Shown: piece by piece, positions 1 through 64,000 of the stretch
How the letters are laid out: every line of letters starts with the position of its first letter
How positions within the stretch are numbered: position 1 is the stretch's first letter
Source of the DNA: Candidatus Altiarchaeota archaeon
GTDB lineage: Archaea > Altiarchaeota > Altiarchaeia > IMC4 > SCGC-AAA252-I15
Direction of reading: 5' to 3'
Length of the DNA: 64,000 bases
Assembly: GCA_041306075.1 (NCBI GenBank)
Contig: JBFYKH010000027.1
Location: 4,226-68,225 of the forward strand
Program-made: the position numbers and the translations under genes
The notes under the pieces: generated by a model
What the model was told of the DNA's origin: nothing
Databases searched by the model: none
Seen by the model: only the letters and a program-made list of their open reading frames with translations

Positions 1-832
1 GCTCCCGGGTGGCGTCCGCGACGTCCTGGACCGTGTGGCCGCGGTCGATGAGCCGGTACACCTCGTCGTCCGGGTTCTGGACGCCTATCTCCACCCGCGT
101 GACCCCGAAGTCGAGCATGAAATTTATCTGCTCCGCCCGCGCCCAGTCCGGCCGCGGCTCGAACGTTATGCCGACGCAGCGGACGGCCGCCGTCTCGTTC
201 GTCTCCTGGACGTCCTCCCTGTACCTGAACGTCCTGGCGGACGCCCTGTAGTCCTCGATGAACCTGCCTTCGCCGTCCGCTTTCAGCCTCAGGTGGTTCA
301 CCTGGAAGTCGTTCATGGCGCGGACGCACTCCTTCACGAACCAGTCCTGGTAGTCGAGGGTCTGCGCGGTGAGGGTGCCGCCCATGACTATCAGCTCCGC
401 CTTGTCGACCGGGTGGCCTATGCTCTTGAGCTGGTGGAGCCTGAACGTCGTCTGAAGGTACGGGTCGAAGCCGTGCTGTATCGCCCGGCGGGTGGCGGGC
501 TCCTTCCCGGTGTAGCTCTGCGGCACCTCCAGGTCCGGGCCGCCGGGGCAGTACCTGCACCTGCCGTGGGGGCATTTGCTCGGCGCCGTCATGGCGGCGA
601 CGACTGCGACGCCGCTTATCGTCCTCGTCGGCTTCTTCTGGAGGAGGTGGATGACGAGTCGGCGCTCCTCCTCTGACGCCGTCTTCAGGATGTCGCTGTT
701 TCTGATGTACCGGTTCAGGCCAAGGGCCACCGACGCCACCCGTTTCCGCTCCTCGAGCTCCTGGCGGGAGGAGACCGCACCCGACAGTATCTCCGCGATT
801 ATCCTGCGGTACTCCGGCGTCTCCTCGTCCAT
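1..832 (-). CDS. elp3: Elongator Elp3-like radical SAM/GNAT tRNA modification enzyme (3' portion runs off window start)
   Basis: Minus-strand translation from ATG at 832 gives MDEETPEYRRIIAEIL... with CRYCPGGPDLEVPQSYTGKEPATRRA (Elp3 radical SAM signature); the frame has no stop to position 1, so it is partial and absent from the ORF track. Confidence 0.8.
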   Translation of the reverse strand, partial: MDEETPEYRRIIAEILSGAVSSRQELEERKRVASVALGLNRYIRNSDILKTASEEERRLVIHLLQKKPTRTISGVAVVAAMTAPSKCPHGRCRYCPGGPDLEVPQSYTGKEPATRRAIQHGFDPYLQTTFRLHQLKSIGHPVDKAELIVMGGTLTAQTLDYQDWFVKECVRAMNDFQVNHLRLKADGEGRFIEDYRASARTFRYREDVQETNETAAVRCVGITFEPRPDWARAEQINFMLDFGVTRVEIGVQNPDDEVYRLIDRGHTVQDVADATRE

Positions 833-1050
833 CAGCAAAGAATATGACTAGCCGGTAAAATAACCGGTATGTGAGGAATCGCGAGGTGGTGGTAGGTGGT
901 CAACAGCGTCCGAGAGTTCCCGCAGCTGATGCAGTACAGTCTCCTTCGCTGGAGGTCTTAACTTCTGCGTTCGGAACGAGTGCAGGTGGTGCCCCTCCGC
1001 TATGGCCGTTGACCGACTATATAATAAGCAGGACCACTATAAAAGCACCT

Positions 1051-1797
1051 ATGTCCGTGCCCGTCAACCATCCCCGGAAGGCGTCCCTGGACGTGCGCCA
1101 CAGGCTCACGGAAGGGCTTGGGGGGGGTATCGTGGCGCCGGCGGGGCTGATTGCGCACGGCCGCGGCGAGGCGTTCGACTACCTTCTGGGGGAGAGGACG
1201 CCGGTGGAGGCTGCGCGCGCCGAGCGGGCGGCGGCGGCGCTCCTGTTGGCGGCCAGGCGGCCGGTAGTCTGCGTGAACGGGAACGTGGCGGCCCTCTGCC
1301 CTAGGGAGGTCGTAGCCTTGGCCTCCGCCGTAGGCGCTGAAATCGAGGTCAACCTCTTCTACAGGAGCCTGGGGAGGGAGAGGCGGATTAGGAGGGTGCT
1401 CATGGATGCGGGAGCCAGGAGGGTCTGGGGCGTGGGCTCAAGGGGCAGGACCGTGCCGGGGCTCTCGTCCGAGAGGGCTCGCGCCGACAAGCCGACGGTG
1501 GAGGCCGACGTCGTCCTGGTCATGCTCGAGGACGGCGACAGGACCGAGTGCCTGAGGAGGATGGGCAAGAGGGTCGTCGCCGTAGACTTGAATCCGCTGT
1601 CGAGGACCGCGAGGAAGGCTTCGCTGACGATAGTCGACAACGTCGTGCGGGCGCTGCCGAGGATGACGGATTATGCGCGGGCGATGGGGGCGTGGGACCA
1701 TGGCAGGCTCAAGGCAGCCTACAGGGGATTCGACAACAAGGCTAACCTGCGCCTGGCCGAATCCAGGATTAGGGGCGGATTCAGGCGCCGCCGATAA
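1051..1797 (+). CDS. archaeal 4-phosphopantoate--beta-alanine ligase (phosphopantothenate synthetase, COG1701/DUF137)-like
   Basis: MSVPVNHPRKASLDVRHRLTEGL...LIAHGRGEAFDYLLGE recalled as an archaeal PPS motif; internal Met at 1051 chosen because upstream ORF part is low-complexity. Confidence 0.45.
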   Translation: MSVPVNHPRKASLDVRHRLTEGLGGGIVAPAGLIAHGRGEAFDYLLGERTPVEAARAERAAAALLLAARRPVVCVNGNVAALCPREVVALASAVGAEIEVNLFYRSLGRERRIRRVLMDAGARRVWGVGSRGRTVPGLSSERARADKPTVEADVVLVMLEDGDRTECLRRMGKRVVAVDLNPLSRTARKASLTIVDNVVRALPRMTDYARAMGAWDHGRLKAAYRGFDNKANLRLAESRIRGGFRRRR

Positions 1798-1802
1798 CGG
1801 GT

Positions 1803-2408
1803 TCAGTGCCGCTTCACAGAGTACTTTGACCCGCGTAGGAGGGCGTCGTAGTCCGGAGACACCTCGTTGCCTAGGAAGCGGTAGCTGATAGTCGTGGGCT
1901 TGTATTTCTCGGCGAACAGCCTGAGGGCGTCCGTGAGGGCGTCGGTGCCGGACTTGTCAGGCCTGCCCTCCATCGAATAGTAGAATAGGAGCCGTGACAT
2001 GCCGCCTGTGTGGGTCGCCGTCATCGTCCACACGCCGTCCGGGGGGTACACGGAATCGTCCTCGTACTGCATGAGGTTCCGCCTTGACTCCAAGACGTCT
2101 TTCGCCCGTGCGCTGCCCGGGTCTTCGAGGAGTGCCTTCATGTCCGGGTCGTAGTGCGAGTCAATCCTCGGCTGCTTCAGGCCGAACCTGCCTATCAGCC
2201 ACTCCCGCCTCTCCCTGAAAGCCTCCGGCCGGTCGTCCCCGTAAGTGTAGGTGACTAAGTCGAGGAACTGCTTTTCTTGGCTGCGTTCGCCGACGGCCCC
2301 GCCTTCTTTGGCGAGGGGGTTGACAGCCCGCAGGAACGGGTCCATGGGGGCCGGAAACGCCGGGAAGGCCTCCCGCTGGTCGTTCCGGCTACTGTCTTTC
2401 AGCGGCAT
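1803..2408 (-). CDS. hypothetical protein
   Basis: 201-aa ORF with protein-like composition; no recognised motif. Confidence 0.4.
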   Translation of the reverse strand: MPLKDSSRNDQREAFPAFPAPMDPFLRAVNPLAKEGGAVGERSQEKQFLDLVTYTYGDDRPEAFRERREWLIGRFGLKQPRIDSHYDPDMKALLEDPGSARAKDVLESRRNLMQYEDDSVYPPDGVWTMTATHTGGMSRLLFYYSMEGRPDKSGTDALTDALRLFAEKYKPTTISYRFLGNEVSPDYDALLRGSKYSVKRH

Positions 2409-2431
2409 TTGTATATTACGGGGCGGGTCCG

Positions 2432-3202
2432 CTATTTAACCGTCCATCTGGCGAGCATCTCCTCCTCAAGGTAGTGGAGTCTGCCCGGGACTATCAGTGT
2501 CTGAGGTGGGCCTCCGAAATCCTCCAAGGCCAGTTTCGCCGCCGGCCCGCACCTTATGAGCGCGTCTTCCCCGCCGAGGCGGGCGGCTCCCACGCAGAGC
2601 GTTTCAGCGTCGAATACGCCCTGTTTCTTCCCGGCCTCCATCCGCTCAAGGAGGAGTATGGCCTCCGGCGCTGTCATGTGCCGATTCTCCTCGGCCTTCA
2701 CGTCGAGGAGGCATAGTGTGTGGAGGCCCCTGGCCTTGTTCTCGGCGAGGTAGTCGTAGGGGCTGGCGGGGAAGTACGTCCCCTCGGGGTACGCTATCGT
2801 CACCGTCCTGCCGAACTTGTAGAGTTGGAGGCCTGTTTCGGCGACCGCCGACTGGATGGACGACGAGTGTATCACCCTCGCCTTGAAGCCCGCCTTCACG
2901 GCCCGGAGTATGAGGTCCGAGTGTGTGGTGGCGGCGAGCGGGTCACCGAGGACGAGGAGGGCTGCGGCGCCGCCCTTGAGGACGTTGTCTTCCGGACGTT
3001 CCTCTAGGTCCTTCCGCGAGAGGTGGACTATCTCCTTGCCGGCGAGCCTGGACAGCTCCTTGAGGCTGCCGTTGAAAAAGCTGGTGTAGGATTCGAAGTA
3101 AACCCTATCCGCATCCTTCAGGGCCTGAAGCCCCTTGAGGCTCAGGTCCCCCTCGTCATGGAGGCCGAGGCCTATGAGCCACAGCGTTTTCCCATTTTTC
3201 AT
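2432..3202 (-). CDS. dphB: diphthine synthase (tetrapyrrole-methylase fold)
   Basis: N-terminus LWLIGLGLHDEGDLSLKGLQALKDADRVYFESYTS matches the diphthine synthase signature; length 256 aa. Confidence 0.85.
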   Translation of the reverse strand: MKNGKTLWLIGLGLHDEGDLSLKGLQALKDADRVYFESYTSFFNGSLKELSRLAGKEIVHLSRKDLEERPEDNVLKGGAAALLVLGDPLAATTHSDLILRAVKAGFKARVIHSSSIQSAVAETGLQLYKFGRTVTIAYPEGTYFPASPYDYLAENKARGLHTLCLLDVKAEENRHMTAPEAILLLERMEAGKKQGVFDAETLCVGAARLGGEDALIRCGPAAKLALEDFGGPPQTLIVPGRLHYLEEEMLARWTVK

Positions 3203-3282
3203 CCTGGTGTTAGGTATGTAAGCGGTCGCTATTTATAGTCATGCGGCAAAGTGGTAAGACATGTTTTTTTCTGCGGTGGCTT

Positions 3283-3636
3283 ATGGCGTTTGAAGTCGTC
3301 GTCGAGAGGGTGGCGTACGTCAGGGACGTGCCGTTGGAGCTGACAGTGAAGGCCTTGGAGTGCGGGGTCTTGCGCAGGGGCTCGGTTGTTGGCCTGGACG
3401 TTAGGCCGGCCCAGGAGCCGGGCAGGCCTGTCTCCCTGGAGGTCATGCTGGACGACGACAGGCAGGCGGAGCTCATTAGGCCAGGTCTGACGCTGCCTGT
3501 CGAGGAGGGCTCCGGGACGCTCAGGCTCTCCGGCGATTGGGGGCTGTACATGCCCAGGGACGCTTCACCCGCGCCAGGAGAGGCCGACGTGGACTTCGGC
3601 GGCTCAAGGAGGAGGCCGACGCCGCAGGCGCTCTGA
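3283..3636 (+). CDS. hypothetical small protein
   Basis: ORF starting MAFEVVVERV; TATA-like ctatttatag ~45 nt upstream; divergent from dphB. Confidence 0.3.
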   Translation: MAFEVVVERVAYVRDVPLELTVKALECGVLRRGSVVGLDVRPAQEPGRPVSLEVMLDDDRQAELIRPGLTLPVEEGSGTLRLSGDWGLYMPRDASPAPGEADVDFGGSRRRPTPQAL

Positions 3637-3898
3637 AAGGGCCTATAGTTGATGGAACGCCGCCTTGTCGTTTTTCGTGAATGGTCGGATATTCGACTTC
3701 GTGCCGAATTTATCGGCAGGCAGCGCTGCGGATTCTGAGGCTGTGCACATCACCATTTCGTTGTGGTTCCTGGCAGATCTGTTTTTGGGTTCCTGTGGGG
3801 GTTGGCGTGCGACCTTGCCAGCAGGTAGAGTCTTGTCCATTTTAGGGTTATGGGTGGGGGCTATAGGAACTAAAGGTATGTGGAAACATGGTTTGATT

Positions 3899-3942
3899 AA
3901 AATAAAAAGAAAAAGGGTTTGAACCCCCTTTCGGGGGTTCAA
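3899..3942 (-). terminator. hairpin + oligo-T terminator of the S-layer gene
   Basis: On minus strand: ttgaaccccc-gaaa-gggggttcaa perfect 10-bp stem followed by cccttttTctttttTatttt T-tract, immediately 3' of stop at 3955. Confidence 0.6.
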
Positions 3943-3954
3943 GGCTCGTCAGTC

Positions 3955-6747
3955 CTAAGCGTGGACGTTCGACTGTAGCCAGGATATCAGGGCGTTGCCC
4001 GCGTCGACCGTGTCGGCTGCGGTCCAACCTGCCACGTACACTTTGTTGCCGTCCTTCTTGACGACGTACTGGCCGGTTGCTGCCTGTATCTCCTCTTTGG
4101 CTACGCCGGAGAGGCCGTTGACTGCCGGACCGCCAACAACCACTAGGTTCTTGGTCGTGTCTGCGGCTATCTCGGGTACGACCAGGTTTCCGACGATTGG
4201 GTTCACCATCACGGATGTGGCGGTGACGCCTGTCGTGGAGACCCCGAACTCCTTAACCAGGTACGTGCAGCATCCGACTGTCTTCTCGGTGCCTTCGTCT
4301 GCCTTGGTTATGGTCGTGTCGATGGTCGTGGCCTGCTCGCTGGTTCCGACGAAGACGGTCGCGTAGACCCTGTCCTGCGGCTGGCATATTGTGACAGCTT
4401 CGACTTCTCGGGTTCCCCCGTAGTCGATTGTCGCAATTGTGCCTCCTTCAGGTAGGATGGCTACTGTGTCTTCCTCGTCCTGCCAGACGCCAGAGTACTC
4501 GCCGTCAGCGTCTCCGCTGTCGGGTGCGCCCCAAGCGCCGGTCGCGATGCCTTGGTCGACTGCACTCGTCCATACTCCTTGGCTGTAGTATGTCTCGAGC
4601 GTCTCGTCCGTCCAGTTCCTGTCGTAGAAGTCGATGAGGAGGAACTCCCCTTCGCCGTTCTCGAACTGGATGAGGCGGTCGTCTACGTTCGGCAACCGGT
4701 CTGCGTTCAGGTCTGTCCCGTCTGGGCTGTCGGTGTCCTCGTTGATAACGGTCATGTCGAGGCTGCCTTCGTCAAGTTCGAACTTGTTGAGGGTCTCGCC
4801 ATTCGCGCTGAAGATGCCTTCGTTTATGCCCAGCTTAACGCCGTCCAAATCGGCCGGGACGTTCTCCGGGTCGTCGTCGGTAATCATACCGTTCGGTAGC
4901 AGGTAGATGTCCGAGCCGTCGTAGAGGATGGATATGTCATACAACGTCGCGAGGTCAATCCCGATGAAGACGTCTGTGTCTTCTTCGTTGTCGTTCGGGG
5001 TTATCTCGTCCAGCTCGTCGTCGTTCTCAGAGCTGTCCTCGAACGCGTACTCCTGGAACGAGAACGGGGTCGATGACGACACCGCGCTCAGCTCGTACGT
5101 GTTCTTCCCGCCGCCTAGGAGGTCCTTCAAAGTCAGCTTCATTATGGTCGGGTCGTTGTCCGGCTGGCTGGCTTCGTCGTACTCGTAGACCTTTCCGGCG
5201 ATGACGAACTGGTCACCGCGGGCGAATGGCCCCTGGTCGATGTAGACTCCGTTGTACCTCTGCCCGTCGTCGCCTGTGAAGCTGAGTAGGCCGCGGCTCT
5301 TTCCTTCGCGCTCTACCTTTATGTCGCCTTCACCTGCGCCCGAGCATGGGCTTTCTACGAAGTCGTTTGTCCTGTAGCCGACGAATTCGAGCTTGTATGT
5401 GCTCGGGAAGTCTAGCGACTCGCCGACGCCCAGCTCGACTGCGTGCCTGTACTGGACCGTGATGTTCTCCAGGACCATGCCGACGGTTACGTCGTTGTAG
5501 TCGCTGATGTCGACTTCGGCTGCCCAGGCAACTTCATCGTCCGCGTCAACGGACGTCATGGTTACCTTCCAGTACTTCTTCACTTCGCCGCCCAGTTCCA
5601 TGTCCTTGCCGTCTTCCAATAGGATGTTCGTGGTCGTGTCGTAGACGATGATGCTTGCCGTGGCTACTGCGTCAGCTTCTTCTGCGTAGACGCCCGCAAT
5701 CTCTATGTCGTCGACGATTCCGTTCGCCATCTTGGATATCTGGGTCTGGACTATGGTCCCGTCAGGCTTCTCCACGTCAAGTAGTATACCGGCTACCTGG
5801 TACTCCTCTGAGTATATCAGGTGGTCTATCTTGAACTTGTATCCCATGTACTCCGAGGTGTATCCCTCTGAGGATATGTCGTCCAAGATCTTGCCCTTCG
5901 CTAGGTATATCTTGTCGTCGCCCTGGATGTTCTTGGTGTAGTACTCTTCGCCGAAGAGGATGAACTGCCCCCTCCACTCGAAGTCTATTTCACCGTCTGC
6001 GGTTCCGTCCGTCAGCTTGTTCATCGGGATGTACCCGGTGTCAAGGTTGTACGTCACGGCCTTCGAGTCTATCTTCAGCTCGAGCTTCTCCGCGTCGTCG
6101 GTCCCCAGGCCTGCTTCGTACCAGTGGAGCTTCGTGTAGTCGATTGTTATCGACTCTTCCATCGTGTGCTCCGGGTTCTGGAGGGCTGAGAGACATAGGG
6201 TTTCACAGAACAGGCAGTGTACGTTGTTGTACGTGCCTTTCTTCAGTATCCCTGCCTCTGTCCTCTCCTGCTGGTCGCATGCCAGGCTGTACGACACGAA
6301 CTCTCCGCGCTCGTACTCTACGACGTCAAGGTCTCCTTCAGCGAACTGTAGACCCGTGTTGTCGTCGTAGAAGTCCATCTCGCTGTTCGTGTCGAGGTTC
6401 ACGGCTATCAGGTCAGAGTTCTGGTCCTGCTCGTACTTGCCCGTGGCTCCCCTCGCTGAGACGCCAAGCACTACCTGGCCGCTGGACTCTCCGCCAGAGG
6501 CTGACGCTTGCGCGCTCTTGTACGCTAGGTTTCCGATGACGGCTGCGATGTTGCCCGCAGCTACGGCGTCGGTCGCCATTCCCTTTTCCCCTACGACGAT
6601 TTGGACTATAGGGTTATAGCCCGCATCGTAGAAGAAATCCTTGGTCAATCCCGTGCTGTCCATACCGGCACTTACTGCGCCTGAGACCGCTGCCCCAAGC
6701 ATCACAGCGCCTGCCGCGATGGAACCCACGCGTTTCAAGGTTTTCAT
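3955..6747 (-). CDS. S-layer (surface) glycoprotein, secreted
   Basis: 930 aa with N-terminal signal peptide (MKTLKRVGSIAAGAVMLGAAVSGAVSAG); very acidic and Thr/Ser/Asn/Tyr-rich with many N-x-S/T sequons; no internal TM; AGGAGGT Shine-Dalgarno 8 nt upstream; dedicated terminator. Confidence 0.7.
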   Translation of the reverse strand: MKTLKRVGSIAAGAVMLGAAVSGAVSAGMDSTGLTKDFFYDAGYNPIVQIVVGEKGMATDAVAAGNIAAVIGNLAYKSAQASASGGESSGQVVLGVSARGATGKYEQDQNSDLIAVNLDTNSEMDFYDDNTGLQFAEGDLDVVEYERGEFVSYSLACDQQERTEAGILKKGTYNNVHCLFCETLCLSALQNPEHTMEESITIDYTKLHWYEAGLGTDDAEKLELKIDSKAVTYNLDTGYIPMNKLTDGTADGEIDFEWRGQFILFGEEYYTKNIQGDDKIYLAKGKILDDISSEGYTSEYMGYKFKIDHLIYSEEYQVAGILLDVEKPDGTIVQTQISKMANGIVDDIEIAGVYAEEADAVATASIIVYDTTTNILLEDGKDMELGGEVKKYWKVTMTSVDADDEVAWAAEVDISDYNDVTVGMVLENITVQYRHAVELGVGESLDFPSTYKLEFVGYRTNDFVESPCSGAGEGDIKVEREGKSRGLLSFTGDDGQRYNGVYIDQGPFARGDQFVIAGKVYEYDEASQPDNDPTIMKLTLKDLLGGGKNTYELSAVSSSTPFSFQEYAFEDSSENDDELDEITPNDNEEDTDVFIGIDLATLYDISILYDGSDIYLLPNGMITDDDPENVPADLDGVKLGINEGIFSANGETLNKFELDEGSLDMTVINEDTDSPDGTDLNADRLPNVDDRLIQFENGEGEFLLIDFYDRNWTDETLETYYSQGVWTSAVDQGIATGAWGAPDSGDADGEYSGVWQDEEDTVAILPEGGTIATIDYGGTREVEAVTICQPQDRVYATVFVGTSEQATTIDTTITKADEGTEKTVGCCTYLVKEFGVSTTGVTATSVMVNPIVGNLVVPEIAADTTKNLVVVGGPAVNGLSGVAKEEIQAATGQYVVKKDGNKVYVAGWTAADTVDAGNALISWLQSNVHA

Positions 6748-6842
6748 TTCGTTGCTTACCTCCTTTTTGTTTTAGCTTGCTGAAAAACTTCCTCTGGGAC
6801 ATGGTGTCCCCTAGGGTGTTTCAGACACAATGAATTTAACGC

Positions 6843-6862
6843 GGCCCTATATATAATTTAAG
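6843..6862 (-). promoter_or_regulatory. BRE/TATA promoter of S-layer gene (about 80-nt 5' UTR)
   Basis: Minus-strand ccttaaattatatataggg about 100 nt upstream of the ATG at 6747. Confidence 0.4.
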
Positions 6863-6950
6863 GCGTACGGTAGGGGTCATATGCCGATTTTATAGGAAAT
6901 AACGTCCGAGCGTTCCTTTTTTGAGTAAAAAACGTTCATTTCATCCTTTT

Positions 6951-8015
6951 TCATTCTAGAACCCATGTTTTGAACTTAATCCACTTTAAACGGCCTTCTT
7001 CTCTTCTCTCTATCATATTCCTCTTCTCAAGGTGCTTAAGTATGTCTGAAAGGCTTGATTTAGGTATTCCAGTGGTTTTATAGATATACGCCTGAGTCAC
7101 CTCATCATCAGTCGACTCCTCCAGGAGCCGTATGATGGAGGCCTCGTTCTCATCCAGCATGTTCAATATCGACTCCTTCACCCTTTTGGCCCCGCGGGGC
7201 GCATTTGAGGCGGAATCCAGTTCATACGACACTGAGGCGCCGTCCGTCTTGGACTCCGCCACTATGTCGCTTACGACATTGACCGTCATCCTCTCCCCGT
7301 CAACCCTTTTAGCCTTGACTCTGCCCCTTACGTAGAGGAATGTCGCTGAGAGGGCAACCAAGGCGGTTAAAGCCAGTATAAGACCGTAGAGCGTCCTTGA
7401 GCTGATGTTTCCAGGCCAGTGGGCAGGCAGGGTCGTCGTCGCGAGCGGCGATTTGACGCCGTTGTACTGGTACGATGCCGTGAAGTTGTAGTTCGATTCC
7501 TGGGGGTACACCCAGAACCCGTCCTCCACGTATGTGCGCAGCACGCTCTCAGGCTTCAGGGATTCGAGCTTCGAGCCTTCCGGGAGCTTTACGCGGATTA
7601 CGGTCTTCCTGGGGGTTGCGGCCGTGGCCATCTGGAAAGACCATAATTCCGCGTTCTTGGCGGTGTAGTAGTGGGTCCCGTAAGTCAGAGTCACTGCCTT
7701 GGTCGTCTTGGGTTGCAGCCGCTCCCTGAGGCTTATCTTGACGGCTTTGAAGCCGTCTATTTCCGCGGCCTCATAGGTCAGGTTTCCAGTATCGTCCGCC
7801 ACATTAAGGTCTGCGGCATGGTCGGGTATCTTGACTATGGAGTAGTCGACCTCCCCCTCGACTATCACCCTCTCCACGACAGTGGAGTAGCCGTCGCCTG
7901 AGACCTCCACGTTTATGTCGCTTATGGTGTCCGCGGACGCCTGGGTTGCGAGCAGTAGGAGCGTTATCAGGCTGGCGGACGCTCGGGGGCTAGTCCGTTC
8001 CAAACATCTCCTCAT
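6951..8015 (-). CDS. membrane-anchored transcription regulator: signal peptide + extracytoplasmic domain + 1 TM + C-terminal winged HTH (TrmB/MarR-like)
   Basis: N-terminus MRRCLERTSPRASASLITLLLLATQASA (signal); TM LYGLILALTALVALSATFLYV at ~residue 205; C-terminus ILNMLDENEASIIRLLEESTDDEVTQAYIYKTTGIPKSSLSDILKHLEKRNMIERREEGRLKWI is a wHTH. Confidence 0.6.
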   Translation of the reverse strand: MRRCLERTSPRASASLITLLLLATQASADTISDINVEVSGDGYSTVVERVIVEGEVDYSIVKIPDHAADLNVADDTGNLTYEAAEIDGFKAVKISLRERLQPKTTKAVTLTYGTHYYTAKNAELWSFQMATAATPRKTVIRVKLPEGSKLESLKPESVLRTYVEDGFWVYPQESNYNFTASYQYNGVKSPLATTTLPAHWPGNISSRTLYGLILALTALVALSATFLYVRGRVKAKRVDGERMTVNVVSDIVAESKTDGASVSYELDSASNAPRGAKRVKESILNMLDENEASIIRLLEESTDDEVTQAYIYKTTGIPKSSLSDILKHLEKRNMIERREEGRLKWIKFKTWVLE

Positions 8016-8484
8016 AGAGGCGCCTCCTCTCAGGGTCCTTGAACATGGCTATCAGCTGCTGGCTGTACATGTGAACGAAATCTGAGACGTCGGCCACGAG
8101 CGAGTGCATCTGCTCCGAGTCCAGTTTCACGTCAGACGGCTCCATTATCTCCACGGCGGATGGGCCGTACCGGATTATCGCGTTGACGAACCACCGGTAG
8201 TCGTCAGCCACCACCTTCACTTCGGCAACCCCCGAGAATATCGTCATCCCCTTCTTCTCGGCCTTCTCCTTCATTATATCGTACATTTTGACCTCGAGGA
8301 GGCTTATGTGCTCCTCCTTGGCCATCCTGTTGAAGACGGTCGCATCCAGGGCTTTTTTGGCTGATTCAAGCTCGTTTCCCTGGACGCCTATGTAGAGGCG
8401 GGCGAGGATTCCGCCTTCCCCGAGCTTCCCGTCCACGTCCAGGTCCTCGTTGAACGCCTTCGTGAAAATCGGCTTGTCTGCCAT
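7990..8484 (-). CDS. hypothetical protein
   Basis: 164-aa ORF MADKPIFTKAFNEDLDVDGKLGEGG...; balanced composition; no motif recognised. Confidence 0.45.
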   Translation of the reverse strand: MADKPIFTKAFNEDLDVDGKLGEGGILARLYIGVQGNELESAKKALDATVFNRMAKEEHISLLEVKMYDIMKEKAEKKGMTIFSGVAEVKVVADDYRWFVNAIIRYGPSAVEIMEPSDVKLDSEQMHSLVADVSDFVHMYSQQLIAMFKDPERRRLYEEMFGTD

Positions 8485-8607
8485 GGTATGGTTACCTATA
8501 GCCTCCAGGCCCTTATAAGGCGCCGCCCGTATTTTTTACTTGCGCCGGCATATTCTAATACATGGACGCGGACGCTCTGGAGCGCCTGAACTGGGGGCGG
8601 GGCATGG

Positions 8608-9054
8608 ATGGCTGAGCTTCTCGCCGACATCAAGCTCCGCTGGTACGACGACTCCGCGCTGATGGAGGATGAGCCTCGAAGGCTCCTTGAGCTGTTCATG
8701 GACTCGATAGGCGTCACCTCGGACGTGGCCTGCGACGTCATGGAGGTACTCCTCATGTCGAGGGCTAGGGACCTGCCCCTCACCACCGGCGAGGTGAAGA
8801 TGGGGGTTGTGGAGCTGAGGCGCAGGAGGAGCGTGAAGGACCCGGACTTCGGCATGACGGACAGGAACATACAGATTTGGCTGAAATACTTCGAGCGAAT
8901 CGGCTTCCTGGACGAGCTCGGAGGGAAACACCGCTTCAGCGGCAACAAGAGGCCCTCCGACGCCTTCAAGAAGACCAGGGAGGTCGTAGCGGAAAGCCTG
9001 AGGTACAGCGAAAAGCTGGTCGGGAAGCTTGAGGCGACCTACCGGATAAGATGA
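8608..9054 (+). CDS. hypothetical protein
   Basis: 148-aa ORF; stop overlaps the start of the next gene (ATGA at 9051). Confidence 0.45.
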   Translation: MAELLADIKLRWYDDSALMEDEPRRLLELFMDSIGVTSDVACDVMEVLLMSRARDLPLTTGEVKMGVVELRRRRSVKDPDFGMTDRNIQIWLKYFERIGFLDELGGKHRFSGNKRPSDAFKKTREVVAESLRYSEKLVGKLEATYRIR

Positions 9055-9743
9055 ACTGCGGAAGATGCGGCCGGAAGGCCGTCTACGAGCTTAAGTACTC
9101 TGGGCAGGGCCTCTGCGGCAGGCATTTCACCGGCCTTTTCGAGCGGAGGGTTAAGAAGACCATAAGGGACGGCGGCCTCCTAGGGGACTATTCTGTCGCC
9201 GTGGCGGTGTCTGGCGGGGGCAACAGCATGGCGGCGTTGAGGATAATCCAGGGGATACTGGGGGGGAACCCTAAGGCGCGGCTTGCAGCCTGCACGGTCG
9301 ACGGCGACGGGGAGGCGGTTGAGGCTGCGAGACGGTACTCAGGCGTCCTCGGCGTCCCACACCATATCATAAAACGGAGTCGTGGCGGGCCGTTGGATGC
9401 GGTCTGCGGGTGGGCTGTGAGGCGCGGCTATGGGACGGTCGCCTCAGGGGAGAGCCTCGACCGCGTCGTCCGGGACTCGTTTGTCAGGCTCCTGTCCGGG
9501 AAGCCGGGGCCTGTTAAGTCGCGGAGGAAGACGGCGCTGGCGAGGGTCCTGGGGGCGTGTCTTTCAGATGAGGTGGACGCCTACGTCAGGCTGAACGGGA
9601 TACCGCATGTACCGGCTGGAAAGGGGACGGAGTCCATGGGACTTGCCGTCGACAGGCTCCTTGACGCCTTGGAGGAGAATCACCCCGGCATCAAATACCA
9701 GATGCTCCGCTCCCAGGAGGAGTTGGACGGCATCATCGGCTGA
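9051..9743 (+). CDS. PP-loop ATPase with N-terminal zinc ribbon (TtuA/NcsA-like tRNA thiolation family)
   Basis: N-terminus CGRCGRKAVY...CGRHF (Cys4-type finger) followed by the PP-loop variant AVSGGGNSMAAL. Confidence 0.55.
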   Translation: MNCGRCGRKAVYELKYSGQGLCGRHFTGLFERRVKKTIRDGGLLGDYSVAVAVSGGGNSMAALRIIQGILGGNPKARLAACTVDGDGEAVEAARRYSGVLGVPHHIIKRSRGGPLDAVCGWAVRRGYGTVASGESLDRVVRDSFVRLLSGKPGPVKSRRKTALARVLGACLSDEVDAYVRLNGIPHVPAGKGTESMGLAVDRLLDALEENHPGIKYQMLRSQEELDGIIG

Positions 9744-9752
9744 GGGGGGAAG

Positions 9753-10817
9753 TCACGGCTTCGGTTTCCCGTTCCGTCCGAGGAGCCACAGGTGGCCGCC
9801 GAATACGGACACGAATGCCGGTTCGGGCAGAATCCTGTATGCGGCGTATTGGATGGCAAGGAACGCCCTGAAGAGGGGGGAGGTTATCGAGTCCGCCACG
9901 TCGGCTGAAATCCGCTCTCCGCCGGGCAGGACCCGGAACCCGCACGACTCCAGTAGCCCCTTCAGCCCCCGCCTGTTGAACCGCTGGATGTGGCCGAATA
10001 TCCTCTTCCAGTACGTCCTCCCGTATAGTAGTTGGAGCGTGTCGTGGAGGAGGCTCCTCAGGAACGCGCGCTCGAGGGGGGATTTCACGAGCACGTGGGC
10101 GGACACCCGCGCCTGTTCGAGTAAGACCCTCCTTGGCCCTGGCACGTGCTCGAGGACGTCTATGAGCAGGGCGAGGTCGGCTGTGTTGTTGTGGAGGGGC
10201 AGGTATGCGGCATCGGCAACCACCAGGAGGTCCCGGGGGTCCCGGGGGTGGCGGGACAGCTGTATCGGCGACAGGTCCACGAATATCCGCCTTCCTGAGC
10301 CGGTTTTCTTCGACAGCTCCCGCGAGAAGAGGCCGGGCCCGCACCCCATGTCCAGGAGCGTCTTGAACCTCATGCCCGCCGGTAGGAACGCGGTGATGTC
10401 CTTCAGCTTCCGGTCGACGTCCCGGTGCAGTTCGCTGCCGTGGCGGGCTTCGTACTCCCCGTTCATGTAGAAGTCGTAAAGCTCCTTGGGTGCGGCCGGG
10501 TCGACGACGCTCATGTCGTACACGCCGTCTCTGAGCACGTATTCCCTCTTGCAGACGCCGCACGCCAGCCTGCCGCCCTCTGCCGTGAGCTCTGCCTTGT
10601 CTATCGCGTCATAGGGGCAGGCGGCGACGCACTCCATGCACGACACGCACCTGCCCGTGTCGATGGACGCCCGGCCCCCCGCGTCCTTGACCGCACCGTA
10701 TGCGCACGCCCTGGCGCACGCGAAACCGCACGAGCTCTTCCTGCAATTCCCGGTCGCGACGAGGCATTTCGGGCATGCCAGACAATCCGTGAGGGGGGGC
10801 TCGGACATGGCGGACAT
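9753..10817 (-). CDS. fusion protein: 2x[4Fe-4S] ferredoxin domain + class I SAM-dependent methyltransferase
   Basis: N-terminus CLACPKC...CGFACARAC...CVSCMECVAACP (two CxxCxxCxxxCP clusters); then LDMGCGPGLFSREL (MTase motif I) and LIDVLEHVP (motif II/III). Start chosen at MSAMSEPP because the longer upstream ORF extension is Arg/Glu-rich junk. Confidence 0.6.
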   Translation of the reverse strand: MSAMSEPPLTDCLACPKCLVATGNCRKSSCGFACARACAYGAVKDAGGRASIDTGRCVSCMECVAACPYDAIDKAELTAEGGRLACGVCKREYVLRDGVYDMSVVDPAAPKELYDFYMNGEYEARHGSELHRDVDRKLKDITAFLPAGMRFKTLLDMGCGPGLFSRELSKKTGSGRRIFVDLSPIQLSRHPRDPRDLLVVADAAYLPLHNNTADLALLIDVLEHVPGPRRVLLEQARVSAHVLVKSPLERAFLRSLLHDTLQLLYGRTYWKRIFGHIQRFNRRGLKGLLESCGFRVLPGGERISADVADSITSPLFRAFLAIQYAAYRILPEPAFVSVFGGHLWLLGRNGKPKP

Positions 10818-10847
10818 ATATAGCATATAGGGAATTATTAAGTTGAT
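10818..10847. promoter_or_regulatory. compact bidirectional TATA promoter driving two divergent leaderless genes
   Basis: tatatagcatatagggaattattaagttgat lies between the divergent ATGs at 10817 (-) and 10848 (+); each ATG is ~25 nt from a TATA-like element. Confidence 0.45.
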
Positions 10848-12395
10848 ATGCTTCCCGGGCGCGGTTTCATGGGGTTTGGCGGCAATCCCCTTGATAGCCG
10901 GAAGCTCATCGTCCTCATCGCGCTCGCGGCGTTGGCTGCCAGGCTCACGCTCGCGCCCATGCACATAGACTACGGCCGCACCGTGGCGGATGTTCCCAGG
11001 GGTTACGAGTACTGTCGCGTGTCCGACACGCTGCCGTTCGACTTCTACGGCTACGTGTGCCCGGCACAGCGGATGCTCGCGGGCAAGAGCGTCTACGCCA
11101 ACTATTCGATACATCGGGACGGCTACCGGGGATTCCCGTACCCACCCTACCATCCCCTCGCCATGGCTGCGGTCATCAGCCTCTTCGGCCCAGACTTCAT
11201 GTGGATGAAGGTTCCGTCGGCGCTCTTCGACGCGGGAATCGTCGTCCTCGTGTTCCTCATCGCCGAGAGGCTGTTCGACACAAGGCGCGGCAACGTCGCC
11301 GCCCTGGCCTACGCGTTCTCGTACAACTTCCTCATCAACTCCGGCGCCTACGGGAACGACGACCACTATTTCATGTTCTTCGTGATGGCTGGCGTGTATT
11401 TCCTCATCGCTGGGAGGCTGCCATTGAGCTCCGTATCGATGGCTGGTGCCCTCGCGTTCAAGGTCAGCGCCCTACTCTTCCTGCCGCCGATGGCTTTTTA
11501 TATCTGGAGGAGCCGCGGCCTGAAGGCGGTCTTCGCCTACAATGCGCTGGCCATCGTTGTCACGGGAGCCCTCATAGCCCCGTTCTTCGCGTCCGAGGGC
11601 CAGGCCGTCCTGAACCCGTACAAACCCGGTGAGGGCATGCAGATAGACGGCTACGGTGTACTGAACGTCATCAGGCTGACTTACGGCCTCCCCTACCACG
11701 CCGTTCACAGGGAATTGCTCCTCAGGCACAACGACCCCGCCGACCCGATGACGTACGGGGGGACGCATCCGTTCCAAAGGCTCCTGAGGCTCCTTGAGCT
11801 CCCGTTCAACGCCATCGGCTTCCTGATTGCGGCCGTCTACGTGCTGCGTTACAGGATGGCGTCCGCGGAACGGGAGCTCGCCAGGAACTCGTTCGTCTTC
11901 ACACTGGCGATGATGGCCTTCTCTAAGGCGTTCTACGAGCAATATTTCCTGTGGCTGACGCCCTTCCTCATCATCCTTTTCGCGGAGAAGGCGAGGGGAA
12001 TCGGCCGCCTCGAGGCCGCGGGGATGGCGCTGGTGTACGCGGCCTGCCTAGTCCAGGCGGGCGTGTGGACGACGCTCCTGTACAGGCCGTTCGCGGAGCA
12101 TGCCTGGCTTTGGGCCGCCGCGCTTCTTGCCGTGGCGGGCAGCTGCATGATGTACCGGGTCTTCGGCAACGGCCGGTGGCGGACGATGTCGGCGCTGGCT
12201 CTCATCAGCGTATACTCCAACTTTGCGATGAGCCTGCCGTTCATCGTCTTCCATCCGCTGGTGGCAGGTTACATAGGCCTCGATGCGCTCAGGCAGCTCA
12301 CGTTCTACGTCGGCAACTACGTCGCGGGGATTTTCACGCTGTGCATGATGTATGTCACGGCGGGACAGCTGCGCGGGGAAGAGGGGGGGGCATGA
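10848..12395 (+). CDS. polytopic GT-C-fold glycosyltransferase (PMT/ArnT/DUF2029-like)
   Basis: 515 aa with ~11-13 hydrophobic segments and loop motifs typical of the GT39/83/87 superfamily; first gene of the glycosylation island. Confidence 0.5.
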   Translation: MLPGRGFMGFGGNPLDSRKLIVLIALAALAARLTLAPMHIDYGRTVADVPRGYEYCRVSDTLPFDFYGYVCPAQRMLAGKSVYANYSIHRDGYRGFPYPPYHPLAMAAVISLFGPDFMWMKVPSALFDAGIVVLVFLIAERLFDTRRGNVAALAYAFSYNFLINSGAYGNDDHYFMFFVMAGVYFLIAGRLPLSSVSMAGALAFKVSALLFLPPMAFYIWRSRGLKAVFAYNALAIVVTGALIAPFFASEGQAVLNPYKPGEGMQIDGYGVLNVIRLTYGLPYHAVHRELLLRHNDPADPMTYGGTHPFQRLLRLLELPFNAIGFLIAAVYVLRYRMASAERELARNSFVFTLAMMAFSKAFYEQYFLWLTPFLIILFAEKARGIGRLEAAGMALVYAACLVQAGVWTTLLYRPFAEHAWLWAAALLAVAGSCMMYRVFGNGRWRTMSALALISVYSNFAMSLPFIVFHPLVAGYIGLDALRQLTFYVGNYVAGIFTLCMMYVTAGQLRGEEGGA

Positions 12396-13063
12396 AGTAC
12401 TCCATAGTCATACCGGCCTACAACGAGGAGATGAGGATAGGGAGGACGCTGGAGGCCGTGATTGCGTCCTTCCCGGACGCCGAAGTCATCGTGGTCGACG
12501 ACGGCTCGTCGGACGCGACCGCCGCCGTAGCCGAAGCCGCGGGGGCGAGGGTGCTCAGGCACGGCACGAACAGGGGGAAGGGAGCGGCCGTGAGGACCGG
12601 ATTCGCCGCCGCTGCCGGGGGCGTCGTGGGGTTCATCGACGCGGACGGCTCCACCGACATGGCGGACGTCAGGAGGGTCTTGGACGCGGCGGCTGTGGGC
12701 GACGTCGCGATAGCGTCGAGGCGGATGAGGGGCGCGGTGATACCCAGGGACCAGCCGCTCAAGAGGAGGCTGGCTGGGTATGCGCTCAGGTTCCTGCTAG
12801 TGACGCTCATGGACTTGAACGTCCTTGACACCCAGTGCGGCTGCAAGGCCCTCTCCAGGAGCGCGCTCGACGCCGTGCTCCCCGGGATGAGGTGCGAAGG
12901 CTTCGAGTTCGACGTCGAGCTCCTGTACCTCGCGAAGAGGCGGGGATTCACGATAGCCGAGCTGCCCGTCACCTGGACCGACGACGGGGACACCAGGGTG
13001 AACGTCCTCAGGGACGGCCTCAAGATGCTCCGGGAGATACTGCGCGTAAGGCTGCGGGGCTGA
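12392..13063 (+). CDS. GT2 glycosyltransferase (dolichyl-phosphate hexose synthase type, DPM1/AglD/AglJ-like)
   Basis: MKYSIVIPAYNEE...VIVVDDGSSD...GKG (GT-A DxD); ATGA overlap with upstream gene. Confidence 0.7.
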   Translation: MKYSIVIPAYNEEMRIGRTLEAVIASFPDAEVIVVDDGSSDATAAVAEAAGARVLRHGTNRGKGAAVRTGFAAAAGGVVGFIDADGSTDMADVRRVLDAAAVGDVAIASRRMRGAVIPRDQPLKRRLAGYALRFLLVTLMDLNVLDTQCGCKALSRSALDAVLPGMRCEGFEFDVELLYLAKRRGFTIAELPVTWTDDGDTRVNVLRDGLKMLREILRVRLRG

Positions 13064-13100
13064 TGCCATTAAAAAACAAGGCCGCACATAGTAGCTTCCA

Positions 13101-14603
13101 ATGAAGGTGCTGATAGCCAATCCGCCGTGGTTTGACGAAGGCCACGCCGTCCGGGCCGGGAGCAGGTGGCCGCACGGCGAGTTCGACGAGGAGGGCGACA
13201 GGACCGGCTACGCCCCGTTCCCGTTCTTCATGGCTTATGCGGCCGCGGTCCTGGAGGCCGCCGGCCACAGGGTCAGCGTCCTCGACCCCCTGAGCGCGGG
13301 GGAGCCGAGGGGGAAGTTCATATCCGACGTTAAGTCGTTCAGCCCGGACCTGGTGGTGATGGAGTCATCGACCCCGTCAATCAACTACGACCTGAGGACG
13401 GCACAGGCCATCAAGGACGAGGTCGGCTGCAAGGTTGCCTTGTGCGGGCCGCACGTGAGCTCGCTGCCTGAGGACGTCCTCTCCAACAGGCAGGTCGACT
13501 ACGTCTTCATGGGCGAGTACGAGTACACGTGCCGCGACGCCGCGGCGGTCGTCGAAGGGAGGCTGAAGCCGAAGGACGTGCCGGGCCTCGCCTACAGGGA
13601 AGGCGGCATGGTGAAGGTTAACGCCCGGCGGGCGCTCATTGACCTGGACGAGCTCCCCTACCCGGCCCGCCACCTGATGAGGATGGAAAGCTACTGCGAG
13701 CCGTTCATGCAGACGCCTAACGTGCAGCTGATGCAGAGCAGGGGCTGCACCTTCGGCTGCGTCTACTGCCTTTGGCCGCCCGTCATGTACGGGGGCCTCA
13801 ACTTCCGCCACAGGAGGGCGGAGAGCATCGTCGAGGAGTGCAGGCACGTCGTCGAGAAGTACCGGGCGAGGGAGCTTTACTTCGACGACGACACGTTCAA
13901 CCTCGTCCCCGGCAAGGTGGAGGAGTTCTGCAGGGCTTACAAGGAGTCCGGGATAGGGAGGATATGGGGTGCCATGTGCTCGCCGGTGCCCGTTAACCGG
14001 AAGCTCCTTGAGACCATGCACGACGCCGGATGCGAGGCCCTGAAGTTCGGCGTGGAGTCAGGCTCAAGGAGGATACTGGATCTCGCGAACCGGAAGGCGC
14101 AGGACCTCGAGCACGTCGCCAACGTGTTCAGGTGGTGCAGGGAGATAGGCATCAGGACGCACTCGACGTTCATGATTGGGCTGCCGGGGGAGACGAGGAA
14201 GACCGTGGACGAGACGTACAAATACCTGCTCAGGATTAAGCCCGACTCCTACCAGGTCTCCGTGTGCACCCCCCTGCCGGGGACGGCGTACTACGACATG
14301 GCGAAGGCGAAGGGCCTCCTGCACGCGAAGTGCTGGGATGACTACAGCAACATACACTTCATACACGACAAGCCGGTCGTCAGCACCGAGGAGCTCAGCC
14401 AGGCGGACCTGAAGGCGGCGTCCAACTACGCCAACAACTACCTCATATACCAGCTTTACATGAAGAAGGCCTTGAGCGAGCCGAGGTGGACTGCGTTCAA
14501 GCTGAAGGACACCTACAGGAGGCACGGCCTCGGCACCTTCAAGCTCCTCCACAGGGCCGCGTCCAGGGTGGCGAGGAACAGGCTGGCCAAGAAACAATGG
14601 TGA
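13101..14603 (+). CDS. cobalamin-binding (B12) radical SAM enzyme (class B rSAM)
   Basis: N-terminal B12-binding-like domain (MKVLIANPPW..., VMESSTPS) and radical SAM CTFGCVYC (CxxxCxxC) plus QSRGC. Confidence 0.75.
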   Translation: MKVLIANPPWFDEGHAVRAGSRWPHGEFDEEGDRTGYAPFPFFMAYAAAVLEAAGHRVSVLDPLSAGEPRGKFISDVKSFSPDLVVMESSTPSINYDLRTAQAIKDEVGCKVALCGPHVSSLPEDVLSNRQVDYVFMGEYEYTCRDAAAVVEGRLKPKDVPGLAYREGGMVKVNARRALIDLDELPYPARHLMRMESYCEPFMQTPNVQLMQSRGCTFGCVYCLWPPVMYGGLNFRHRRAESIVEECRHVVEKYRARELYFDDDTFNLVPGKVEEFCRAYKESGIGRIWGAMCSPVPVNRKLLETMHDAGCEALKFGVESGSRRILDLANRKAQDLEHVANVFRWCREIGIRTHSTFMIGLPGETRKTVDETYKYLLRIKPDSYQVSVCTPLPGTAYYDMAKAKGLLHAKCWDDYSNIHFIHDKPVVSTEELSQADLKAASNYANNYLIYQLYMKKALSEPRWTAFKLKDTYRRHGLGTFKLLHRAASRVARNRLAKKQW

Positions 14604-15463
14604 ACGAGCCGGGGATTGCGGTCGTCGTTCCCGCATACAACGCGGGTGGGACAATAGACGAGTGCATAGGCTCCCTCCTCAAGCTGGATTACCCGAGGGG
14701 CCTCCTCGACCTGGTCTTCGTTGACGACGGGAGCGCGGACGACACAGCCCCAAGGATTGCCGCGCACCCCGAGTTCAGGCTCCTGCGGCAGGAGCATAAG
14801 GGCCCCGCCGCCGCCCGGAACCTCGGCTACAGGAGCTCGGCCGCCGACGTGGTCGTTTTCACCGACGCGGACTGCGTCGTCCCGCCTGACTGGCTCGCGA
14901 GGCTGGCAAAGGAGCTCGAGTCCGCGGACGTAGTCGGCGGTGGCCTCGCGCCCGCCTCGTTGGACACGGCCGCGGAACGCTTCGAGCAGGCCAGGAGGGA
15001 GAGGCTGTACGGGAGCGCGAGGAGGTTCGTGGACGCCCTCCCGAGCTGCAACCTCGCGTTCAAGCGCTGCGTCCTCGACGAGGTTGGGGGATTCGACGAG
15101 GACTACAGGTGGGCCTCCGCCGAAGACTATGACCTGTGCCGGAGGGTGAAGGCGAAGGGGCACAGAATACTCTACGAGCCTTCGCTGACGGTCGTCCACA
15201 GGCACGTGACAGACTGGGGGAGCCTCACAAGGAAGGCGTACGTCCACGGAAGGGAGATTATGCTGTACAGGAGGAAGAGCGGGGAGGGCGCCGTATTCGA
15301 GGCCTTCAAGCTCGCCGGGAAGGCCATGGCGCTCCCGCTTATTACCGCCGGACGGTATAAGTTGACGATGGCCTGGCACGGGCTCATGTATGAGGCTTAC
15401 GGCCTGGCCGGCCAGGCGGACGGACTCATCAGGTACTACGCGGGGGCTTATGGCAAGCATTGA
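14597..15463 (+). CDS. GT2 family glycosyltransferase
   Basis: MVNEPGIAVVVPAYNAGGTIDEC...VFVDDGSADDT...FTDADC; start overlaps the previous stop (ATGGTGA). Confidence 0.7.
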   Translation: MVNEPGIAVVVPAYNAGGTIDECIGSLLKLDYPRGLLDLVFVDDGSADDTAPRIAAHPEFRLLRQEHKGPAAARNLGYRSSAADVVVFTDADCVVPPDWLARLAKELESADVVGGGLAPASLDTAAERFEQARRERLYGSARRFVDALPSCNLAFKRCVLDEVGGFDEDYRWASAEDYDLCRRVKAKGHRILYEPSLTVVHRHVTDWGSLTRKAYVHGREIMLYRRKSGEGAVFEAFKLAGKAMALPLITAGRYKLTMAWHGLMYEAYGLAGQADGLIRYYAGAYGKH

Positions 15464-16022
15464 CCTCGGATGCGGGCTCAGGAAGGCCGAGGGGGCGTTC
15501 GGAGTGGACATCGCGATGGTCGGGGGGGTGGACGTCGTATGCGACCTCGAAGGCGAGTTCCCGTTCAGGGACGGGTGCATAGACACGGTCTACGCTAGTC
15601 ACTGCATAGAGCACATAGGGGACACGCTGAGGTTCATGGGGGAGGTGAACCGGGTCCTCGCGCCTGGGGGGCGGGCCGTGTTGACGGTGCCCCTGGCCGG
15701 GAGCCCGAACTCCTACCAGGCGGATCACAAGCACTTCTTCAGGGCGAGGGACTTCTACTACTACGACGACGGGAACGCATGCCACTACTACGTGGCGAAG
15801 GCCGGCTCCTTCATGCTCGAGTCCGTCAGGTACGGGCACGGGTACCCGCTGTGGATTCCACCCCTCTGGCTCGTGGGCGCAGCCCTCGCGTCGGTCCTGA
15901 ATGCGGCGCCCGTCTTTCTGAGGGAAGCCTACGAAAACTTCCTCCTGACCTTCCTCCCCATGAAGGAGTTCACCGTGACCCTGGAGAAGCCCGGGACGGT
16001 TAAAAAGCCCGCCAAGGTATAG
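15450..16022 (+). CDS. class I SAM-dependent methyltransferase (Methyltransf_11-like)
   Basis: MASIDLGCGLRKAEGAFGVD (motif I GxGxG) ... LAPGGRAVLT; overlaps the upstream stop. Confidence 0.55.
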   Translation: MASIDLGCGLRKAEGAFGVDIAMVGGVDVVCDLEGEFPFRDGCIDTVYASHCIEHIGDTLRFMGEVNRVLAPGGRAVLTVPLAGSPNSYQADHKHFFRARDFYYYDDGNACHYYVAKAGSFMLESVRYGHGYPLWIPPLWLVGAALASVLNAAPVFLREAYENFLLTFLPMKEFTVTLEKPGTVKKPAKV

Positions 16023-16028
16023 TTAAGC

Positions 16029-17885
16029 ATGTGCGGCATCGTGGGCGCGATGGGCCTTCAGGACAGGGATCTCGTCAGGTCCATGATGGACGCCGTCCGG
16101 CACAGGGGCCCGGACGACAGCGGATTCTATGTCGGCGACGGCGTCAGCCTCGGGCACATGCGCCTAAGCATAATCGACCTTTCCGCCCGGGGCCGCCAGC
16201 CCATGGGCAACGAGGACGGGACAATCCAGATAACCTACAACGGCGAAGTCTTCAACTACAGGCAGTTGAGGGCGGAGCTTGAGGCCGCGGGGCACACGTT
16301 CCTAAGCGACACCGACACCGAATGCCTCGTCCACGGCTACGAGGAATGGGGCCTCGGATTCGTCAGGAGGCTCCGGGGCCAGTTCGCGTTCGGCCTATGG
16401 GACGGCCTCAATCGGAGGCTCGTACTGTGCCGGGACCGCGCCGGCATACTTCCCCTGTACTACGCGGAGTTGGACGGCATAGTCCTGTTCGCGTCGGAGC
16501 TGAAGGCTCTCCTCAGGTACGAGCCGCTGAAGCCGAGGCTCGACTACAGGGCGCTCGACAACTACCTCACGTTCCAGTACGTCCCGGAGCCGGACACCAT
16601 ACTAGAGGGCGTCAGGAAGCTCGAGCCCGCGCACATGAGGGTGTGGGACAGGGAGGGTGTGAGGGACGTCAGGTACTGGGACCTCGACATCGGACGAGTG
16701 TCCGACCTGGGCGAGGCGGAGTGCGTGAGGGAGCTGACAGCCCGCCTCACCGACTCCGTGCGGGCGAGGCTGGCGAGCGACGTTCCCCTCGGCGTCCACC
16801 TGTCCGGCGGCATAGACTCGAGCGCGATAACGGCGGTGGCGGCCTCCCTAATCAAGGAGCCTGTGAGGACGTTCAGCATAGGGTACGGGCATGACGAGGT
16901 CGACGAACTGAAGCATGCGAGGCTCGTCGCCGAACACCTTGGGACCGACCACCATGAGATAGTGGTCGGCGCCGACGAGGTCCTCGGCGAACTCGAGGAA
17001 GTCGTCTGGCACCTGGACGAGCCGAACGGGGACCCCGCGCAGATTCCCGAATATTTCCTCGCCAAACACACTAAACGGCATGTCAGCGTCGTCTTCAACG
17101 GCGGCGGCGCCGACGAGGTCTTCGGCGGCTACAGGGCCTACAGGTACATGGCGGCTGCGGAGAGGCTGAGGAGGTCGGCTCCCGGGCCCCTGAGGCGGGC
17201 GATGAGGCCCCTCAGGAATCTCCCCATGCCGGCCCGGCACAGGCGGTACGTGGACTACGTCAGCTCAGGGGACGAGGACAGGATTTACTGGGGGCAGGGA
17301 CTCATGTTCGGCGACCTGGAGCGCGGGAAACTCTACTCGGCGGGCCTGTGCGCGAGGACGGCGGGGAACGACCCCGCCCTGATGATTAAGAGGCACTTCG
17401 ACGAGAAGGCGCCGGAGCGCCCGGGGATGCTCAACCTCCTCAGCTACGTCGACTTGAAGGGGTGGGTGCCGGGCAACTGCCTGTCTAAGCTGGACAGGGT
17501 GATGATGGCCCACGCGGTGGAGGCGAGGGTGCCGTACCTGGACCACCTGCTCGTCGAGTATGCTATGACGATTCCCCCGCACCTGAAGCTGAAGGGCGGC
17601 GTCGAAAAGCACATACTCAGGAAGGCGATGGCGGGGAGGCTGCCGGAGGCGATAACGAAGAGGCCGAAGAAGGGCTTCGGAGTCCCCACCAACCACTGGC
17701 TGTTCAGGGACGTGAACGACGCGGTCTCGGAGAGGCTCATGAAGTCGAGGTTCATCAGGGAATGCTTCAGGCCGGAGAGGGTGCGCTTCCTCGCGAAGGG
17801 GACGCGGGACTACAGGCATTCGAGCCAGCTCTACGGCCTCCTGGTGCTGGACATGTGGCATGAGAGGTATCTGGGGGGAAGATGA
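16029..17885 (+). CDS. asnB: asparagine synthase (glutamine-hydrolysing)-type amidotransferase
   Basis: MCGIVGAMG N-terminal nucleophile start, ...HRGPDD..., SGGIDSS PP-loop; 618 aa. Confidence 0.85.
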   Translation: MCGIVGAMGLQDRDLVRSMMDAVRHRGPDDSGFYVGDGVSLGHMRLSIIDLSARGRQPMGNEDGTIQITYNGEVFNYRQLRAELEAAGHTFLSDTDTECLVHGYEEWGLGFVRRLRGQFAFGLWDGLNRRLVLCRDRAGILPLYYAELDGIVLFASELKALLRYEPLKPRLDYRALDNYLTFQYVPEPDTILEGVRKLEPAHMRVWDREGVRDVRYWDLDIGRVSDLGEAECVRELTARLTDSVRARLASDVPLGVHLSGGIDSSAITAVAASLIKEPVRTFSIGYGHDEVDELKHARLVAEHLGTDHHEIVVGADEVLGELEEVVWHLDEPNGDPAQIPEYFLAKHTKRHVSVVFNGGGADEVFGGYRAYRYMAAAERLRRSAPGPLRRAMRPLRNLPMPARHRRYVDYVSSGDEDRIYWGQGLMFGDLERGKLYSAGLCARTAGNDPALMIKRHFDEKAPERPGMLNLLSYVDLKGWVPGNCLSKLDRVMMAHAVEARVPYLDHLLVEYAMTIPPHLKLKGGVEKHILRKAMAGRLPEAITKRPKKGFGVPTNHWLFRDVNDAVSERLMKSRFIRECFRPERVRFLAKGTRDYRHSSQLYGLLVLDMWHERYLGGR

Positions 17886-19033
17886 GAGTCTGCATGTTCG
17901 CGATGATGGCCCCCATCCACGCGCTCGGGGGGATGGAGGTGCACTCCCTCGAGCTTGCGAAGGGCCTTGCCGCATCCGGGCATGACGTAACACTCATAAC
18001 CGGCAGGCACCCGGGGGGAATCAGGGAGGAGTCCGTCGGGGGGGTGAGGGTCCGCTACGCCGACGTGGCCGCCACGAGCAGGAGGCCGATGGAGAGGAGG
18101 TGCCTGGACGCCTTCAGGGAGCTTCAGGGGCGGGGGGGATTCGACGTCGTCCACAGCCAGTCCTTCTCCGCATACTATTACGTCAGGGACGGCCTCAAGG
18201 AGAGGTACGGCATACCGCTCGTGACGACGATGCACGGCACCGCCCGCGGAGAGAAGCGGAGCATCCTCAACCAGGGCCTGGACGCGATGACTGTGCCCAA
18301 GTACCTGTTCCACACGTTCAACCACCATTTCAGGACGGTGGATCTCGTGAGGGGGAGCGACGCCGTCATCGCCGTCAACCGGGAGCTCGCCGAAACCATA
18401 CCCGGCGACTTCGGCGTCAGCCCTGACAGGGTGAGGGTCGTGCACAACGGCGTGGACACTGAGAGGTTCAAGCCGGGGACGGCGCCGCCGGCAGGCAGGA
18501 ACGTCCTCAGCGTGTCCCTCCTCCACAGGCAGAAGGGCCTGCAGCACCTGATAAAGGCGTTCGCCCTGGTGGCCGAGAGCTTCCCGGACGCCCGCCTCCA
18601 CATAGTCGGGGACGGCCCGTACCGAGGCGAACTGGAGGCGCAGGCGAAGAGGCTGGGCGGCCGCGTGGAATTCGTGGGAAGGGTGCCTAACGCCGAGCTC
18701 CCAGGCTATTACAACGGCTGCGACGTGTTCGCGATACCGAGCTTCGGCGTCGAAGGCCTCCCGATGGTGGAATTGGAGGCGATGTCCTCCGGGAAACCTG
18801 TAGTGGCCTCGGACATCGGCGGCATACCGTCCGTGATATCCGACGGCGTCAACGGCCTCCTATTCAAGCCGAAGGACGTGGACGGGCTCGCCGAACGGCT
18901 CGTCAGGGTGCTGTCGGACAGGAAGCTGGCGGCCTCTCTAGGGGCGGCCGCGAGGAAGACGATAGTCGACGGCTTCAGCGTCGAGAGGATGGTGGCCGAC
19001 ACAAGCAGGGTCTACGGGGAGGTGGTGGGGTGA
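17882..19033 (+). CDS. GT4 family glycosyltransferase
   Basis: GT-B fold; E-x7-E region ...ELEAMSSGKPVVASDIGGIPSVISDGVNGLL; ATGA overlap with asnB. Confidence 0.75.
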   Translation: MRVCMFAMMAPIHALGGMEVHSLELAKGLAASGHDVTLITGRHPGGIREESVGGVRVRYADVAATSRRPMERRCLDAFRELQGRGGFDVVHSQSFSAYYYVRDGLKERYGIPLVTTMHGTARGEKRSILNQGLDAMTVPKYLFHTFNHHFRTVDLVRGSDAVIAVNRELAETIPGDFGVSPDRVRVVHNGVDTERFKPGTAPPAGRNVLSVSLLHRQKGLQHLIKAFALVAESFPDARLHIVGDGPYRGELEAQAKRLGGRVEFVGRVPNAELPGYYNGCDVFAIPSFGVEGLPMVELEAMSSGKPVVASDIGGIPSVISDGVNGLLFKPKDVDGLAERLVRVLSDRKLAASLGAAARKTIVDGFSVERMVADTSRVYGEVVG

Positions 19034-20157
19034 GGATAGGGATGACCTCAATAGTCTTCGGGAGGCAGGGGGGCATAGCGAGGTACGTCGCCGAGCTCGC
19101 CGGACGCTTCGCGAAGGATAACGAAGTCCACGTGGTCACCTCCAGGCAGGAGGCGGCGGCCGACGGAGTCACAGCCCACATGAGGAGGATAATCTGGAGG
19201 CCGATATCCCTTCAGGTCGCCTCCGCCGCATACGCCTACACGCGCGCCCTCAACATGCTGAGGAGGGATGGAACAATAGAATTGTCTCATGGGCAGGGGG
19301 CGGAGATGCTGTCGCCGGACGTGGTCACCGCCCACAGCTGCCAGAAGGCCGCGGTACGGGCGCTGGCCCTGGAGCGCGGAGAAGCCTGGAGGCTCCTGAA
19401 AAGTTTCGAGCCCAGGAACAACGTGGTCCTGGCCATTGAGGGGAGGAACGTCCGCGACGCGAAGCGGATAATCGCGGTCTCGAAGACTGTGAAGGAGGAA
19501 ATCGTCCGCGAGTACCGGGTCCCGGCGGAGAAGATAGACGTCATTTACAACGGCGTCGACACCGGCGAGTTCGCGCCCGCCAACAGGCTCTCCATGAGGG
19601 AGCCCCTGAGGAGGAGGATGGGATACTCGAGCGAGGACCGGGTGCTCATGTTCAGCGGCTGGGAGTTCAGGAGGAAGGGCCTGAAGCACATAATAGACGC
19701 CCTCACGAACCTCGATGATTCCGTGAAGCTCCTCGTCGTCGGCGGGGCGGACCCGACCCCGTACACGGCGCAGGCGCGGAGGCTCTCGGTCATGAGCCGG
19801 ATCGCGTTCGCAGGCCACCAGGTCGACATGAGGGCGTACTACGCCGCGGCGGACGCGTTCGTCTTCCCGACGAGCTATGAGCCCTTCGGCCTCGTCATAA
19901 CCGAGGCCATGGCCTCGGGCCTGCCGGTCATTACGACCAGGACCGCGGGGGCTGCCGAAATCATAACAGACGGCGTCGACGGCATGCTCCTCTCAAGACC
20001 CGGCGACACAGAGGAGTTGGCGGGGAAGCTGAAGGCGGTCCTGGACGGCGGGGAAGCCGGGAGGATTGGGGCGGCGGCCCGGAAGACCGCCGAAAAATAT
20101 TCATGGGACAGCGTGGCAGAGAAGACGCTCAGTACCTACCGCGACGTCATCCGCTGA
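19030..20157 (+). CDS. GT4 family glycosyltransferase
   Basis: ...FPTSYEPFGLVITEAMASGLPVITTRTAGAAEIITDGVDG (GT4 C-terminal signature); ATGA overlap. Confidence 0.75.
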   Translation: MRIGMTSIVFGRQGGIARYVAELAGRFAKDNEVHVVTSRQEAAADGVTAHMRRIIWRPISLQVASAAYAYTRALNMLRRDGTIELSHGQGAEMLSPDVVTAHSCQKAAVRALALERGEAWRLLKSFEPRNNVVLAIEGRNVRDAKRIIAVSKTVKEEIVREYRVPAEKIDVIYNGVDTGEFAPANRLSMREPLRRRMGYSSEDRVLMFSGWEFRRKGLKHIIDALTNLDDSVKLLVVGGADPTPYTAQARRLSVMSRIAFAGHQVDMRAYYAAADAFVFPTSYEPFGLVITEAMASGLPVITTRTAGAAEIITDGVDGMLLSRPGDTEELAGKLKAVLDGGEAGRIGAAARKTAEKYSWDSVAEKTLSTYRDVIR

Positions 20158-21676
20158 CGCCGTGCGAGAGGACGCCGGCAAACCCGCGCCTGATTGCCGC
20201 CGGCGCCCCCGCCTTCTCCAGGAGGACGTCCGCGATTTCCGCGTCCTCGCGCCTCAGGCCCCTCAAAGCCAGAAGCGCAAGCGAGTACACCGCGAACAGT
20301 GAGGCGGCGGACAGCACCAGCGAGGCCGCCGGCGCCGACACCGCGCCCTTCACGATGTAGGCGGCCGCGAGCGCGACGAGTGATGAGAACACAATCTTCC
20401 CCACCCGCGCCTTGGAGTACGTGAGGCCGACCACCACGCGCACATGACTGTATGATAGCGCGAGTATTAGGAGTGAGGATGCGAGCGCCGCGGCCGCGGA
20501 CCCCGCCATCCCGAACGGGGGGATGAGTGTCAGGTTCAGGATGACGTTCGCCACAGCCCCGGCCCCCAGGTTCCTCGCGTTCACCTTCGGCCTGCCTTCC
20601 GCGTTGATGAGCTCCGTGAATAACGTCGACAGGCCGATGGAGAACGTGCACAGCGAGAGTATCTGCAGGGGCAGCGCCCCTGACGCGTAATCCGGCTTGA
20701 CGAAGAACACCAGTAGCTCCCGGGAGAACGCGGCCACCGCGACCGACAGGGGCAGGAACAGGAGGAAGAAGGACTCGAACAGGTACGACGTGATGTGCCT
20801 TATCCGCTCGAGCCTGCCGGCCCCGAACAGCTCCGAGACCACGGGGGAGAATATCTGCAGGGCCGCGAGGAAGAAGAGGAGGCTCACCGTCGACGCCAGG
20901 TAGGCGACGTTGTAGACTGCCACCTGTCCGGGCCCGGTGAAGTACTGCAGCAGGAATATGGACGTCCAGGCGAGGAGGTTGTTGGCCGTCGTGTAGACGA
21001 CGTTGAAGGCGCCGAAGCTGAAGAGCTTGACTGCCAGGGCGCGGTCGTACGAGGAGCCGAGACCGAAAGTCCTCACCTCATAGGCGGCCAAGAGGAGCGT
21101 GGAGGCGAGGAAGGAGAGGGCTACGAGGCCCATCACCCCATAGACCGTCGACGCCAGGTACGCGGCGGCCGCGACCGCCAGGAGGCGGGCGAGGTTCTGG
21201 AGCATGTTGAACGTCGATGACACCTCCGGCCTCCTGAAGCCGCTCACCACCCCGGCGAACATGTTGCTCACGGAAGTCAATGCGACTACCGACGCCATGA
21301 ACAGGAGGGACGGCCAGTCGATGCCCAGGATACCGGCCGCCCAGGCGATGTAGCAGGCGACGAGTGCGATGAGGAGGAGTAGGGCGTTCAACGCCATGCC
21401 CGTCCATATCGTGGACTCGACGCCGCGCCCGTCGCCGCTTCCCCGGTAGTATGCCACGTACCTTGACACGGACGAGGATATGTGGGGTATGAGGCCGCAG
21501 ACGAACAGGCCCAGGGAGAAGACGAATATGAAGCTGCCGTATTCCTCCCGGCTGAACCAGCGGACGAATATCAGGTGGAAGACGTAGCCGAGCGAGCGGG
21601 AGATTATTAGGAGGAGCATCACTGTCACGGACGCCTTCAGCATCATGTTCCTGAGGGGTGTTTCGTCGTCTGTCAT
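20147..21676 (-). CDS. oligosaccharide flippase (Wzx/AglR-like, MOP superfamily)
   Basis: 509 aa, ~12-14 TM; polysaccharide-biosynthesis-protein-like N-terminus MLKASVTVMLLLIISRSLGYVFHLIFVRW. Confidence 0.65.
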   Translation of the reverse strand: MTDDETPLRNMMLKASVTVMLLLIISRSLGYVFHLIFVRWFSREEYGSFIFVFSLGLFVCGLIPHISSSVSRYVAYYRGSGDGRGVESTIWTGMALNALLLLIALVACYIAWAAGILGIDWPSLLFMASVVALTSVSNMFAGVVSGFRRPEVSSTFNMLQNLARLLAVAAAAYLASTVYGVMGLVALSFLASTLLLAAYEVRTFGLGSSYDRALAVKLFSFGAFNVVYTTANNLLAWTSIFLLQYFTGPGQVAVYNVAYLASTVSLLFFLAALQIFSPVVSELFGAGRLERIRHITSYLFESFFLLFLPLSVAVAAFSRELLVFFVKPDYASGALPLQILSLCTFSIGLSTLFTELINAEGRPKVNARNLGAGAVANVILNLTLIPPFGMAGSAAAALASSLLILALSYSHVRVVVGLTYSKARVGKIVFSSLVALAAAYIVKGAVSAPAASLVLSAASLFAVYSLALLALRGLRREDAEIADVLLEKAGAPAAIRRGFAGVLSHGVSG

Positions 21677-22830
21677 TTTCCGGACAGCTCCGAATAAAGT
21701 GCGATGAGACGGGACGCGTTCTCCCTGAGGCTGAACCTGGACTTCGCGAGCGCAAGGCCCCGGGAGCCCATCCTCCCCGCCTTCGCCCGCCCCGAAAGTA
21801 GCTCCGCCGCCTTAGAGCCGAACGCGCGCACGTCAGGGAACGGCACATGGTAGCCGCTTTGGCCGTCCTCCACAATCTCCGGGACCGCCCCTATGCCGAA
21901 GGCGACGACAGGCTTCCCGAGCGCCATAGCCTCCAGCATCGAGTACCCGAACGGCTCGTACTCGCTCGACATGGCGACGACGTCAGCGGCCGCGTACGCG
22001 TCCTTGACGCTGTCGTTCGGGACGCCCCCGGTGAAGACTGCGTCCTCCACCCCGAGCCGGGACACCGTTGCGTCTACCTTACGCTTCTCGGCGGGAAACC
22101 AGGGGCCGACGACGCAGAGGACCGCATCCGGCACAGTGCGCTTCGCCTCGGCGAACGCCTCCACGAGGAGGTCTATCCTCTTCTGGGGGTGAAGCCGCGC
22201 GACGCACAAAAGGAGCGGCGCCGACTCCGGTATCCCGTGCCCGCGCCTGAAGCCCGTCCCGTCTGCGCCCGAGTACATGGCCGGGTCTACGGAGTTCGGG
22301 ATGACCCTGACTTTACCCCCCGCCCCCGGGTAGACGCCCAACAAAGCCCTCTTACCGGCCTCGGACAGGCAGACGACCGCGTCCGCGCCGTCCACGAGCC
22401 TGGCGCACACAGGATTAGCCGCAGCGAAGAACAGGCGCTCCCTCAATGTCCTAGTCCTCGGCTCGCTCGCCCGATGGTTGATTATGAAGGGTACACCGCT
22501 CGCCTTCGCATGCCTGTAGGCCGCGAGAGTGGCAGGCTGATAATACTCCTCGGACTGGACGACCGACGGCCTGTCCTCTTCCAGGAGGCCCCGGAGATTC
22601 CGGGGGAACACGAGGCCGCCGAGCGAGAACGCCTGGCGGTAGCGCCTGAGCGTGAGCCTCCCCGAAATCTCGGTCTCATGCTCGTTGACGCCGCCCCGGT
22701 AATACTGCATGTGCCTGGCGACGCACGAATAGTTCACGACGTCGATGGACTCGGACAGCGACCCCATCAGGTTCGTCACCGGCCCCCGGTACTCGCTCGT
22801 GTAGTACTGGCAGACGTACCCCAGTTTCAA
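21673..22830 (-). CDS. GT4 family glycosyltransferase (probable TTG start)
   Basis: C-terminal ...SSEYEPFGYSMLEAMALGKPVVAFGIGAVPEIVEDGQSG. The longest ORF (to 22938) would overlap the upstream kinase gene by ~100 nt. A TTG at 22830, 1 nt after the kinase stop, gives M-KLGYVCQYY, a typical GT4 N-terminus. Confidence 0.6.
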   Translation of the reverse strand: MKLGYVCQYYTSEYRGPVTNLMGSLSESIDVVNYSCVARHMQYYRGGVNEHETEISGRLTLRRYRQAFSLGGLVFPRNLRGLLEEDRPSVVQSEEYYQPATLAAYRHAKASGVPFIINHRASEPRTRTLRERLFFAAANPVCARLVDGADAVVCLSEAGKRALLGVYPGAGGKVRVIPNSVDPAMYSGADGTGFRRGHGIPESAPLLLCVARLHPQKRIDLLVEAFAEAKRTVPDAVLCVVGPWFPAEKRKVDATVSRLGVEDAVFTGGVPNDSVKDAYAAADVVAMSSEYEPFGYSMLEAMALGKPVVAFGIGAVPEIVEDGQSGYHVPFPDVRAFGSKAAELLSGRAKAGRMGSRGLALAKSRFSLRENASRLIALYSELSGK

Positions 22831-22831
22831 C

Positions 22832-23842
22832 CTAGGCCTCCCAGGTCTGGAGGCCCTGCATGTCGAAGCTGAAGCTCCTGACCTGGCAGCCGGAATCGGA
22901 CAGGGCCTTCGCGACCTCCTCCTCCCGCCCGGGCTCACAGTAGAATATCATGTGGCCGCCTCCGCCCGCCCCCCCTATCTTCCCCCCGAGGGCGCCGTGA
23001 CTCCTGGCCTTCGAGTATATCCTGTCTATCCGCGTGTTGCTTATCATCGGGCTGAACTTCTTCTTCTGCGTCCAACCCTCGTGGAGTAGGAGGCCGAACC
23101 TGTCGAGGTCGCCCTTCAGGAGCGCCCTGTGCGTCTCCTCGGCCAGCGCCTTCACCCGGTGGAGCGCGTCCACGACGCCCGCCCTCCCGGTCACATACCC
23201 CCTGACCTGGTCGGATATGATGTCGCCGCTCTTCTTACGCTCCATCACATGGACCAGGATGAGGTTCTTCTCGAGCTCGAGGAGGCGGTCCCGCTTCATC
23301 CTCACCGGATTCACACGCACGAAGTCCTCGCCCCTGAACTCTATGTAGTTGAGGCCGCCGAAGACGGAGGCGTACTGGTCCTGCCTGCCGCCCTTGTTGC
23401 CGAGCTCCTCCCGCTCGAGCCTGAAGGCGAGCTCCGCTATCTCGTAGTCCGTCATCCTAGACTCCCGCCGCATGTGGTTGAACAGGCCGATGAGGGAGAC
23501 GAACGCGGAAGCCGACGACCCGAGGCCGCTACGGGGCGGCACATCGCCGCGAAGCCGCATGCTCAAGCCCCGACGTCCCCCGTGCATGCTCTTCACGACC
23601 GCGGACAGGAGGTCCTGCCGGGTGCCGTACCGTATGTCCCCGAGGGACTTGAACATGACCCGCTGGTAATGGCTGTCGTAGAGCGTTATCTCCGGGCTTA
23701 GAGTCAGCTCCAGGCTGCCCCACGCGTACTTGTTTATGGCGGCCGAGACGACGCAGCCGCCGTGCTCCTCGGTGTACGGCGAGACGTCGGTCCCGCCCCC
23801 GCCGAAGCTTATCCTCACCGGCGCCCGGCTGTGGACAATCAT
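22832..23842 (-). CDS. GHMP-family sugar kinase (HddA/galactokinase-like)
   Basis: PPRSGLGSSASAFVSLIG (GHMP ATP-binding motif) and N-terminal APVRISFGGGGTD. Confidence 0.65.
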   Translation of the reverse strand: MIVHSRAPVRISFGGGGTDVSPYTEEHGGCVVSAAINKYAWGSLELTLSPEITLYDSHYQRVMFKSLGDIRYGTRQDLLSAVVKSMHGGRRGLSMRLRGDVPPRSGLGSSASAFVSLIGLFNHMRRESRMTDYEIAELAFRLEREELGNKGGRQDQYASVFGGLNYIEFRGEDFVRVNPVRMKRDRLLELEKNLILVHVMERKKSGDIISDQVRGYVTGRAGVVDALHRVKALAEETHRALLKGDLDRFGLLLHEGWTQKKKFSPMISNTRIDRIYSKARSHGALGGKIGGAGGGGHMIFYCEPGREEEVAKALSDSGCQVRSFSFDMQGLQTWEA

Positions 23843-24951
23843 CGCTTAATCCTTACCACGAGAGACTTATAAACGGACAGCAGTTTCTCGCAAACCGCGT
23901 CCCTCGTGAAGAGCTCGCGAACGCGGCTGACGCCCTTGAGGCCGAGCCCGGAGCCGAATGCGGGGTCGGAGAGTATCCTGTTGAGGGCGCCGGCTAGCGC
24001 CTCCGGGTCACCGGGCGCGACGAGCATGCCTCCGTCGCCGACGACGTAAGGCATCCCCGAAAAGTTGGTGGACACGACCGGCCTGCCGCACGCCATCGCC
24101 TCCACCAGGACGAGGCCGAACGCCTCCTGCCTCGTCACTGAAGGCAGCGCGAGGACGTCGCACCCCCCGTAGTAGGACGGGAGGAGGCCGTCCGCTACGC
24201 GGCCTTCGAAGACGACGTTCGGCATGTCCCGCGCCTCCTCCGCCAAGGCGGCCTTCATAGGCCCCTCGCCGACTATGAGGAAGACCGCGTCTACCTTCGA
24301 CGCCGCCGCGAGGAGGACGCCGACCCCCTTGTAGGGGACTAGCCTGCCGACGAAGAGGACGATTTTTTTACCGGGGAACCTGGAGCGCACAGCCACGCCG
24401 TCGACTCCCGGATGATACTTCACGGGGTCGATGAAGCTCGGAGCCACCGTCACCTTCCCCATGAAATCCCGCACCGACGGCGAAGACGATGCGTAATCCG
24501 GGGAAGTCACGAATATCCGGCTGGCCCGGGACAGGAGAAGCCGCTCGAACGGCCGGTACAGGATCTTGAACGGCAGGTGCACGAGTCCCTCCCGCACGAT
24601 GTCGGCATGATAAGTCACGGTCAGAGGCTTCCCCCTGAGGACGGACGCGGCCAGGGCGAACAGGCCCCCGAACGGGTCCGGCAGATTGACGTCGACGAGG
24701 TCGTACTCCCGCCGCATCAGCCCCCAGAGAGTCCCGGGCAGAAACGGCGCGTTGAACAGGCTCAGCCACGCCCGCGAACGCCTCACATCGACTCCGCCCG
24801 CGAACTCCCGGCCCAGAGTCCCCGCCTCATGCGACGTCAACACAAGCACCTCCACCCCGCGGCCGGAAAGCCAGGCCCCGAGGTCACGGACCCTGTTCTC
24901 AAGGCCGCCCGCGTACGGGGGATAATGCTTGGACACGAGGCAGACTTTCAT
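23839..24951 (-). CDS. GT4 family glycosyltransferase
   Basis: MKVCLVSKHYPPYAGGLE...; C-terminal ...LPSVTRQEAFGLVLVEAMACGRPVVSTNFSGMPYVV. Confidence 0.75.
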   Translation of the reverse strand: MKVCLVSKHYPPYAGGLENRVRDLGAWLSGRGVEVLVLTSHEAGTLGREFAGGVDVRRSRAWLSLFNAPFLPGTLWGLMRREYDLVDVNLPDPFGGLFALAASVLRGKPLTVTYHADIVREGLVHLPFKILYRPFERLLLSRASRIFVTSPDYASSSPSVRDFMGKVTVAPSFIDPVKYHPGVDGVAVRSRFPGKKIVLFVGRLVPYKGVGVLLAAASKVDAVFLIVGEGPMKAALAEEARDMPNVVFEGRVADGLLPSYYGGCDVLALPSVTRQEAFGLVLVEAMACGRPVVSTNFSGMPYVVGDGGMLVAPGDPEALAGALNRILSDPAFGSGLGLKGVSRVRELFTRDAVCEKLLSVYKSLVVRIKR

Positions 24952-24952
24952 T

Positions 24953-25978
24953 TCAGACCAGCGGGGCGCCGAAATACGAGTAGAAGGCCGCGGCCGAGAA
25001 CAGGGCCTCGAACGCTATGAGCGTCAGCACCAGCTTCTGTTCGGACACGCCGCCGAAGAGGTGCATGACGAGCCTGCCGAGCCCGTAGATTTCGCCCCCC
25101 TTCACGCAGAAGAGCCTCCCATCCTTCACGTCGCACCAGCTCTGCGCCTTGAAGCGGCTCCTCGCCTTCAGGACGAGCTCAAGGAAGAAGGGGGCTATGA
25201 GGATGATGCCGACCTTCTCTATGTTGCCGACGATGACCGAGGAGGCGAGCACCGCCCCTATGCTGAGGGTGCCGACGTCGCCGATGAGTATCCTCGAAGG
25301 ATGCCAGTTGAACCTGAGGAAAGCCAGGAGGGCGCCGAGCATAGCGAACGAGATGACCGCGGACTCCGTCCTGCCGAGCATGAACGCTATCGCCCCGGCG
25401 GTCCCGCACATCACAACCCCGAGGCCCGCCTCCAGGCCATTGAAGCCGGCGAGCATGTTGGTCGCGTTCGAAGCCCCCGTTATCGCGATGGGTATGAGGA
25501 CGAGGGGGTAGAGTATGCCGAAGTCCACGGCCCCCAGGAAAGGCAGGTCCATGGAACCCACGCCCGCGTTCACGGCCACGAGGGGGAGTGCCGCGAATAT
25601 CGGCAGCATCGCCTTCACCCGCTGGTCGAGGCGGAGGAGGTCGTCGATGACGCCTATGAGGGCCGTCGCCAGTATCGTCGAAAGGCATGCGAGGACGAGC
25701 GCCAGGTTCAAAGGCACGTCTATGACGTTGAACGTCGACAACGCTATGGCCGCGAGGACGCCCACCAGGAACCCCCCGATTATCGCGAAGCCGCCCATCT
25801 CGGCCACGACCAGCTTCCCCGGCTTGTTCATGTCCCGGCCGGAAATCCCGGCCTTCAGGAGCCGCGGGATGAACCAGGGGATAGTCACGTAAGTGAACGC
25901 GAACGACGCCAGAAACACCGCGAAAACGCTTAACATCATGGAACATATAATACTTAGTGAATAAAATGGCACTCCCAC
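24953..25978 (-). CDS. UDP-HexNAc:dolichyl-phosphate HexNAc-1-phosphate transferase (AglH/Alg7/WecA family, MraY-like)
   Basis: Polytopic protein with GASNATNMLAGFNGLEAG and LIGDVGTLSIGAVLA motifs typical of GPT-family enzymes; adjacent to GT4 genes. Confidence 0.7.
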   Translation of the reverse strand: MGVPFYSLSIICSMMLSVFAVFLASFAFTYVTIPWFIPRLLKAGISGRDMNKPGKLVVAEMGGFAIIGGFLVGVLAAIALSTFNVIDVPLNLALVLACLSTILATALIGVIDDLLRLDQRVKAMLPIFAALPLVAVNAGVGSMDLPFLGAVDFGILYPLVLIPIAITGASNATNMLAGFNGLEAGLGVVMCGTAGAIAFMLGRTESAVISFAMLGALLAFLRFNWHPSRILIGDVGTLSIGAVLASSVIVGNIEKVGIILIAPFFLELVLKARSRFKAQSWCDVKDGRLFCVKGGEIYGLGRLVMHLFGGVSEQKLVLTLIAFEALFSAAAFYSYFGAPLV

Positions 25979-26571
25979 TGGCGTTTGACCCGCAGTCGGC
26001 CGACTTCAACCTCGTAGTCCTGCCGGTGCTCATATTCCTGGCCCGCATATGCGACGTCACAATAGACACCATAAGGGTCATATACCTGAACCGCGGCATG
26101 AAGTACGTGGCCCCCGTACTCGGCTTCTTCGAAATCATCATATGGCTCCTCGCCATAGGGCAGATAATGATGAACCTCACGAGCCCCATACACTACATCG
26201 CCTACGCTGCCGGCTTCGCCGTCGGCAACTTCGTGGGCATCATTGTCGAGGAGATGCTGTCGGTCGGGACCGTACTCGTCAGGGTGATAACCAAACGCGA
26301 CCCCCAAGCCCTCATCGAACACCTGAGGATGAGCGGCCACACCACCACCTCCCACGAGGCATGCGGCGAGAGCGGACCCTCAAGGATAGTCTTCACGGTC
26401 GCGAAACGGAAGGAGGTCGGGAGCATCGTCGCCATAATAAAGGAGCACAACCCCAACGCATTCTACACAGTCGAAGACGTCAAATACGCTAGCGGAGACG
26501 CCTTGAACACCAGCTTCGACCCCAAGAGAAACTTCCTGGGCTCCCTCAGAAGCCTCAGGAAAAGCAAGTGA
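25966..26571 (+). CDS. UPF0316/DUF2179-family membrane protein
   Basis: About 200 aa, 3 N-terminal TM helices plus a soluble C-terminal domain; architecture typical of the YitT/UPF0316 family. Confidence 0.45.
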   Translation: MALPLAFDPQSADFNLVVLPVLIFLARICDVTIDTIRVIYLNRGMKYVAPVLGFFEIIIWLLAIGQIMMNLTSPIHYIAYAAGFAVGNFVGIIVEEMLSVGTVLVRVITKRDPQALIEHLRMSGHTTTSHEACGESGPSRIVFTVAKRKEVGSIVAIIKEHNPNAFYTVEDVKYASGDALNTSFDPKRNFLGSLRSLRKSK

Positions 26572-26572
26572 A

Positions 26573-26612
26573 CCCCCTATTTTAAAGGATACTGCATATA
26601 GTAAAAACCCCC
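26573..26612 (+). promoter_or_regulatory. TATA-like promoter region upstream of tRNA-like array
   Basis: ccccctattttaaaggatactgcatatagtaaaaacc precedes unit 1. Confidence 0.3.
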
Positions 26613-26628
26613 GGAAACAGGGGCATAC

Positions 26629-26745
26629 GCGACCGTAGTGTAGTGGCTCGGCCTTCCTAAGGCCGGCGAAGGAGCCATCTTCGCTCGGGCTCGATGGCTC
26701 AGGACGTATGAACCCGCAGAGGGGGATGGAACAAACAACAGTGTA
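26629..26745 (+). ncRNA. tRNA-Gly-derived degenerate tRNA-like unit 1 (5' half + anticodon-like arm CCU, no 3' acceptor strand) fused to a conserved hairpin module
   Basis: Starts with GCGACCGTAGTGTAGTGGCT, identical to the 5' 20 nt of tRNA-Gly at 26877; then CGGCC-TTCCTAA-GGCCG (perfect 5-bp stem, 7-nt loop, U33/A37); then CGAAGGAGCCATCTTCGCTCGGGCTCGATGGCTCAG. No CGGTCGC acceptor 3' strand. Confidence 0.4.
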
Positions 26746-26746
26746 C

Positions 26747-26870
26747 GCGACCGTAGTGTAGTGGCTATCACTGAACCTTATTAAGGTTCACGAAGGAGCC
26801 GTCTTCGCTACGGCTCGACGGCTCAGAACGGATGAAGCCTCTGACAAGGGGGTGGATTAAACAAAAAAAA
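26747..26870 (+). ncRNA. tRNA-Gly-derived degenerate tRNA-like unit 2 (acceptor 5' strand + D-arm + anticodon-like arm with loop UUAUUAA) fused to the same conserved hairpin module
   Basis: GCGACCGTAGTGTAGTGGCTATCACT identical to tRNA-Gly positions 1-26; then GAACC-TTATTAA-GGTTC; then CGAAGGAGCCGTCTTCGCTACGGCTCGACGGCTCAG, which shows compensatory A:T to G:C changes relative to unit 1; no 3' acceptor strand. Confidence 0.4.
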
Positions 26871-26876
26871 CCATAC

Positions 26877-26948
26877 GCGACCGTAGTGTAGTGGCTATCA
26901 CTCCAGATTGCCAATCTGGTGACTCGGGTTCGAATCCCGACGGTCGCA
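26877..26948 (+). tRNA. tRNA-Gly (anticodon GCC), intronless
   Basis: GCGACCG-TA-GTGTAGTGGCTATCAC-T-CCAGA-TTGCCAA-TCTGG-TGAC-TCGGG-TTCGAAT-CCCGA-CGGTCGC-A; canonical cloverleaf with 4-nt variable loop; CCA not encoded. Confidence 0.9.
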
Positions 26949-26975
26949 AACTGATTTATTTGTTAACGATTTCTT

Positions 26976-27036
26976 GTCACGAAACCGTCGGGGTGCAAAA
27001 AGCCTGCAGGCTTTTATAGAAAATCACGACTGCCGC
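26976..27036 (+). repeat. ~60-nt structured repeat, copy 1 (immediately 3' of tRNA-Gly)
   Basis: tcacgaaACCGTCGGGGtgcAAAAAGCCTGCAGGCTTTTatagaaaatCACGACTGCCG; about 85% identical to copy 2; inner palindrome AAAAGCC/GGCTTTT. Confidence 0.6.
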
Positions 27037-27073
27037 ATGGATAAAAAGGTATATCCCCTAGGGATGATACATA

Positions 27074-27319
27074 ATGATGGACAAAGGGGATACTCGCGTA
27101 ATCTGGATTATTTCAATAATAATAGTCATGGCAATTTTCCCCCATAGCGAAAAAAGATGTGAACGATGCTCGGAGCTATTTACGCTTGGCTGGCCAATCG
27201 ATACCTATTCAAGAAACAGCACGGGAGATTTGATTGCGCCCGGGGCAGGACTTATAGTATACCCTTTAACCATCCTAATCCTTCTTACCTATCGAAACCA
27301 GCATAAAAAAATTAATTAG
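27074..27319 (+). CDS. doubtful small hydrophobic ORF within AT-rich insert
   Basis: 81-aa ORF in a ~500-bp AT-rich segment between the two structured repeats; no support beyond ORF length. Confidence 0.15.
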   Translation: MMDKGDTRVIWIISIIIVMAIFPHSEKRCERCSELFTLGWPIDTYSRNSTGDLIAPGAGLIVYPLTILILLTYRNQHKKIN

Positions 27320-27536
27320 GTTGATTTTTCCCTAGTACCCATTCACCTTGGAGGTTGAGGTATATTTCTAGGTTTCCACCCCCCCCGACCCATCCGTTCG
27401 CTCGTACAATGTTCTTCGCCTGGTATTGAAGTCCGATACAGCCGCAAAATTTTTCGGAGATGTGGGATGGCTACGCATTAGATATTTTACGCAATTCCCA
27501 ACGGCCGGAAACTGAATTTTTGGCGGACAATTTATC

Positions 27537-27596
27537 GTCACGAAACCGTCGGGGTGTAAAAACCTGAATGGTTTTTAGAAAAATCCCGACGGTCGA
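27537..27596 (+). repeat. ~60-nt structured repeat, copy 2; 3' arm is a 14-nt identical copy of the tRNA-Gly 3' end (att-like)
   Basis: tcacgaaACCGTCGGGGtgtAAAAACCtgaatGGTTTTTagaaaaaTCCCGACGGTcgaaa; AATCCCGACGGTCG (27582-27595) equals tRNA-Gly 26931-26944. Outer 9-bp stem ACCGTCGGG/CCCGACGGT; inner stem AAAAACC/GGTTTTT covaries with copy 1. Confidence 0.6.
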
Positions 27597-27672
27597 AATT
27601 ATATCTATTATCGGTTTGGCTGCTGTGTTGAAATAGTGTAGCGACTTAATATCGTATACTTCCGGCTTGTAT

Positions 27673-28398
27673 ATGACGATGAGGAAGTTGAGGGGGCAGC
27701 CGCTGCTTTCCCCGCCCGGCCCGGATTTGGTGCCTGAGTGGCTGAGGGTGACGCCAGAGGACAGGGAATGCATGAGAGGGACGCTTGAGACGTATAGGAC
27801 GATGGACGGCCTCGACTGGGCGTTGGCGGAGTTGCACTGCCATATGCGGCTTATTGGCGAGACGCAGACCGTGACGGATGAGGATAAGAGGGGGTTTACG
27901 AGCCAGATGGAATCGTATAGGACGGACCGGGACGGCTGGGGTGTGGCCTTGATGCAGTATTCCATGCGGCAGCTCGGGGTGGCGGAAGCGGTAACTGAGC
28001 AGGATAGGAGGCTCATGAGGCGTGAGTTGGAGGCGGACAGGACAGGTCACAAGGGCGGAGAGCTTGCCTGGATGCACTATACTATGCGGCAGCTCGGGGT
28101 GACGGAGGCGGTAACCGGCGAGGACAGGCAGGACATGAAACAGCAGTTGGGCGGATACAGGACGGACCACGACGGCGCGGGAGTCGCCAGGATGCACTAT
28201 TATATGCGGCAGATTGGGGAGGGGGAGGCGGTGACGGGCCAGGACCGCATCGACATGAGGCATTCCCTGGAGGCGTTTAGGTCGAGCCCGGACGGCCGGG
28301 AGATGGCCTGGATGCACCACGTCCTCCGCTCCCTGGAGCCGGACGGCGGGAGGCAGGCGCAAGCCGGGATGCCGCCTTTGAAATCGTTCAGGAGGTAA
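27673..28398 (+). CDS. RP family member 1: novel ~40-aa tandem helical-repeat protein with conserved N- and C-terminal caps
   Basis: MTMRKLRGQPLLSPPG... then 4.5 repeats (..DGxxxAxMHYxMRQLGVxEAVTxEDRxxMxxxLxxYRT..) ... GMPPLKSFRR; paralogous to five other genes in the window. Confidence 0.6.
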   Translation: MTMRKLRGQPLLSPPGPDLVPEWLRVTPEDRECMRGTLETYRTMDGLDWALAELHCHMRLIGETQTVTDEDKRGFTSQMESYRTDRDGWGVALMQYSMRQLGVAEAVTEQDRRLMRRELEADRTGHKGGELAWMHYTMRQLGVTEAVTGEDRQDMKQQLGGYRTDHDGAGVARMHYYMRQIGEGEAVTGQDRIDMRHSLEAFRSSPDGREMAWMHHVLRSLEPDGGRQAQAGMPPLKSFRR

Positions 28399-28416
28399 TA
28401 AGCGCTCAGGGAGAAT

Positions 28417-28662
28417 ATGTTTTGTGGCATGATGAAAAGACACCACATAATATTGCTGGTTCAATGGTTTTTCTTCACGTCGCTGATACTGTTCGTGCTG
28501 ATTCAGCTGGGTATCCTCAACCGCGCCCCGGCCGGGTTGACGGCGTTCGAGAAGGCCGTTGTAATCTTCGAGGCGGTAGTCGGCATCCAGTTCCTCTACC
28601 TCGTGTTGTTCGCGCTCTGCTATGGCCCCGGTTTCGTCTCAAAAAAGCTGGGATTTGATTGA
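28417..28662 (+). CDS. small membrane protein (2 TM), hypothetical
   Basis: 81 aa with two long hydrophobic segments; follows RP1 after an 18-nt gap. Confidence 0.35.
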   Translation: MFCGMMKRHHIILLVQWFFFTSLILFVLIQLGILNRAPAGLTAFEKAVVIFEAVVGIQFLYLVLFALCYGPGFVSKKLGFD

Positions 28663-28812
28663 GCCGGGGGGTTAGTTGGTTTCTGCTTCGCTTTTTTTTC
28701 GTCCGGCTTCTTCCGGGTTTCTTTTTGGGGTGTGTCTTCCCGGAGGGTAAAATCCTTTATTTTCGGCGCTTCTGGGTAGAGTTCGATTCCCGGGAACCTT
28801 GGCTCTGGTTTC

Positions 28813-29208
28813 TTATTTAATCGGATTCTCATTTTGCTGTTTTTCTTCCGTCCTAGGCATCAGTCCCGGGTCCGTCTTCCTCTTGATTAGGAAGTAGTAT
28901 AGGGTGGCGCCGAGCCAGTGTGTTAGGGCGATGATGAGTACCCAGGTGGTCTTGTCGCTTTCCGTTTCGAATTTCCTGTTGACGCAGTCGACGAGCATGA
29001 GTATCCAGAAGACGGTGCCGAGGACTCCCAGGGCCACGATGGCGGCCATGAAGAGGAGCCACAGGAGCCAGAAGCCGCCGAATAAGGCGACTGGGATGAG
29101 CATCAGGAGGATTGCGAAGAGTCCGGCGCCGGCTTCGCCGCCGCCTTCGGCCGCCGCGTATGATGCCGCCGCCGATGCCGCTGCCGCGAGCGCGATTGGC
29201 TTGTTCAT
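28813..29208 (-). CDS. small integral membrane protein (PLDc_N-like)
   Basis: 131 aa with 3 TM; WVLIIALTHWLGATLYYF resembles the PLD-nuclease N-terminal (PLDc_N) small membrane family. Confidence 0.4.
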   Translation of the reverse strand: MNKPIALAAAASAAASYAAAEGGGEAGAGLFAILLMLIPVALFGGFWLLWLLFMAAIVALGVLGTVFWILMLVDCVNRKFETESDKTTWVLIIALTHWLGATLYYFLIKRKTDPGLMPRTEEKQQNENPIK

Positions 29209-29217
29209 GTGTTATAG

Positions 29218-30117
29218 ATGGCGCTCGGGGCATTTATAGGCGGCGGGGGCATTATAGTTCTACGGGTGTTTTTGGTGAGGACGTTCTGGAAGATTTTATT
29301 GACTTTCGCGGTCCTGGGCTTGTTCGTCCTGGTCATCGCCTTCAGTTTCGCCGCAGTTTTGAGCGGCCTTGACGTTCCGGCGCTCGGGGGAGGAGCCGTC
29401 GCGGTCGTCCCGGTTCACGGGAGCATCACGATGGGCGGCTGCCCTGCGGGCCTGTTCGACTCCGAGAGCTGCGCCGACGTTGAGGAGATAAAGGACCTCT
29501 TGAAGAGCGCGGACCGTGACCCGTCTGTGAAGGCGATACTCTTGGACGTCTACTCAGGCGGCGGGAACGTTGTGGCGTCGAGGGAGCTGATGAGGGCTGT
29601 TAAGGCCACGAAGAAGCCGACCGTCGCGTGGATCGGGGAGATAGGGACTTCCGGCGCGTATTACGCCGCCTCGGCTGCCGATACGGTGATGGCGGACGAG
29701 AATTCCATGACCGGGAGCATCGGCGTCATCATGTTCGTGGAGCATTATTACGGGCTCTTCGACTGGGTGGGGATTAACGTTACGACCATCAAGGCCGGGG
29801 ACAGCAAGGACATCGCGAGCCCGTACAGGCCCATGACCGAGGAGGAGAGGCTTGAGCTGCAGTCGATGATAGACAAGGTCTATGACAGCTTCGTCGCCGA
29901 CGTCGCGGAGAACCGGCATATGAGCCTGGACGTGGCGAAGAAGGCCGCGCAGGGGAGGATTTACCTTGGCGTGGAGGCCAAGGATGCGGGCCTCGTCGAC
30001 GAGCTCGGAGGATACGATGACGCGGTGGCGCGGGCCGCCGTCTTGGGCGGCATCAGGGGCGAGCCGGAGGTCAGGAAGCCGGAGCGGAAGGTGAGGCTCA
30101 CGGACCTCCTGAAGTAA
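29218..30117 (+). CDS. sppA: signal peptide peptidase SppA (36K type, ClpP/crotonase fold)
   Basis: N-terminal TM, then ILLDVYSGGGNVVASRELMRAV...GTSGAYYAASAADTVMADENSMTGSIGVIM (SppA catalytic region). Confidence 0.75.
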   Translation: MALGAFIGGGGIIVLRVFLVRTFWKILLTFAVLGLFVLVIAFSFAAVLSGLDVPALGGGAVAVVPVHGSITMGGCPAGLFDSESCADVEEIKDLLKSADRDPSVKAILLDVYSGGGNVVASRELMRAVKATKKPTVAWIGEIGTSGAYYAASAADTVMADENSMTGSIGVIMFVEHYYGLFDWVGINVTTIKAGDSKDIASPYRPMTEEERLELQSMIDKVYDSFVADVAENRHMSLDVAKKAAQGRIYLGVEAKDAGLVDELGGYDDAVARAAVLGGIRGEPEVRKPERKVRLTDLLK

Positions 30118-30152
30118 CGTTTATAAGGGGCGGATGCCTATTAGGAGACACC

Positions 30153-30353
30153 ATGGGAAGGATAAAGCAGATTTTCCTGAAAAGGGTCGCTGTGAAGGCC
30201 ATGAGGGAGTATCCGACCTCGTTCGGGCCGGAGTTCCAGGACAACAAGAGGAAGATTCACGCCTTCACCGACGCCACCAGCAAGAGCATGAGGAACAAGA
30301 TCGCGGGCTACATCACCAAGAAGGTGAAGCAGAACGCGAAGAAGAAGGACTAG
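30153..30353 (+). CDS. rps17e: 30S ribosomal protein S17e
   Basis: MGRIKQIFLKRVAVKAMREYPTSFGPEFQDNKRKIHAFTDATSKSMRNKIAGYITKKV, strongly eS17-like; TATA gtttataagggg ~25 nt upstream (leaderless). Confidence 0.85.
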   Translation: MGRIKQIFLKRVAVKAMREYPTSFGPEFQDNKRKIHAFTDATSKSMRNKIAGYITKKVKQNAKKKD

Positions 30354-31129
30354 ATTCTGTAGCAGGCTCCGCTCTGGGGGCACGGCCGGCATCTTTCCGG
30401 ATTTCCGTGCGGGCAGACGTCCGGTATTTGGCCGTCGAGTATCGCCTCCACGCCGTCTCTCGCCTTGAGGGTCGCCTCGCGGAGGCTCTCGGTGAAGGGC
30501 ACGGGCTGTCTCTTGGCGTGGCGGACGAAGTCCATGAGGCCGTACCCCGCCTCCGTCCCAGAAGATTCCTCGACCAGCATCCCGTAAGAGCACAGCTGAA
30601 TCCGGTCCTCGGTCCACGACGATGCCGGCTGGCCTCTCGTCTTCACGTCCACGGGGACCAGGGCGCCGTGCCACATTATCTTGTCTACGACGCCGCTGAT
30701 CCGCAGGGTCTCCGAGGAGAGCCGGCAGTCGACCTCTAGCGGGGTAAGGTAGTCGACAGCCTCCTCGAAACCCATGTCCTCGGCCATCGCCTCGATCTCT
30801 CCCGCCAGGTTCGCGATTTCGAGTGCCGCTTCGCCGGCTATGCGCGGAAGGTGCGCGCCGTATCCCGTCCGCCACTGCCCCCGGAACGTATGAGGCGCAT
30901 CAGCGATTATCGACTTGAGTTCGGCGGCGAACGCGGCCTGTGCCTCCTCGACGGAGCCGACTGCTGGCAGGAGCTTGGACTGCCTGAGCGACAGCTCCCT
31001 CCGCACCATGTGGCCCACCCTTGCCGCGTCCAGTTCCGCTGTCCGCTCCTCCTCCGCCTTGAGGACGATGGCGAGGTATGCCTGGCGGGGGCAGTAGAGG
31101 AATGCCCCGATGTCGCAGACGCGTATCAT
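30350..31129 (-). CDS. Cas4-like/DUF83 PD-(D/E)xK nuclease with Fe-S cysteine cluster (no CRISPR locus nearby)
   Basis: N-terminus MIRVCDIGAFLYCPRQAYL (Cas4-type first Cys), PVDVKT (ExK-like catalytic motif), C-terminal CPHGNPERCRPCPQSGAC. Confidence 0.55.
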   Translation of the reverse strand: MIRVCDIGAFLYCPRQAYLAIVLKAEEERTAELDAARVGHMVRRELSLRQSKLLPAVGSVEEAQAAFAAELKSIIADAPHTFRGQWRTGYGAHLPRIAGEAALEIANLAGEIEAMAEDMGFEEAVDYLTPLEVDCRLSSETLRISGVVDKIMWHGALVPVDVKTRGQPASSWTEDRIQLCSYGMLVEESSGTEAGYGLMDFVRHAKRQPVPFTESLREATLKARDGVEAILDGQIPDVCPHGNPERCRPCPQSGACYRI

Positions 31130-31572
31130 ACAGGCCTCACGGAGTCCGGCCGCTCGACGACGAGCTCTAGCTTCCCCCGGTACAGCTGCACGGTCCCTGA
31201 AGCCTCCACCCTCCGGCCAAAGAGGGCTGTCACGTTGAGGCCGGCTGCAGCGTCCCGGCTCAGGTACACGTCCAGCGTCGAGCGGCCGTCGGAGAGCGCC
31301 AGTATGACTGCGCCGCCCTTGAAGGTGTGGGTGCGGTTCACGTTCCCGACGACCCTCACAGACTTCTCGAGGGAGTAGGGGGAGATGTCCGAGACCGCCG
31401 AGGCCGGGGGCCGGATGGTCGGCGACACGTAGGCTATGATCATGAGGCCGAGTAGGGACATCGCGAGGGCGAGCTGTAGCATCGTGTCCGCCAAGGTTGA
31501 ACCTCCGGAGGGGACTCTAGACGGAGGGACGTTAAAAGAGGATATAGCATCCGCAAGTAATACAGGCCACAC
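31126..31572 (-). CDS. membrane-anchored OB-fold (tRNA_anti-like) nucleic-acid-binding protein
   Basis: N-terminal TM (LALAMSLLGLMIIAYV) and C-terminal VRVVGNVNRTHTFKGGAVILALSDGRSTLDVYL...GTVQLYRGKLELVV, OB-fold-like; stop overlaps the Cas4-like start. Confidence 0.4.
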   Translation of the reverse strand: MWPVLLADAISSFNVPPSRVPSGGSTLADTMLQLALAMSLLGLMIIAYVSPTIRPPASAVSDISPYSLEKSVRVVGNVNRTHTFKGGAVILALSDGRSTLDVYLSRDAAAGLNVTALFGRRVEASGTVQLYRGKLELVVERPDSVRPV

Positions 31573-31575
31573 CCC

Positions 31576-31731
31576 TTATTGGGCGCTTACGGCCTTCTTC
31601 CTGCTCTTCCGCCTTATCCTGCCGACCTTACCGCATTTGCGGCACTTGGTCGCGTCAAGCGGGTTCTTGGCGTTGCAGTGCATGCACACGCCCTTGAATA
31701 GTCTCGCCTCAGCCTCCTTGAACTTGGCCAT
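31576..31731 (-). CDS. rpl40e: 50S ribosomal protein L40e
   Basis: Minus-strand [54 protein letters not shown] (51 aa; C4 zinc ribbon typical of eL40); below the ORF-track length cutoff. Confidence 0.8.
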
Positions 31732-31797
31732 AATGCAGCCAATATATAGGGTGAACTCCTTAAAAACGGTAGAAGGGGGTCCGCCATCGGCCTTCCC

Positions 31798-31810
31798 GCC
31801 TTATATAAGA
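31798..31810 (+). promoter_or_regulatory. BRE/TATA promoter of initiator tRNA
   Basis: ccgccTTATATAAg located ~40 nt upstream of tRNA 5' end. Confidence 0.4.
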
Positions 31811-31847
31811 AAACGACGTAAGATAAGACACCGTAAGGCACATAGAC

Positions 31848-31922
31848 AGCGGGGTTGAGCAGTCAGGAGTGCTCGTCGGGCTCATAACCCGAAGGTCGGT
31901 AGTTCAAATCTACCCCCCGCTA
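31848..31922 (+). tRNA. initiator tRNA-Met (anticodon CAU) with archaeal A1:U72 pair
   Basis: AGCGGGG-TT-GAGC-AGTCAGGAGT-GCTC-G-TCGGG-CTCATAA-CCCGA-AGGTC-GGTAG-TTCAAAT-CTACC-CCCCGCT-A; three G:C pairs at the bottom of the anticodon stem and A1:U72 are initiator hallmarks. Confidence 0.85.
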
Positions 31923-31944
31923 AACCGTCAAGTATTCAGGCATT

Positions 31945-33921
31945 ATGAGTAAGGTTGAGCACGCCAGATATTATTTCATCATCCTAATAGGTGTGGCTAT
32001 AAGCTACACTATCGCACACTTTTGGATAATCGGGGGGGAGATACCCTGGAGGACCCCTCTGCTCCTCGTTTTCGCCGTTACGAACGCGCTCTTATGGCGG
32101 AGCATAACAGTATGGATGGCCCGGAAGTCGGGGGCTGCTTCCCTGGGGCCGCGGTCCGTGGTCGCCGGCGCTGTGGGGTTATACGCCTTAAGCATGATGT
32201 ACATTCCTCCGCAGGGAAGCCTGGTGCTCGGAGGCCTGGCACGGCTGTACATCATGCTGTTCCTGGTGCTGTCCGGCTACGTCGCATCCTATGCCATGTA
32301 TTCGTCCCTTAGGCGGATATTTCCCGAGGGCGTGTCTTCCGCCTTGCCATCGGCAGTTATGGCGGCATCCGCCACATTCCTCCTTGTACTGTACGCGCTC
32401 AACATCTTTTCCAATGACATACTTGGGACGTACGTCACTTACGACATGGCGGTGATGGCCCTCAACCAGGTGAATGTGGGGGGTTTCATCCTGCGGTCTA
32501 TGGGGCCTTTTTACCTGATGGCGTCGATCAGCATCTTCTCAACGGCATTGCTGGTGTTCTTTGGATTGTACATCCTGGTACGGAATGGACTCAGGAGTAT
32601 GGATGCCAAAAACTGCGGATGGGTCAGGCTTTGGATTGTCGCGGCCATGGTCATCCCATCCATCCTGCTGACGCCTTATTCGACCGAGGTTACCGGGTCT
32701 GAGCCCCTCGTCATCCTGGCAAAATCGGCCTATGATTCTTGGGAGAATGCTCCCGGACACTCGAATGCCCTCAGGGGGATGCCGTTAATCGGCGCGAGGA
32801 GGAGCGTCCTTCTGATACAGGCGGACTCCCTGCGGGCCGGGAGCATGGGCGTGTACGGCTACGGAAGGAACACGACCCCGAACATGGACAGGCTGGCGGC
32901 CAGGGGGCTTGTCGTGGACCGGTTCTACTCGCCGCTGGGAATCAGCGAGTACGCTATGACCTCTATAGTCACCGGCATAGACCCATGCCGCAGAAAGACA
33001 GGCTACCCCTCCCTCTTCGAGGCTATGAAACATAACGGCTACAGGACTGCGCTGTTCTCGTCTGGGGACAACAGGTGGGGGAACATGGATGAGACGATAT
33101 TCGCCTCTGGGGTTGACTCGTACTTCGACTATGGGACGTACAGCGGCGGCGAAGCAAGGTCGTGGAACAGGATAGGGGGGAATATGATCGACGATGCTGA
33201 GACGGCCGCTAAGGCGATAGAATGGCTGAGGGGGCTTGACGGATCAGATGATTTTTTCCTCTACTTTAATCCCCAGTCGGCCCACACGACCTATAACTTC
33301 AACAGGAGCGGGAGCGGCCTGTACAGCCCCTACCACTACGGGAGCGACGTGACGGGGCTGGTTGAGGCCATAAGGGAGCGGCGGCCTTCGGCGACAAACA
33401 CATACGACAACTCAGTGAGGTATCTGGACGAACAGGTGGGGTATGTGCTCGAAGCGCTTGACGAGCTCAACAGGAGCGGGAGCACGGTCATAATCCTCGT
33501 CAGCGACCACGGGGAGGAGCTCATGGAGCACGGCCGCATAGGGCACGGCACATCAGCATACGACGAGCAGTCGCGGGTCCCGTTCATCATCCATTACCCT
33601 GAGGCCAACGGGACCTCGCATACTGGCCTCGGCCAGCACGTTGATGTAATGCCCACGCTGATGGGGGCCCTCGGAGTCGAGCTTATGCCGGGATACGATG
33701 GCGTGAACCTCCTTGCGAAGAACAGGACGCGGGCGTATTTTTGCGGCCAGGACGAGGGTGTTGTCCGGGGGGGCTACAAGTATTTACGCTCGAGGGTGGG
33801 CGGGCGGGAGCGGCTATTCAACCTGGCGGACGACCCCTCGGAGAGCCGTAATCTCGCGGAAAGCCGCGCGGACTTGTTGGAAGAGATGAGGGCGGAGTAC
33901 GAGGCGTACGCCGCCGCTTAG
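31945..33921 (+). CDS. membrane-anchored sulfatase/alkaline-phosphatase-superfamily enzyme (LtaS/MdoB-like)
   Basis: N-terminal ~230 aa with 5-6 TM; then VLLIQADSLRAGSMGVYGY and VILVSDHGEE, GHGTS (sulfatase-family metal-site motifs). Confidence 0.65.
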   Translation: MSKVEHARYYFIILIGVAISYTIAHFWIIGGEIPWRTPLLLVFAVTNALLWRSITVWMARKSGAASLGPRSVVAGAVGLYALSMMYIPPQGSLVLGGLARLYIMLFLVLSGYVASYAMYSSLRRIFPEGVSSALPSAVMAASATFLLVLYALNIFSNDILGTYVTYDMAVMALNQVNVGGFILRSMGPFYLMASISIFSTALLVFFGLYILVRNGLRSMDAKNCGWVRLWIVAAMVIPSILLTPYSTEVTGSEPLVILAKSAYDSWENAPGHSNALRGMPLIGARRSVLLIQADSLRAGSMGVYGYGRNTTPNMDRLAARGLVVDRFYSPLGISEYAMTSIVTGIDPCRRKTGYPSLFEAMKHNGYRTALFSSGDNRWGNMDETIFASGVDSYFDYGTYSGGEARSWNRIGGNMIDDAETAAKAIEWLRGLDGSDDFFLYFNPQSAHTTYNFNRSGSGLYSPYHYGSDVTGLVEAIRERRPSATNTYDNSVRYLDEQVGYVLEALDELNRSGSTVIILVSDHGEELMEHGRIGHGTSAYDEQSRVPFIIHYPEANGTSHTGLGQHVDVMPTLMGALGVELMPGYDGVNLLAKNRTRAYFCGQDEGVVRGGYKYLRSRVGGRERLFNLADDPSESRNLAESRADLLEEMRAEYEAYAAA

Positions 33922-34098
33922 CAGGACGCCGTATGTGATTTCCGGGGGAGTTTCCGCAGTGGCAGCGGCTTCTTAGCCCGGTATTCGAGGGGGTCGAGGA
34001 GCGGGAGGGGTCGCGGCCGGCTTTGCGCTGCCTTTCCATGCCGGATGATGCGCAGGATACGCTCTAGCTTATATCTTCCCTTTAGAATAGTTACTAGT

Positions 34099-35544
34099 AT
34101 GTTCTGGTCTGATGAGGGGGAGTTGCCCAGGATACACGGCAGCCTTGAGCTGAAGATACAGATTGTCCTCCTCGCCGCGGTGACTGCGATACTCGGCTCC
34201 ATAGGCTTCATACTCCTGCCGCTATTGTACACCGAACGGGACCCCGTGGCATCCATAATATTCGCATGCCTCCTCGTGGTGTCGAGCGTCTTCCTCGGCG
34301 GGTCGCTGGTGTTCGCGTACTACAAGATGAGGGTCGGCGCCGAGGCGAGGACGTACGCGGAGGAGATGCTCGAGCACGCACTCCGCGACGGGATGGACGC
34401 TGCGCTCGCGGAGCAGAAGAACAGGTACTCGGAGCTCCTCGCAAGGGAGCGGGGGGAGCTCGTCGAACGGCTTGAGAGGGAGAAGAAGCAGTACACCGAC
34501 GGATTGAAGGCGGAGTTCGACAGGAGGCTGGACGAGGAGGAGAAGGAGTTCATAGAGTCCCACAGGAGGGAGTACGAGGCCAAGCTCGGGCAGGAGCGGC
34601 AGAGGTACATGGAGGAGCTGAGGGTGGAGTTCGACAGGAAGCTGGACGCGGAGAGGCGCAGCATACTGTCGGAGGCCGGAGGCGAGTTCGACAGGCGACT
34701 CGGGGCCGAGCGGGACACCGCCATGGAGGAGGCCCGGCGGGAGATGGAGAAGGCCCTCCAGGAGGACAAGAGGAGGTACATGGACGCCCTCAGGGAGGAG
34801 TACGACAGGAGGCTCGAGGAGGAGAGGCGGCAGTACGAGGAGCGGGCGGGGAAGGAGCTTGAACGGCAGATGTGGGATGAGAGGAGGGCCTACTCCGAGC
34901 AGGCGAGCCGCGACCTGAACGAGAAGCTGGAGGGCGAGAGGCGCTCCTACATGGAGGGCCTCGTCAGGGATTTCGAGTCGTGGAAGAGGAATTTCGCGGA
35001 GGGCTTCAGGAGGGAGATGGAGTGGGGCGCGGTGAAGCCGAAGCCTCCCGAGAAGCCGGCCGCCAGGGAGGAGAAACAGGCCGCTATTGTGGAGGAGAAA
35101 CAGGTCAAGGAGTCGACGGTGGACGAGATATTCGGCAGGGTTGAGGAGGAGGCGAAGGCCAGGCCTGCACCCGTGAATCTCGCTGGACTCGCGGCCGGGG
35201 ACATGCTGGAGGCGGCGGTGAACCACCTGCACGGAGCGGCCTACGGGGCGAAGGTCACGTTCACGAACGCTAAGACTGGGAAGTACTTCAGCCTCGTGAG
35301 GAAGGCGAACAGGGAGGTGCAGTTGGAGGCGCCAATAGAGAACGTCGCCATCAAGGCGAGGCTGATGCTCAGGGAAAACGCGGCGGTGAACAGACTCGTC
35401 TTCGAGAAGACAGTCGACGCCGTCAAGGTGACGTTCCAGGGAGACGCGGACTACGCCGCAAAGAGGCTGGGGGAGGCTGTGGAAATAGCGTTCGGCGAAG
35501 GCTTGGACGCCCTCAAGCTTCAGGCGGATGCGAAGGATATGTAG
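34099..35544 (+). CDS. membrane-anchored coiled-coil protein with ~22-aa charged tandem repeats
   Basis: Two N-terminal TM; then eight or more repeats of the form RRYM(E/D)ALREE(Y/F)DRRL(D/E)EE; C-terminal globular domain. TATA gcttatatcttcc 27 nt upstream of ATG (leaderless). Confidence 0.5.
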   Translation: MFWSDEGELPRIHGSLELKIQIVLLAAVTAILGSIGFILLPLLYTERDPVASIIFACLLVVSSVFLGGSLVFAYYKMRVGAEARTYAEEMLEHALRDGMDAALAEQKNRYSELLARERGELVERLEREKKQYTDGLKAEFDRRLDEEEKEFIESHRREYEAKLGQERQRYMEELRVEFDRKLDAERRSILSEAGGEFDRRLGAERDTAMEEARREMEKALQEDKRRYMDALREEYDRRLEEERRQYEERAGKELERQMWDERRAYSEQASRDLNEKLEGERRSYMEGLVRDFESWKRNFAEGFRREMEWGAVKPKPPEKPAAREEKQAAIVEEKQVKESTVDEIFGRVEEEAKARPAPVNLAGLAAGDMLEAAVNHLHGAAYGAKVTFTNAKTGKYFSLVRKANREVQLEAPIENVAIKARLMLRENAAVNRLVFEKTVDAVKVTFQGDADYAAKRLGEAVEIAFGEGLDALKLQADAKDM

Positions 35545-35608
35545 CTGTTTCGGCGGCGGCCGAAAGAAACTGTCGCAGGGTATATATGCCCGTTACCATT
35601 CATTTAAC

Positions 35609-38233
35609 ATGAGGGTTTTGTGGCTGTGTCTGGCATTGATTGCGCTCGCCTGCGGCTGCATCTATACGCAGGGGGGCGACGCCCCGGCCGAGACCATCCC
35701 CAGCCCGGGCGTTACGACGACCGTCCGGGCGCCTGAGACGACGGTGCCGGCGCCCGCGAGCACGATCGGGCCAGTCGCCGCCAAAGACTCCGCCCCGGAT
35801 TTCTCAGGATACTATGCGTACAGTAAACCGGCGTATTCGCCGAAGGTGCCGGGATACGCCCTGCCCCTGACGCCGTCCGGGATAGCGAACTACGATGATG
35901 TGAAGCCCAAGCTTCTGCTCACGGACGACGCCCGCCTGCTGGCGAACGGCTTCGCCGTAGTCCGGAACCCGTACGACCCCGCCGAGGAGGACATAACGGC
36001 CATGTACAAGAGTCTCAAGGACGACGGGGTGCCGGTGTTCGTGACCGCCGACAGCCTCCTCCACCTTTACCACATACAGTTCGACGAGTCGCTCAGGCGA
36101 ATCGAGGAGAGGCAGTTCTACGACATGGCTTGGAACCTCTCCAGGCGGCTCGCGGACGCGAACATCAGGGGCTACGGTTCCGCGTCGGGCGAGGAGAAGG
36201 AGGCCTACAGGAGGAACATCGCATACTTCACCGTGGCCTTGAGCCTCCTGGAGCCGAAGGCCGGCCAGTACTGCGAGGATGGCGACTGGGAGTGCCGCGG
36301 CTCAGGGGAGAGATTCGACAGGGCAGAGTACGAAAAATACGCCCTGAGGGGCTACCCATGCTGCATATCGGATAGCAGGGAGGTGAAGTGCGAGGCGTGC
36401 GAGTACCCGGTGCAGGGCGACGTGAACTGGGAGCTTGCGCTCATCCGCGCCCACGAAGGCTTTGGCGAGTCGCCGATTTTCGCCTACAAGGAGGACTACA
36501 GCCAGTACCTGCCGCGCGGCCACTACACGAGGAGCGAGAAGCTGAGGAACTACTTCATGGCGATGATGTGGTACGGGAGGATGAGCTTCCTCCTGAAGGG
36601 GAGCGACATAGTCTCCGGGGAGGATGCGAGGATACAGACCCGGCAGGCGAGCCTCATCGCATCGCAGCTTTCGAACGACCCTGAGGCCAAAGCCATGTGG
36701 GACAGGATATACGGCGTCACAGCCTTCTACGTCGGATTCTCAGACGACCTCGGCCCCTACGAGTACAGGGAGGCGGCGAACAATGTGTTCGGCGGCCGGG
36801 CGGACCTGTCCGGGGACGGCTACGCGAAATTGAAGGCCGAGCTCGCCGCTTACAGAAGCCCGAGGATATACGGGGGCACGGGCGACTGCCTCATCATGCC
36901 GCCCTTCAAGCCCGATGACGCGGACAAATGCCTCGAGTCTACGAAGGGCTTCAGGCTCATGGGCCAGAGGTTCATCCCGGACAGCTACATGTTCTCCGAA
37001 CTGGTCTTCCCCTACACCGGCAGATACACGGGAGAAGGCGGCGCCTTCACGGCCTGCATGACCGATGCAGGCGTAGTCAGATGCTTCCCCCGCGGCCTCG
37101 ACGCGATGGCCCTCCTAGGCTCGAAGAGGGCGGCGGACATACTCGTTGAGTCGGGGGACGCCGACTATGCGAACTACTCTGGCGTTTACTCGGCGCTTGA
37201 CGTGGAGTTCGGCAGCTTCACGGAGGCCGAGTGGAACAGGAACCTGTACTGGAGCTGGCTTTACGCCCTGAAGCCGCTCCTGGCCGAGTACGGAGAAGGA
37301 TACCCGACGTTCATGCAGTCGGAGGCGTGGCAGGAGAAGGAGCTGACGACGGCCCTGGCCTCGTGGACGGAGCTCAGGCACGACACGATACTTTACGCGA
37401 AGCAGAGCTACACCATGAGGGCGACTGGCATGCCGTACATCCCCCCCGAGAAGCCGGTGGTCGGCTACGTGGAGCCCCTGCCAGAGTTCTACGGGAGGCT
37501 CCTGGCGCTCTCGAAGATGACGGACAGGGGGCTCACGGAGATGGGCGTCCTCGACGGGGAGGCGAAGGGCAGGCTGGAGAGGCTCGAGGGCATACTCGCG
37601 AGGCTGCAGGATATCTCAGTCGACGAGCTCGAGGACAGGGAGCTCACCGAGGACGACTACGCGTTCATCAAAAACTTCGGCGAAGGGCTGAACGGCGTCA
37701 TAGCCGACGTCGACGAGAAGGCGAAGAAGACGACGATAGTCGCGGACGTCCACACCGACTCGAACACCCTGAGCGTCCTGGAGGAGGGCGTCGGCTACGT
37801 CGACATGATGCTTGTCGCCTACAGGGTGCCCGACGGCAGGGTGCTCCTCGGGGCCGGCCCCGTCTTCTCGTACTACGAGTTCAAGCAGCCGATGGCCGAC
37901 AGGCTCACGGACGAGAAGTGGAGGGAGATTCTAGCATCCGACCCGCCGTCCAGGCCGGAGTGGCTGATGGAGGGGGATGCGGGCGGAACAGCCGGGGGCG
38001 AATGCTCCTCCGACCAGGACTGCGCCAGGGGCGGCTGCTCCGGCACCGTCTGCGCCGCCAAGGAAGAGGCAGCGGACACAATCACCACCTGTGAATGGCG
38101 GCCGCAGTACGAGTGCTACAGGACGGCGAAGTGCGGCTGCTTCGACGGCAGGTGCGGGTGGCTGCAGACGGGGGAGTTCCAGTCATGCCTTGCAGGAAAA
38201 GGCGTTCGCATGCGCGAGCCGGAGGGCGCCTGA
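35609..38233 (+). CDS. secreted lipoprotein, DUF3160-like, with C-terminal Cys-rich module
   Basis: MRVLWLCLALIALACGC (lipobox-like) followed by a TTVPAPAST linker; ~800-aa domain; C-terminal GECSSDQDCARGGCSGTVC...CEWRPQYECYRTAKCGCFDGRCGW (10 Cys). Confidence 0.5.
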   Translation: MRVLWLCLALIALACGCIYTQGGDAPAETIPSPGVTTTVRAPETTVPAPASTIGPVAAKDSAPDFSGYYAYSKPAYSPKVPGYALPLTPSGIANYDDVKPKLLLTDDARLLANGFAVVRNPYDPAEEDITAMYKSLKDDGVPVFVTADSLLHLYHIQFDESLRRIEERQFYDMAWNLSRRLADANIRGYGSASGEEKEAYRRNIAYFTVALSLLEPKAGQYCEDGDWECRGSGERFDRAEYEKYALRGYPCCISDSREVKCEACEYPVQGDVNWELALIRAHEGFGESPIFAYKEDYSQYLPRGHYTRSEKLRNYFMAMMWYGRMSFLLKGSDIVSGEDARIQTRQASLIASQLSNDPEAKAMWDRIYGVTAFYVGFSDDLGPYEYREAANNVFGGRADLSGDGYAKLKAELAAYRSPRIYGGTGDCLIMPPFKPDDADKCLESTKGFRLMGQRFIPDSYMFSELVFPYTGRYTGEGGAFTACMTDAGVVRCFPRGLDAMALLGSKRAADILVESGDADYANYSGVYSALDVEFGSFTEAEWNRNLYWSWLYALKPLLAEYGEGYPTFMQSEAWQEKELTTALASWTELRHDTILYAKQSYTMRATGMPYIPPEKPVVGYVEPLPEFYGRLLALSKMTDRGLTEMGVLDGEAKGRLERLEGILARLQDISVDELEDRELTEDDYAFIKNFGEGLNGVIADVDEKAKKTTIVADVHTDSNTLSVLEEGVGYVDMMLVAYRVPDGRVLLGAGPVFSYYEFKQPMADRLTDEKWREILASDPPSRPEWLMEGDAGGTAGGECSSDQDCARGGCSGTVCAAKEEAADTITTCEWRPQYECYRTAKCGCFDGRCGWLQTGEFQSCLAGKGVRMREPEGA

Positions 38234-38234
38234 G

Positions 38235-38993
38235 ATGGGAGACAAGATAACCCTCGACCGCGAGACGTTCAAGGCCCTGGCCGCTGACACCAGGGTCGAC
38301 ATACTGAAGAAGATTGCAGAGCGGAAGCTGACGCTCACGGACCTGTCCGGCGACATGGGGATGAGCCCCTCCACCATCAAGGAGCACCTGGACCGGCTCG
38401 TCGAAGTCGGCCTCATAGAGCCGGACGAGCGTGGGATGAAATGGAAGTACTACACGCTCACCGAGAAGGGCAGGAACATCGTGAGCCCGAACGAGACCAA
38501 GGTGTGGATACTCCTCGGGACCAGCCTGCTCATCATGTTCGGCGCCCTCCTGTCGACTGCGTGGCAGCTCGCCGGCGCCGGCGTCATGGAGTCCCGGGCC
38601 CCAGGCTCAGCCGAGGTTATAGTGCTCGCCGAGCCCCCGAGGACCGACCTCCTCTTGGCGGCGAGGAAGGATGCTGCTGCACTGGAGGCCGCGCCGAAAA
38701 TGCTCAGGTCCGCAAGCGGCGCCGGCACGGACGAGACGGGAGACTTGAGGCTAGAGGAGGCCCGGGAGACGGATGAAGCCAATGCGTCGGCGGAGGCCGT
38801 GCAACTGATGGTCGCCGCCGCGCCCGCAGGCGGCGGCGAATCCGCATCCGGAGTATACGCCGGCGAGGACAGGCTCCGCGCCCGGGATGGAGGCGGAAGC
38901 CCGGTGGTCGAGGCCATCGTCTTCCTCGCCTCAGCGACGGTGGCGCTAGCCTGCATCGTCCGCATATTCAAGGCAAGGGCGGTCAGCCTCTGA
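38235..38993 (+). CDS. ArsR-family HTH regulator fused to a TM segment and C-terminal tail
   Basis: MGDKITLDRETFKALAADTRVDILKKIAERKLTLTDLSGDMGMSPSTIKEHLDRLVEVGLIE (ArsR/SmtB wHTH); TM WILLGTSLLIMFGALLSTAW; second hydrophobic segment at the C-terminus. Confidence 0.6.
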   Translation: MGDKITLDRETFKALAADTRVDILKKIAERKLTLTDLSGDMGMSPSTIKEHLDRLVEVGLIEPDERGMKWKYYTLTEKGRNIVSPNETKVWILLGTSLLIMFGALLSTAWQLAGAGVMESRAPGSAEVIVLAEPPRTDLLLAARKDAAALEAAPKMLRSASGAGTDETGDLRLEEARETDEANASAEAVQLMVAAAPAGGGESASGVYAGEDRLRARDGGGSPVVEAIVFLASATVALACIVRIFKARAVSL

Positions 38994-39735
38994 CTACCGC
39001 CGACGCCCCCGGGTCGAACGGGTTCAGCCGCATCGCGAGCGAGAAAAGGTAGGGGTAGTTGTTCTTGAGGTGCCGCATGTACGCCGCCCACTCCACGACT
39101 ATGAGGCCGTAGACGCGTTTGACGTCGTTGTGTATGTGGTCCAGGTCCGCCTGCGGCAGCGACGACAGGTCCTCCCGGTTGTCGAGCTCCTCCGCCAGGT
39201 GGAACACCGCCTTCAGGAGGTCTGTGAACGTCTCGTGCTCTAGCAGGTTCGGGTTCTCGGACAGGCGCATCAGGAACTCCCTCTTCGAGTGGAGGTACGC
39301 CTTCATGACGCGCAAGTCCATGGCGCAGCGGTCTATGCCGTATTTGTAGGCCTTGAGCCTGCCGGCCATGCGCTCGAATTCGGCGTCGCTCCAAGTGTCC
39401 CGCACGAGAAGGTCCCGGCGTATGTCGCCGAGCTCCGGGTCGCATTCCGAGAACGTCCGCATCAGCTTCGTCCCCATCTCCGAGAAGAAGAGGCCGATGA
39501 CCATGTTCACCTTCTCGAGGCGGTCCCTGCGCTCCCGTTCAGCGAGGACGCGGTCCACGAGGAATGTCACCAGGAGGACCTGGATGGGCAGGAAGGCCAG
39601 GTCCTCGAGCGAGAATATCCCTATGTGGTGCGGGTCCCGGTACACGAGGTAGTGGGCCCCGTACAGGAGGACGGACGACGCAAGCAACGCGATGCCGAAC
39701 CGCACCTGCCAGTCCTGAGCCTTCAGAGAATCCAC
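38983..39735 (-). CDS. hypothetical membrane protein
   Basis: 250 aa; two N-terminal TM (FGIALLASSVLLYGAHYLVY..., FLPIQVLLVTFLV) plus a soluble domain; immediately downstream of the RP array. Confidence 0.4.
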   Translation of the reverse strand: MDSLKAQDWQVRFGIALLASSVLLYGAHYLVYRDPHHIGIFSLEDLAFLPIQVLLVTFLVDRVLAERERRDRLEKVNMVIGLFFSEMGTKLMRTFSECDPELGDIRRDLLVRDTWSDAEFERMAGRLKAYKYGIDRCAMDLRVMKAYLHSKREFLMRLSENPNLLEHETFTDLLKAVFHLAEELDNREDLSSLPQADLDHIHNDVKRVYGLIVVEWAAYMRHLKNNYPYLFSLAMRLNPFDPGASAVVRG

Positions 39736-39783
39736 CCAGGATATAATTGTCTCATGGCTTTTTAAACCGCTTCAAGGGAGGCG

Positions 39784-40515
39784 TCATCGCGCGAACCTCC
39801 TGAGAGGGGGGAGGGGGATGGCGTCGTCCCCCTGCCGCTCCAGCTGGAGTATCCTCCGGAGCCAGTTGTGGTCCTCGGCCAACTCGATGCCGCGGCCTCC
39901 GAGCCGCGCCTTCTCGGGCTCCGCCGACATGAGCCGCCAGTCCTCTTGCGAGAGCTCCGTCTCCACGCCGACGCTCCGCATGTTGTAGTGGAGGAGGAGT
40001 ATGCCGCGGCCGTAGCCCTTCGCCCGGTCGCTGGCGAGCTGCCCGGCCATGGCCTTACGGTCCTTCCCCGCGGCCTCGGCGTCCACGCCGAGCTCCGCCA
40101 GCCACCGGTGCATCTGCGCGATATTGTAGCCGGGATTCTTCGTGGAACGCAGCGAATCCAATGCCGAGAGCATGAGCCGGGCATCGTCCGCGGATGGTTT
40201 CCCGGCTAGGCCGACATGTTTCAAGTCGGCTAGCATGCCGGCGAGCGGGAAGCCTTCGCCGCGCGAGCGGTACCCGCCTGTGCACTCGGCGAACATCCTC
40301 CCGTCCCCTTCGGCTTTTGGGGCCTCGTGCCCCATCTCCGCCATGCATCGGAGAATCTTGGCCGCGCCGATGCCGTACCCGTCCTTCCTGCATCCGGCGA
40401 GGTTCTCCTCTACGGCGAGCTGGTCGTCCTGGGTGAACTCCAGGGCCTGGAACCTGAACGAGCCTGGCGGGTTCATGAGGGGCTGCATCCGGAAGCCTGC
40501 GAGCCTGACTGTCAT
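39784..40515 (-). CDS. RP family member 2 (last gene of 3-gene array)
   Basis: MTVRLAGFRMQPLMNPPG ... repeats (..LLLHYNMRSVGVETELSQEDWRLM..) ... IPLPPLRRFAR; start overlaps stop of member 3 (ATGA). Confidence 0.6.
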   Translation of the reverse strand: MTVRLAGFRMQPLMNPPGSFRFQALEFTQDDQLAVEENLAGCRKDGYGIGAAKILRCMAEMGHEAPKAEGDGRMFAECTGGYRSRGEGFPLAGMLADLKHVGLAGKPSADDARLMLSALDSLRSTKNPGYNIAQMHRWLAELGVDAEAAGKDRKAMAGQLASDRAKGYGRGILLLHYNMRSVGVETELSQEDWRLMSAEPEKARLGGRGIELAEDHNWLRRILQLERQGDDAIPLPPLRRFAR

Positions 40516-41276
40516 CGCCCATACCTCTTGAGGCCCGGCAGCGGGTGGCCGGCAGCCTCATCAACCCCCGGGTCCGCCCTCAACGTCCCCTGCAGGTAGT
40601 ATAGGAGCCCGACGACGATGAGGCCGTCTCCCTGCCGCCGCCTCTCCTCCAGTTCGCCGCGTATAAGCCCCAGGTCCGCTTCCGTCATCTCCGGCCTGTG
40701 GCCGAGCCCCCTGAGGGCCCAGTGAGTCCAGTTCAGGCTGTACGCGTCCCCCATCCTGCGCGACTCCTCAAGATGCGCCATCGTGAACGCGAGCCCGTCC
40801 TTGCCTAATGCTTCGTTGACTCCGAGGCCGCTGGCGTACACATGGGCGAGCGCCGTCTGCCCCCTCTGAACGAAATGGTTCCTCATCCCCAGGAAGCGCC
40901 GCGCCGCCGCCTTCTCCTCGCCCGACAGTTCGACGCCGATGCCGAGGTTGCGCATGTGCCAGGCGTACTGGAGGAGGCGGACAGGAGTCTGCTCGGCCGC
41001 CTTCCGTATGACCTCAAAGTCATCCACCGACCTCCGGACGTCCTCCTTCCCCGTGGGGACGGAGATGCCGACGCTGATTGCCCGGTCTAGGAGGGGGGCG
41101 TAATCTCCGCCTGCGGCCACACGCCCCGTCCCCGAGTCGGCCCTGAGATTATCGACTGCCGCCTCGATAATCTCCCTGTCAGACTGCGACGTCCGAGCCC
41201 ACTCCGTCAGGGAGTCGTCGAGCCTAGGTGGCTCAAGGAGGGGCTGACCCCTCAGGCCCTTAAGCCTGGGAGTCAT
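40512..41276 (-). CDS. RP family member 3
   Basis: MTPRLKGLRGQPLLEPP ... HPLPGLKRYGR; ATGA overlaps on both sides. Confidence 0.6.
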   Translation of the reverse strand: MTPRLKGLRGQPLLEPPRLDDSLTEWARTSQSDREIIEAAVDNLRADSGTGRVAAGGDYAPLLDRAISVGISVPTGKEDVRRSVDDFEVIRKAAEQTPVRLLQYAWHMRNLGIGVELSGEEKAAARRFLGMRNHFVQRGQTALAHVYASGLGVNEALGKDGLAFTMAHLEESRRMGDAYSLNWTHWALRGLGHRPEMTEADLGLIRGELEERRRQGDGLIVVGLLYYLQGTLRADPGVDEAAGHPLPGLKRYGR

Positions 41277-42004
41277 CTTTGGAACCTCTTCAGCCCCGGA
41301 AAGGGAGGCGCATCGCGAGCCCTGGGCTCTGGTAAAGTGTCCTTGAGGTGGTGAAGCATCGCCGCCACCGTCCAGCCGTCTCCGTGCTCCCTAGCGTAGT
41401 CCAGGGAGAACCTGGCGGCATGCAGGTCCTTTTCCGTGAATTCGCATCCCATCCCCAGCCGCTTCATCAGGTAGTGCATCTCCGCTATGGATTCTCCGCT
41501 GGCCGCGCCGACGCCCTCGCCCCTAGCCTTGGAGAGCTTGCATGCGATTATGGCCCGGTCAGCGGCTTCCACACCCGCCTTGCCGGTCAGAATCTTCCTT
41601 GCGTCCAGCAGGTTGGCGAGGAACCAGCCGTCCCCCGCCTGGCGCGCGGACAACACCCGGCCGTCCAGCGTCTTAAGGACCTTCGCCCCATGGGGGCTGC
41701 CGTCCAGGCCGACGCCCTTCATCTTCGCGAGCACGAGGGGCTTGAATTCCCCGGAGCCGGCCGCATCGTCCGAAAGGAGCCCCCGCATCAAGGCGAGGTC
41801 AGAGTCCGTCACCTCCTCCGGGCTGCCGATGCCCCGGAGGTGGCGGTGGAGGGCCGTCAACTCCATGGCGTGCCCGTCCTTACGGGCGTAGTCGAGAGAC
41901 CTTTTGATGAGCTGCATGTCAGATTCCGCGGCGACCCGCCAGCCCTCGTACTCGCCTGGCTCCGTGAGGAGAGGCTGGGCCCTGAGCTTCCGGAGTGCGG
42001 GCAT
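41273..42004 (-). CDS. RP family member 4 (first gene of 3-gene array)
   Basis: MPALRKLRAQPLLTEPG ... IAEMHYLMKRLGMGCEFTEKD ... PPFPGLKRFQR. Confidence 0.6.
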   Translation of the reverse strand: MPALRKLRAQPLLTEPGEYEGWRVAAESDMQLIKRSLDYARKDGHAMELTALHRHLRGIGSPEEVTDSDLALMRGLLSDDAAGSGEFKPLVLAKMKGVGLDGSPHGAKVLKTLDGRVLSARQAGDGWFLANLLDARKILTGKAGVEAADRAIIACKLSKARGEGVGAASGESIAEMHYLMKRLGMGCEFTEKDLHAARFSLDYAREHGDGWTVAAMLHHLKDTLPEPRARDAPPFPGLKRFQR

Positions 42005-42034
42005 GTAGTATTCTCGGCAGGAGACGGTTATAAG

Positions 42035-43174
42035 TCAGGCGGTGAGGTATTCCAGCTCCTCGTCCTCGAGGCGGAAGCGCTCCTGAAGCCCGCCCGGGTC
42101 GACCTTCCCTTTCGAAAGGAGCGTCCGGTAGAGGGGTATGTAGTCCCTGGCAAAGGACTTTGCGGACGCGTGCAATTCCGGCCCCATCTTCCCTGCGATG
42201 GACTTCTCGAGGTTGCGGTCCCCCTTCGTCCTGCCCATCGCGGCGAAGAAGCCCGGGAACATGTACTGGGTGAAGTTGATTTTCGCCGGCCGCATCACGT
42301 TCACCCCCGCCGTCATCAGCGCGTTCGCGTACCTGAGGAAACCCCAGTGCTGCCTGCGCATTATCCGGCCTAGGAAGACGTCGGCGCGGGAGAGGCTCCC
42401 GTACGCGCCGGCGATGGCCTCCCTGTCGTTGTAGAGCCTTGGCGTGTTCTCCTCCACCCACCAGATTATGTCCCTCGGCTGCTCGCTCAGGCCCCAGGTG
42501 GACTCCACCACCTCCCTGAGGTCGCGGCCGCCGAAGATGATGCTGAGCGCCCGGTATATGTCGCCGCCCCTGTCGCGCTCCGCCAGGACGCCTTCCATGT
42601 CCCGCTCGGACACGTTCTTCTTGCCTTGGCAGAGTGTCTCGAGGTCCGAGAGCGCCGCCCTCACGTCGCCGCCCGCGTTCTTCGCTATCTTTTCCAGGAC
42701 CGGCTTCTCCACCCGGACGCCCTCGCTTTCCGCCACCGACTGCATGTGCTTCACGAGCGACGCTGGCAGCGGCCTCCTGAGCTGCAGGAGCTGGCACTTC
42801 CGCTTCAGGGTCGCGAGCCTCTTGTTGGAGGGGTCGTCCGTCGTCAGGATGAGAGGGTTCTTCGCACCCTCGACGAGGGCGCCGACCGACTTGATGTCCT
42901 TCACCGACTCCACGCCCTCTATGAGAAGCATCCTCCTGCCGCCGAAGAGGCTGCCTGTGTTCGCCGCAGCCTCCGACCGCTTGGCGTCGCCGCCGTCGGA
43001 CTCCACGACCTCCCAACCCCGCTCCGCCGCCAGGAGGCGGGCGAGCAGCGTCTTGCCCGTGCCCGTGGGGCCGGCTATGATGAGGGGCCTGCCGTCCCAC
43101 TTCCTCGCCTCCTCCACGGCCGCCTTCCCGATGAATCCGTCAAGGCTCCCGGGCCGGTGCTTGAGCTGCCACAT
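42035..43174 (-). CDS. rfcL: replication factor C large subunit-like AAA+ clamp loader
   Basis: MWQLKHRPGSLDGFIG...LIIAGPTGTGKT (Walker A), PLILTTDD (sensor 1), GGDVRAALSDLETL (RFC GDxR motif); the Walker B region LLIEGVE is atypical. Confidence 0.55.
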   Translation of the reverse strand: MWQLKHRPGSLDGFIGKAAVEEARKWDGRPLIIAGPTGTGKTLLARLLAAERGWEVVESDGGDAKRSEAAANTGSLFGGRRMLLIEGVESVKDIKSVGALVEGAKNPLILTTDDPSNKRLATLKRKCQLLQLRRPLPASLVKHMQSVAESEGVRVEKPVLEKIAKNAGGDVRAALSDLETLCQGKKNVSERDMEGVLAERDRGGDIYRALSIIFGGRDLREVVESTWGLSEQPRDIIWWVEENTPRLYNDREAIAGAYGSLSRADVFLGRIMRRQHWGFLRYANALMTAGVNVMRPAKINFTQYMFPGFFAAMGRTKGDRNLEKSIAGKMGPELHASAKSFARDYIPLYRTLLSKGKVDPGGLQERFRLEDEELEYLTA

Positions 43175-43210
43175 CCCGGTACATATTAACCGCCTAATGT
43201 TAAAGTAAAC

Positions 43211-44404
43211 ATGATGTCAGGAAAGGTCGTGAGGGACCCCATACACGGCAACATAGGCCTGGAGAGCCCGTACCTGGAGCTCGTGGACGCGCGGGAGTTC
43301 CAGAGGCTCAGGGGGATAAAGCAGAACGGCCTCTGCTACCTCGTCTACCCGGCTATGAACTCCACACGCTTTGAGCACTCGCTCGGCGCATACCATCTCG
43401 GCGGACTCGTGTCCGGTAAGCTCGCGCTGAAGGACAGGGACCAGCGCCTCCTCAGGGCGGCATGCCTCCTACACGACATCGGGCACGGCCCCTTCAGCCA
43501 CACGTTCGACGGGCTCTTCCAGGAGCACGGCCTCGACCACGAGGACGAGTCCTGCAGGCTCATCGCGAAGACCGGCCTGTCGGACGTGCTCGAGGACGCG
43601 GGGATATCGCGGGCGAGGGTGACCGAGCTCATCAAGGGGGAGGGCAGGCTCGGGAAGCTCCTGTCCAGCGAGGTGGACGTCGACAAGATGGACTACCTCG
43701 TACGGGACGCCTACTACGCCGGCGTCGCCTACGGGGTCACGGACGTGGAGAGGCTCCTCGACAGCATAGTCCTCGACGGCGACGACGTCGTGGTCGAGTA
43801 CGGGGGCCTCGAGGCCGCTGAGTCGCTCCTCATCAACAGGAACCTGATGTACCAGACCGTCTACAGGCACCACACGAAGAGGATTGCGGAGGCTATGCTC
43901 CGGCACGCCGTCGACCGGCTCGTGGAGTCCGGGACCCGGGTGCAGGACATCTTCAGGATGGACGACACGGAGCTCGTCCACCTCATGCGCTCAAGCCGCG
44001 GGTACGTGAAGGACATGATGGAGAGGATTGAGGGCAGGACGCTCTTCAAGACAGTCTTCACCGAGCCGCTCGCCCAGCTCACCGAGGACGGCCGCGACGA
44101 GATAGTCGACAACAGGGCCGCGATAGAGGAGAAAATCGCCAGGGACCTGAAGGTGAAGCGGGGCTACCTGATGCTCGACTACCCGGAGGCGAGCATGAGC
44201 GAGTACAGGGTGAAGGTGAAGACCCCCCGGGGCCTCAAGAGCATAGGGGAGGTCTCCGCGCTCGCCAAAAGCCTGGAGTCCAGCGAGACCGAGAAGCTCG
44301 CGCTCAGCATATACGCGCGGCCCGAGGACAGGGGCAAGTTCAGGAGCTTCAGGCCCGAACGGTACTTCGCGTACACGCAGATGAAGATAAGCGGCTACGT
44401 CTGA
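43211..44404 (+). CDS. HD-domain phosphohydrolase (dGTPase/SAMHD1-like)
   Basis: VRDPIHGNIGL...EFQRLRGIKQNGLCYLVYPAMNSTRFEHSLGAYHL...LLHDIGHGPFSH...VDKMDYLVRD. Confidence 0.65.
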   Translation: MMSGKVVRDPIHGNIGLESPYLELVDAREFQRLRGIKQNGLCYLVYPAMNSTRFEHSLGAYHLGGLVSGKLALKDRDQRLLRAACLLHDIGHGPFSHTFDGLFQEHGLDHEDESCRLIAKTGLSDVLEDAGISRARVTELIKGEGRLGKLLSSEVDVDKMDYLVRDAYYAGVAYGVTDVERLLDSIVLDGDDVVVEYGGLEAAESLLINRNLMYQTVYRHHTKRIAEAMLRHAVDRLVESGTRVQDIFRMDDTELVHLMRSSRGYVKDMMERIEGRTLFKTVFTEPLAQLTEDGRDEIVDNRAAIEEKIARDLKVKRGYLMLDYPEASMSEYRVKVKTPRGLKSIGEVSALAKSLESSETEKLALSIYARPEDRGKFRSFRPERYFAYTQMKISGYV

Positions 44405-44958
44405 AACAGCTTCGAGGCCAGGGACTGTATCTCCGCCTGGACCTCCCCCTCGGGGCGGGAGGAGTCGACGTGGGTCATCCGCCTGAACTTCCCGTACTCC
44501 ACCTTCACCTTCCTGAGGAAGTCCTCGCGCTCGAATATCTCGTTAGACTTCGCCCTCTTCGCGGCCTCGGCCGGGTCCACGTCCAGGTAGACGACGAGGT
44601 CCGGGGAGAGCGCGAACATGTTCATCCCCATCAGCCACGCCCTGTCCACGCCCTGCGCGGACTGGTACGCTATCGTCGAATAGTAGTATCTCTCGCAGAC
44701 GACGTCCCTGCCGGCCTCGGCGGCCGAGCGTATCTCGTTCACATGCTCCACCCGGTCCGCGGTGAACAGGAGGGCGAGCGTCTTCGGGTCCGCCTTCACG
44801 CCGCCGGATAGTATCTCGCGTATCAGCTGGCCTATCCTTCCCTTCGTCGGCTCCGCGGTCAATAGGACGTCGCGGCCCTTCTCCTTCAGCCAGTCGGAAA
44901 GCAGCCTCGCATGCGTCGACTTCCCGCACCCGTCGAGGCCCTCGAGGACGACGAACAT
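44395..44958 (-). CDS. tmk: thymidylate kinase
   Basis: MFVVLEGLDGCGKSTHARLLSDWL (P-loop), AEPT, lid ...RA; the longer ORF start (MLNMFVV) is also possible. Confidence 0.8.
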   Translation of the reverse strand: MFVVLEGLDGCGKSTHARLLSDWLKEKGRDVLLTAEPTKGRIGQLIREILSGGVKADPKTLALLFTADRVEHVNEIRSAAEAGRDVVCERYYYSTIAYQSAQGVDRAWLMGMNMFALSPDLVVYLDVDPAEAAKRAKSNEIFEREDFLRKVKVEYGKFRRMTHVDSSRPEGEVQAEIQSLASKLFQT

Positions 44959-44989
44959 GTTTAACAATCAGCGGGCGATAATTAAAGCG

Positions 44990-45988
44990 ATGATAACGGT
45001 TGACGGCTCCCTCGGGGAGGGCGGAGGCCAGGTCCTGAGGACGGCAGTCGCCTTGAGCGCGGTCTCAGGCGAGCCGGTAAGGGTGTCCGGGATACGCAGA
45101 GGCAGGAGCAACCCGGGCCTCCGGCCCCAGCACCTGAAGGCGGTGGAAGGCGTCGGCCTCCTGTGCGACGCCTCTGTGGAGGGGTTGAGTGCCGGCTCCA
45201 CGGAGGTCGCGTTCGCCCCGGGGGGAATCAGGGGCGGCGCCTTGAGCTTGGACGTCGGCACCGCGGGGTCGGCGACGCTTGTTTTGCAGGCTCTCCTGCC
45301 GGTGGCCCTGTCCGCGCCGGCCGGCGTGGAGCTGACCGTCCGCGGAGGCACGGACGTCAGCGCGAGCCCGACAGCGGACTACTTCAGAAACGTGTTCCTC
45401 GGGAACCTCAGGTCCATGGGATGCGAAATCGAGGCCGAAACCGCATTGAGGGGATTCTACCCGAGGGGCGGCGGGGAGATACGGGTCAGCGTGAAGCCGT
45501 GGAAGAGGGGGAGGAGGGAGTTCCCGGAAAGGGGAGACATAGGGTCCATACGAATCCACAGCATCGCATCAGAGCACCTTAGACTGCAGGAGGTCGCGGA
45601 GAGGCAGGTCAAAGGCTTCCTGAAGGCCGTGTCCCCGCTCCACAGGGTGGACGCCCCCGAACCAGCCTACGTCAAGTCCGAGAGCGTCGGCTCCGCAGTG
45701 ACGGCAGAGGCGCGGTGCGGGGGGACTGTCGTCGGAGCCTGCGTCCTCGGGGAACGCGGACTCAAATCAGAGATGGTCGGGAGGATGGCTGGCGAAAGTC
45801 TGCTCGCCGAGCTCGCCCACGGAGCCCCGATAGACTCCCACATGACAGACCAGATAATCCCGTACCTCGCCATCGCCGGCGGCCGGGTGAGGGCGCCGCC
45901 CTTCACCGGACACGCGAAGACGTGCATCGAAGTCGCCAGGATGTTCGGCTTCGACGTCAGGTTCGAGGAGGGGTTGCTGACGGCCTGA
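44990..45988 (+). CDS. rtcA: RNA 3'-terminal phosphate cyclase
   Basis: MITVDGSLGEGGGQVLRTAVALSAVSGEPVRVSGIRRGRSNPGLRPQHL (RtcA signature); start chosen at the second Met to give the canonical length (333 aa). Confidence 0.8.
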   Translation: MITVDGSLGEGGGQVLRTAVALSAVSGEPVRVSGIRRGRSNPGLRPQHLKAVEGVGLLCDASVEGLSAGSTEVAFAPGGIRGGALSLDVGTAGSATLVLQALLPVALSAPAGVELTVRGGTDVSASPTADYFRNVFLGNLRSMGCEIEAETALRGFYPRGGGEIRVSVKPWKRGRREFPERGDIGSIRIHSIASEHLRLQEVAERQVKGFLKAVSPLHRVDAPEPAYVKSESVGSAVTAEARCGGTVVGACVLGERGLKSEMVGRMAGESLLAELAHGAPIDSHMTDQIIPYLAIAGGRVRAPPFTGHAKTCIEVARMFGFDVRFEEGLLTA

Positions 45989-45994
45989 ACCCGA

Positions 45995-46693
45995 CTATGC
46001 CTTAAACCTCTTCAGCGGAGGTACGGACTCCTGCCGCACATCCTCCCGCCCGGGCATGAGCCCGTTCACGTAGAGCAGCATGGAGGACAGGAAATCCCTG
46101 GACCCGGCCATCCTGTGCCGCTCGATATCGTCCCTGAACAGTATGAGGTCCTCGGCCGTCGGCTTAGCCTCCAATCCGAGCCCCTTCAGGTGGTACATGG
46201 CCCTGGCGAGCATCATCCCGTTGCCGTCGGCTCTTGCATGGCCCACCACCTCCGGGAAGACCCTCCTCGTCTCATCGTCCAATGCTACCGGCTGGCCTAA
46301 TGCCGCCATCTGGTGGTATCTGACGATGGCCTGGAAGCCGTCCGGGTCGCTGAACACATGCCTCCTCATCGCCTCGGCGTCTTCTTCGGGTATCTTCTGG
46401 GGCCTGCCCATCTCCTCCAGGCAGTAGTACTTCGTCAGGAGCCCAACCGGATTTTGGCCCCGCCGGTCCCCGGGGATTGACGCGACGACAGTCTTGACGT
46501 GCCTCTCATCGTATTGGAGGCCGAGCGCGTGCAGGCTGTGGAGCAGCCTCGCCAGGGTATGTGAGTCGGCCTCGTCCAAGCCCCTGGATAATAGCTCAGC
46601 GTCCTTCTCGGTGGGCCTCATCCAGTCGTACTCCAGCCGTTTCGGTGCAGACAGAAGCGGCGGCTCCTTGAAGCCTGTGATTCTGACCTTCAT
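45995..46693 (-). CDS. RP family member 5 (second gene of 2-gene array)
   Basis: MKVRITGFKEPPLLSAP ... MLARAMYHLKGLGLEAKPTAED ... VPPLKRFKA; ATGA overlap with member 6. Confidence 0.55.
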   Translation of the reverse strand: MKVRITGFKEPPLLSAPKRLEYDWMRPTEKDAELLSRGLDEADSHTLARLLHSLHALGLQYDERHVKTVVASIPGDRRGQNPVGLLTKYYCLEEMGRPQKIPEEDAEAMRRHVFSDPDGFQAIVRYHQMAALGQPVALDDETRRVFPEVVGHARADGNGMMLARAMYHLKGLGLEAKPTAEDLILFRDDIERHRMAGSRDFLSSMLLYVNGLMPGREDVRQESVPPLKRFKA

Positions 46694-47400
46694 CCCCGGT
46701 ACCTCTTCAGGGGCGGAAGAGGAGGCGCCTTTCCCGCATCCTGAGCGGGCTTCAGGATGTTCGCGAGGTGGTTGTGGATTTGCGCGACTTTATCCCAGTC
46801 GTCGTCCAAGCGGAGGCTTTCAAGGGTCCTTCTCATCAAATCCATGTCCTCCCGCAGAAACGGCTCCGGCGAGCCCGCCTCCCTCAGGCTGTGGTGGAGT
46901 ATCGCCAGTTCCAAGCCGCTATCCGACGCCCTGGACTTCGCAAGTTCCCGCCTCATCGCCGCTACGTCCTGCGGGCGCGGAGCGTACGGCAGAGCGACTT
47001 CCCTGGCCAGAAGGTACATCTGCGCCATGGCGACCGGAGTCTGCGAGGATATCCCGTCGAACAGCGCCTTAAGACGAGCGTCTTGCGACGGCGTCCTCCT
47101 CGCTCCGAGGCCGACCCGGGCGGCGATGCCGGATAATATCAGGAGCGCCTCGCCCTCGCGGGTGGACTTCGCCAGGCGTCTTATCTTCGACTCCTCGTCG
47201 GCCGTCGGTTGACACGGCAGGCCCATGCACTTCAGCGTGTAGAGTGCGGCCGCTTGTGTGAGCACGTCGTCCCCGCCCCGGGCCCGCCTCAGGGACTCCT
47301 CTATCTCGGGCATGTCCCCGGAGGGTATGCGGTAGCCTCCCCTCTCGGGCGGCGGCTCCAGGAGCGGCTGCCCGCGGACGTCCCTGATTTTCACCGGCAT
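46690..47400 (-). CDS. RP family member 6 (first gene of 2-gene array)
   Basis: MPVKIRDVRGQPLLEPPP ... LELAILHHSLREAGSPEPFLRED ... PPLPPLKRYRG. Confidence 0.6.
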   Translation of the reverse strand: MPVKIRDVRGQPLLEPPPERGGYRIPSGDMPEIEESLRRARGGDDVLTQAAALYTLKCMGLPCQPTADEESKIRRLAKSTREGEALLILSGIAARVGLGARRTPSQDARLKALFDGISSQTPVAMAQMYLLAREVALPYAPRPQDVAAMRRELAKSRASDSGLELAILHHSLREAGSPEPFLREDMDLMRRTLESLRLDDDWDKVAQIHNHLANILKPAQDAGKAPPLPPLKRYRG

Positions 47401-47472
47401 CGTACCACATAAACTATCCGGAGCCCGCGGATTATAAGCGATATTTAACGCGAAACAGGGATTATCTTACCT

Positions 47473-48366
47473 ATGGACGACAAGGAGCTCGAATCCTACA
47501 GAAAGGCCGGGAAAATCGCGAAGGAGACCCTGGAGTGGGCCTCCAAGCTCGTGAAGCCCGGGGTGAAGCTCCTTGAAGTCTGCGAGAGGATAGAGGGCAG
47601 GCTCGAGAGGGAGAAGGCGGGCAGCGCCTTCCCGGTCAACATATCCCTGAACGACGCCGCAGCCCATTACACGCCAAGGAGCAGGGACGAGGCCGTGTTC
47701 GGCGCCGAGGACGTGGTGAAGCTTGACATAGGAGTCCACGTGGACGGCTACATAGCGGACACCGCGACGACCATCGACCTGTCAGGGAAGCATACGGGCA
47801 TGCTGGAGGCGAACCGGAGGGCCCTGGACGAGGCGATAGCCATCGCCAGGCCGGGCGTCTCAGTCAGTTCCATAGGCGAGACTATACAGGCCGTCCTCCT
47901 GGAGGCCGGATACAGGCCGATAGAGAACCTCACAGGCCACGAGCTGAAGCAGTACGACCTCCACGCCGGGCTCTCGGTGCCGAACATCAAGGTCCCGTAC
48001 GACTGGAGGCTCAGGGAGGGGATGGTCCTCGCCTTCGAGCCCTTCGCCACCGACGGCGCCGGCCACGTAATAGAGTCCCGCGGAGCCGAGATATACTCGC
48101 TGCTGTCCGAGAGGCCGGTGAGGATGAGGGAGGCCAGGATGCTCCTGGAACTCGTAGGCGACAGGGGGGAGATGCCCTTCGCGGTCAGGTGGTACGCGGA
48201 CAAGATTCCGCCCCTGAAGATAGGGCTCGTCCTCAACCAGCTGACGCAGCAGGGGATACTCAAGGCGTACCCGCCGCTCCACGACAAAGGCAAGGGCACG
48301 GTCAGCCAGTTCGAGCACACGCTGATAATCACGAAAGACGGCTGCGAAGTGACGACCGGCTCATGA
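47473..48366 (+). CDS. map: methionine aminopeptidase, type 2 (archaeal)
   Basis: MDDKELESYRKAGKIAKE...DIGVHVDGYIADTA...HGIG-like; 297 aa typical of archaeal MetAP2; TATA gattataagcg upstream. Confidence 0.85.
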   Translation: MDDKELESYRKAGKIAKETLEWASKLVKPGVKLLEVCERIEGRLEREKAGSAFPVNISLNDAAAHYTPRSRDEAVFGAEDVVKLDIGVHVDGYIADTATTIDLSGKHTGMLEANRRALDEAIAIARPGVSVSSIGETIQAVLLEAGYRPIENLTGHELKQYDLHAGLSVPNIKVPYDWRLREGMVLAFEPFATDGAGHVIESRGAEIYSLLSERPVRMREARMLLELVGDRGEMPFAVRWYADKIPPLKIGLVLNQLTQQGILKAYPPLHDKGKGTVSQFEHTLIITKDGCEVTTGS

Positions 48367-49220
48367 AAGGGGAACACGACGAGGCCAAGCGAATCCTAAA
48401 GTACGTCCTCGCCCTAAACATGGCGGTAGCGGCCGCGAAGGCCGCGTTCGGTCTGTGGGCCAACAGCCTGAGCATGGTCGCCGACGCCGCGCACTCGCTC
48501 TTCGACGCGGCTGCCAACGTCATAGGCCTTGCCGGGCTGAGGATGGCTGGCAAGCCGCCGGACCACGGGCACCCGTACGGCCACGGGAAATTCGAGTCTC
48601 TAGCCACCGCCGGCATAGCAGCCCTCTTATTCCTGACCGCGATGGGCATAGTCCACGGAGTCATCGAGCGGGCAGGGTCGCCGGCAAGCCCGAACATCAC
48701 CGCGGCTACGTTCATAGTCATGGCAGCCACCACAGCGTTGAACGTCATGGTCGCGGCCTACGAGGGCGGCAGGGGCCGCAAGCTCGGAAGCCAGATACTA
48801 GTCGCCGACTCGCAGCACACAAGAAGCGACGTCTACGCCTCCGCGGCCGTGATGACCGGGTTCGTCGCGGTGGGAGCGGGCTACCCGGTAGTAGACTCCG
48901 TGGTGGCCCTCCTCATAGCCGCCCTGATAGCGAAGACGGCCTACGGCATAATCAAGGACTGCTCCCTCGTGCTGTGCGACGCGTCGGCGCTGGACCAGAG
49001 GGCCGTGTGCAGGATAGTCGAGTCTGTGCCGGGGGTCCGCGGCTGCCACAGGATAAGGACGAGGGGGGCTGCGGGGAGGGTGTATGTGGACCTGCACGTC
49101 CAGGTGGCGGCGGACATGAGCGTCGAGCAGGCTCACGGCATCAGCGAGGACGTGGAGACGAGGCTGAAGCGCGAGTTCCGGGTGGTAGGCGACGTCGTAG
49201 TCCACATAGAGCCGGATTGA
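48363..49220 (+). CDS. cation diffusion facilitator (CDF) family metal efflux transporter
   Basis: ADAAHSLFDAAANVIGLAG...HPYGHGKFESLA... six TM plus a C-terminal cytoplasmic domain; ATGA overlap with map. Confidence 0.75.
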   Translation: MKGEHDEAKRILKYVLALNMAVAAAKAAFGLWANSLSMVADAAHSLFDAAANVIGLAGLRMAGKPPDHGHPYGHGKFESLATAGIAALLFLTAMGIVHGVIERAGSPASPNITAATFIVMAATTALNVMVAAYEGGRGRKLGSQILVADSQHTRSDVYASAAVMTGFVAVGAGYPVVDSVVALLIAALIAKTAYGIIKDCSLVLCDASALDQRAVCRIVESVPGVRGCHRIRTRGAAGRVYVDLHVQVAADMSVEQAHGISEDVETRLKREFRVVGDVVVHIEPD

Positions 49221-49229
49221 ATGGCCCGG

Positions 49230-50459
49230 CTACTTAGACGCTAATATCCTCTTAGCCTCGTCCACGCTCACCTTCCCTGAGGCGACCATCGCCTGCGCGA
49301 CCCGGTCCGCGTCAGCCCCCGAGGCGCCGGCGTTGACCGCGATGTTGCGGGCGTGAAGCCTCATGTGCCCCTTCTGTATCCCCTCGGCGGCGAGCGCCCT
49401 CAGGGCCGCGAGGTTCTGGGCGAGGCCGACGGCTGCGAGGACTTCCCCTAGCTCCCTCGCGGACTTGACGCCTAGTATCCTGACCGCGGCCTTCGCGGCG
49501 GGGTGCGTCTTCGTGGCGCCGCCGACGAGGCCGACGGCGACCGGAATCTCTATGGAGCCTTCGAGGTCGCCCGCCTGGTCCTTGGACCATGTCGTGAGCG
49601 ACGTGTACCTCCCGCCCCTTGAGGCGAAGCTGTGGCAGCCGGCCTCGACGGCCCGCGTGTCGTTGCCCGTCGCCAGGACGACGGCGGTGACGCCGTTCAT
49701 GATTCCCTTGTTGTGTGTGACAGCCCGGTACACGTCCGCCCTGGCGAGCCTGTACGCCTGGACTATCCTGTCGACGACCTCCGGGCCGCCTAGCGAGACT
49801 GCCGGCACCGTCACCGACGCCTTCGCGGTCCGAAGGAGCGCGTAGTTGGAGAGTATCTTGAGGATGACGCTGCCGCCCGAGAGCGCCTCTATCTTCGGCG
49901 CCAGGGCCTCGCACATGGTGTTCACCGCGTTCGCGCCCATCGCGTCGGCGACGTTCACCAGGATGTGGACGACCAGCATGTCCTCCACCTCCCTGACGTC
50001 GAGTCCGTCGACGCCGCCGCCGAACTTCACGAGCGTCGGGTCCAGGGACTCTGCGTACGCGACGAGCTCCGCCCGCTTCTCGAGTATCCTCTTCATCGCC
50101 CCCGGCTTCGGGTCCACGACCTGTATCTGGCCTATCATCACAGGCCTCGAGCTCTCCGCCTTGAAGCCTCCGCCCGCCGCCGCCATCTTCGCCGCGTTGC
50201 TCGCAGCCGCTATGACGGACGGCTCCTCCGTCGCCATCGGGACGAGGTACTCCCGCCCGTTGATTCGGAAGTTGACGGCGATGCCGAGCGGCACCTGGAA
50301 GGCGCCGACCACGTTCTCAACCATCTTGTCGGCGGCCTCGAGGGTGAGCGAACCCCGGAGTGCATTCACCTCGTCGTCGGTGAGCTGGCACTCCGCCCTG
50401 ACCTTCTCCATCCTCTCCGCCACAGGCAGCTTATAGAATCCGGAAAGCCTCGAACCCAT
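49230..50459 (-). CDS. hmgA: hydroxymethylglutaryl-CoA reductase (NADPH), class I
   Basis: EPSVIAAASNAAKMA, DAMGANAVNTMCEALAP, GTVGG-like motifs; 409 aa. Confidence 0.85.
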   Translation of the reverse strand: MGSRLSGFYKLPVAERMEKVRAECQLTDDEVNALRGSLTLEAADKMVENVVGAFQVPLGIAVNFRINGREYLVPMATEEPSVIAAASNAAKMAAAGGGFKAESSRPVMIGQIQVVDPKPGAMKRILEKRAELVAYAESLDPTLVKFGGGVDGLDVREVEDMLVVHILVNVADAMGANAVNTMCEALAPKIEALSGGSVILKILSNYALLRTAKASVTVPAVSLGGPEVVDRIVQAYRLARADVYRAVTHNKGIMNGVTAVVLATGNDTRAVEAGCHSFASRGGRYTSLTTWSKDQAGDLEGSIEIPVAVGLVGGATKTHPAAKAAVRILGVKSARELGEVLAAVGLAQNLAALRALAAEGIQKGHMRLHARNIAVNAGASGADADRVAQAMVASGKVSVDEAKRILASK

Positions 50460-50489
50460 ACCCTTTAATATGACCGACGGGGGTAATAT

Positions 50490-51254
50490 ATGCTCATGCC
50501 CCGGGACAGGCTCGCCGCGTATTTCAGGCGTAAAAGACGCGTCCTAGTGGCCTATTCCGGGGGTGTCGACTCCGGAGTCCTCCTTAGGGGGGCCCGTGAC
50601 GCCGTCGGCGACGGCGTCCTGGCGGTCACCTTCGACACCCCGACGACGCCCGCCCACGACCTCAGGTCCGCAGCCGAGACCGCGAGGAAACTCGGGGTGA
50701 GGCATCTCGTCGCCGGCTACGACGAGCTGTCGGACGCGAGGTTCATGGGGAACCCCGCAGACCGGTGCTACTGGTGCAAGAGGATGATGGCCGGCAGGCT
50801 CATGGGCATAGCCAGGGAGCATGGGATAAGGTGCGTGGTCGAGGGGACGAACGCCGAGGACCTGGAAGGCCACCGGCCCGGATACAAGGCCCTCAGGGAG
50901 GCGGGGGTGAAGAGCCCGCTCGCTGAACTCGGCCTCATGAAGGCGGATGTGAGAGCCCTCGCGAAGGAATACGGGCTCGACTGGAGGAGGCCTTCGAGCG
51001 CATGCCTGGCCTCGAGGATACGCACGGGCGTCGGAATCAGGAAGGAGACGCTGTCCGCCGTGGACGAGTCCGAGGACTACCTCAGGTCGCTCGGGCTCAC
51101 GCAGGTGAGGGTGAGGATAGACTCTGAGGAGGGCGATGTCGCGAGGATAGAGGCGGAACCCGGAGAGTTCGGCATAATCATCAGGAACGCCGAAGCCATA
51201 ACGAAGAAACTGCCGTTCAGGCGCGTCAGCCTCGACCTCAGAGGCTACTCGTAG
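50490..51254 (+). CDS. PP-loop ATP pyrophosphatase, LarE/TIGR00268 family (sacrificial sulfur-transferase-like)
   Basis: VLVAYSGGVDSGVLL (SGGxDS) and CLASRIRTG Cys motif. Confidence 0.6.
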   Translation: MLMPRDRLAAYFRRKRRVLVAYSGGVDSGVLLRGARDAVGDGVLAVTFDTPTTPAHDLRSAAETARKLGVRHLVAGYDELSDARFMGNPADRCYWCKRMMAGRLMGIAREHGIRCVVEGTNAEDLEGHRPGYKALREAGVKSPLAELGLMKADVRALAKEYGLDWRRPSSACLASRIRTGVGIRKETLSAVDESEDYLRSLGLTQVRVRIDSEEGDVARIEAEPGEFGIIIRNAEAITKKLPFRRVSLDLRGYS

Positions 51255-51583
51255 ACCGGCTCGTACGCCTCGTAGTCGTCTATGCCGTAGTCGTCGCCGC
51301 GGTAGTCCGGCAGCTCGACCTCCTGGTTGACGGAGGGTATGCCCTTCTTCTTGCCCCACGTGCACGCCGCGTTCAGGTAGTAGTCGCAGTAGTCGCAGCA
51401 CTCATCCTTGTCGTCGCAGTGCTCGAAGTCCGGGCAGTGGCTGCAGCAGCGCACCGCCTTGCCCGCGGCCTTCGGGCGGGCCTTCTTCGCCGCCTTCACG
51501 GCGGGCTTCTTCAGTGTCTTCTTCGCTGCCTGCCCCTTCTTGGCGGGCTTGACTGTCTTCTTTTTTGTCGCCATCCAAACCAC
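51245..51583 (-). CDS. small Lys-rich / Cys-rich protein of unknown function
   Basis: MATKKKTVKPAKKGQAAKKTLKKPAVKAAKKARPKAAGKAVR followed by CCSHCPDFEHCDDKDECCDYCDYYLNAAC (8 Cys in 30 aa) and an acidic tail. Confidence 0.4.
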   Translation of the reverse strand: MVWMATKKKTVKPAKKGQAAKKTLKKPAVKAAKKARPKAAGKAVRCCSHCPDFEHCDDKDECCDYCDYYLNAACTWGKKKGIPSVNQEVELPDYRGDDYGIDDYEAYEPVYE

Positions 51584-51647
51584 GGAACTGAACGCCTATA
51601 CTTTATGCCGTACTCCTATAAAAGCCGCTCCTCCGTATAGTCAAGAT

Positions 51648-52058
51648 ATGATTGAATGGTTCGTCCTCGGCATAGCCGCGTCGGCCGTGCTCGTCACCTT
51701 CGGGAGCCTGCCCGTGGTCCTGAAGGGCGTGGCGCTCGCGAGGAGGAGGGACCGGTTCAAATGCACCCTCTGCGGCAACTGCTGCAGGTTCAGGACGACG
51801 CCGCTCACCCGGGAGGACATTAAGAGGCTTGAGGCGGCTGGATACAGGGACTTCGCCGACACCTCCCAGGAGCCGAAGATGAGGAGGAACAACGGGAAGT
51901 GCGTGTTCCTGAAGGACGACAAGTGCGCGGTCCACGAGCACAGGCCGGAAGTATGCAGGGAATTCCCCTTCTTCAGGGAGTACGGCGTCTCTTACGCGAG
52001 GCGGGCAACATACTGCCCCGCCCTGGAGGAGTTGGAGTATGCGCGCAAAAGGGGCTGA
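51648..52058 (+). CDS. YkgJ/UPF0153-family Fe-S (CxxCxxCC) protein
   Basis: KCTLCGNCCRF ... GKCVFLKDDKCAVHEHRPEVCREFPF; TATA cctataaaag 25 nt upstream (leaderless). Confidence 0.6.
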   Translation: MIEWFVLGIAASAVLVTFGSLPVVLKGVALARRRDRFKCTLCGNCCRFRTTPLTREDIKRLEAAGYRDFADTSQEPKMRRNNGKCVFLKDDKCAVHEHRPEVCREFPFFREYGVSYARRATYCPALEELEYARKRG

Positions 52059-52803
52059 CGAGCTCGCCTGGATGAGGGAACTCCTCTTTCCGCTAGACGA
52101 CATGCTGAAGCCTGTCATGGGAGTCCGCGACTGGGACGACGCCGCATGCCTGGAATTCAACGGCAGACTGGTCGTGTCCGCAGACGGCCCCTATGCGAAA
52201 CGGCTCGTCCTCAAGAGCGCCCTCATACACGCCGCCGGAGACGTCGTAGTCAAAGGCGCAAGGCCGCTCTTCGCCCTCGACACCATGATAGGCCCGGAAG
52301 AGGACGTCCGGGAGATGATTGAAGCGCTGAAAACGCAGGCCGAGGCGATGAGCATACCGTTGATTGGCGGCAACACGCTCTTCGACGACGTCGAGCCCCG
52401 CTCTAGCATAACCGTCGCCGGACGGCTGGAGTGCAAGGAGCCTGTAAGGGACAACGGTGCGAAGGAGGGGGATGCCATAGTCCTCGTCGGCGAACCCATA
52501 TGGGGGACGATGGACGAGAGGATGCCGAAGGCGAAGAAGCTCTTCACGACATGGCTTCAGGCCGTGAAGGAAACCGGCATCCACGCCGCCAAGGACGTCA
52601 CCAAAGGCGGCCTACGCGCTGTCGTCAGGGAGATGGAGTGGAAAAGCGGAAGAAAATTCAAACTAGACGAGAAACTACCCTACCCGAGCGGCCGCAACCT
52701 CGACAACTTCATCGCAACACTCACGGAAAACGAGTGCGTGAACCTCGAGAAAATCTGCGCCAAACACGGATGCAAACTCACGAGGATAGGGACGGTCGGA
52801 TAG
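52039..52803 (+). CDS. AIR-synthase-related (PurM-like superfamily) protein
   Basis: DWDDAACLEFNGRLVVSADGPY (PurM N-domain signature) ... IPLIGGNT ... ; 254 aa. Confidence 0.55.
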   Translation: MRAKGADELAWMRELLFPLDDMLKPVMGVRDWDDAACLEFNGRLVVSADGPYAKRLVLKSALIHAAGDVVVKGARPLFALDTMIGPEEDVREMIEALKTQAEAMSIPLIGGNTLFDDVEPRSSITVAGRLECKEPVRDNGAKEGDAIVLVGEPIWGTMDERMPKAKKLFTTWLQAVKETGIHAAKDVTKGGLRAVVREMEWKSGRKFKLDEKLPYPSGRNLDNFIATLTENECVNLEKICAKHGCKLTRIGTVG

Positions 52804-52844
52804 AGTCGGCCTACGGATATATACGCTGAGTACAATAGGGGTAT

Positions 52845-53504
52845 GTGCCAAACAGCCAAAAACTCAAGGTCTCTGAGGCCGCGCTCATCGCCTCCAACGC
52901 GATGGTGCTGCTTTACGCCCTGATATCCTATAGGGACCAGCTTTTCATCATCTACGCCTTCCTCGGGGAGAACGCCGTTATATGCGCCTTCGTTTTTTTG
53001 AAGTTGATGGTCGTGGCGTTCTACGGGGCCCGCGAGAGGGTAAGGGGGAAGGCCCGGTTGACGTTCAGCAACGAACTCTTCGGCCATATAGGATTCCCCT
53101 TAAGCTTCCTTATCACCAACGCAATCCTGGTGATGATTAGTTTCTGGGTTGTCAGTGGCATCCTCGCCCGCCGGAGCAGGGGCATGGAGTGGGCCATTTC
53201 GATAAACATACTCGACCTGATAGCCATTCCCATGCTGGTGTACACCGCAAGTCACCTCGTGTCCTTCGCCTCCAATTTCATAGGCCTGAGGGAGTACGGC
53301 AGAGAATATGGGAGGCCGGGTATGGTCCCGATAATTAAGTACCCGTTCATCAGGATGATTTCGTTCGCCTTCTTCGGAGTTGCGGCCGCGGCTATGTCCG
53401 GCCCGGCCTCGGTCTCAGCGGTCCTGCCCGCCGTAGCCCTCACGATAGCCAAGACGTCGACGGACCTGTACTACCACAGAAGGGAGCACGAGACGGGAAG
53501 CTGA
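52845..53504 (+). CDS. hypothetical polytopic membrane protein
   Basis: 219 aa, 5-6 hydrophobic helices; sits between the PurM-like gene and a duplicated PurM-like 3' fragment. Confidence 0.4.
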   Translation: MPNSQKLKVSEAALIASNAMVLLYALISYRDQLFIIYAFLGENAVICAFVFLKLMVVAFYGARERVRGKARLTFSNELFGHIGFPLSFLITNAILVMISFWVVSGILARRSRGMEWAISINILDLIAIPMLVYTASHLVSFASNFIGLREYGREYGRPGMVPIIKYPFIRMISFAFFGVAAAAMSGPASVSAVLPAVALTIAKTSTDLYYHRREHETGS

Positions 53505-53596
53505 TGGTCACACTCACAGGATACGAGTACGTCAACCTCGAAAGGATATGCGCGAAAACCGGATGCAGGCTCGCGAAGATAGGGACAGCAGAGTAA
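53504..53596 (+). pseudogene. orphan 3' fragment paralogous to the C-terminus of the PurM-like gene
   Basis: Encodes MVTLTGYEYVNLERICAKTGCRLAKIGTAE*; nucleotides 53518-53596 are ~75% identical to 52723-52803 (TENECVNLEKICAKHGCKLTRIGTVG*). Confidence 0.45.
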
Positions 53597-53686
53597 AAAA
53601 AACGGGCGATTCAAGCCACGCCTCCGACAAGCTTCTCCAGATAGGATAAATGCGATGTTATATTTCGTCGCGCGGATAGGTAGATT

Positions 53687-54868
53687 ATGGCCCTGGTTGA
53701 GAATGAAGAAGTGAACGAGCTGGTTCTTAACGAAGTACGCAGTTGGGTTGATGACGGCATCATCACAGAAGAGCAGGCATCCAGGATATCTGAAAGATTA
53801 AGGTGTAAGGGAAAAAGCTCCACGTTGACAAGCTCTCGTTTTATCACCATCTTGTCGGTCATGGGCGCCCTGCTTCTGGGCCTTGGAGTAATCCTGTTTT
53901 TCGCCGCCAATTGGCAGGCAATCCCCAAATTTGTAAAGGTGCTGATGATATTAAGTTTAATTGCAGCCACCTACCTCATCGGCTATTACCTGAAATATGT
54001 GAAAAAAGACTATCCAATGGTGGGCAGCGCCCTCATCTTCCTTGGCTGTTTGCTCTATGGTGCGGGAATCTGGCTTATCGCCCAGATGTACAATATGAAC
54101 GCACATTACCCAAACAGCATACTCCTATGGGTCGCCGGCATACTCCCGATGGCCTATCTTGGCTCTTCTTCAGCCATACTCGTATTATCCCTGTTGTTGA
54201 TGTCGTTTTGGGTCACGTCCGAAGTTACCTTCCTGACATATGCGACAAGATACTCCTACCTCAGCCTGATAATGCTCTACGGAGCCGTATTGCTTGCAAT
54301 AGGCAACAGACATAGGCTCGGTAGGTACTCGTTTTTTAGCGGCTATTATGCGGTACTCGGGATGATACTCATCCACGTCTCTGCATTCCCGCTGACATTC
54401 TCATTCACCCATGCGGGGAGCGCTTTCGAGCCAGTCCCAGAAACCCTTGCACTCATAGAGATTCTAGTCATGGTTTTGGCAGCAGGCTTAACATTCCCTT
54501 ACGAAGCGATTAAATCACGGAATATCGACGTCTCCTTTACAGACGTTATAGGAGTTGTGCTGATCTGCCTTCTTGCCATATCCGTGACCGCGGCCCCGTC
54601 ACTTTTTTCAAACTATATTATTTCGAACACCTTATACTTCCTTCTGCTCGTTGGCTCAGTGTATATGGGAGTTACAAAACAGTCCTCGGGGATTATTAAC
54701 ATTGGTGTTGTTTTCTTCTGCCTTGACGTTATTGCCAGATACTTCGGCTTATTCTGGGAGTTGTTGCCCACGTCGCTATTCTTCCTCTGCGGGGGTGCCC
54801 TGGTACTCGGCGGCGGGATAGCACTGGAGAGGAAGAGGCGCGGCATACTAAGAGCCCTAAAAAAATGA
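53687..54868 (+). CDS. DUF2157-family polytopic membrane protein
   Basis: N-terminal soluble segment (VRSWVDDGIITEEQASRISE) then ~10 TM; paired with a downstream GDYXXLXY-domain gene, as is typical for this family. Confidence 0.5.
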   Translation: MALVENEEVNELVLNEVRSWVDDGIITEEQASRISERLRCKGKSSTLTSSRFITILSVMGALLLGLGVILFFAANWQAIPKFVKVLMILSLIAATYLIGYYLKYVKKDYPMVGSALIFLGCLLYGAGIWLIAQMYNMNAHYPNSILLWVAGILPMAYLGSSSAILVLSLLLMSFWVTSEVTFLTYATRYSYLSLIMLYGAVLLAIGNRHRLGRYSFFSGYYAVLGMILIHVSAFPLTFSFTHAGSAFEPVPETLALIEILVMVLAAGLTFPYEAIKSRNIDVSFTDVIGVVLICLLAISVTAAPSLFSNYIISNTLYFLLLVGSVYMGVTKQSSGIINIGVVFFCLDVIARYFGLFWELLPTSLFFLCGGALVLGGGIALERKRRGILRALKK

Positions 54869-55386
54869 AAAAGAGACGCTTCATCAGCATAGTCGTATTT
54901 CAGATGACGCTATTACTGTTGATGATAGCCTACAAACAGTATTCAGTCTATACCGGAGAAACGATACGCCTCCACCTCCAGCGGCCTGTTGACCCGCGGA
55001 GCGTGTTCTCGGGCAATTATGTCATTCTCTCCTATGATATTTCGACCTTAAACCAAAGCTTGGCCCGGGGGGAATCGTTCAATTATGGGGATACGGTTTA
55101 CGTGGCATTATCAAAACAGGGGGAGTACTGGGTTCCCGCATCGATTGAAAAGATTCCGCCAAAAAAAATCTTTATCAAAGGGACAGTAGCGAGTTCATGG
55201 GGAGGCAGTATACAGGCAAGGTATGACATAGAGCAGTTCTATATCCCCGACTCCCGGGCGAAGGAGATGGAAGAACGACTGAGGATTGCTGAACGATCTG
55301 GAGACGCCTATGCCGAGGTTGTAATAGACGGCAACGGGAATGCCATTGTGTCAAAGGTATTCCTAGGGGTGGAGGAACTGGTATAG
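54865..55386 (+). CDS. GDYXXLXY-domain protein (membrane-anchored)
   Basis: N-terminal TM; FSGNYVILSYDIS contains the GDYxxLxY-like motif (GNYVILSY); ATGA overlap with DUF2157 gene. Confidence 0.55.
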   Translation: MKKRRFISIVVFQMTLLLLMIAYKQYSVYTGETIRLHLQRPVDPRSVFSGNYVILSYDISTLNQSLARGESFNYGDTVYVALSKQGEYWVPASIEKIPPKKIFIKGTVASSWGGSIQARYDIEQFYIPDSRAKEMEERLRIAERSGDAYAEVVIDGNGNAIVSKVFLGVEELV

Positions 55387-55749
55387 GACCTAGTAGGACA
55401 TACACGGACAGGATGCTGTCACCTGAGTGGCTGAAGTTTGGACACAATACATGCTAAATTTCTTATGACCTGAGTAAAAAGGTTTGTCAGGGACATGAAC
55501 CACAACTTCAACAGAAGAGGCCTTTGCCCCTTCCGGCCTGAAGAGCCTGCGGCCCTCCAATCAAGCCACGCCAACGACACGTCAGTAAAAAGGCGGCTTA
55601 TAGAGGGTTGTTTTTCGAGTTGCCGGTTTGTTTATAGACCGATACTATCAGTAAATAGAGGGATTATGGGTACTTCCGTTAGAAGAGACATACAGATATT
55701 ACAAAACCTGGTGAAAATACGTCAATGCAAAGCCCAATATGGTATACGC

Positions 55750-57993
55750 TCATTCAATCTTTGGTTCGCTTATGGTTATCTTTTGTCCTGCTCGCACGTA
55801 TAGGACATCTTTGTCCTTGAACCTATTCAAAAGCTTTTCCTCCTCGGATTCCAGTTTGGGTATGGAAAAGCCGAGGATTATTATGTCTGCTAAAGCTGAT
55901 CTCTCATCAATCAAGGCCTCGAGGGTTTTTTCTCCTTCGTCGTATTGTATCTCCTGGATTATGTCCTTTGAAAGCGGCAGTTCCTCTGATTCGATGAGTG
56001 CGGTTAGTTTCTGGAGGTGGCTGTCGAGATGATTCTTGTGGAATGTGGCGAATATATCTATTGATGAGCCCTTCCATTCAGGGTGCTCGCTCAGGATATA
56101 TGCGAGCATTGTCATCAACTTAGCGTTTCGGTAGTCCTCAGGATTAAGCCAAACATGTATCCTGGTCTTATAGCCAAAGCGTTTCTCGGATGGACGTAGT
56201 ATGCAGATGTTGTAGCTCATCATGGCTGCAAGGCGGCTGGCGTCTATGATGTTCCGTATACTGTCCGGGTCTTCGGCATCATATTCCACAAGTAAGCCGT
56301 TGTTTTCCATCCCGGATACGCCAGGCATCTGGATAATATCTTCCACTGCAGACTTGAATGACGGGGCGATGATTGTGTCTGCGTATATGGATGATTTGCT
56401 CGCAGCCCCGATTTGCACCAGCCCCTCAAGGTCCTTCTTAGACCTCCGTTTAGTCTCCTGGGAAAGCTCGCCTTTGATGTAGTGTATGTAGGTCCCAAAG
56501 CCATAGTAGTGTGAGAACCATCTTAGGAGGTCGAACAGCGCAAGTCGTTTGAAAGATGTGGATGATAGACCGATAAACGAGGGTCTCCATCCCGTAAATG
56601 ATAGGTCCATCTGGTAGTGTTGGATGATCACCCGGAGCTTGCGAGATAGCTGGAAGAAAGCACCTGTGACCATATCCGAGAGGTCAAACTCATCGGAGTG
56701 ATTTTTTTTGATGTTGAGGTATATCCCGCCTATCGCTATCAGTGAGAGGGTTGCGTAGAATGGAGACATCTGAAACATAATAAAGAAGCATAGTACAGCC
56801 CCCGTAAGGGAGAGATACCATTTTGTCCTGAATGTGGGTTGGTAGGACAGATTTCCTGCGAAATGCTGTAGGAAACTCACAAGGCATACGGCGCCGTAGG
56901 TTACCATGAAGAACATGCTGATTATCTGCGCTACGAAATCTACGGTGCCTATGAATACGAAGAATAAGACGATTATGGCTGTCACGAATGTCGCGTTTGC
57001 CGGTTCATTCGCTTCTCCGAAACCCTTGCTTAGATAGTGGTTCAGTGTCTTTGACGGAAAAACCCTATCCTTTGCCAATGCCTGCATAGTGCGTGGAGCT
57101 ATGAGGAGTGAACCGACAGCGGAAGACAATGTCGCACAAGCCAGACCAACCAGGATGAGCGGACCCCACAATGCGATCTTACCCATGATTAGCTGGTCAG
57201 CCGATAAATCCCCAGGTGACGCCGAAAGAGCTAACTTTATCACCACAAGGAAGTATACGACCATTCCAACCAAAGTAGCAGAGACCGTCCCTAATGGAAT
57301 CGATTTTGCCGGGTTTTTCAAGTCGCCAGACAAACCCACTCCTGCGGTGAGGCCGGTGAATGCAGGGAACACTATCGCAAACACCAGGAAGAAACTGGCT
57401 GGATTGTCGATTGTGGAAAAAAAGTTGATGTGTTGAATCCCATCCACTGGCGAACCTAGTAAGAATGAGGCAAGAGATATTCCCATAATGGAGACGATAA
57501 CCCATAAAGCATTAATGCCGATATTGGCGCCTCTGCGGAGTATCGTATATAGGAGCAGGATTGTGGCGGGAATACTCACCATCCTAAGGTCGGGGGTAAT
57601 ACCTGTGCTGGTTTGGATGAAATCAAATAGTGGAGTGAACGCTTGTGAAAATGCAATCATATAAAACGAGACCGAAATCGCCTGCGCAGCGTACAGGGAT
57701 ATGCCGATAGTGCCACCTATCATTGTCCCAAAAGAACGGCTGATGATATAATATTCCCCGCCACCGCGCACTTTCAGATTAGTCGCAATCTCAGAGACGG
57801 CAAGGGCGGTAGGTATAGTTATTGCATGGCCGAGCAGGATTACTAGGAATGCACCGCCCAACCCAAGATTAGCTACCAGATAACCGAACCTGAGGAAGAC
57901 TATCGCCCCCAATATGGTGCTTATCGCTGCCAGGAATACCGGGGCAGTACCGAAATTATGCCCTTTACGTTGGTCATCCATATAGCCTCTCAC
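55750..57993 (-). CDS. APC-superfamily transporter with C-terminal cytoplasmic domain (cation-chloride cotransporter SLC12-like)
   Basis: About 12 TM with amino-acid-permease-like motifs (GGGEYYIISRSFG, FPAFTGLTAG), then a ~300-aa hydrophilic C-terminal domain typical of CCC transporters. Confidence 0.65.
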   Translation of the reverse strand: MRGYMDDQRKGHNFGTAPVFLAAISTILGAIVFLRFGYLVANLGLGGAFLVILLGHAITIPTALAVSEIATNLKVRGGGEYYIISRSFGTMIGGTIGISLYAAQAISVSFYMIAFSQAFTPLFDFIQTSTGITPDLRMVSIPATILLLYTILRRGANIGINALWVIVSIMGISLASFLLGSPVDGIQHINFFSTIDNPASFFLVFAIVFPAFTGLTAGVGLSGDLKNPAKSIPLGTVSATLVGMVVYFLVVIKLALSASPGDLSADQLIMGKIALWGPLILVGLACATLSSAVGSLLIAPRTMQALAKDRVFPSKTLNHYLSKGFGEANEPANATFVTAIIVLFFVFIGTVDFVAQIISMFFMVTYGAVCLVSFLQHFAGNLSYQPTFRTKWYLSLTGAVLCFFIMFQMSPFYATLSLIAIGGIYLNIKKNHSDEFDLSDMVTGAFFQLSRKLRVIIQHYQMDLSFTGWRPSFIGLSSTSFKRLALFDLLRWFSHYYGFGTYIHYIKGELSQETKRRSKKDLEGLVQIGAASKSSIYADTIIAPSFKSAVEDIIQMPGVSGMENNGLLVEYDAEDPDSIRNIIDASRLAAMMSYNICILRPSEKRFGYKTRIHVWLNPEDYRNAKLMTMLAYILSEHPEWKGSSIDIFATFHKNHLDSHLQKLTALIESEELPLSKDIIQEIQYDEGEKTLEALIDERSALADIIILGFSIPKLESEEEKLLNRFKDKDVLYVRAGQKITISEPKIE

Positions 57994-58011
57994 TAAACCT
58001 TCGTTATTGAT

Positions 58012-59241
58012 TTATGTACTGGCATTAATACTCTTTTGATAAAGCCATTTCTGAAGGACGATAGGGGTTATTATGGTGGTTATGAGGCTCATGAATATTA
58101 TGACGACGTATATCTCCTGCGTTATTATGTTCGAAGATAATCCGATGAGGCCGACTATCATGGCGACCTCCCCGCGCGGGGACATCCCGAAGCCGACTAT
58201 GAGGGATTCCCGGTGGCTCATCCCCTGCAGCTTGGAGGGTATGTAGCAGGCCGCGACCTTTGTCAGGACCGCTACGAGCGTCAAAAGAAGCGTGAAAAGC
58301 ACGATTGATGGCTGCGCCTGGCGGATGTCCACCAGGATTCCGAGAGAGACGAAGAATATCGAGGAGAATATTATGTGCAGGTACTCCGAGCCCTCGTGGA
58401 AGTCCTTGCTGTGCTTTAGTTTCACGCCCTCTATCGAGACGCCGGCCAGGAAGGCCCCGATTATCGCCGACAAGCCCATGACCTCCGCTATCAGGCTGTA
58501 GAGGAACGCCACCATCATGGCGAAGATGAAAAGCATCTCCGGGTATTTCCTGGACATCGGGTGCCTGTCCCGCCGCTGGAGGTATTTGCTTATGACGTTC
58601 TGGCCTACTATCGACCCGACGACGACGAACAGCAACGCCTTGAGGATGATGTAGGCGTCCTCCGCCAGCGATACGTCCCCGCGAACAACCTGGTTCGAGA
58701 CCGCAAGCACAAGGAGGCTTAGTATGTCGTCTATGACCGCCGCGCCGATTATCGCCTCGGCGGCCCTGGTGTTGAGCTTCCCCATCTCCCTGAGGACGTG
58801 GGCTGTTATGGCTATGCTGGTGGCCGTCAACGCCGTGCCTATGAATACGGACGTCTGGAAATCGTAAAGGAATAGCTGGGACAGGTAGAAACCGCCCGCC
58901 CAGGGCAAAGCCACCCCGGCCAGGGCGATGACGAAGTAGTTGAACCTGTAGATGCTGGAGAACTTGAACTCCAAGCCCACCACGAACAGCAGGATGACCG
59001 CCCCAAGGTGGGCGAGGCCCTCGACGAAGTCGGCGTAGGTTATCAGCCCCAGGAAGCTCGGTCCTATCAGGAGGCCGACGAGTATCTCCCCGACGACCAC
59101 CGACTGGTTGATGCGGGACGCTATGTGGTATCCGAGGAGCGCCACGAACAGCAGCAGGCTCATCTGGAATTCTATGGTGGACTCGATGCCTGACAACATT
59201 TTAACCTCAAGCGGGGGGAGTGGGCGCGACGCGCCCGGCAA
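58012..59241 (-). CDS. monovalent cation:proton antiporter (CPA family, Na+/H+ exchanger-like)
   Basis: Polytopic; GEILVGLLIGPSFLGLI and later segments typical of the Na_H_Exchanger family. Confidence 0.7.
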   Translation of the reverse strand: MPGASRPLPPLEVKMLSGIESTIEFQMSLLLFVALLGYHIASRINQSVVVGEILVGLLIGPSFLGLITYADFVEGLAHLGAVILLFVVGLEFKFSSIYRFNYFVIALAGVALPWAGGFYLSQLFLYDFQTSVFIGTALTATSIAITAHVLREMGKLNTRAAEAIIGAAVIDDILSLLVLAVSNQVVRGDVSLAEDAYIILKALLFVVVGSIVGQNVISKYLQRRDRHPMSRKYPEMLFIFAMMVAFLYSLIAEVMGLSAIIGAFLAGVSIEGVKLKHSKDFHEGSEYLHIIFSSIFFVSLGILVDIRQAQPSIVLFTLLLTLVAVLTKVAACYIPSKLQGMSHRESLIVGFGMSPRGEVAMIVGLIGLSSNIITQEIYVVIIFMSLITTIITPIVLQKWLYQKSINAST

Positions 59242-59304
59242 CCAGTCCTAGGGGGCGAGCCAATATAAGCGGCCCGTAGGCGGTCCTTCGCGACTGAGCC
59301 CTCG

Positions 59305-60192
59305 CTATCCCCTGCTGCCCATGAACAGGCTGAGGGACAGCCCGGTCACGAGCGCGACCAGGGAGTCGGTGGCGAAATACCCGAGGGACAGGAGATGCCC
59401 GAGGGGATAGTCCCCCCAGAAGTGGCCGAGTACTATTGAGAGCGCACCCCCGAACGCTAGAGCTACGGCAAAGTGCGACAGGCCCTTACGGTATTCCCGG
59501 TAGCTTTGCCGGATGAAGATAAATGCCGCGAGCATGAACACTAAGAAGAACCCGAGCCCGACGCCCGCTGTCGGGGCGGGTATTGTCTTCGACGAGAACA
59601 CGCCGAATTCGGCTATGACCATGTAGGTGAGGACGGCCCCAAGGCTTTTATCGTCCTTCAGCGTGTTGATGGAGAACATGCCCCCCGCGGTCTCGTCGGC
59701 CTTCACCGGCCTGTCCGGGGTGGGGACGCGCCCCCCGGCCTGCTCATGCCCCCTCAACTCCGACCCGGCCGCCGCGTCCCCGCGGACGGCGCGACCCAGC
59801 CCCCTGAAGGAGTAGACGGCGGCGTACAAGGCGATGAGAATGGCTGTGAAGCCCAGCAACGCCCCGGCCGCGCCGAATATCACGAGGTCTTGGGTCGGCC
59901 CCTCCTCGCTGATTCTTGAAACCAATGACGCCAGGAACTGGTAGAACGCGAGGGTGACTATCGTCAGCAGGAAGAGCTTCTTCAGCAGGAATATTATCAG
60001 GCCGGTCAGCCGGTTTATGGCGAGCACCGCCAGATAGACGAGGATAAGTAGCAGCGAGACTGCGAACACGTCGCCCGCCACAACCCTCTCCGGAAGAACG
60101 CTGATGTTGTCGGAGATGAACCCGATTGCCGCGTCAGTTTCAAATGCCATTTTAACGCCAAGTGGTTCCCCGGCGGAGAGGCTGCGTACCAT
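59305..60192 (-). CDS. hypothetical membrane protein
   Basis: 295 aa, 6+ TM; no motif recognised. Confidence 0.4.
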   Translation of the reverse strand: MVRSLSAGEPLGVKMAFETDAAIGFISDNISVLPERVVAGDVFAVSLLLILVYLAVLAINRLTGLIIFLLKKLFLLTIVTLAFYQFLASLVSRISEEGPTQDLVIFGAAGALLGFTAILIALYAAVYSFRGLGRAVRGDAAAGSELRGHEQAGGRVPTPDRPVKADETAGGMFSINTLKDDKSLGAVLTYMVIAEFGVFSSKTIPAPTAGVGLGFFLVFMLAAFIFIRQSYREYRKGLSHFAVALAFGGALSIVLGHFWGDYPLGHLLSLGYFATDSLVALVTGLSLSLFMGSRG

Positions 60193-60221
60193 ATGTGTAT
60201 TGGAGGTTAATATGGCCAGGC

Positions 60222-61283
60222 CTACCTCCGCAGTATCAACGTTTGTGTTGGGTAGGCGAAGTGGATGCCCTCCCGCTCAAACGCGGCCATTATCTCGTAG
60301 TTGATGGCCTCCTGCACATCCATATGCAGGTTATAGTCCGGGCTATCCAGGTAGTACACGGCCTCGAAATTGAGGCTGAAGTCGCCGAATGCCTTGAAGT
60401 GAACCCTGTCCAAGCGGACGAGGTTATGGGATTCGACTATCTGCCGGATAATCCCGGGTATATCCTTGAGTTTTTCAAGGGGGGTTTCATACGTGACCCC
60501 CAGCTTGAATTCCACCCTGCGATGCGGCATCCTCCCGAAATTGTGCACCCGGGTGTTCGTCATCTCTTTGTTTGAGACGACCAGCTCCTCGCCCCGGAGT
60601 GTCTTGACGCGAGTTGTCTTAATACCTATTTTCTGGACTTCCCCCATGTCAGTGCCTATAAGGATGAAGTCCCCCACCCTGTAGGGTTTGTCGAAGTATA
60701 TGCTAAAGGAACTGAAGATGTCGTCAAGGATGTTCTGTGCGGCCAAAGCGACGGCTATTCCGCCCACGCCCATCCCGGCGATTAGCGCCGAGACGTCTAT
60801 CTGCATGTTCGCAAGGACGAGGAGGAACCCGAAGACCCACAGCGAGTATTTTAGCATACTGGCAAGGAGATGGATTACGGACATGTCCTCCTTAGGGTCG
60901 TCCATTCGCCTCTTGGCTATGAACCGGTCTCTGAAATGGTTTATTGCAGTATGTGCCAGTTTGATGCCGTAGTATACTGTCACCAAGGTCACGGCATATC
61001 GCAGGACGTTATTGACGAAGGGCGGGGCGGGCGCGAATTGCAGGGAGACGTATAGGGCGAAAAGCAGGTAAACGGTGCCAGGTATATCCTTAAGCACCTT
61101 GACTAGCATGTCGTCCAACTCCGACCGCGTCATACTCGAAATCCGTTCCATATAGCGGAGTATGAAGCTCCTGAAAACCCCCAGTAGTACAATGGACACA
61201 AAGAATGCCGTGACCGATGCCAACACCCACGAATCGTTGGTTATCCGCAGCCCCCAATTTAGTGCATCAACAATAGCGTCCAT
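60222..61283 (-). CDS. mscS: small-conductance mechanosensitive channel (MscS family)
   Basis: Three N-terminal TM then the conserved MscS beta-domain (VGDFILIGTDMGEVQKIGIKTTRVKTLRGEELVVSNKEM). Confidence 0.75.
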   Translation of the reverse strand: MDAIVDALNWGLRITNDSWVLASVTAFFVSIVLLGVFRSFILRYMERISSMTRSELDDMLVKVLKDIPGTVYLLFALYVSLQFAPAPPFVNNVLRYAVTLVTVYYGIKLAHTAINHFRDRFIAKRRMDDPKEDMSVIHLLASMLKYSLWVFGFLLVLANMQIDVSALIAGMGVGGIAVALAAQNILDDIFSSFSIYFDKPYRVGDFILIGTDMGEVQKIGIKTTRVKTLRGEELVVSNKEMTNTRVHNFGRMPHRRVEFKLGVTYETPLEKLKDIPGIIRQIVESHNLVRLDRVHFKAFGDFSLNFEAVYYLDSPDYNLHMDVQEAINYEIMAAFEREGIHFAYPTQTLILRR

Positions 61284-61488
61284 TATTTTACCTTGGCCAA
61301 TTTCGCATAACGTTCCATGCGCTGAACTTCAACCGGGCATGATTCCGTTAAAAGTATTCAATGGAAGCACGGATATAATAATATCAGGCACATAGTGGTT
61401 GCCTTTTTTCTTTTGGCTGGCGGTCGTCCTGCGGCACTAAGAGAAAAAGAACACCGCCTTTTATGTCTGGCCGCAATGTATCTCCCTT

Positions 61489-62040
61489 ATGGAGCTTGAC
61501 GCCTGCATCAGGGGGAGGAGGAGCGTGAGGGCGTATACTGACGAGCCGGTCCCGAAGGAGCAGATTGAGGCCGTCCTCGAGGCCGGCGTCTGGGCGCCGT
61601 CGGGGATGGACAGGCAGCCGTGGAGGTTCATAGTCGTCGAGGACAAGGCCGTCATCAAGTACGTGTCGGACGAGACGAAGAAGGCGGTCGGCGAGATGAT
61701 GCCGACTATGAAGAAGGCGATGGAGTCGGACAAGGACGTCATCTGCTACGGCGCGCCGGTCCTGATACTCGTGTGCGCCGAGAAGGACGAGGCGTGGAGG
61801 CAGGTCAGCCTCCAGGACAGCGTCCTGGCGGCACAGAACATGTTCCTGAAGGCCTACGAGCTCGGCCTCGGGACCTGCTACATGGGCTTCATCAGCTTCC
61901 TCGCCGGGAAGCCGGAGGTCATGAGGAAGGCGGGCGTCCCCGACGGGTACGAGCTCGCGGTCCCCTTCATACTCGGCCGCCCGAAGATGAGGCAGGGGGC
62001 CGGGAAGAGGAGGAAGCCCAACATCCTGAAGTGGGTCTGA
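61489..62040 (+). CDS. nitroreductase-family protein
   Basis: MELDACIRGRRSVRAYTDEPVPKEQIEAVLEAGVWAPSGMDRQPWRFIVV (classic nitroreductase N-terminus). Confidence 0.7.
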   Translation: MELDACIRGRRSVRAYTDEPVPKEQIEAVLEAGVWAPSGMDRQPWRFIVVEDKAVIKYVSDETKKAVGEMMPTMKKAMESDKDVICYGAPVLILVCAEKDEAWRQVSLQDSVLAAQNMFLKAYELGLGTCYMGFISFLAGKPEVMRKAGVPDGYELAVPFILGRPKMRQGAGKRRKPNILKWV

Positions 62041-62048
62041 GGTGCTAG

Positions 62049-62228
62049 ATGCCAGTGGTGAGGATAGAGTTGCTTGAGGGAAGGACGAAGGAGCAGAAGA
62101 AGATGATGATTGAGGGCGTGACCCGGGCCATGGTGGAGGCCACCGGCGTCGAGGCCGAGAAGGTGTGGGTCATCGTCTCGGACGTCGCCCGCGAGAACTG
62201 GGGCAGCGGCGGGAAACCGAAGATGTGA
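62049..62228 (+). CDS. 4-oxalocrotonate tautomerase-family protein
   Basis: MPVVRIELLEGRTKEQKKMMIEGVTRAMVEATGVEAEKVWVIVSDVARENWGSGGKPKM (59 aa; Pro1 tautomerase signature); below ORF-track cutoff. Confidence 0.7.
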   Translation: MPVVRIELLEGRTKEQKKMMIEGVTRAMVEATGVEAEKVWVIVSDVARENWGSGGKPKM

Positions 62229-62325
62229 CGGTCCCTGCCAAAACCAGGCCTCGCCCGCCATATGCAAAGAACCACGGGGGAGACGGCAGCCCAGAGACTG
62301 CATAGCATTGACGCCGATGGGACGC

Positions 62326-63033
62326 TCAGGCGCCCCCGACCGGAAACATGTAGAGTGGCGTCTCATCCGTGGGGAGGTTCAGGGCATCGCGGACTTCCTG
62401 GTCGTTGAAGGCCCCAACGGAGACGGTGCCGAGGCCGAGCGCCTGTGCCTGCAAGTAGATGTTCTGGCCTGCGTGGCCGGCCTCCATGTCAGCGTATCTC
62501 ACGCCCCTCGCCCCATAGACCTGCGTTGTCCTGTTGTAGCGTGCTGTCAGGACAACCGTGGCTGGGGCATCAGTTATCATCCCCTGACCGAGGGCTGCCC
62601 TGTCCAGGTTTGCCCGAACGTCGCCTGAGACCGTCTTCTCGAGCTTGTGGCCATTAGGCAGGTAATGGTATGCCCCGGGGCTGATGCCTTCGACACCCCC
62701 TGCGACAAGGTACGCCTCAAGAGGGTATGTTCCGCCGGCTGACGGCGCCGTCCTGCCTCCCCAGCCCGCGGTCAGACCCTGCGCGCTATAGAGGAGCTGA
62801 GACGCCTCGGGAAGTGTTAGGGGCCTGCCGCCATAAGACCTCACCGAACGCCTCTTGGACAAAGCCTCCTCCACGGACATCGCCCCGATGGTCGAGGGAG
62901 GGGGAAGATTTATGGAGCCGCTGCCGCCGGACTCCCGGGAAGACGGCGCATCATCCCCGCGGTAGATGATGTAGGCTGCAGTCAAAGCCAGGAGTGCCAG
63001 GACCGCCAACAAGACCATGTAAAAGCGGCTCAC
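62326..63033 (-). CDS. membrane-anchored SagB-type / nitroreductase-superfamily dehydrogenase
   Basis: N-terminal TM, then RRSVRSYGGRPLTLPEASQLLYSAQG...LGQGMITDAP...AGHAGQNIYLQAQALGLG. Confidence 0.55.
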   Translation of the reverse strand: MSRFYMVLLAVLALLALTAAYIIYRGDDAPSSRESGGSGSINLPPPSTIGAMSVEEALSKRRSVRSYGGRPLTLPEASQLLYSAQGLTAGWGGRTAPSAGGTYPLEAYLVAGGVEGISPGAYHYLPNGHKLEKTVSGDVRANLDRAALGQGMITDAPATVVLTARYNRTTQVYGARGVRYADMEAGHAGQNIYLQAQALGLGTVSVGAFNDQEVRDALNLPTDETPLYMFPVGGA

Positions 63034-63088
63034 ATAAGCCTATACGACCCCGTAAATAAGGATGATGCTTCCTGGCTTCGGCGCCATG

Positions 63089-64000
63089 CTATCTCGTCCT
63101 GACCGCCATCCCGCGCTTGAAGTCCCTTATCTCCCTGGGGCTGAGCATGAGGGTCCCGCAGCGGATGAAGTCGTCCTTCCCGTCGACGAGGATGCACTCG
63201 TCGCCAGAGCGGAGCTCCGGGTCCACTTCCTTGACGAACTTGCACATCGCGCTCTTGCCCTCGCGGACCGCGGCCAGCGCCTGCTCGTCGTCCGAGAGGA
63301 CGACCCTCAGCCGCGGGGCCTGGAACCGCTCCTTGAGCCGGAGGGCCAGCTTCTCGTGGGGGATTATGAAGTGGTCGGAGGCCCTCACGGACGCGAGCAT
63401 CCCGCCGCCGTCGTACAGCCACCTGATGCGCTTCGTGTTTTTCGACTTCTTTATCCTCAAGCCGTCAGGCAAAAGCTCGCCTGCGCCCTTCCCGAACTGG
63501 TACTCCATGATGGCGCGCAGCTTCGCCATGTCCCTGACCCTAGGCTTCGAATCGTCCGTCATGCTGTAGACGCCGTTGAACGGGTAGATGTCCAGGAGCT
63601 CCTCGTTCACGAGGCCGAAGGGCGGAAGCTCCAGGGTGTTTGCGGTCGTAATCCTCGCGAGCCTCGAGCGCGCGTTCACCACCTCGGTGCGCAGCTCCGA
63701 CTCCGGTCCGGTATGGCACAGCTGCGTCCCCTTGCTTATCTGGTCGACCTCCGCCATCCAAGCGGAATGGGCCATCAAGGCGTCCAGCGCCTTCATCATG
63801 GCCGGATGAGCCCTCGCCTGCGTGAGCACCAGCTCCCAGAGGCCGCCCTCCGCTATCGCCTGCTTCACGCGCTCGACCATCGCCAACGACACGTAGAGGT
63901 TGTGTTTGGCTATCGCCTTTACCTTGTCGTCCCCGTACAGCCGCTTTATGCCCAGGCCGTTTTGGCTGCACACCGGGCACGTGCACGAGACGTACTCGAG
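63089..64000 (-). CDS. tgtA: archaeosine tRNA-guanine transglycosylase family, C-terminal part (Zn site, C1/C2, PUA); 5' end beyond window
   Basis: Minus-strand frame is open to the window end (...LEYVSCTCPVCSQNG = CxCxxC Zn motif); C-terminal ECILVDGKDDFIRCGTLMLSPREI is a PUA domain. Confidence 0.6.
   Translation of the reverse strand, partial: LEYVSCTCPVCSQNGLGIKRLYGDDKVKAIAKHNLYVSLAMVERVKQAIAEGGLWELVLTQARAHPAMMKALDALMAHSAWMAEVDQISKGTQLCHTGPESELRTEVVNARSRLARITTANTLELPPFGLVNEELLDIYPFNGVYSMTDDSKPRVRDMAKLRAIMEYQFGKGAGELLPDGLRIKKSKNTKRIRWLYDGGGMLASVRASDHFIIPHEKLALRLKERFQAPRLRVVLSDDEQALAAVREGKSAMCKFVKEVDPELRSGDECILVDGKDDFIRCGTLMLSPREIRDFKRGMAVRTR

Follow-up and report, generated by a model that had tools for sequence, protein, structure and literature searches.

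In our reading, held with moderate confidence, the genes at 13101–17885 form the cytoplasmic tailoring core of an operon for a lipid-linked cell-surface glycan in an Altiarchaeota-like archaeon. The interval belongs to a tightly packed eight-gene operon on the + strand (10848–20157) within a glycan-assembly locus. Domain matches of the genes in the interval were far above chance and their coordinates agreed with the original prediction exactly or to within a few bases. The locus is laid out as follows, with positions numbered in the 64 kb window, that is, the whole stretch of DNA analyzed.

9753–10817, − strand: ferredoxin-methyltransferase fusion (Fer4 and Methyltransf_23), divergent neighbor
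10848–12395, + strand: GT-C fold membrane glycosyltransferase, PMT_2-like (PF13231, E=2e-8; PIG-M and ALG3 matches), operon gene 1
12392–13063, + strand: GT2, polyprenyl-phosphate sugar synthase-like (PpgS/AglJ/DPM-like; PF00535, E=6e-31)
13101–14603, + strand: class B (B12-domain) radical SAM enzyme, 500 aa (PF04055, E=8e-22; PF02310)
14597–15463, + strand: GT2, MftF/EpsD-like, partner of the radical SAM enzyme (PF00535, E=2e-26)
15450–16022, + strand: compact class I SAM methyltransferase, 190 aa (Methyltransf_11, E=1e-9; Methyltransf_23)
16029–17885, + strand: AsnB-type glutamine amidotransferase/PP-loop adenylating enzyme, 618 aa (Asn_synthase, E=4e-100; GATase_7)
17882–19033, + strand: GT4 glycosyltransferase (PF00534, E=2e-42), start overlapping the AsnB stop by 4 nt
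19030–20157, + strand: GT4 glycosyltransferase (PF00534/PF13692), final + strand operon gene
20147–21676, − strand: Wzx-like MOP flippase (PF01943 and MatE)
21673–25978, − strand: GT4, HddA-like GHMP sugar kinase, GT4 and PF00953 polyprenyl-phosphate HexNAc-1-P transferase (initiating)

Since the intergenic gaps across the eight + strand genes are, in order, −4, 37, −7, −14, 6, −4 and −4 nt, the genes are almost certainly read as a single transcript. The data show them to be a translationally coupled unit, and from the same spacing the radical SAM gene is taken to be co-expressed with the island. The start of the first GT2 was re-set to the ATG at 12392, in an ATGA overlap with the GT-C stop, and that of the second GT2 to 14597, which gives a 7-nt overlap with the radical SAM stop. 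A 30 bp AT-rich divergent intergenic region lies upstream of the GT-C gene. The description of the radical SAM, methyltransferase and AsnB genes as embedded among glycosyltransferases was correct: around them are the GT-C, a GT2, four GT4s, the Wzx-like flippase, the GHMP sugar kinase and the PF00953 initiating transferase. The GT2 between the radical SAM and methyltransferase genes was missing from the title of that prediction. The GT2 at 12392–13063 scored 90 bits with the NCBIfam model for PpgS and 79 bits with that for AglJ, both under cutoff, and probably supplies the lipid-linked donor to the GT-C enzyme.

Relatives keep a block of the form radical SAM–GT2–(variable slot)–AsnB–GT4–GT4, and along with it the flippase, the GT4s, the sugar kinase and the initiating transferase. 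The radical SAM, GT2, AsnB and two GT4 genes are retained in loci L001, L007 and L009, where radical SAM identity is 72–80% and AsnB is syntenic; Wzx and a GT4 are also retained in L001 and L007, and L001 in addition has the GHMP kinase, GT4 and PF00953 genes in an order identical to that of the window. The L001 orthologues of the two operon GT4s share 56% identity (17882–19033, same position) and 55% identity (19030–20157) with them. Partner GT2 orthologues lie directly 3′ of the radical SAM gene in L001, L007, L009 and L092, and the positions of the radical SAM and AsnB genes are conserved in four genomes.

The variable slot is occupied in the window by the separate Rossmann methyltransferase of the original prediction, which is real (Methyltransf_11, with DLGCG as motif I) and is genuinely compact because its homologues are likewise 174–199 aa long. 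The order radical SAM–GT2–methyltransferase recurs in L092, while no gene fills the slot in L001 or L009, and in L007 another B12 radical SAM gene takes it; we regard the methyltransferase as an optional accessory. The ferredoxin-methyltransferase fusion, said to flank the set, exists as a gene but is divergent on the minus strand and outside the conserved unit. No homologue of it was found beside the cassette in L001 or L009, and it is not a member of the conserved cassette.

The B12 domain and CxxxCxxC motif expected at 13101–14603 were confirmed: PF02310 scored 49 bits against a cutoff of 32.1, and the cluster motif in the PF04055 domain reads RGC216TFGC220VYC223. The cobalamin motifs, as defined in PMC9204698, are present as Gly116 on β-4, G138-E139 at α-5 and Cys-x-Trp225 after the cluster motif. 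With the HMM of its own family the enzyme scored 590 bits, against 309 for HpnJ and 260 for MoeK5. Its score with the NCBIfam HpnJ model TIGR03471 was 247 bits, and every other NCBIfam model gave 135 bits or less; with TIGR03471 (cutoff 577.6) MoeK5 scored 137.5 bits and true HpnJ 842 bits. A neighbor-joining tree placed HpnJ and the Lawsonia protein as sister to the family and excluded MoeK5 and BchE with 84% bootstrap, and the active-site-proximal motifs CLWPQ, FDDDTF and GLPGET are common to the enzyme and HpnJ and absent in MoeK5. Judged by these comparisons, the enzyme is a member of a large, widespread and uncharacterized class B family, sister to HpnJ. In phylogenetic placement, a check suggested with the original prediction, it falls next to HpnJ and does not cluster with cofactor or tRNA enzymes. 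Its AF2 model (pLDDT 91) has AprD4 with bound paromamine as top fold match (PDB 6fd2, E=3e-28, TM 0.75/0.83), and AprD4 is also the top PDB sequence match. The nearest characterized relatives are all sugar-ring enzymes: HpnJ in sequence comparisons, AprD4 in fold comparisons and, at a greater distance, MoeK5.

Members of the family are usually found beside, or fused to, a GT2 or GT4. Among the best 120 homologues at least eight are fusions of an N-terminal radical SAM to a C-terminal GT2 domain (e.g., P0058 and P0084) and two are fusions to a methyltransferase; an FkbM methyltransferase-radical SAM fusion is one further case. Of 81 loci, 21 have a GT2 next to or fused with the family member and 36 have a GT2 or GT4 no more than 300 bp away; among the 57 loci whose flanks are long enough, 39 have one or the other within 3 kb. 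Such adjacency is common but has exceptions, roughly a third of the loci having neither at up to 3 kb. The commonest families at the +1 position are Radical_SAM (15/69), GT2 (12–13/69) and GT1 (11/69). The partner GT2 of the window scored 167 bits with the MftF model, under the cutoff of 280.

Tailoring of a sugar ring by the radical SAM enzyme is well supported, and the unusual sugar tailoring originally proposed keeps its direction through the HpnJ, AprD4 and MoeK5 relationships and the coupling to glycosyltransferases. The C-methylation part of that claim is weaker, with HpnJ described as a non-methylase and MoeK5 outside the clade. Because no member of the family has been characterized, sequence does not reveal the chemistry; C-methylation appears to be the likeliest single outcome, at somewhat less than an even chance. 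HpnJ, the closest characterized relative, is described as a non-methylase, and AprD4, the best structural match, does not methylate either.

It is possible, but on balance unlikely, that the pair is an HpnI/HpnJ-like module, in which the GT2 would put a hexose on a hydroxyl group, belonging either to the lipid-linked glycan or to a lipid, and the radical SAM enzyme would contract the hexose ring, by a radical isomerization, to a five-membered carbocycle. HpnJ and Cds are proposed ring-contracting radical SAM enzymes (PMC13459092, PMC9204698). HpnJ, which acts in hopanoid side-chain biosynthesis, is by the TIGR03471 scores the nearest characterized relative by a wide margin, and the tree and shared motifs agree; it has the same two-domain architecture, a similar length and 33% identity, and its gene directly adjoins that of its own GT2, HpnI, the enzyme that builds the lipid-carried sugar on which HpnJ acts. 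On the other side, 247 bits is far under the HpnJ cutoff, 33% identity is insufficient for transfer of chemistry in this superfamily, and a knockout is the sole basis for the activity of HpnJ. The window lacks hopanoid genes (hpn, squalene-hopene cyclase and HpnK deacetylase), an HpnK-type deacetylase occurs in 0 of 81 loci, and the hpn order is GT2 to radical SAM whereas here, in an archaeal multi-glycosyltransferase glycan operon, it is reversed. A methylation theme also runs through the neighbors, with class I and FkbM methyltransferase fusions and five methyltransferases in the Lawsonia cluster.

Less probable again is another radical reaction on the sugar without methyl transfer, such as an AprD4-like 1,2-diol dehydration (deoxygenation), an epimerization or an oxidation; the Rossmann domain may then make no catalytic use of cobalamin. 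The enzyme shares with AprD4, the apramycin 1,2-diol dehydratase, a Rossmann, partial TIM barrel and C-terminal helical layout and probably a sugar-ring substrate, for AprD4 in the matched structure an aminosugar. Several class B members are non-methylases (PMC9204698), and in one review AprD4 is not part of the B12-dependent set but is listed with "unrelated enzymes" (PMC12931638). However, identity to AprD4 is 23%, its NCBIfam model gave just 118 bits (cutoff 500), the GE and β-4 Gly cobalamin-tail motifs and Cys-x-Trp are retained in the family, and an AprD3-like partner reductase was not seen.

For C-methylation combined with uronamide formation there is a real precedent, by analogy the best one, in moenomycin unit F, where MoeK5 (a B12 radical SAM C-methylase) and MoeF5 (an AsnB-like amidotransferase) bring the enzyme-class pair of the window into one lipid-linked glycan pathway. 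In Ostash et al. 2009 the two are reported to C-methylate and amidate a single lipid-linked uronic acid. The pSCL4 orthologue of MoeF5 is 34% identical to the AsnB of the window and that of MoeK5 30% identical to the radical SAM enzyme; in the moenomycin-type cluster L005 an AsnB-like gene (34% identity to that of the window) lies 3.5 kb from MoeK5. The pairing in the moenomycin cluster is described in PMC3814723. The systems differ in several ways: MoeK5 falls outside the clade of HpnJ and the family and has none of the family motifs; the Gly in the AsnB of the window corresponds to a retained acidic residue (Asp) in MoeF5; the moe cluster has its own uronic-acid epimerase, MoeE5, with none in the window; and moenomycin is an antibiotic and not a surface glycan.

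The AsnB amidotransferase of the original prediction is real and a fixed operon member in four relatives. It starts Met-Cys and retains Cys2 and SGGIDSS, but it has Gly where the alignment puts Glu348 of E. coli AsnB, a site that is acidic in 115 of 120 homologues and Gly only in the clade of the window; loss of the Glu348 equivalent could alter or reduce adenylation. It has no alignable Asp-binding segment, and its top PDB match is TsnB9 (7ylz), not AsnB. Its best NCBIfam match is the EPS-associated XrtA/PEP-CTERM amidotransferase TIGR03108, whose long (~620 aa) form with N-terminal Cys and PP-loop it shares, at 524 bits, under the cutoff of 817, and an exosortase system is absent; the generic asparagine synthase model TIGR01536 gave 504 bits, over its cutoff of 267. 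WbpS/WbtH-type enzymes are uronamide-forming AsnB paralogues of polysaccharide loci; like these, the AsnB of the window sits inside a glycan operon, and its Gly is specific to its own clade. By its fixed place in the operon and its sequence it is probably not a housekeeping asparagine synthetase, and it is predicted to amidate a glycan carboxylate. The uronic-acid amidation claimed earlier has the operon-fixed AsnB and the MoeF5 precedent in its favor, but no UDP-sugar dehydrogenase or other uronic-acid or acid-sugar gene was found within the 64 kb window.

That the association is incidental, with AsnB a housekeeping enzyme and the radical SAM target a membrane lipid, cofactor or protein, is very improbable: AsnB exceeds the TIGR01536 cutoff, its relatives are annotated "asparagine synthase" and archaeal B12 radical SAM enzymes related to MoeK5 methylate tetraether lipids (bioRxiv 10.1101/2023.10.20.563219), but both genes are translationally coupled to glycosyltransferase genes, AsnB has lost the residues named above, and the GT2 fusion proteins and the synteny conserved in four genomes argue strongly against it.

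The designation of the product as an S-layer N-glycan is an assumption, since no AglB/STT3 is encoded in the 64 kb window and the neighboring S-layer protein has just 2 N-X-S/T sequons.

In the proposed scheme of the tailoring core, glycan synthesis would begin on dolichyl phosphate with the PF00953 enzyme and continue with extension by the GT4s and partner GT2. The radical SAM enzyme would cleave SAM at the [4Fe-4S] cluster bound by C216, C220 and C223, and the 5′-deoxyadenosyl radical would attack the sugar newly added by the partner GT2, abstracting hydrogen at an unactivated carbon. The AsnB-type enzyme would hydrolyze glutamine at Cys2 and adenylate a glycan carboxyl via the PP-loop to give an amide, asparagine not being the expected product, and the small class I methyltransferase, where present, might add an O- or N-methyl group. 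The Wzx-like protein would flip the completed unit, and the GT-C enzyme would decorate it outside with donor from the first GT2 (12392–13063). The sugar radical would tentatively accept the methyl of methylcobalamin, giving a C-methyl sugar, or else rearrange. If the module is HpnI/HpnJ-like, the product would be a cyclitol ether, comparable to bacteriohopanetetrol cyclitol ether or calditol, and not a methylated sugar.

The radical SAM protein (rSAM) lies within a run of eight plus-strand genes separated by intergenic distances of -4, 37, -7, -14, 6, -4 and -4 nt, which points to one translationally coupled operon. A second group of glycan-assembly genes converges on it from downstream.

Features of the glycan locus and its surroundings (window positions, strand, description)
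898-1013, minus, 5S rRNA gene
3955-6747, minus, S-layer protein of 930 aa, Methanococcus-type family
10848-12395, plus, GT-C enzyme, upstream of the rSAM gene
12392-13063, plus, small GT2 resembling polyprenyl-phosphate-sugar synthases, upstream of the rSAM gene
13101-14603, plus, rSAM of 500 aa, B12-binding domain and radical SAM core
14597 (corrected start)-15463, plus, partner GT2 of 288 aa
15450-16022, plus, class I methyltransferase of 190 aa, motif I, Methyltransf_11
16029-17885, plus, AsnB-type amidotransferase of 618 aa, Met-Cys start, PP-loop LSGGIDSS
downstream of the AsnB gene, plus, two GT4 genes
20147-21676, minus, Wzx-like flippase, convergent with the operon
between the flippase and PF00953 genes, convergent with the operon, GT4, HddA-like GHMP sugar kinase and GT4
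24953-25978, minus, PF00953 initiating transferase (polyprenyl-phosphate HexNAc-1-P transferase)

The rSAM, methyltransferase and AsnB genes named in the original prediction are all real, as judged from domain matches, the cysteine motif and the PP-loop. The Fer4-methyltransferase fusion that it placed beside them (9753-10817) exists as a gene, but it was ruled out as a member of the cassette because it is divergently oriented, on the opposite strand, and not conserved in relatives. The mechanically called ORF at 871-1797 (plus strand) is probably spurious since the 5S rRNA gene lies inside it.

The window has a G+C content of about 64% and two tRNAs, and its proteins are closest to sequences labelled Candidatus Altiarchaeota or Altiarchaeales by their sources. 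Two segments have a markedly lower G+C fraction, 26001-28000 (0.52) and 54001-58000 (0.47-0.48) against about 0.64, and may be acquired DNA; the first starts right after the glycan locus and includes tRNA-Gly (26877-26948). Further along, a 658-aa membrane protein resembling sulfatases, LTA synthases and phosphoethanolamine transferases (31945-33921, plus strand) adjoins tRNA-Met and could decorate a surface polymer with a phospho-substituent. A DUF3160 protein of 901 aa (698 bits) is encoded at 35528-38233 on the plus strand.

The rSAM matched the radical SAM model PF04055 with 78.5 bits (cutoff 29.5; E=8e-22) and the B12-binding model PF02310 with 49 bits (cutoff 32.1). All three cysteines of the CxxxCxxC motif (C216, C220 and C223) are retained without variation across 26 homologues. 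The cobalamin-tail motifs, defined as a glycine in beta-4, Gly-Glu at alpha-5 and a downstream S/T motif (PMC9204698), are conserved in the family as G116, G138-E139 and S90-T91-P92-S93. The CxxxCxxC core and the Rossmann B12-domain motifs thus predict a class B enzyme, i.e. one of the cobalamin-dependent type. A confident AF2 model (pLDDT 91) shows a Rossmann domain and, after it, a barrel, and its best match in the PDB is the sugar 1,2-diol dehydratase AprD4 (TM 0.75/0.83), followed by TsrM, MgmA, OxsB, CysS and TokK. Since AprD4 has been placed outside the B12-dependent set (PMC12931638), some caution is appropriate about the cobalamin dependence of the rSAM.

Among NCBIfam models the hopanoid enzyme HpnJ (TIGR03471) gave the top score with 246.8 bits, and every next model scored at most 135 bits. 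Methylase models scored 103 (MgmA-type), 102 (PhpK), 61 (HpnR), 47 (KedN5) and 44 bits (TsrM). The HpnJ model, which has an equivalog cutoff of 577.6 bits, was calibrated with known proteins: a true HpnJ from Mycetohabitans scored 842 bits, an rSAM of a Lawsonia plasmid 376 bits, the family members P0058 and P0014 271 and 262 bits, the window protein 247 bits, under the cutoff, and the MoeK5 orthologue of S. clavuligerus pSCL4 137.5 bits. An HMM of the family itself, built from 80 homologous loci in one-per-species genomes, returned 528-737 bits for members, 590 for the window protein, 309 for HpnJ and 228 for BchE. The sequence features C-x2-C-L-W-P-Q, FDDDTF and GLPGET are common to the family and HpnJ but absent from MoeK5.

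Neighbor-joining analysis placed HpnJ together with the Lawsonia protein (92% bootstrap) as sister to the family, with the window rSAM inside an all-archaeal subclade. Phylogenetic placement had been proposed as a check on sugar methylation. It left the link to sugar chemistry in place, with the sugar-acting HpnJ as the nearest relative, but the C-methylase MoeK5 itself was excluded, falling outside with BchE at 84% bootstrap and scoring 260 bits with the family HMM. The 80 family members did not form a strictly monophyletic group, as sequences from Azospirillum and Eleftheria were nested within it, probably through a long-branch effect; the supported group is only the broader clade without MoeK5 and BchE. 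According to reviews HpnJ is not a methylase, ring contraction of the glucosamine of a hopanoid having been proposed from a knockout, and in network analysis with a stringent threshold it falls into one cluster with Fom3 and MoeK5 (PMC9204698, PMC13459092). The three nearest characterized enzymes, HpnJ, AprD4 and MoeK5, thus share sugar rings as substrates, but their chemistry differs from one to the next.

Two of the homologous loci are plasmid-borne. The closest relative of HpnJ outside hopanoid synthesis, at 376 bits, is found on the 27 kb plasmid 1 of the obligate intracellular pathogen Lawsonia intracellularis (NC_008012.1, 1500-13107). Its gene overlaps that of a class I methyltransferase and is followed by a second rSAM, four further class I methyltransferases and several GT2 genes, a cluster that points to a heavily methylated glycan. 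An operon on a plasmid of Eleftheria terrae (NZ_CP106952.1, 7627-15303) encodes a PIG-L deacetylase, an oxidoreductase, a WecB/TagA glycosyltransferase, two tandem B12-type rSAM proteins, an epimerase and GT4 enzymes; the combination of deacetylase, glycosyltransferase and rSAM follows the logic of HpnK, HpnI and HpnJ, although in a non-hopanoid context.

A recurrent feature of the family is its coupling to glycosyltransferases. At E<=1e-30 the rSAM has 5,907 relatives, counted as 50%-identity cluster representatives and including neighboring class B families; members of the family proper (528-737 bits with its own HMM) come from many uncultured phyla, both bacterial and archaeal. In at least eight of the 120 best homologues a single polypeptide combines an N-terminal rSAM with a C-terminal GT2, in the order of the gene pair in the window. 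In two others a class I methyltransferase takes the place of the fused GT2, and one further homologue has an FkbM methyltransferase at its N-terminus. The fused GT2 of family member P0058 and the window partner GT2 share the MftF-type GT2 model as best match. Neighbors were identified with iterated local HMMs and a Pfam scan of the +1 genes, single-sequence tblastn being too insensitive. A GT2 is adjacent to or fused with the rSAM in 21 of the 81 loci, a GT2 or GT4 is no farther than 300 bp away in 36/81 and, among loci with enough flank, no farther than 3 kb in 39/57; a second B12-rSAM is adjacent in 18/81. The most common +1 neighbors by Pfam (n=69) were Radical_SAM (15), GT2 (12-13) and GT1/GT4 (11).

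Other architectures also occur in the family. Several members (the group of P0285, P0296, P0297 and P0302) begin with a domain of about 280 aa that has no Pfam match and precedes the B12-rSAM part, and others, up to about 2,600 aa long, have SPASM-type rSAM domains fused in tandem. In the literature searched we found no paper on a characterized family member or B12-rSAM/GT2 fusion, and no characterized B12-domain radical SAM enzyme of archaeal cell-surface glycan assembly.

The gene order rSAM-GT2-slot-AsnB-GT4-GT4 is kept in three relatives (loci L001/L008, L007 and L009) with rSAM identities of 72-80%, and the flippase, GT4, GHMP kinase, GT4 and PF00953 genes are kept there as well where the contig reaches. 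The slot between GT2 and AsnB is variable: it holds the small class I methyltransferase in the window and a second, more generic B12-rSAM paralogue in L007 (2597-3982), and it is empty in L001 and L009. The rSAM-GT2-methyltransferase order of the window recurs on L092, a short metagenome contig, with identities of 78, 61 and 58%. The window methyltransferase has motif I (D/ExGxGxG) as DLGCG at residues 5-9 and matches Methyltransf_11 with 39.1 bits (cutoff 21.2). Its full-length homologues measure 174-199 aa, so the short protein is a genuine compact enzyme rather than a fragment. Methyltransferases beside family rSAMs in other phyla are merely 25-36% identical to it and were rejected as orthologues, being generic class I relatives. 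The link between rSAM and methyltransferase therefore holds at the superfamily level only, L092 excepted.

The AsnB-type protein starts with MCGIVG and has both the Cys2 nucleophile and the PP-loop LSGGIDSS intact. It scored 504 bits on the generic asparagine synthase model TIGR01536 (cutoff 267), and its best model was the exopolysaccharide-associated XrtA/PEP-CTERM amidotransferase TIGR03108 with 523.9 bits, under the cutoff of 816.9. Among solved structures its best relative is TsnB9, a hydroxyamidotransferase, rather than AsnB. At the position aligned with Glu348 of E. coli AsnB, which we take to be the catalytic glutamate, the window protein and its closest orthologues have glycine (Gly359). 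Among the 120 closest homologues this position is Asp or Glu in 115 and Ala in one, with Gly only in the window clade; the MoeF5 orthologue has Asp. E. coli residues 370-387, containing the Lys376/Asp384/Arg387 segment that presumably binds aspartate, have no aligned counterpart. The roles of Glu348, Lys376, Asp384 and Arg387 were reportedly described by Meyer et al. in 2010; our literature search on the role of Glu348 returned nothing. With Cys2 and the PP-loop intact despite Gly359, the enzyme appears functional but mechanistically altered. A housekeeping asparagine synthetase was rejected as the main reading, given the coupling to glycosyltransferases, the conserved position in relatives and the lack of a Glu348 equivalent. 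An AsnB gene no more than 3 kb from the rSAM is confined to the clade of the window, and one no more than 10 kb away is present in 9/81 loci, so the AsnB-rSAM link is lineage-specific.

These observations are best read as a cytoplasmic tailoring core that would have a lipid-linked glycan as its substrate. In this reading the partner GT2 would install a sugar, the rSAM would abstract hydrogen from an unactivated carbon of that sugar, and the AsnB paralogue would amidate a carboxylate, the small methyltransferase being an optional extra. C-methylation is, tentatively, the single most likely outcome of the rSAM reaction. It is favored because of class B base rates, the methylation-themed fusions and neighbors, and the pairing of MoeK5 with the AsnB-like MoeF5 in moenomycin biosynthesis. 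Ostash et al. reportedly described the roles of these two enzymes on unit F in 2009. Of the parts of a comparable C-methyl-uronamide system, the window has an rSAM and an AsnB-like amidotransferase, while no uronic-acid supply gene was detected in the 64 kb. The pairing itself is visible in the S. clavuligerus pSCL4 locus, documented as a moe cluster (PMC3814723). The C-methyl and amide modifications of the original prediction are accordingly plausible, with a good precedent in moenomycin, but not established.

HpnJ-type ring contraction is doubtful but a serious rival to C-methylation, since HpnJ is the nearest relative of the family and likewise works with a GT2. The window protein differs from HpnJ in its score below the TIGR03471 cutoff and in the lack of an HpnK partner, a homologue of which was found neither in the window nor in any of the 81 family loci; the partner GT2 gave only a 33-bit partial match to the HpnI model. 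A more specific version, which we consider unlikely, is that the rSAM-GT2 pair is a widespread unrecognized counterpart of HpnI/HpnJ, in which the GT2 places a hexose that the rSAM contracts to a carbocyclic (cyclitol) unit. If so, many uncultured archaea and bacteria would have acid-stable ether-linked pseudo-sugars in their surface glycans or glycolipids, and the family with its natural single-chain fusions would be a tractable system to reconstitute HpnJ/Cds-type ring contraction, the mechanism of which is unexplored so far according to reviews. Other chemistry of the AprD4 kind, suggested by the best fold match, is distinctly unlikely.

The glycan was originally taken to be an S-layer N-glycan with amidated uronic acids, and neither element found support in the window. 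No UDP-sugar dehydrogenase or uronate epimerase was detected in the 64 kb by tblastn with the Ugd of L001 or by Pfam scans of large ORFs. In L001 itself (Altiarchaeales, WJMO01000004.1, 574-9904) the region straight upstream of the cassette encodes Ugd, a formyltransferase, a DegT aminotransferase, a GT2, an epimerase/dehydratase and two PMT_2 GT-C enzymes, a set that resembles the bacterial Ara4N (ArnABCT) lipid-modification pathway although the host is an archaeon. There the Ugd gene adjoins the rSAM gene, accompanied by Arn-like formyltransferase, aminotransferase and GT2 genes, and because of this resemblance it is ambiguous evidence for uronic acids. The oligosaccharyltransferase AglB/STT3 had no match among the window ORFs scanned against Pfam and may be encoded elsewhere in the genome. 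The S-layer protein has 2 N-X-S/T sequons compared to 5.5 +/- 2.1 in shuffled sequences, which is unexpected if it is the main N-glycan carrier. Parts typical of an Agl locus are present: the PF00953 transferase, four GT4, two GT2 and the Wzx-like gene. For this lineage we predict that the surface glycan bears one amide as well as at least one modification of radical origin, with the designation as an S-layer N-glycan unestablished.

Tailoring of sugars by radical SAM enzymes has precedents in the antibiotics gentamicin, moenomycin and apramycin and in hopanoid head groups, and as a kind of system the tailoring of a lipid-linked glycan by a radical SAM enzyme and an amidotransferase is known already. 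The literature searched holds no description of this enzyme family, of the systematic way in which it is coupled and fused to GT2 enzymes, or of its occurrence in archaeal operons for surface glycans. With a GT2 next to it or fused to it, the family rSAM comes with a built-in hint at its substrate. The family is the closest kin of HpnJ. A natural rSAM-GT2 fusion or the rSAM and GT2 pair of the window, if expressed, could reveal both a new sugar modification and the mechanism of HpnJ-type enzymes.

What the first reader, a model, noticed from the sequence alone, without database searches (positions are those of the whole stretch)
26629..26870. Two tandem tRNA-Gly-derived tRNA-like units with complete anticodon-like arms but no 3' acceptor strand, each fused to a covarying hairpin module
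Units at 26629 and 26747 begin with the exact 5' 20-26 nt of the downstream tRNA-Gly. Each then carries a perfect 5-bp-stem/7-nt-loop arm with U33 and A37 positions (loops TTCCTAA and TTATTAA), then a ~45-nt module, but no CGGTCGC acceptor 3' strand and no T-arm. The module contains an 8-bp helix GAGCCATC/GATGGCTC in unit 1 that becomes GAGCCGTC/GACGGCTC in unit 2, a compensatory double substitution. This argues that the module is a selected RNA structure rather than decaying pseudogene sequence. Possibilities include tRNA-like processing or decoy elements co-transcribed with tRNA-Gly, fragmented-tRNA relics, or successive att remnants; I cannot decide among these from sequence alone.
Basis: seen in the sequence. 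Interest (0 to 1): 0.6.

Follow-up and report, generated by a model that had tools for sequence, protein, structure and literature searches.

The report
Hairpin-bearing tRNA-Gly fragment repeats flanking tRNA-Gly
Two short repeats in front of an archaeal glycine tRNA gene each join an exact copy of the tRNA's first 20-26 bases to two conserved hairpins; they look like small recombination-derived inserts that are now part of the tRNA's leader, not tRNA genes or tRNA halves.

Summary
The first 20 nt (unit 1, 26629) and 26 nt (unit 2, 26747) of tRNA-Gly(GCC) (26877-26948) are repeated exactly. Each copy is followed by a perfect 5-bp/7-nt hairpin and an 8-bp helix.

Related Altiarchaeota-like contigs carry 0, 1 or 2 such units at the same place. 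Across the five units found, 8 of 13 base pairs show compensatory changes and 98.5% of cells are paired. The unit core is far better conserved than synonymous sites.

The units are not tRNA-like beyond the 5' fragment:
- They get no Rfam or ARAGORN hit.
- They show no similarity to the rest of the tRNA.
- Their anticodon-position triplets (CCT, ATT, CTT) are inconsistent with one another and with glycine.

The identity to the tRNA ends abruptly. Unit number and order differ between relatives, and one relative has an empty site. The 3' side of the same tRNA carries mirror-image units: an antisense copy, a covarying terminator-like hairpin and a 16-nt copy of the tRNA 3' end. These bound low-GC cargo.

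Best reading (about 0.5): small att-type recombination inserts at a tRNA integration hotspot, read through as the pre-tRNA leader. No integrase or free element was found. A host-functional leader RNA remains possible (about 0.25).

The parts
26578..26607 (+). Two AT-rich boxes (TATTTTAAA and ATATAGTAAAAA) that are the likely archaeal promoter of the whole array. The same pair of boxes sits directly in front of the tRNA in the relative that has no units.
   Evidence: Read from the sequence. Conserved in L002, L009, L006, L012 and L023. The promoter role is inferred.
26629..26648 (+). Unit 1: exact copy of tRNA-Gly nucleotides 1-20. Identity ends inside the D-loop.
26649..26665 (+). Unit 1 hairpin H1: CGGCC TTCCTAA GGCCG.
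   Evidence: covariation.
26672..26700 (+). Unit 1 helix B: GAGCCATC / GATGGCTC with a 13-nt interior.
   Evidence: I20; covariation.
26701..26746 (+). Unit 1 tail: ATGAA motif, a small CCC/GGG hairpin and an A-rich run ending in GTAC. There is no T-run.
26747..26772 (+). Unit 2: exact copy of tRNA-Gly nucleotides 1-26, including the complete D-arm.
26773..26789 (+). Unit 2 hairpin H1: GAACC TTATTAA GGTTC.
   Evidence: (I10).
26796..26824 (+). Unit 2 helix B: GAGCCGTC / GACGGCTC. Its interior, AGCCGTCTTCGCTACGGCTCG, is also complementary to the 5' fragment.
   Evidence: (I21).
26825..26876 (+). Unit 2 tail: ATGAA, a small hairpin and an A8 run ending in ATAC, immediately before the tRNA.
26877..26948 (+). 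The genuine tRNA-Gly(GCC).
   Evidence: ARAGORN; Rfam RF00005 at 69.8 bits.
26949..27037 (+). 3' unit 1: spacer, antisense copy of the tRNA 3' end (ACCGTCGGGGT, 26984-26994), A-tract/GC hairpin/T-tract (26998-27015), and a degenerate copy of the tRNA's last 16 nt (27022-27037, 3 mismatches).
   Evidence: (I5, I9).
27039..27508 (+). Low-GC cargo between the two 3' units, with an 81-aa membrane-like ORF (27074-27319) that has no Pfam match.
27509..27597 (+). 3' unit 2, with the same architecture as 3' unit 1. It ends in AATCCCGACGGTCGAA (15 of 16 identical to the tRNA 3' end).
27598..28800 (.). The rest of the variable low-GC region between tRNA-Gly and the conserved PLDc_N / S49 peptidase genes. 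Content differs in every relative.

Best explanation
The units are short inserts of att-junction type at the 5' end of tRNA-Gly(GCC). They are not tRNA genes.

Each unit has two parts. The first is a direct repeat of the host tRNA's own first 20 or 26 nt, plus the TAC just upstream. The second is about 55 nt of unrelated DNA carrying two hairpins (H1: 5 bp with a 7-nt loop; helix B: 8 bp), followed by an A-rich tail.

The units lie between the gene's original promoter and the tRNA. I infer that they are transcribed as a roughly 250-nt leader of pre-tRNA-Gly and removed when RNase P cuts at 26877.

I think they arose by site-specific recombination at the 5' part of the tRNA gene. Integrases that target the 5' half of a tRNA leave exactly such orphan 5' fragments. 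The units were then multiplied, lost and reshuffled by recombination between the repeats. The 3' end of the same tRNA carries the mirror-image arrangement and is a classical integration hotspot.

Shown: the hairpins are kept by selection on pairing, or by recent spread of the insert.

Inferred: the recombination origin, the transcription, and whether pairing is selected in the element (recombination arm) or in the host (so that the extra 5' copies fold locally and do not disturb tRNA folding).
For: 1. Abrupt junction. Identity to the tRNA is 100% for 20 or 26 nt. After that there is no similarity to the rest of the tRNA plus trailer (alignment z between -0.9 and +0.2).
2. The 5' fragments carry the host-specific tRNA variant: G12 in the window and C12 in L012.
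3. Empty and filled sites exist among relatives.
   - L023 (Altiarchaeota MAG) has the same promoter boxes directly before the tRNA and no unit.
   - L006 has only a short remnant.
   - L002, L004 and L009 have one unit.
   - The window and L012 have two.
4. The order of loop types is swapped: TTCCTAA then TTATTAA in the window, TTATTAA then TTCTTAA in L012. The L002 unit looks like a unit 1 (5' part) / unit 2 (3' part) hybrid.
5. The 3' side mirrors the 5' side. Units of spacer, antisense copy, terminator-like hairpin and a 16-nt tRNA 3' repeat occur in the window (2), L012 (2, plus a third degenerate unit lacking the terminal tRNA copy), L006 (1) and L023 (1 or more), and are absent in L002. 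They bound variable low-GC cargo.
6. The unit core is conserved well above neutral. Unit 1 versus L012 unit B is 77% identical (92% over 37 nt). Four-fold degenerate sites of the adjacent gene are 37% identical, about the random level, and the promoter region is 47% identical.
7. Covariation: 8 of 13 pairs changed on both sides, 98.5% of cells paired, 0 of 500 shuffles as high, slid controls 17-38% paired.
8. There are no T-runs on the + strand across any unit, but long A-runs, which fits obligatory read-through to the tRNA.
9. Precedent: pTN3-like integrases use the 5' half of a tRNA gene as attB (PMC8371274). A 5' tRNA-Thr fragment lies upstream of the intact gene across an inserted recombinase element in Caldiarchaeum (PMC3293823).
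Against: - No integrase or recombinase gene was found in 26-29 kb or among the other ORFs tested.
- No free element carrying the module was found. IMG/VR scans gave 0 or chance hits, and plasmid and phage BLAST gave nothing relevant.
- The DNA between successive repeats is only 98-150 nt. That is too small for an autonomous element, and the same minimal architecture recurs in five units. So either a miniature non-autonomous unit moves, or the array grew by duplication.
- The sequences next to the junction do not look like inverted core-type integrase sites.
- Only five units from three lineages are available.
- Transcription was not measured.
Confidence: 0.5

Rival explanations
1. The units are a host-functional structured leader RNA. 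They would be selected in the host as part of pre-tRNA-Gly. Possible roles are mimics or decoys of a tRNA 5' part plus an anticodon-arm-like hairpin, processing or insulation signals for RNase P, or released small RNAs.
For: - Strong covariation in both hairpins.
- Conservation far above synonymous sites between lineages whose silent sites are saturated.
- Both loop types (TTCYTAA and TTATTAA) are present in both two-unit genomes.
- Loops keep a U33 and U36-A37-A38-like pattern.
- Non-Watson-Crick pairs are G-U on the + strand and never A-C.
- The units must be read through to express the tRNA (no T-runs).
Against: - The units are dispensable: absent in L023, reduced to a stub in L006, single in L002.
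- Their order is not conserved.
- The tails and the interior of helix B are not conserved; L012 unit A has a 70-nt insertion.
- There is no Rfam family.
- There are no copies elsewhere in 99 kb searched with a covariance model.
- The same locus shows classical integration signatures on its 3' side.
Confidence: 0.25
2. The units are the result of plain tandem duplication and decay. Slippage or unequal crossing-over duplicated the leader plus the tRNA 5' end. The hairpins persist without function, because quasi-palindromes are corrected by template switching and the 5' fragments are homogenised by gene conversion.
For: - The arrays are tandem and have variable copy number.
- The L002 unit looks like a recombinant of units 1 and 2.
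- L023 shows a tandem duplication of the repeat plus its right flank on the 3' side.
- The module contains internal short duplications (ACGGCTCG ACGGCTCA) and an inverted copy of the 5' fragment.
Against: - H1 and helix B have no counterpart in the empty locus (L023) or in the tRNA, so foreign DNA had to enter.
- 77-92% identity of the core across lineages with saturated silent sites is not neutral decay.
- Loop sequences are conserved while the stems vary, which template switching does not predict.
Confidence: 0.15
3. The units are 5' halves of split or trans-spliced tRNAs, or alternative 5' exons joined to the 3' part of tRNA-Gly.
For: - Exact tRNA 5' acceptor strand and D-arm (unit 2), followed by a perfect anticodon-arm-shaped hairpin.
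- Archaea do have split and tri-split tRNAs that share halves (my own knowledge; PMC3293823 introduction).
Against: - Anticodon-position triplets CCT, ATT and CTT differ between orthologous unit types and are not glycine anticodons.
- Unit 1, the L002 unit and L012 unit A lack the D-stem 3' strand.
- No complementary partner sequence exists on either strand of the window.
- The units are absent in close relatives that keep the tRNA.
- There is no tRNA-model signal.
Confidence: 0.02

Closest known systems
Orphan 5' tRNA fragments left by mobile elements that integrate into the 5' half of an archaeal tRNA gene. Examples are pTN3-like SSV-family integrases in Thermococcales and the tRNA-Thr-F fragment in Caldiarchaeum subterraneum.
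   Same: [quoted passage not shown] Identity ends abruptly inside the gene. The tRNA is then expressed through or from the inserted DNA (PMC8371274, PMC3293823).
   Different: In those cases the repeats are separated by a kb-sized element that encodes the integrase or recombinase. Here they are separated by only 98-150 nt with no gene. The insert is two covarying hairpins, the units are in tandem, and no integrase or free element was found.
Partial tRNA gene fragments at integration borders in archaeal genomes, as catalogued for Thermococcaceae.
   Same: These are non-canonical tRNA pieces next to real tRNA genes, caused by element integration (PMC9897764).
   Different: Those fragments are usually 3' parts, and some are long enough to be mis-called as tRNA genes. 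The units here are not called by ARAGORN or Rfam at all, and they carry conserved non-tRNA hairpins.
Split and tri-split tRNA 5' halves (Nanoarchaeum equitans, Caldivirga maquilingensis).
   Same: A tRNA 5' acceptor strand and D-arm are encoded without a contiguous 3' strand. Several 5' pieces share one 3' piece (my own knowledge).
   Different: There is no complementary leader pairing and no consistent anticodon. The D-arm is incomplete in three of five units, and the units are dispensable in relatives.
Folded palindromic recombination sites: integron attC sites and the CTX-phi attP(+) hairpin that mimics dif.
   Same: These are imperfect palindromes in which structure is conserved and sequence is not. 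In CTX-phi, an inverted copy plus a direct copy of the target site sit next to one junction (my own knowledge; archaeal integrons in bioRxiv 10.1101/2022.02.06.479319, abstract only).
   Different: No IntI or Xer-type recombinase, cassette array or R/L core motifs were identified here. This is a resemblance only and was not tested.
Anticodon-arm mimics in mRNA leaders, such as the E. coli thrS operator.
   Same: Two hairpins shaped like anticodon arms sit in a transcribed leader (my own knowledge).
   Different: The loops here do not mimic the adjacent tRNA's own anticodon loop (TTGCCAA). No regulated coding gene follows, and the organism is an archaeon.

Membership tests
tRNA (Rfam RF00005 / ARAGORN cloverleaf) | Score at or above the gathering threshold (29 bits), or an ARAGORN call. 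| tested here: not met
   Only 26877-26948 is called. No hit over the units even at E<=10 in a 1.1-kb search.
tRNA (Rfam RF00005 / ARAGORN cloverleaf) | An acceptor 3' strand and a T-arm are present. | tested here: not met
   No copy of the tRNA 3' end with up to 3 mismatches inside 26629-26876. The rest of each unit is not similar to the rest of the tRNA.
Split-tRNA 5' half | The 3' flank of the half is complementary to the leader of a separate 3'-half gene. | tested here: inconclusive
   No complementary partner on either strand of the 64-kb window. The rest of the genome is not available.
Split-tRNA 5' half | An intact D-arm and an anticodon consistent with the acceptor identity. | tested here: not met
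   The D-stem 3' strand is missing in unit 1, the L002 unit and L012 unit A. Triplets are CCT, ATT and CTT on a Gly acceptor strand.
att-type junction of a tRNA-integrating element | A direct repeat identical to one end of the tRNA gene, with an abrupt boundary. | tested here: met
   20 and 26 nt exact, then no similarity. On the 3' side, 16-nt repeats with 0-3 mismatches.
att-type junction of a tRNA-integrating element | An empty site in a related genome. | tested here: met
   L023 has the promoter directly before the tRNA and no 5' unit. L002 lacks the 3' unit and has one 5' unit.
att-type junction of a tRNA-integrating element | An integrase or recombinase gene between or next to the repeats. 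| tested here: not met
   Pfam scans of ORFs in 27-29.2 kb and of other ORFs in the window found no recombinase. No ORF is conserved across the units.
att-type junction of a tRNA-integrating element | A free or full-length element carrying the attP version of the junction. | tested here: not met
   IMG/VR scans were negative or gave chance hits. Plasmid and phage BLAST were negative. GTDB and JGI scans returned only the same lineage.
Dispersed palindromic repeats (REP/BIME/MITE-like) | Many copies dispersed in intergenic regions of the genome. | tested here: not met
   The covariance model R1 finds only the units at tRNA-Gly in the window and 10 loci, 99 kb in all. Pattern searches agree.
Structured RNA with conserved secondary structure (generic criterion) | Base pairs kept through compensatory changes in homologues. 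| tested here: met
   8 of 13 pairs changed on both sides, 98.5% paired, 0 of 500 shuffles as high. Caveats: 5 sequences, and a stems-only alignment that I anchored on the conserved flanks.

The most novel reading that the evidence does not exclude
The units, and their mirror images on the 3' side, could be a previously undescribed kind of miniature mobile module. Each would be a gene-less palindromic cassette of about 100-170 nt. One arm copies the end of the tRNA-Gly gene and the centre is a covarying hairpin. The module would move between Altiarchaeota lineages using a recombinase supplied in trans, perhaps through a folded hairpin site that mimics the tRNA gene end. It would then be expressed as tRNA-mimicking leader RNA that the host has to process.
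Probability: 0.2. Interest if true: 0.75.

Novelty: new variant of a known kind. Interest (0 to 1): 0.45.

Why it matters
tRNA genes are the classical landing sites for archaeal viruses and plasmids, but the footprints described so far are kb-sized elements or bare tRNA fragments. Here the fragments are coupled to small hairpins that are clearly conserved, on both sides of one essential tRNA gene, and copy number changes between close relatives.

If the units move, they would be the smallest tRNA-targeting inserts known, and a handle on an unknown recombinase in an uncultivated phylum. If the host keeps them, they would be a new kind of structured pre-tRNA leader.

Either way the cell must fold and process a precursor carrying three copies of the same acceptor 5' strand. 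That makes this a natural test case for RNase P substrate choice. It is also a practical warning: these repeats break metagenome assemblies at this locus (L001, L003 and L005 all end inside a unit).

Tried and rejected
- Whole-tRNA pseudogene origin. Aligning the remainder of each unit to the remainder of its tRNA plus trailer gave scores no better than shuffles. Rejected.
- Long hairpin between the 5' fragment and the module as the conserved structure. RNAalifold prefers it. But none of its 18 pairs covaries and 5 cells are broken. The G12C change in L012 is not compensated. The duplex is better than shuffles only in unit 2 and the L002 unit. I keep it only as a lineage-specific alternative fold.
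- GCGAAG/CTTCGC hairpin (variable-arm-like, or a pseudoknot with helix B). It is invariant or absent, so there is no evidence either way.
- C/D-box or K-turn reading of GGATGAA...CTGA. It is not conserved in unit 1 or in L012.
- Coding potential. Only incidental antisense ORFs occur, and they are not conserved between loci.
- Casposon-like or transposon-like insertion. No terminal inverted repeats are seen at the unit ends.
- Collection scans. The GTDB genome scan and the JGI metagenome scan returned only the same lineage plus chance hits in bacterial coding DNA. Six IMG/VR scans and plasmid and phage BLAST gave nothing.
- Contigs I could not read. Several relatives' contigs come from one very large JGI sample (3300075153) and returned no DNA.
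- Terminator scan. The bacterial-type scan did not flag the 3' hairpins under its criteria.

Full report
**What is there.** The window holds one tRNA-Gly(GCC) at 26877-26948 (ARAGORN; Rfam 69.8 bits). It lies downstream of a DUF5698/DUF2179 membrane-protein gene (25957-26571).

The 20-mer GCGACCGTAGTGTAGTGGCT, which is the tRNA's first 20 nt, occurs exactly three times: at 26629, 26747 and 26877. None is expected by chance. Unit 2 shares 26 nt with the tRNA and unit 1 shares 20 nt. Each copy is preceded by (A/G)TAC.

Each copy is followed by:
- a perfect 5-bp/7-nt hairpin, H1 (CGGCC-TTCCTAA-GGCCG in unit 1, GAACC-TTATTAA-GGTTC in unit 2);
- the linker (G/A)CGAAG;
- an 8-bp helix, B (GAGCCATC/GATGGCTC in unit 1, GAGCCGTC/GACGGCTC in unit 2, I20 and I21);
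- an A-rich tail.

An independent Logan assembly of the same organism reproduces the sequence.

**What the units are not.** Neither ARAGORN nor Rfam sees anything tRNA-like in the units, even at E<=10 in a 1.1-kb search. There is no copy of the tRNA 3' end inside them. After the shared 5' fragment, the rest of each unit is no more similar to the rest of the tRNA plus trailer than shuffled sequence is (z from -0.9 to +0.2). No ORF is conserved over the units. So only the first 20-26 nt derive from the tRNA, and the junction is abrupt.

**Source organism.** The nearest named relatives of the window's HMG-CoA reductase are Candidatus Altiarchaeota/Altiarchaeales MAGs, at 74% identity.

**Relatives.** I used homologues of the DUF2179 protein to fetch syntenic contigs.

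| Locus | Protein identity | 5' side of tRNA-Gly |
|---|---|---|
| L002, L003, L004, L005, L009 | 84% | one unit: CGGCC-GTCCTAA-GGCCG, GAGTCGTC/GACGGCTC with a G-U pair |
| L012 | 65% | two units, A and B |
| L006 | 78% | a stub only: GCGAC followed by the tail |
| L023 (Altiarchaeota MAG GCA_043800705.1) | 57% | no unit; the same two AT-rich boxes sit directly before the tRNA |
| L013, L015 | 64% | tRNA inverted, no units |

In L012, unit A has GAGCC-TTATTAA-GGCTC and helix GAGCGGCT/AGCCGCTC around a 70-nt insertion. Unit B has CGGCC-TTCTTAA-GGCCG and GTGACATC/GATGACAC.

Three further points follow from these loci:
- The order of loop types is reversed between the window and L012.
- The L002 unit resembles unit 1 in its first 23 core positions (1 difference against 9 for unit 2). 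It resembles unit 2 in the remaining 37 (4 differences against 7). This is from my count on the alignment.
- The 5' fragments carry the host's own tRNA variant: G12 in the window, C12 in L012.

**Structure.** I built a stems-only alignment of the five units, anchored on the invariant CGAAGG and CTCAG flanks.
- 98.5% of 65 cells form standard pairs.
- 8 of 13 pairs show changes on both sides (3 of 5 in H1, 5 of 8 in helix B).
- No shuffle out of 500 reaches any of these values.
- Sliding the partners drops pairing to 17-38%.

The loop of H1 is conserved as TTMYTAA (one exception, GTCCTAA in L002) while its stem varies.

RNAalifold prefers a different fold, a roughly 18-bp hairpin between the 5' fragment and the interior of helix B. 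That fold has no covariation and five broken cells. It is better than shuffles only in unit 2 (z -3.8) and the L002 unit (z -2.6). I regard it as a lineage-specific alternative.

A covariance model built from four unit cores recovers the held-out L012 unit A (31 bits, E about 1e-5). It finds nothing else in the window and ten loci, 99 kb in all.

**Conservation against a neutral yardstick.** Four-fold degenerate sites of the adjacent gene are 68% identical between the window and L002. Between the window and L012 they are 37% identical, against about 34% expected at random for this composition. The promoter regions of the window and L012 are 47% identical. Yet unit 1 and L012 unit B are 77% identical over the core, with a 37-nt stretch at 92%. 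The core is therefore either under purifying selection or has spread recently. It is not decaying.

**The other side of the tRNA.** The last 16 nt of the tRNA (AATCCCGACGGTCGCA) recur at 27022-27037 (3 mismatches) and at 27582-27597 (1 mismatch). Each copy is preceded by a conserved spacer, an antisense copy of the same tRNA end (ACCGTCGGGGT), and an A-tract/GC-hairpin/T-tract.

The same 3' unit occurs twice in L012 with perfect repeats, plus a third degenerate unit lacking the terminal tRNA copy. It occurs once in L006 and at least once in L023, and is absent in L002. The central hairpin covaries, with 4 of 6 pairs changed on both sides. The outer pairing to the tRNA-derived arm only shows breaks and G-U pairs.

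In the window the two 3' units bracket 470 nt of low-GC DNA with an 81-aa ORF. The whole stretch from the tRNA to about 28.8 kb is low-GC and differs in every relative. This is the standard signature of a tRNA 3' integration hotspot.

**Interpretation.** The 5' units are the mirror image of the 3' units. In each, a distal exact copy of one end of the tRNA gene abuts a conserved hairpin-bearing arm.

The literature gives two relevant precedents. Integrases of the pTN3 type use the 5' half of a tRNA gene as attB, so the tRNA is then expressed through inserted DNA (PMC8371274). In Caldiarchaeum, a 5' tRNA-Thr fragment lies upstream of the intact gene across an inserted recombinase-encoding element (PMC3293823).

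I therefore read the units as att-type inserts at the 5' end of tRNA-Gly, later duplicated, lost and recombined through their repeats. Four observations fit this: the abrupt junction, the host-specific 5' fragments, the empty site, and the variable number and order.

The first 5' fragment sits where the tRNA start sits in the empty locus. No unit contains a T-run on the + strand, whereas A-runs of 7-8 are present. The units are therefore very probably transcribed from the original promoter as a leader of about 250 nt and removed by RNase P. That step is inferred, not shown.

**Weak points.**
- No recombinase gene was found nearby.
- No free or full-length element was found in IMG/VR, plasmids or phages.
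- The module appeared only in this lineage in the GTDB and JGI scans.
- The inserts are far too small to be autonomous.
- The same minimal architecture in five units argues against independent decay of large elements. Either a miniature unit is what moves, or the array grows by duplication.
- Concerted changes in DNA palindromes can also arise by template switching, without selection on RNA. The conserved loops and the G-U (never A-C) exceptions on the + strand argue somewhat for RNA-level pairing.
- The sample is five units from three lineages.

**Rivals.** A host-selected structured leader, such as a tRNA-end or anticodon-arm mimic or a folding insulator, fits the covariation and conservation. 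It is weakened by the units being dispensable, reordered and internally variable (about 0.25). Neutral tandem duplication with decay does not explain where H1 and helix B came from or why they are conserved (about 0.15). Split or trans-spliced tRNA halves are effectively excluded (0.02).

**Verdict.** This is a real, lineage-restricted, structurally constrained repeat at a tRNA integration hotspot. It is best filed as a new, miniature, hairpin-bearing variant of the known tRNA-fragment footprints of archaeal integrating elements. There is a non-negligible chance that it is a new small mobile module or a functional leader RNA.

Noticed in passing
window 26949-27037 and 27509-27597; L012:3568-3744; L006:816-905; L023:3657-3741: Mirror-image 3' units downstream of tRNA-Gly. 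Each has a spacer, an 11-nt antisense copy of the tRNA 3' end, an A-tract/GC-hairpin/T-tract whose stem covaries, and then a 16-20-nt copy of the tRNA 3' end. In RNA, the antisense copy could pair with the tRNA's own T-stem and acceptor 3' strand.
   Followed up: partly
window 27667-28398 (+): A 243-aa ORF in the low-GC island, made of about five repeats of a roughly 35-aa motif (…MHYxMRQLGxxEAVTxxDRxxM…). It has no Pfam match.
   Followed up: no
L023:3741-3960: After each copy of the tRNA 3' end, the same 30-nt sequence recurs (atctaagtNttcggtcttctgtcctcggtc). This indicates a roughly 180-nt tandem duplication, or two related inserts, in an Altiarchaeota MAG.
   Followed up: no
L013:1979-2446, L015:183-650: In the 64%-identity relatives, a Y1 (IS200/IS605-type) transposase gene sits immediately upstream of the DUF2179 gene. 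There the tRNA-Gly is inverted and has no units.
   Followed up: no
window 26886-26901 vs L012:3505-3520: The tRNA-Gly D-stem differs between lineages by a compensatory pair (G12:C23 in the window, C12:G23 in L012). L012 unit B keeps C12 but has the window-type C23, so its D-arm copy cannot pair.
   Followed up: partly
window 898-1013 (-): A stand-alone 5S rRNA gene with no 23S or 16S rRNA detected next to it in the window.
   Followed up: no
window 52000-58000: A second low-GC stretch (47-55% against about 64%), carrying DUF2157, amino-acid permease and Na+/H+ exchanger genes. It may be acquired DNA.
   Followed up: no
window 26608-26623; unit tails 26711-26725 and 26836-26852: A small C-run/G-run hairpin precedes each copy of the tRNA 5' fragment, including the first one. 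On the minus strand, the first looks like a terminator followed by a T-run.
   Followed up: no
L001 end, L003 end, L005 end: Three independent metagenome assemblies break inside the first or second 5' unit. The repeats fragment assemblies at this locus.
   Followed up: partly

Follow-up and report, generated by a model that had tools for sequence, protein, structure and literature searches.

Transfer RNA genes are classic landing sites for mobile DNA, and partial copies of them are usually read as passive scars. In Archaea, integration at the 3' end and in the 5' half of tRNA genes are both known (PMC8371274; PMC9897764; 10.1101/2020.12.28.424599; PMC3293823). The T-loop and the 3' end are established target sublocations, att sites can be as short as 8-13 bp, and 5'-half targeting has been described for pTN3-like integrases (PMC8371274). 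In Caldiarchaeum, a mobile element left a tRNA 5' fragment behind (PMC3293823). We describe a tRNA-Gly locus of Altiarchaeota whose partial copies are miniature and uniform in size. Each copy pairs with a complement of its own, and the copies have followed the tRNA throughout a deep archaeal clade, with no integrase in sight. The analysis covers a 64-kb stretch of DNA (the window, lineage W) and its relatives, lineages X, Y, Z, U, V and T. Five of the seven related lineages carry one to three modules behind this tRNA-Gly, each composed of a spacer, an arm complementary to the T-stem/acceptor 3' strand, a small hairpin that varies and 14-17 nt copied from the tRNA 3' end.

Like the att scars and tRNA islands of archaeal tyrosine recombinases and the tycheposons of Prochlorococcus, this locus has a direct repeat that reaches the tRNA gene end (14/14 nt in the window; 17-mers in Y, Z and V), a central intact tRNA with fragments displaced outward, and variable, compositionally deviant DNA beside the tRNA. 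A 456-bp insert in the window is lineage-specific deviant DNA bracketed in this manner, though most repeats bracket only ~70 nt. Unlike att scars, the modules lack an integrase or remnant in all seven lineages, and their inter-repeat segments are mostly a near-constant ~65-75 nt rather than kilobases. In addition, an inverted complement and a small hairpin stand before each module repeat, and the arrangement is conserved throughout a phylum-level clade, where it changes together with the tRNA.

The E. coli tyrT-tyrV operon, which we checked, has three 178-bp tandem units directly behind the tRNA, each repeating ~19 nt of the tRNA-Tyr 3' end. These units are transcribed within the tRNA trailer, from which the annotated small RNA RttR and the tpr ORF derive. 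The likeness is one of analogy, not homology: the E. coli units are bacterial, show no sequence relation to the modules and have no variable island or insert at the copies. They are 95% identical, whereas the modules are ~85-90 bp long with ~50% identity outside the arms, and no inverted complement or minihelix-like hairpin has been noted in them, unlike the modules.

In form only, the modules resemble integron attC sites (imperfect hairpins of 57-141 nt with a variable centre, arranged in arrays) and the folded attP of CTX phage, hairpin sites that recombine in single-stranded form. They are imperfect hairpins of ~55-65 nt whose arms are conserved and whose centre varies freely; the array stands beside one primary site, one arm carries the shared core, and the inter-site segments range from empty to one ORF. 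A toxin-antitoxin pair in the island of one lineage adds to the likeness to integrons, which are known in Archaea (PMC9668308). The module core, however, is the tRNA 3' end, and a role in recombination is putative here. The boxes RYYYAAC ... GTTRRRY were not found in the module alignment, where the 3' arm ATCCCGNCGGNCGCA lacks GTTRRRY, and IntI was not found in the window or the related loci. Altiarchaeota are not among the reported archaeal integron hosts.

Each module is demonstrably a paralogue, in part, of the acceptor/T-arm of the tRNA itself. In its 5' arm, acceptor positions 4-7 run straight into the T-stem 5' strand; its 3' arm is the T-stem 3' strand, the acceptor 3' strand and A73, so that the stem reproduces 9-11 bp of the coaxial acceptor/T helix, as in a tRNA minihelix. 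The modules differ from the minihelix in lacking the first three acceptor pairs and an encoded CCA, and in place of the T-loop they have 20-30 nt that include a small hairpin; as RNAs they are putative. Should the copies prove to be active recombination sites, they would show how a hotspot of integration persists with no recombinase of its own. Should they prove to be RNAs, they would form a new class of tRNA-derived structured RNA in Archaea. In practice, the modules can mislead tRNA annotation and genomic-island callers.

Two modules behind tRNA-Gly in the window

The sequence-only reading of this region described a pair of ~60-nt structured repeats around an AT-rich interior, the second duplicating the end of tRNA-Gly. 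The pair is real (26972-27043 against 27533-27603, ~82% identical), but 60 nt is too short, and the repeats actually span ~100-115 nt. In their long form, 26933-27035 and 27494-27595 are 75% identical over 88 nt without gaps (82% by MAFFT), and each copy starts with a 14-mer resembling the tRNA 3' end. The 18-mer CACGAAACCGTCGGGGTG occurs at exactly two sites in the 64 kb, 26978 and 27539; 0.08 matches with at most three mismatches are expected from shuffled sequence. The units are not a common genome-wide element, the case that was to count against the earlier reading: beyond the two sites of the 18-mer in the window, a covariance model of the modules (R1) matches only behind tRNA-Gly in the 158 kb searched, and one of the upstream units described below (R2) matches tRNA-Gly loci only. 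The two spacers of the window are paralogues, and that of module 1 is 88% identical over 26 nt to its counterpart in lineage Z (L084 6253-6278). Coordinates are collected in the table.

Two of the structural claims held as they were made. AATCCCGACGGTCG is exact at 26933, within the tRNA, and at 27582, giving the 3' arm of copy 2 its 14/14 match to the tRNA-Gly 3' end, and the 5' arm ACCGTCGGG is the contiguous complement of AATCCCGACGGTCG in both copies. An outer stem in each copy holds for copy 2, which folds at -26.3 kcal/mol (z = -4.2 against shuffled sequence), but not for copy 1, whose 3' arm AATCACGACTGCCG has decayed to 11/14 and which by itself folds no better than shuffles (z = +0.3). 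The copy 1 5' arm is able to pair instead with the tRNA's own 3' end, 39 nt upstream. What had been taken for covariation of the inner hairpin between the window copies is really a paired one-base stem shortening with no substitution; true compensatory change in the inner hairpins is seen among the relatives only.

Features of the tRNA-Gly locus in the window
Feature	Position	Strand	Remarks
Upstream unit A	26629..26739	+	tRNA-Gly positions 1-20; R2 112 bits
Unit A hairpin I (CGGCC TTCCTAA GGCCG), linker GCGAAGG		+	
Unit A hairpin II (GAGCCATC...GATGGCTC), tail ATGAACC...GGGGGATGG		+	
Upstream unit B	26747..26869	+	tRNA-Gly positions 1-26; R2 107 bits; fold z = -3.0
Unit B hairpin I (GAACC TTATTAA GGTTC), then ACGAAGG		+	
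Unit B hairpin II (GAGCCGTC...GACGGCTC), tail ATGAAGCC...GGGGGTGGAT		+	
tRNA-Gly(GCC)	26877..26948	+	ARAGORN; Rfam tRNA model, 69.8 bits
tRNA-Gly last 17 nt, GAATCCCGACGGTCGCA	26932-26948	+	T-loop G57 to discriminator A73; segment repeated downstream
Module 1 spacer, AAACTGATTTATTTGTTAACGATTTCTT	26949..26975	+	Orthologue of the spacer of the outermost decayed module in lineage Z
Module 1 hairpin unit (copy 1)	26976..27037	+	R1 70.6 bits
Module 1 box GTCACGAAA; 5' arm ACCGTCGGG	5' arm 26984-92	+	
Module 1 inner hairpin, AAAAGCC/GGCTTTT	26998-27004 / 27009-27015	+	
Module 1 decayed 3' arm, AATCACGACTGCCG(CA)	27022-37	+	
AT-rich insert, 456 bp	27038..27493	+	Left end TGGATAAAAAGGT matches left end of lineage X island
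Orphan 81-aa ORF within insert	27074-27319	+	No Pfam or PHROG family
Decayed tRNA-3'-end copy ATTCCCAACGGCCG (27494-507), then module 2 spacer GAAACTGAATTTTTGGCGGACAATTTATC	27494..27536	+	
Module 2 hairpin unit (copy 2)	27537..27598	+	R1 77.4 bits
Module 2 box GTCACGAAA; 5' arm	5' arm 27545-53	+	
Module 2 inner hairpin, AAAAACC/GGTTTTT	27558-64 / 27570-76	+	
Module 2 exact 14-nt copy of tRNA 3' end	27582-95	+	
Remaining lineage-specific island	27599..28841	.	Ends where lineage X synteny resumes, 28842
243-aa protein with 40-aa internal repeats	27667-28398		Internal 120-nt repeats in the DNA
81-aa membrane ORF	28417-28662		

Modules and upstream units across lineages

Behind the syntenic tRNA-Gly there is one module in lineage Y, two and a decayed one in Z, one in U and two in V, arranged head to tail directly 3' of the tRNA at a spacing of mostly 82-91 nt. 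Lineages X and T have no modules, the corresponding point in X being occupied by another island, and none of the relatives compared has a bare tRNA followed by the conserved downstream gene. R1 recovers eight modules at 57-77 bits in the 158 kb searched, all of them behind tRNA-Gly. The alignment shows that all modules are mutually homologous and that a module's place in the array shifts from lineage to lineage (W1 = Z3, U1 = V2, Y1 = Z2); the distal Z3 is decayed. A metagenome scan with a 43-mer from the tRNA 3' end found no lineages beyond X, Y and Z. The source genome is missing from the species-genome collection that was scanned, where the best relative reached 56% identity.

The link to tRNA-Gly is not due to chance; it recurs in the relatives and follows lineage-specific substitutions of the tRNA. 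The 3' arm, which runs from T-loop G57 towards discriminator A73, is an exact 17-mer in Y, Z and V, where loss of the match would have spoken against the original proposal; in the window, copy 2 has an exact 14-mer, and copy 1, like lineage U, has a decayed arm. The edges of the identity block, G57 to A73, are the same in Y, Z and V and reach the gene end. W, Y and Z share the tRNA 3' end CCCGACGGTCGCA, V has CCCGTCGGCCGCA, and the copies change alike. The 5' arm tracks the tRNA as well: ACCGTCGGG against CCGACGGGAT amounts to one compensatory change of a U-A to an A-U pair. Across the alignment, 87.5% of cells are paired, a share that falls to 18-50% once the partner is slid out of register.

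Conservation within the modules is a mosaic, in which the arms are 90-100% conserved and the spacers and inner stems ~50%, with pairing kept. For seven of the eight modules the fold is far more stable than that of shuffled sequence (z = -2.7 to -7.1). Five of the eight give a slightly better fold as the plus strand than as the minus strand and one is a tie, an effect too small to decide between RNA and DNA. The neighbouring proteins are only 65-78% identical between the module-bearing lineages.

Archaeal termination requires T-runs only. The suggestion that the repeats are terminators is supported only in part: the inner hairpin takes the form A-run/stem/T-run with T4-T5 in W, Y and Z, and U and V have no such form. 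A consensus terminator scan missed these hairpins because they contain too few G-C pairs.

Upstream of the gene lies the mirror image of the modules: units that carry the first 15-26 nt of the tRNA joined to a strongly covarying two-hairpin body, with compensatory change at 8 of 13 base pairs. Unit A shares an exact 20-mer with the tRNA, and its helices covary across lineages. The polarity is consistent, with 5' fragments upstream and 3' fragments downstream of a single intact gene. Upstream units and modules number 2+2 in W and Z and 1+1 in U; the two modules of lineage V are matched by one upstream unit that is clear and a second that is partial. In X and T only one of the two kinds is present. 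An Rfam search of the locus found no family besides tRNA, leaving the upstream bodies and the modules unmatched, and ARAGORN and Rfam called only the true tRNA-Gly and tRNA-Met. A C/D-box reading of ATGAAGCC...CTGA was dropped, as it is not conserved across the units.

The insert, the island and searches for mobile elements

The AT-rich character of the interior is confirmed, with a GC content of 0.42-0.445 between the copies and ~0.62 in the flanking genes. The 456-bp insert is not present in the relatives compared. The 60-nt units had been taken as its ends; they are instead pre-existing modules, which stand in tandem with no insert in Y, Z, U and V. The real brackets are the decayed 14-mers at 27022-35 and 27494-507. 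Singly, such 14-mers are insignificant (8 matches at up to three mismatches, 10.8 expected), and only their place in the long alignment makes them credible as candidate sites. The junction of this att-like copy with TGGATAAAAAGGT in the window and that of the tRNA with TGGACGAAAAGGT in lineage X are identical at 24 of 29 positions, so that one and the same left end is joined to different tRNA-end copies. Homology between the right ends of the window insert and the X island was not significant (96/500 shuffles), and a candidate decayed module at the right edge of the X island proved to be the conserved C-terminal coding end of a PLDc_N gene. The 81-aa ORF of the insert, already called doubtful, is rejected as a real gene: among 1.84 billion representative proteins it had only two matches, both to long repetitive proteins, and no real homologue.

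The DNA between the tRNA and the SppA gene is different in every lineage: the window has orphan ORFs, Z a ParDE toxin-antitoxin pair and other lineages other genes. The proteins of the remaining window island belong to no Pfam or PHROG family. These comparisons support the conclusion that the locus acts like an insertion site, and the variable island fits growth beside the tRNA through successive insertions (10.1101/2020.12.28.424599).

An integrase gene had been reported as absent, and we likewise found no integrase, transposase or remnant in the island, among the 40 main ORFs of the window or in the precomputed Pfam annotation of the seven related loci. A tblastn search with a Y1 transposase and a crude motif scan of the window were also negative. 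A Y1 transposase adjoins the locus in one lineage and is absent from the window and the other loci. The proposed comparison with viruses and plasmids gave no match in phage or plasmid collections, and viral contigs scanned with module and 17-mer patterns gave chance matches only, in GC-rich bacterial phage genes; one of these is an actinophage hairpin behind a DNA methylase gene. A matching attP was not found on a free element in these contigs and collections; Altiarchaeota mobile elements may be poorly sampled.

Interpretation of the array

We favour, at a probability of roughly 0.4, the view that the locus is an insertion hotspot with an array of repeated att-like sites. The repeated tRNA-end segments would be recombination sites, with DNA inserted, deleted or duplicated exactly at the copies, either through site-specific recombination by a recombinase encoded elsewhere or through unequal exchange between copies. 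Every event would rebuild an intact tRNA 3' end and leave a further copy outward; identity blocks with the same G57-A73 edges, reaching the gene end, are expected if an inserted piece must rebuild the tRNA. In the window, the AT-rich segment may have entered or stayed at the middle copy, splitting two modules that are adjacent in relatives. The complementary arm would hold each copy in a hairpin, and this hairpin may be the selected trait, either as a recombination substrate or, in AT-richer lineages, as a terminator or insulator of the tRNA transcript. The upstream units would be the 5'-side equivalent of the modules. Against this reading stands the finding that neither an integrase or transposase nor a free element with the site turned up in the loci and collections searched. 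The strong covariation of the upstream bodies, too, suggests that at least part of the locus acts at the level of RNA. Classical att sites, moreover, have no need for a complementary arm ~30 nt away, which the modules have, and the near-constant spacing argues against independent decay of large elements. A circle of 88 bp could not recombine as double-stranded DNA. Because all modules are homologous, unequal exchange producing tandem duplications accounts just as well for their number.

The modules could instead be functional RNA in the 3' trailer of tRNA-Gly, that is, co-transcribed minihelix-like hairpins that serve as terminators or insulators or are processed, for example by RNase Z after the GCA end, into small stable RNAs. 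Identity with the tRNA end would then be kept by shared enzyme recognition, and copy number would change through unequal crossing-over. We consider this somewhat unlikely, although the folds of seven of the eight modules, the marginal advantage of the plus strand and the strong covariation of the upstream helices all agree with it, and the E. coli tyrT-tyrV trailer, as the source of RttR, offers a precedent. Mosaic conservation with pairing held in the inner stems indicates selection on structure. Beyond the terminator-like hairpins of W, Y and Z, the first T-run in V (T7) comes only after the second module, so that the modules there are probably transcribed with the tRNA. Yet that terminator form is missing in U and V, and in Y and Z the T5 run precedes the 3' arm, so that a transcript ended there would expose unpaired tRNA-complementary sequence. 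GAAT (57-60) and CGCA (70-73) lie outside the stem but are tRNA-identical in the intact copies of Y, Z and V, and hairpin function alone is therefore insufficient; the shared insert junction and the hypervariable island are left unexplained as well. A neutral history, in which partial tandem duplications over the tRNA ends were followed by gene conversion with the tRNA and differential loss, with no function, is unlikely. It accounts for a single homologous module family with constant spacing, for the close paralogy of W1 and W2, spacers included, for the decayed copies (the W1 3' arm, Z3 and U1) and for the polarity of the fragments, since duplications overlapping a gene end automatically give 3' fragments downstream and 5' fragments upstream. 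However, 17 nt is short for sustained gene conversion, and conversion by the tRNA cannot keep the 5' arm, which has no donor and nonetheless is identical between W1 and W2 (18/18) and covaries with the tRNA in V. Also against it, inner hairpins stay paired despite complete sequence turnover, and modules persist where neighbouring proteins have diverged so far.

The sequence-only reading took the locus for one small, decayed element (26949-27595) whose attL was the intact tRNA and whose attR was copy 2. The tRNA link and the behaviour of the locus as an insertion site survive from that model, and the exact 14-mer, the AT-rich interior and the general pattern of tRNA-gene fragments as attR scars (PMC9897764) all speak for it. 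As an attL/attR pair around one element, however, it is very improbable: relatives hold the units in tandem with no insert (Y, Z, U, V), the insert is bounded by inner decayed copies, and it carries no integrase remnant. Split or nested tRNA halves, joined at the RNA level as in Nanoarchaeum or Caldivirga, would match the division of parts, as the upstream units bear the acceptor 5' strand, a D-arm and an anticodon-like arm, the modules bear a variable-loop-like GTCAC, the T-stem and the acceptor 3' strand, and the numbers of units and modules agree. We find this scarcely credible and reject it on the ground that orthologues differ in their anticodon-like loops (CCT or CTT; ATT or ACT), none of which would read Gly codons. 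The modules also have no T-loop and their acceptor 3' strand already has a partner in cis, inspection by eye revealed no bulge-helix-bulge complementarity between tail and leader, X and T possess one kind of unit without the other, and neither ARAGORN nor Rfam recognises the halves.

In a decidedly unlikely extension of the att-like reading, the tRNA-Gly locus would be an insertion platform templated on the tRNA and served by a recombinase in trans, with the modules as folded sites resembling attC or CTX attP whose stem reproduces the acceptor/T-arm duplex, and the 5' units as a functionally linked second component, for example a guide or regulatory RNA. If true, such a platform would be an undescribed way to build and police an integration hotspot around an essential tRNA gene. 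Whichever reading holds, the upstream units are a good candidate for a new RNA family.

Hairpin modules behind tRNA-Gly

Two homologous stretches follow tRNA-Gly in the window, with 75% identity over 88 nt ungapped and 82% in a MAFFT alignment. The sequence-only reading had described them as ~60-nt repeats bracketing an AT-rich insert, the second ending in a copy of the tRNA 3' terminus. We confirm the pair, with four corrections. The homologous stretches are longer than 60 nt, and each has five parts: a 14-mer like the tRNA 3' end, an AT-rich spacer of ~30 nt, an invariant 18-mer (CACGAAACCGTCGGGGTG), a small hairpin between an A-run and a T-run, and another 14-mer like the tRNA 3' end. The 18-mer occurs only at 26978 and 27539, against a chance expectation of 0.08 matches even allowing 3 mismatches. 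The closing 14-mer is exact in copy 2 (27582-95), as described, but the 3' arm of copy 1 has decayed (11/14 at 27022-35). The insert is indeed AT-rich (GC of 0.42-0.445 in the inter-copy interval vs ~0.62 in flanking genes), but what brackets it is a pair of decayed 14-mers (27022-35 and 27494-507); neither is significant by itself, and both are credible solely within the long alignment. What had been taken for covariation of the inner hairpin between the window copies is paired stem shortening, without compensatory substitution. The term 'minihelix-like' is accurate, because ACCGTCGGG, the contiguous complement of CCCGACGGT, is the T-stem 5' strand joined to acceptor positions 4-7. The fold of copy 2 reaches -26.3 kcal/mol (z = -4.2). 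Copy 1 alone folds no better than shuffles (z = +0.3), but its 5' arm can pair with the 3' end of the tRNA itself, which lies 39 nt upstream. The 81-aa ORF between the copies has no family and no homologue.

Six related lineages with matching gene order (glycosyltransferases, [DUF2179], tRNA-Gly, variable stretch, SppA, S17e, Cas4-like nuclease) were recovered via the flanking DUF2179 and SppA proteins; the adjoining SppA protease has named homologues from Candidatus Altiarchaeota. Modules, each comprising a spacer, 5' arm, small hairpin and tRNA-3'-end copy, lie behind tRNA-Gly in five of the seven lineages. Their tRNA-end copies are spaced 82-91 nt start to start, except in the first V module, where a 44-nt GC-hairpin insertion breaks the spacing. 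A covariance model built from the eight module units (R1) scores them at 57-77 bits and has no further match, either in the 64-kb window or across ~94 kb of sequence from related loci, which argues against a genome-wide repeat unrelated to tRNA-Gly. Nor is the 14-nt match absent from relatives; it is present there and co-evolves with the tRNA. The repeat is non-random, and wider in occurrence than the sequence-only reading could see.

Modules of Y, Z and V end in an exact 17-nt tRNA copy, from T-loop G57 to discriminator A73. The tRNA variant is CCCGTCGGCCGCA in V and CCCGACGGTCGCA in W, Y and Z; both V copies show V's variant, and the V 5' arms become CCGACGGGAT, a U-A to A-U compensatory pair that mirrors the tRNA's own 49:65 pair. 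In lineage U the 5' arm lags, with one A-A mismatch. Family-wide, 87.5% of the cells in the stems are paired, vs 18-50% with a slid partner. The inner hairpins retain pairing despite total sequence turnover (GCC/GGC, CC/GG, GTCCC/GGGAC, GGC/GCC, CAACTC/GAGTTG, GTCC/GGAC), and 7/8 units fold with z = -2.7 to -7.1. The terminator-like form with A-run and T-run is confined to W, Y and Z. A GC-rich hairpin of lineage V, GTGCCCCC..GGGGGCAC within ~33 nt, is inserted at two places, one of the upstream units and the first module downstream, and occurs at no other place in the 119 loci.

Features of the tRNA-Gly locus in the window and related lineages (L-numbers are locus handles; other positions are in the window)
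Feature	Location	Strand	Remark
tRNA-Gly(GCC)	26877-26948	+	ARAGORN; Rfam 69.8 bits
Homologous stretches, copies 1 and 2	26933-27035; 27494-27595
Lineage W	window		reference for protein identities; 2 modules, insert between them
Lineage X	L079 / L081 / L090		84% to window DUF2179; 0 modules
Lineage Y	L083		78% to window DUF2179; 1 module
Lineage Z	L084 / L092		65% to window DUF2179; 2 modules + 1 decayed
Lineage T	L099		71% to window SppA; 0 modules
Lineage U	L100		68% to window SppA; 1 module
Lineage V	L101		66% to window SppA; 2 modules
Upstream units, window	26629-26869
Upstream units, relatives	L079 2631-2742; L084 5711-5995; L100 5158-5276; L101 7395-7656; L099 7785-7900
GCGAAG/CTTCGC sites	26665-26690; 26789-26814		same positions in relatives
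GC-rich hairpin, lineage V	L101 7436-7455; 7762-7781
Toxin-antitoxin pair, lineage Z	L084 6351-6817		ParD/ParE-RelE
243-aa ORF	27667-28398
GAGTTCGATTCCCGGGAACC	28776-28797
IS200-type Y1 transposase gene	L093 2654-3121; L094; L095
Five consecutive ORFs	38450-42004	-	331, 250, 243, 254, 243 aa
RtcA gene	44762-45988		RNA 3'-phosphate cyclase
Archaeosine-TGT C2/PUA gene	63089-63973

Probable DNA exchange at the tRNA-end copies

Orthologous modules occupy different positions in different lineages. The spacer of the first window module (TAACGATTTCTTGTC) matches that of the outermost, decayed module of Z; the U module corresponds to the second of V, and the Y module to the second of Z. From the tRNA to the next conserved gene, content differs in every lineage: the window carries orphan ORFs, with synteny to X returning only at 28842, X has a 152-aa membrane ORF, Z has a toxin-antitoxin pair behind its module array, and the remaining lineages have other genes. 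In X this variable island abuts the tRNA directly. Its junction (tRNA, then TGGACGAAAAGGT) and the left junction of the window insert (att, then TGGATAAAAAGGT) are 24/29 identical, tRNA-end part counted. By our estimate for this composition, 11/13 matches at a fixed, pre-defined junction arise by chance in ~1 in 10^4 trials; a shuffle test on unanchored local alignments lacks the power to reveal the match. In the two lineages, then, one and the same left end adjoins different tRNA-end copies, an arrangement that needs insertion at a copy or deletion between copies.

Within the lineage-specific island of the window, a 243-aa ORF with no Pfam or PHROG family is made up of 40-aa (120-nt) internal repeats, three or four in number (motif MRQLGV.EAVT..D). 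The sequence GAGTTCGATTCCCGGGAACC, which lies ~45 nt in from the island's right edge, resembles the tRNA T-loop and T-stem 3' strand, with 11/13 matches to the tRNA-Gly T-arm; it may be the remnant of an old att site or a chance likeness.

Structured units upstream of tRNA-Gly

The first 20 nt of tRNA-Gly recur exactly at 26629 and 26747. Such tRNA-5'-end copies (positions 1-20 or 1-26; the first 15-26 nt across lineages) head upstream units of ~110-125 nt. The unit body consists of hairpin I (7-nt loop TTNYTAA), the linker GCGAAGG, hairpin II and CAG; after the tail, ATGAANCC...GGNGGAT, comes an A-rich run resembling a promoter for the following unit. X, U and V have related units as well, Z has two of them, and in T the unit body directly follows a complete tRNA. 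The 5' fragment changes with the tRNA of its lineage, reading GTAGTG in W and X and GTAGTC in Z.

Thirteen proposed pairs across seven upstream units are 94% paired (slid controls, 18-33%), with compensatory change in 8/13, and 0/500 shuffles reach the observed values. Hairpin II is wholly different between the first Z unit (GAGCGGCT/AGCCGCTC) and T (GTGCTGTC/GACAGCAC). Neither Rfam nor ARAGORN recognizes the units, and a covariance model of them (R2) matches only tRNA-Gly loci. Loops at the anticodon position differ among orthologues (CCT or CTT; ATT or ACT); the units are therefore not decoding tRNAs or split-tRNA halves. We consider them a candidate new structured RNA family. GCGAAG in the linker is complementary to CTTCGC in the hairpin II loop, both invariant, and this alternative helix, which excludes hairpin II, is adopted in the MFE folds of some units; it may act as a structural switch.

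Origin of the modules

When an element integrates into a tRNA gene, the gene is restored by the piece that comes in, and its former end moves outward. The locus resembles such integration in that the identity block runs to the gene end, with its edge at G57 in all intact copies; one intact gene has 5' fragments upstream and 3' fragments downstream; the neighbouring region is hypervariable; and one junction is common to different copies. Archaeal integration targets include the T-loop, 3' end and 5' half, and att sites may span as little as 8-13 bp (PMC8371274). tRNA-gene fragments of this sort are common (PMC9897764), islands beside a tRNA can grow via successive events (10.1101/2020.12.28.424599), and a mobile element left a tRNA 5' fragment in Caldiarchaeum (PMC3293823).

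Passive scars of large elements do not fit modules of near-constant size that are all mutually homologous and have a selected complementary arm. A recombinase is also missing: we found no integrase, transposase or remnant in the island ORFs or 40 main window ORFs, no integrase or transposase in the precomputed annotation of related loci, nothing by Y1-transposase tblastn and a crude recombinase motif scan, and no virus or plasmid with the tRNA-end site. The 5' arm has no gene-conversion donor, yet it is invariant between the two window modules and covaries in V. The hairpin is therefore under selection of some kind. Our tentative reading, to which we give a probability of about 0.4, is that the modules are reiterated att-like sites with a functional hairpin. 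In the mechanism we infer, the hairpin would be a recombination substrate, formally like integron attC or CTX attP, or alternatively a terminator or insulator, and exchange at the 17-mers would alter the number of copies. The boxes that define attC are lacking here, IntI is absent from the window and related loci, and the archaea reported to host integrons do not include Altiarchaeota (PMC9668308).

An RNA function in the tRNA trailer is the main rival. It has a precedent, which we checked, in E. coli: behind the tyrT-tyrV operon stand three 178-bp units that each repeat ~19 nt of the tRNA 3' end, and the small RNA RttR originates there; we nevertheless think it rather unlikely here. Neutral duplication with gene conversion would account for copy number but leaves the arms unexplained, and is more doubtful still. 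The single integrated element suggested in the sequence-only reading is contradicted by the tandem arrays that relatives carry free of any insert, and is the least probable of these. The modules are best classed among tRNA-gene att fragments. What is unusual about them is their miniature hairpin form, their evolution in concert with the tRNA, the lack of a resident recombinase, and the mirrored, covarying RNA-like units upstream.

On an actinophage-like IMG/VR contig (L113 75-125), a hairpin behind a DNA methylase gene (GCGGCCGACGGG-N18-CCCGTCGGCCGCA) corresponds to a perfect acceptor/T-stem minihelix with the tRNA-Gly sequence of lineage V; since its host is a GC-rich bacterium, we treat the match as coincidence. 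An IS200-type Y1 transposase gene adjoins DUF2179 in one related lineage; tRNA-Gly there is on the opposite strand, and the contigs stop within the tRNA, hiding any modules. Elsewhere in the window, five consecutive ORFs with no Pfam family adjoin an AAA+ lid-domain protein, and the RtcA and archaeosine-TGT C2/PUA genes, both tRNA/RNA-end related, lie 18-36 kb from the locus.
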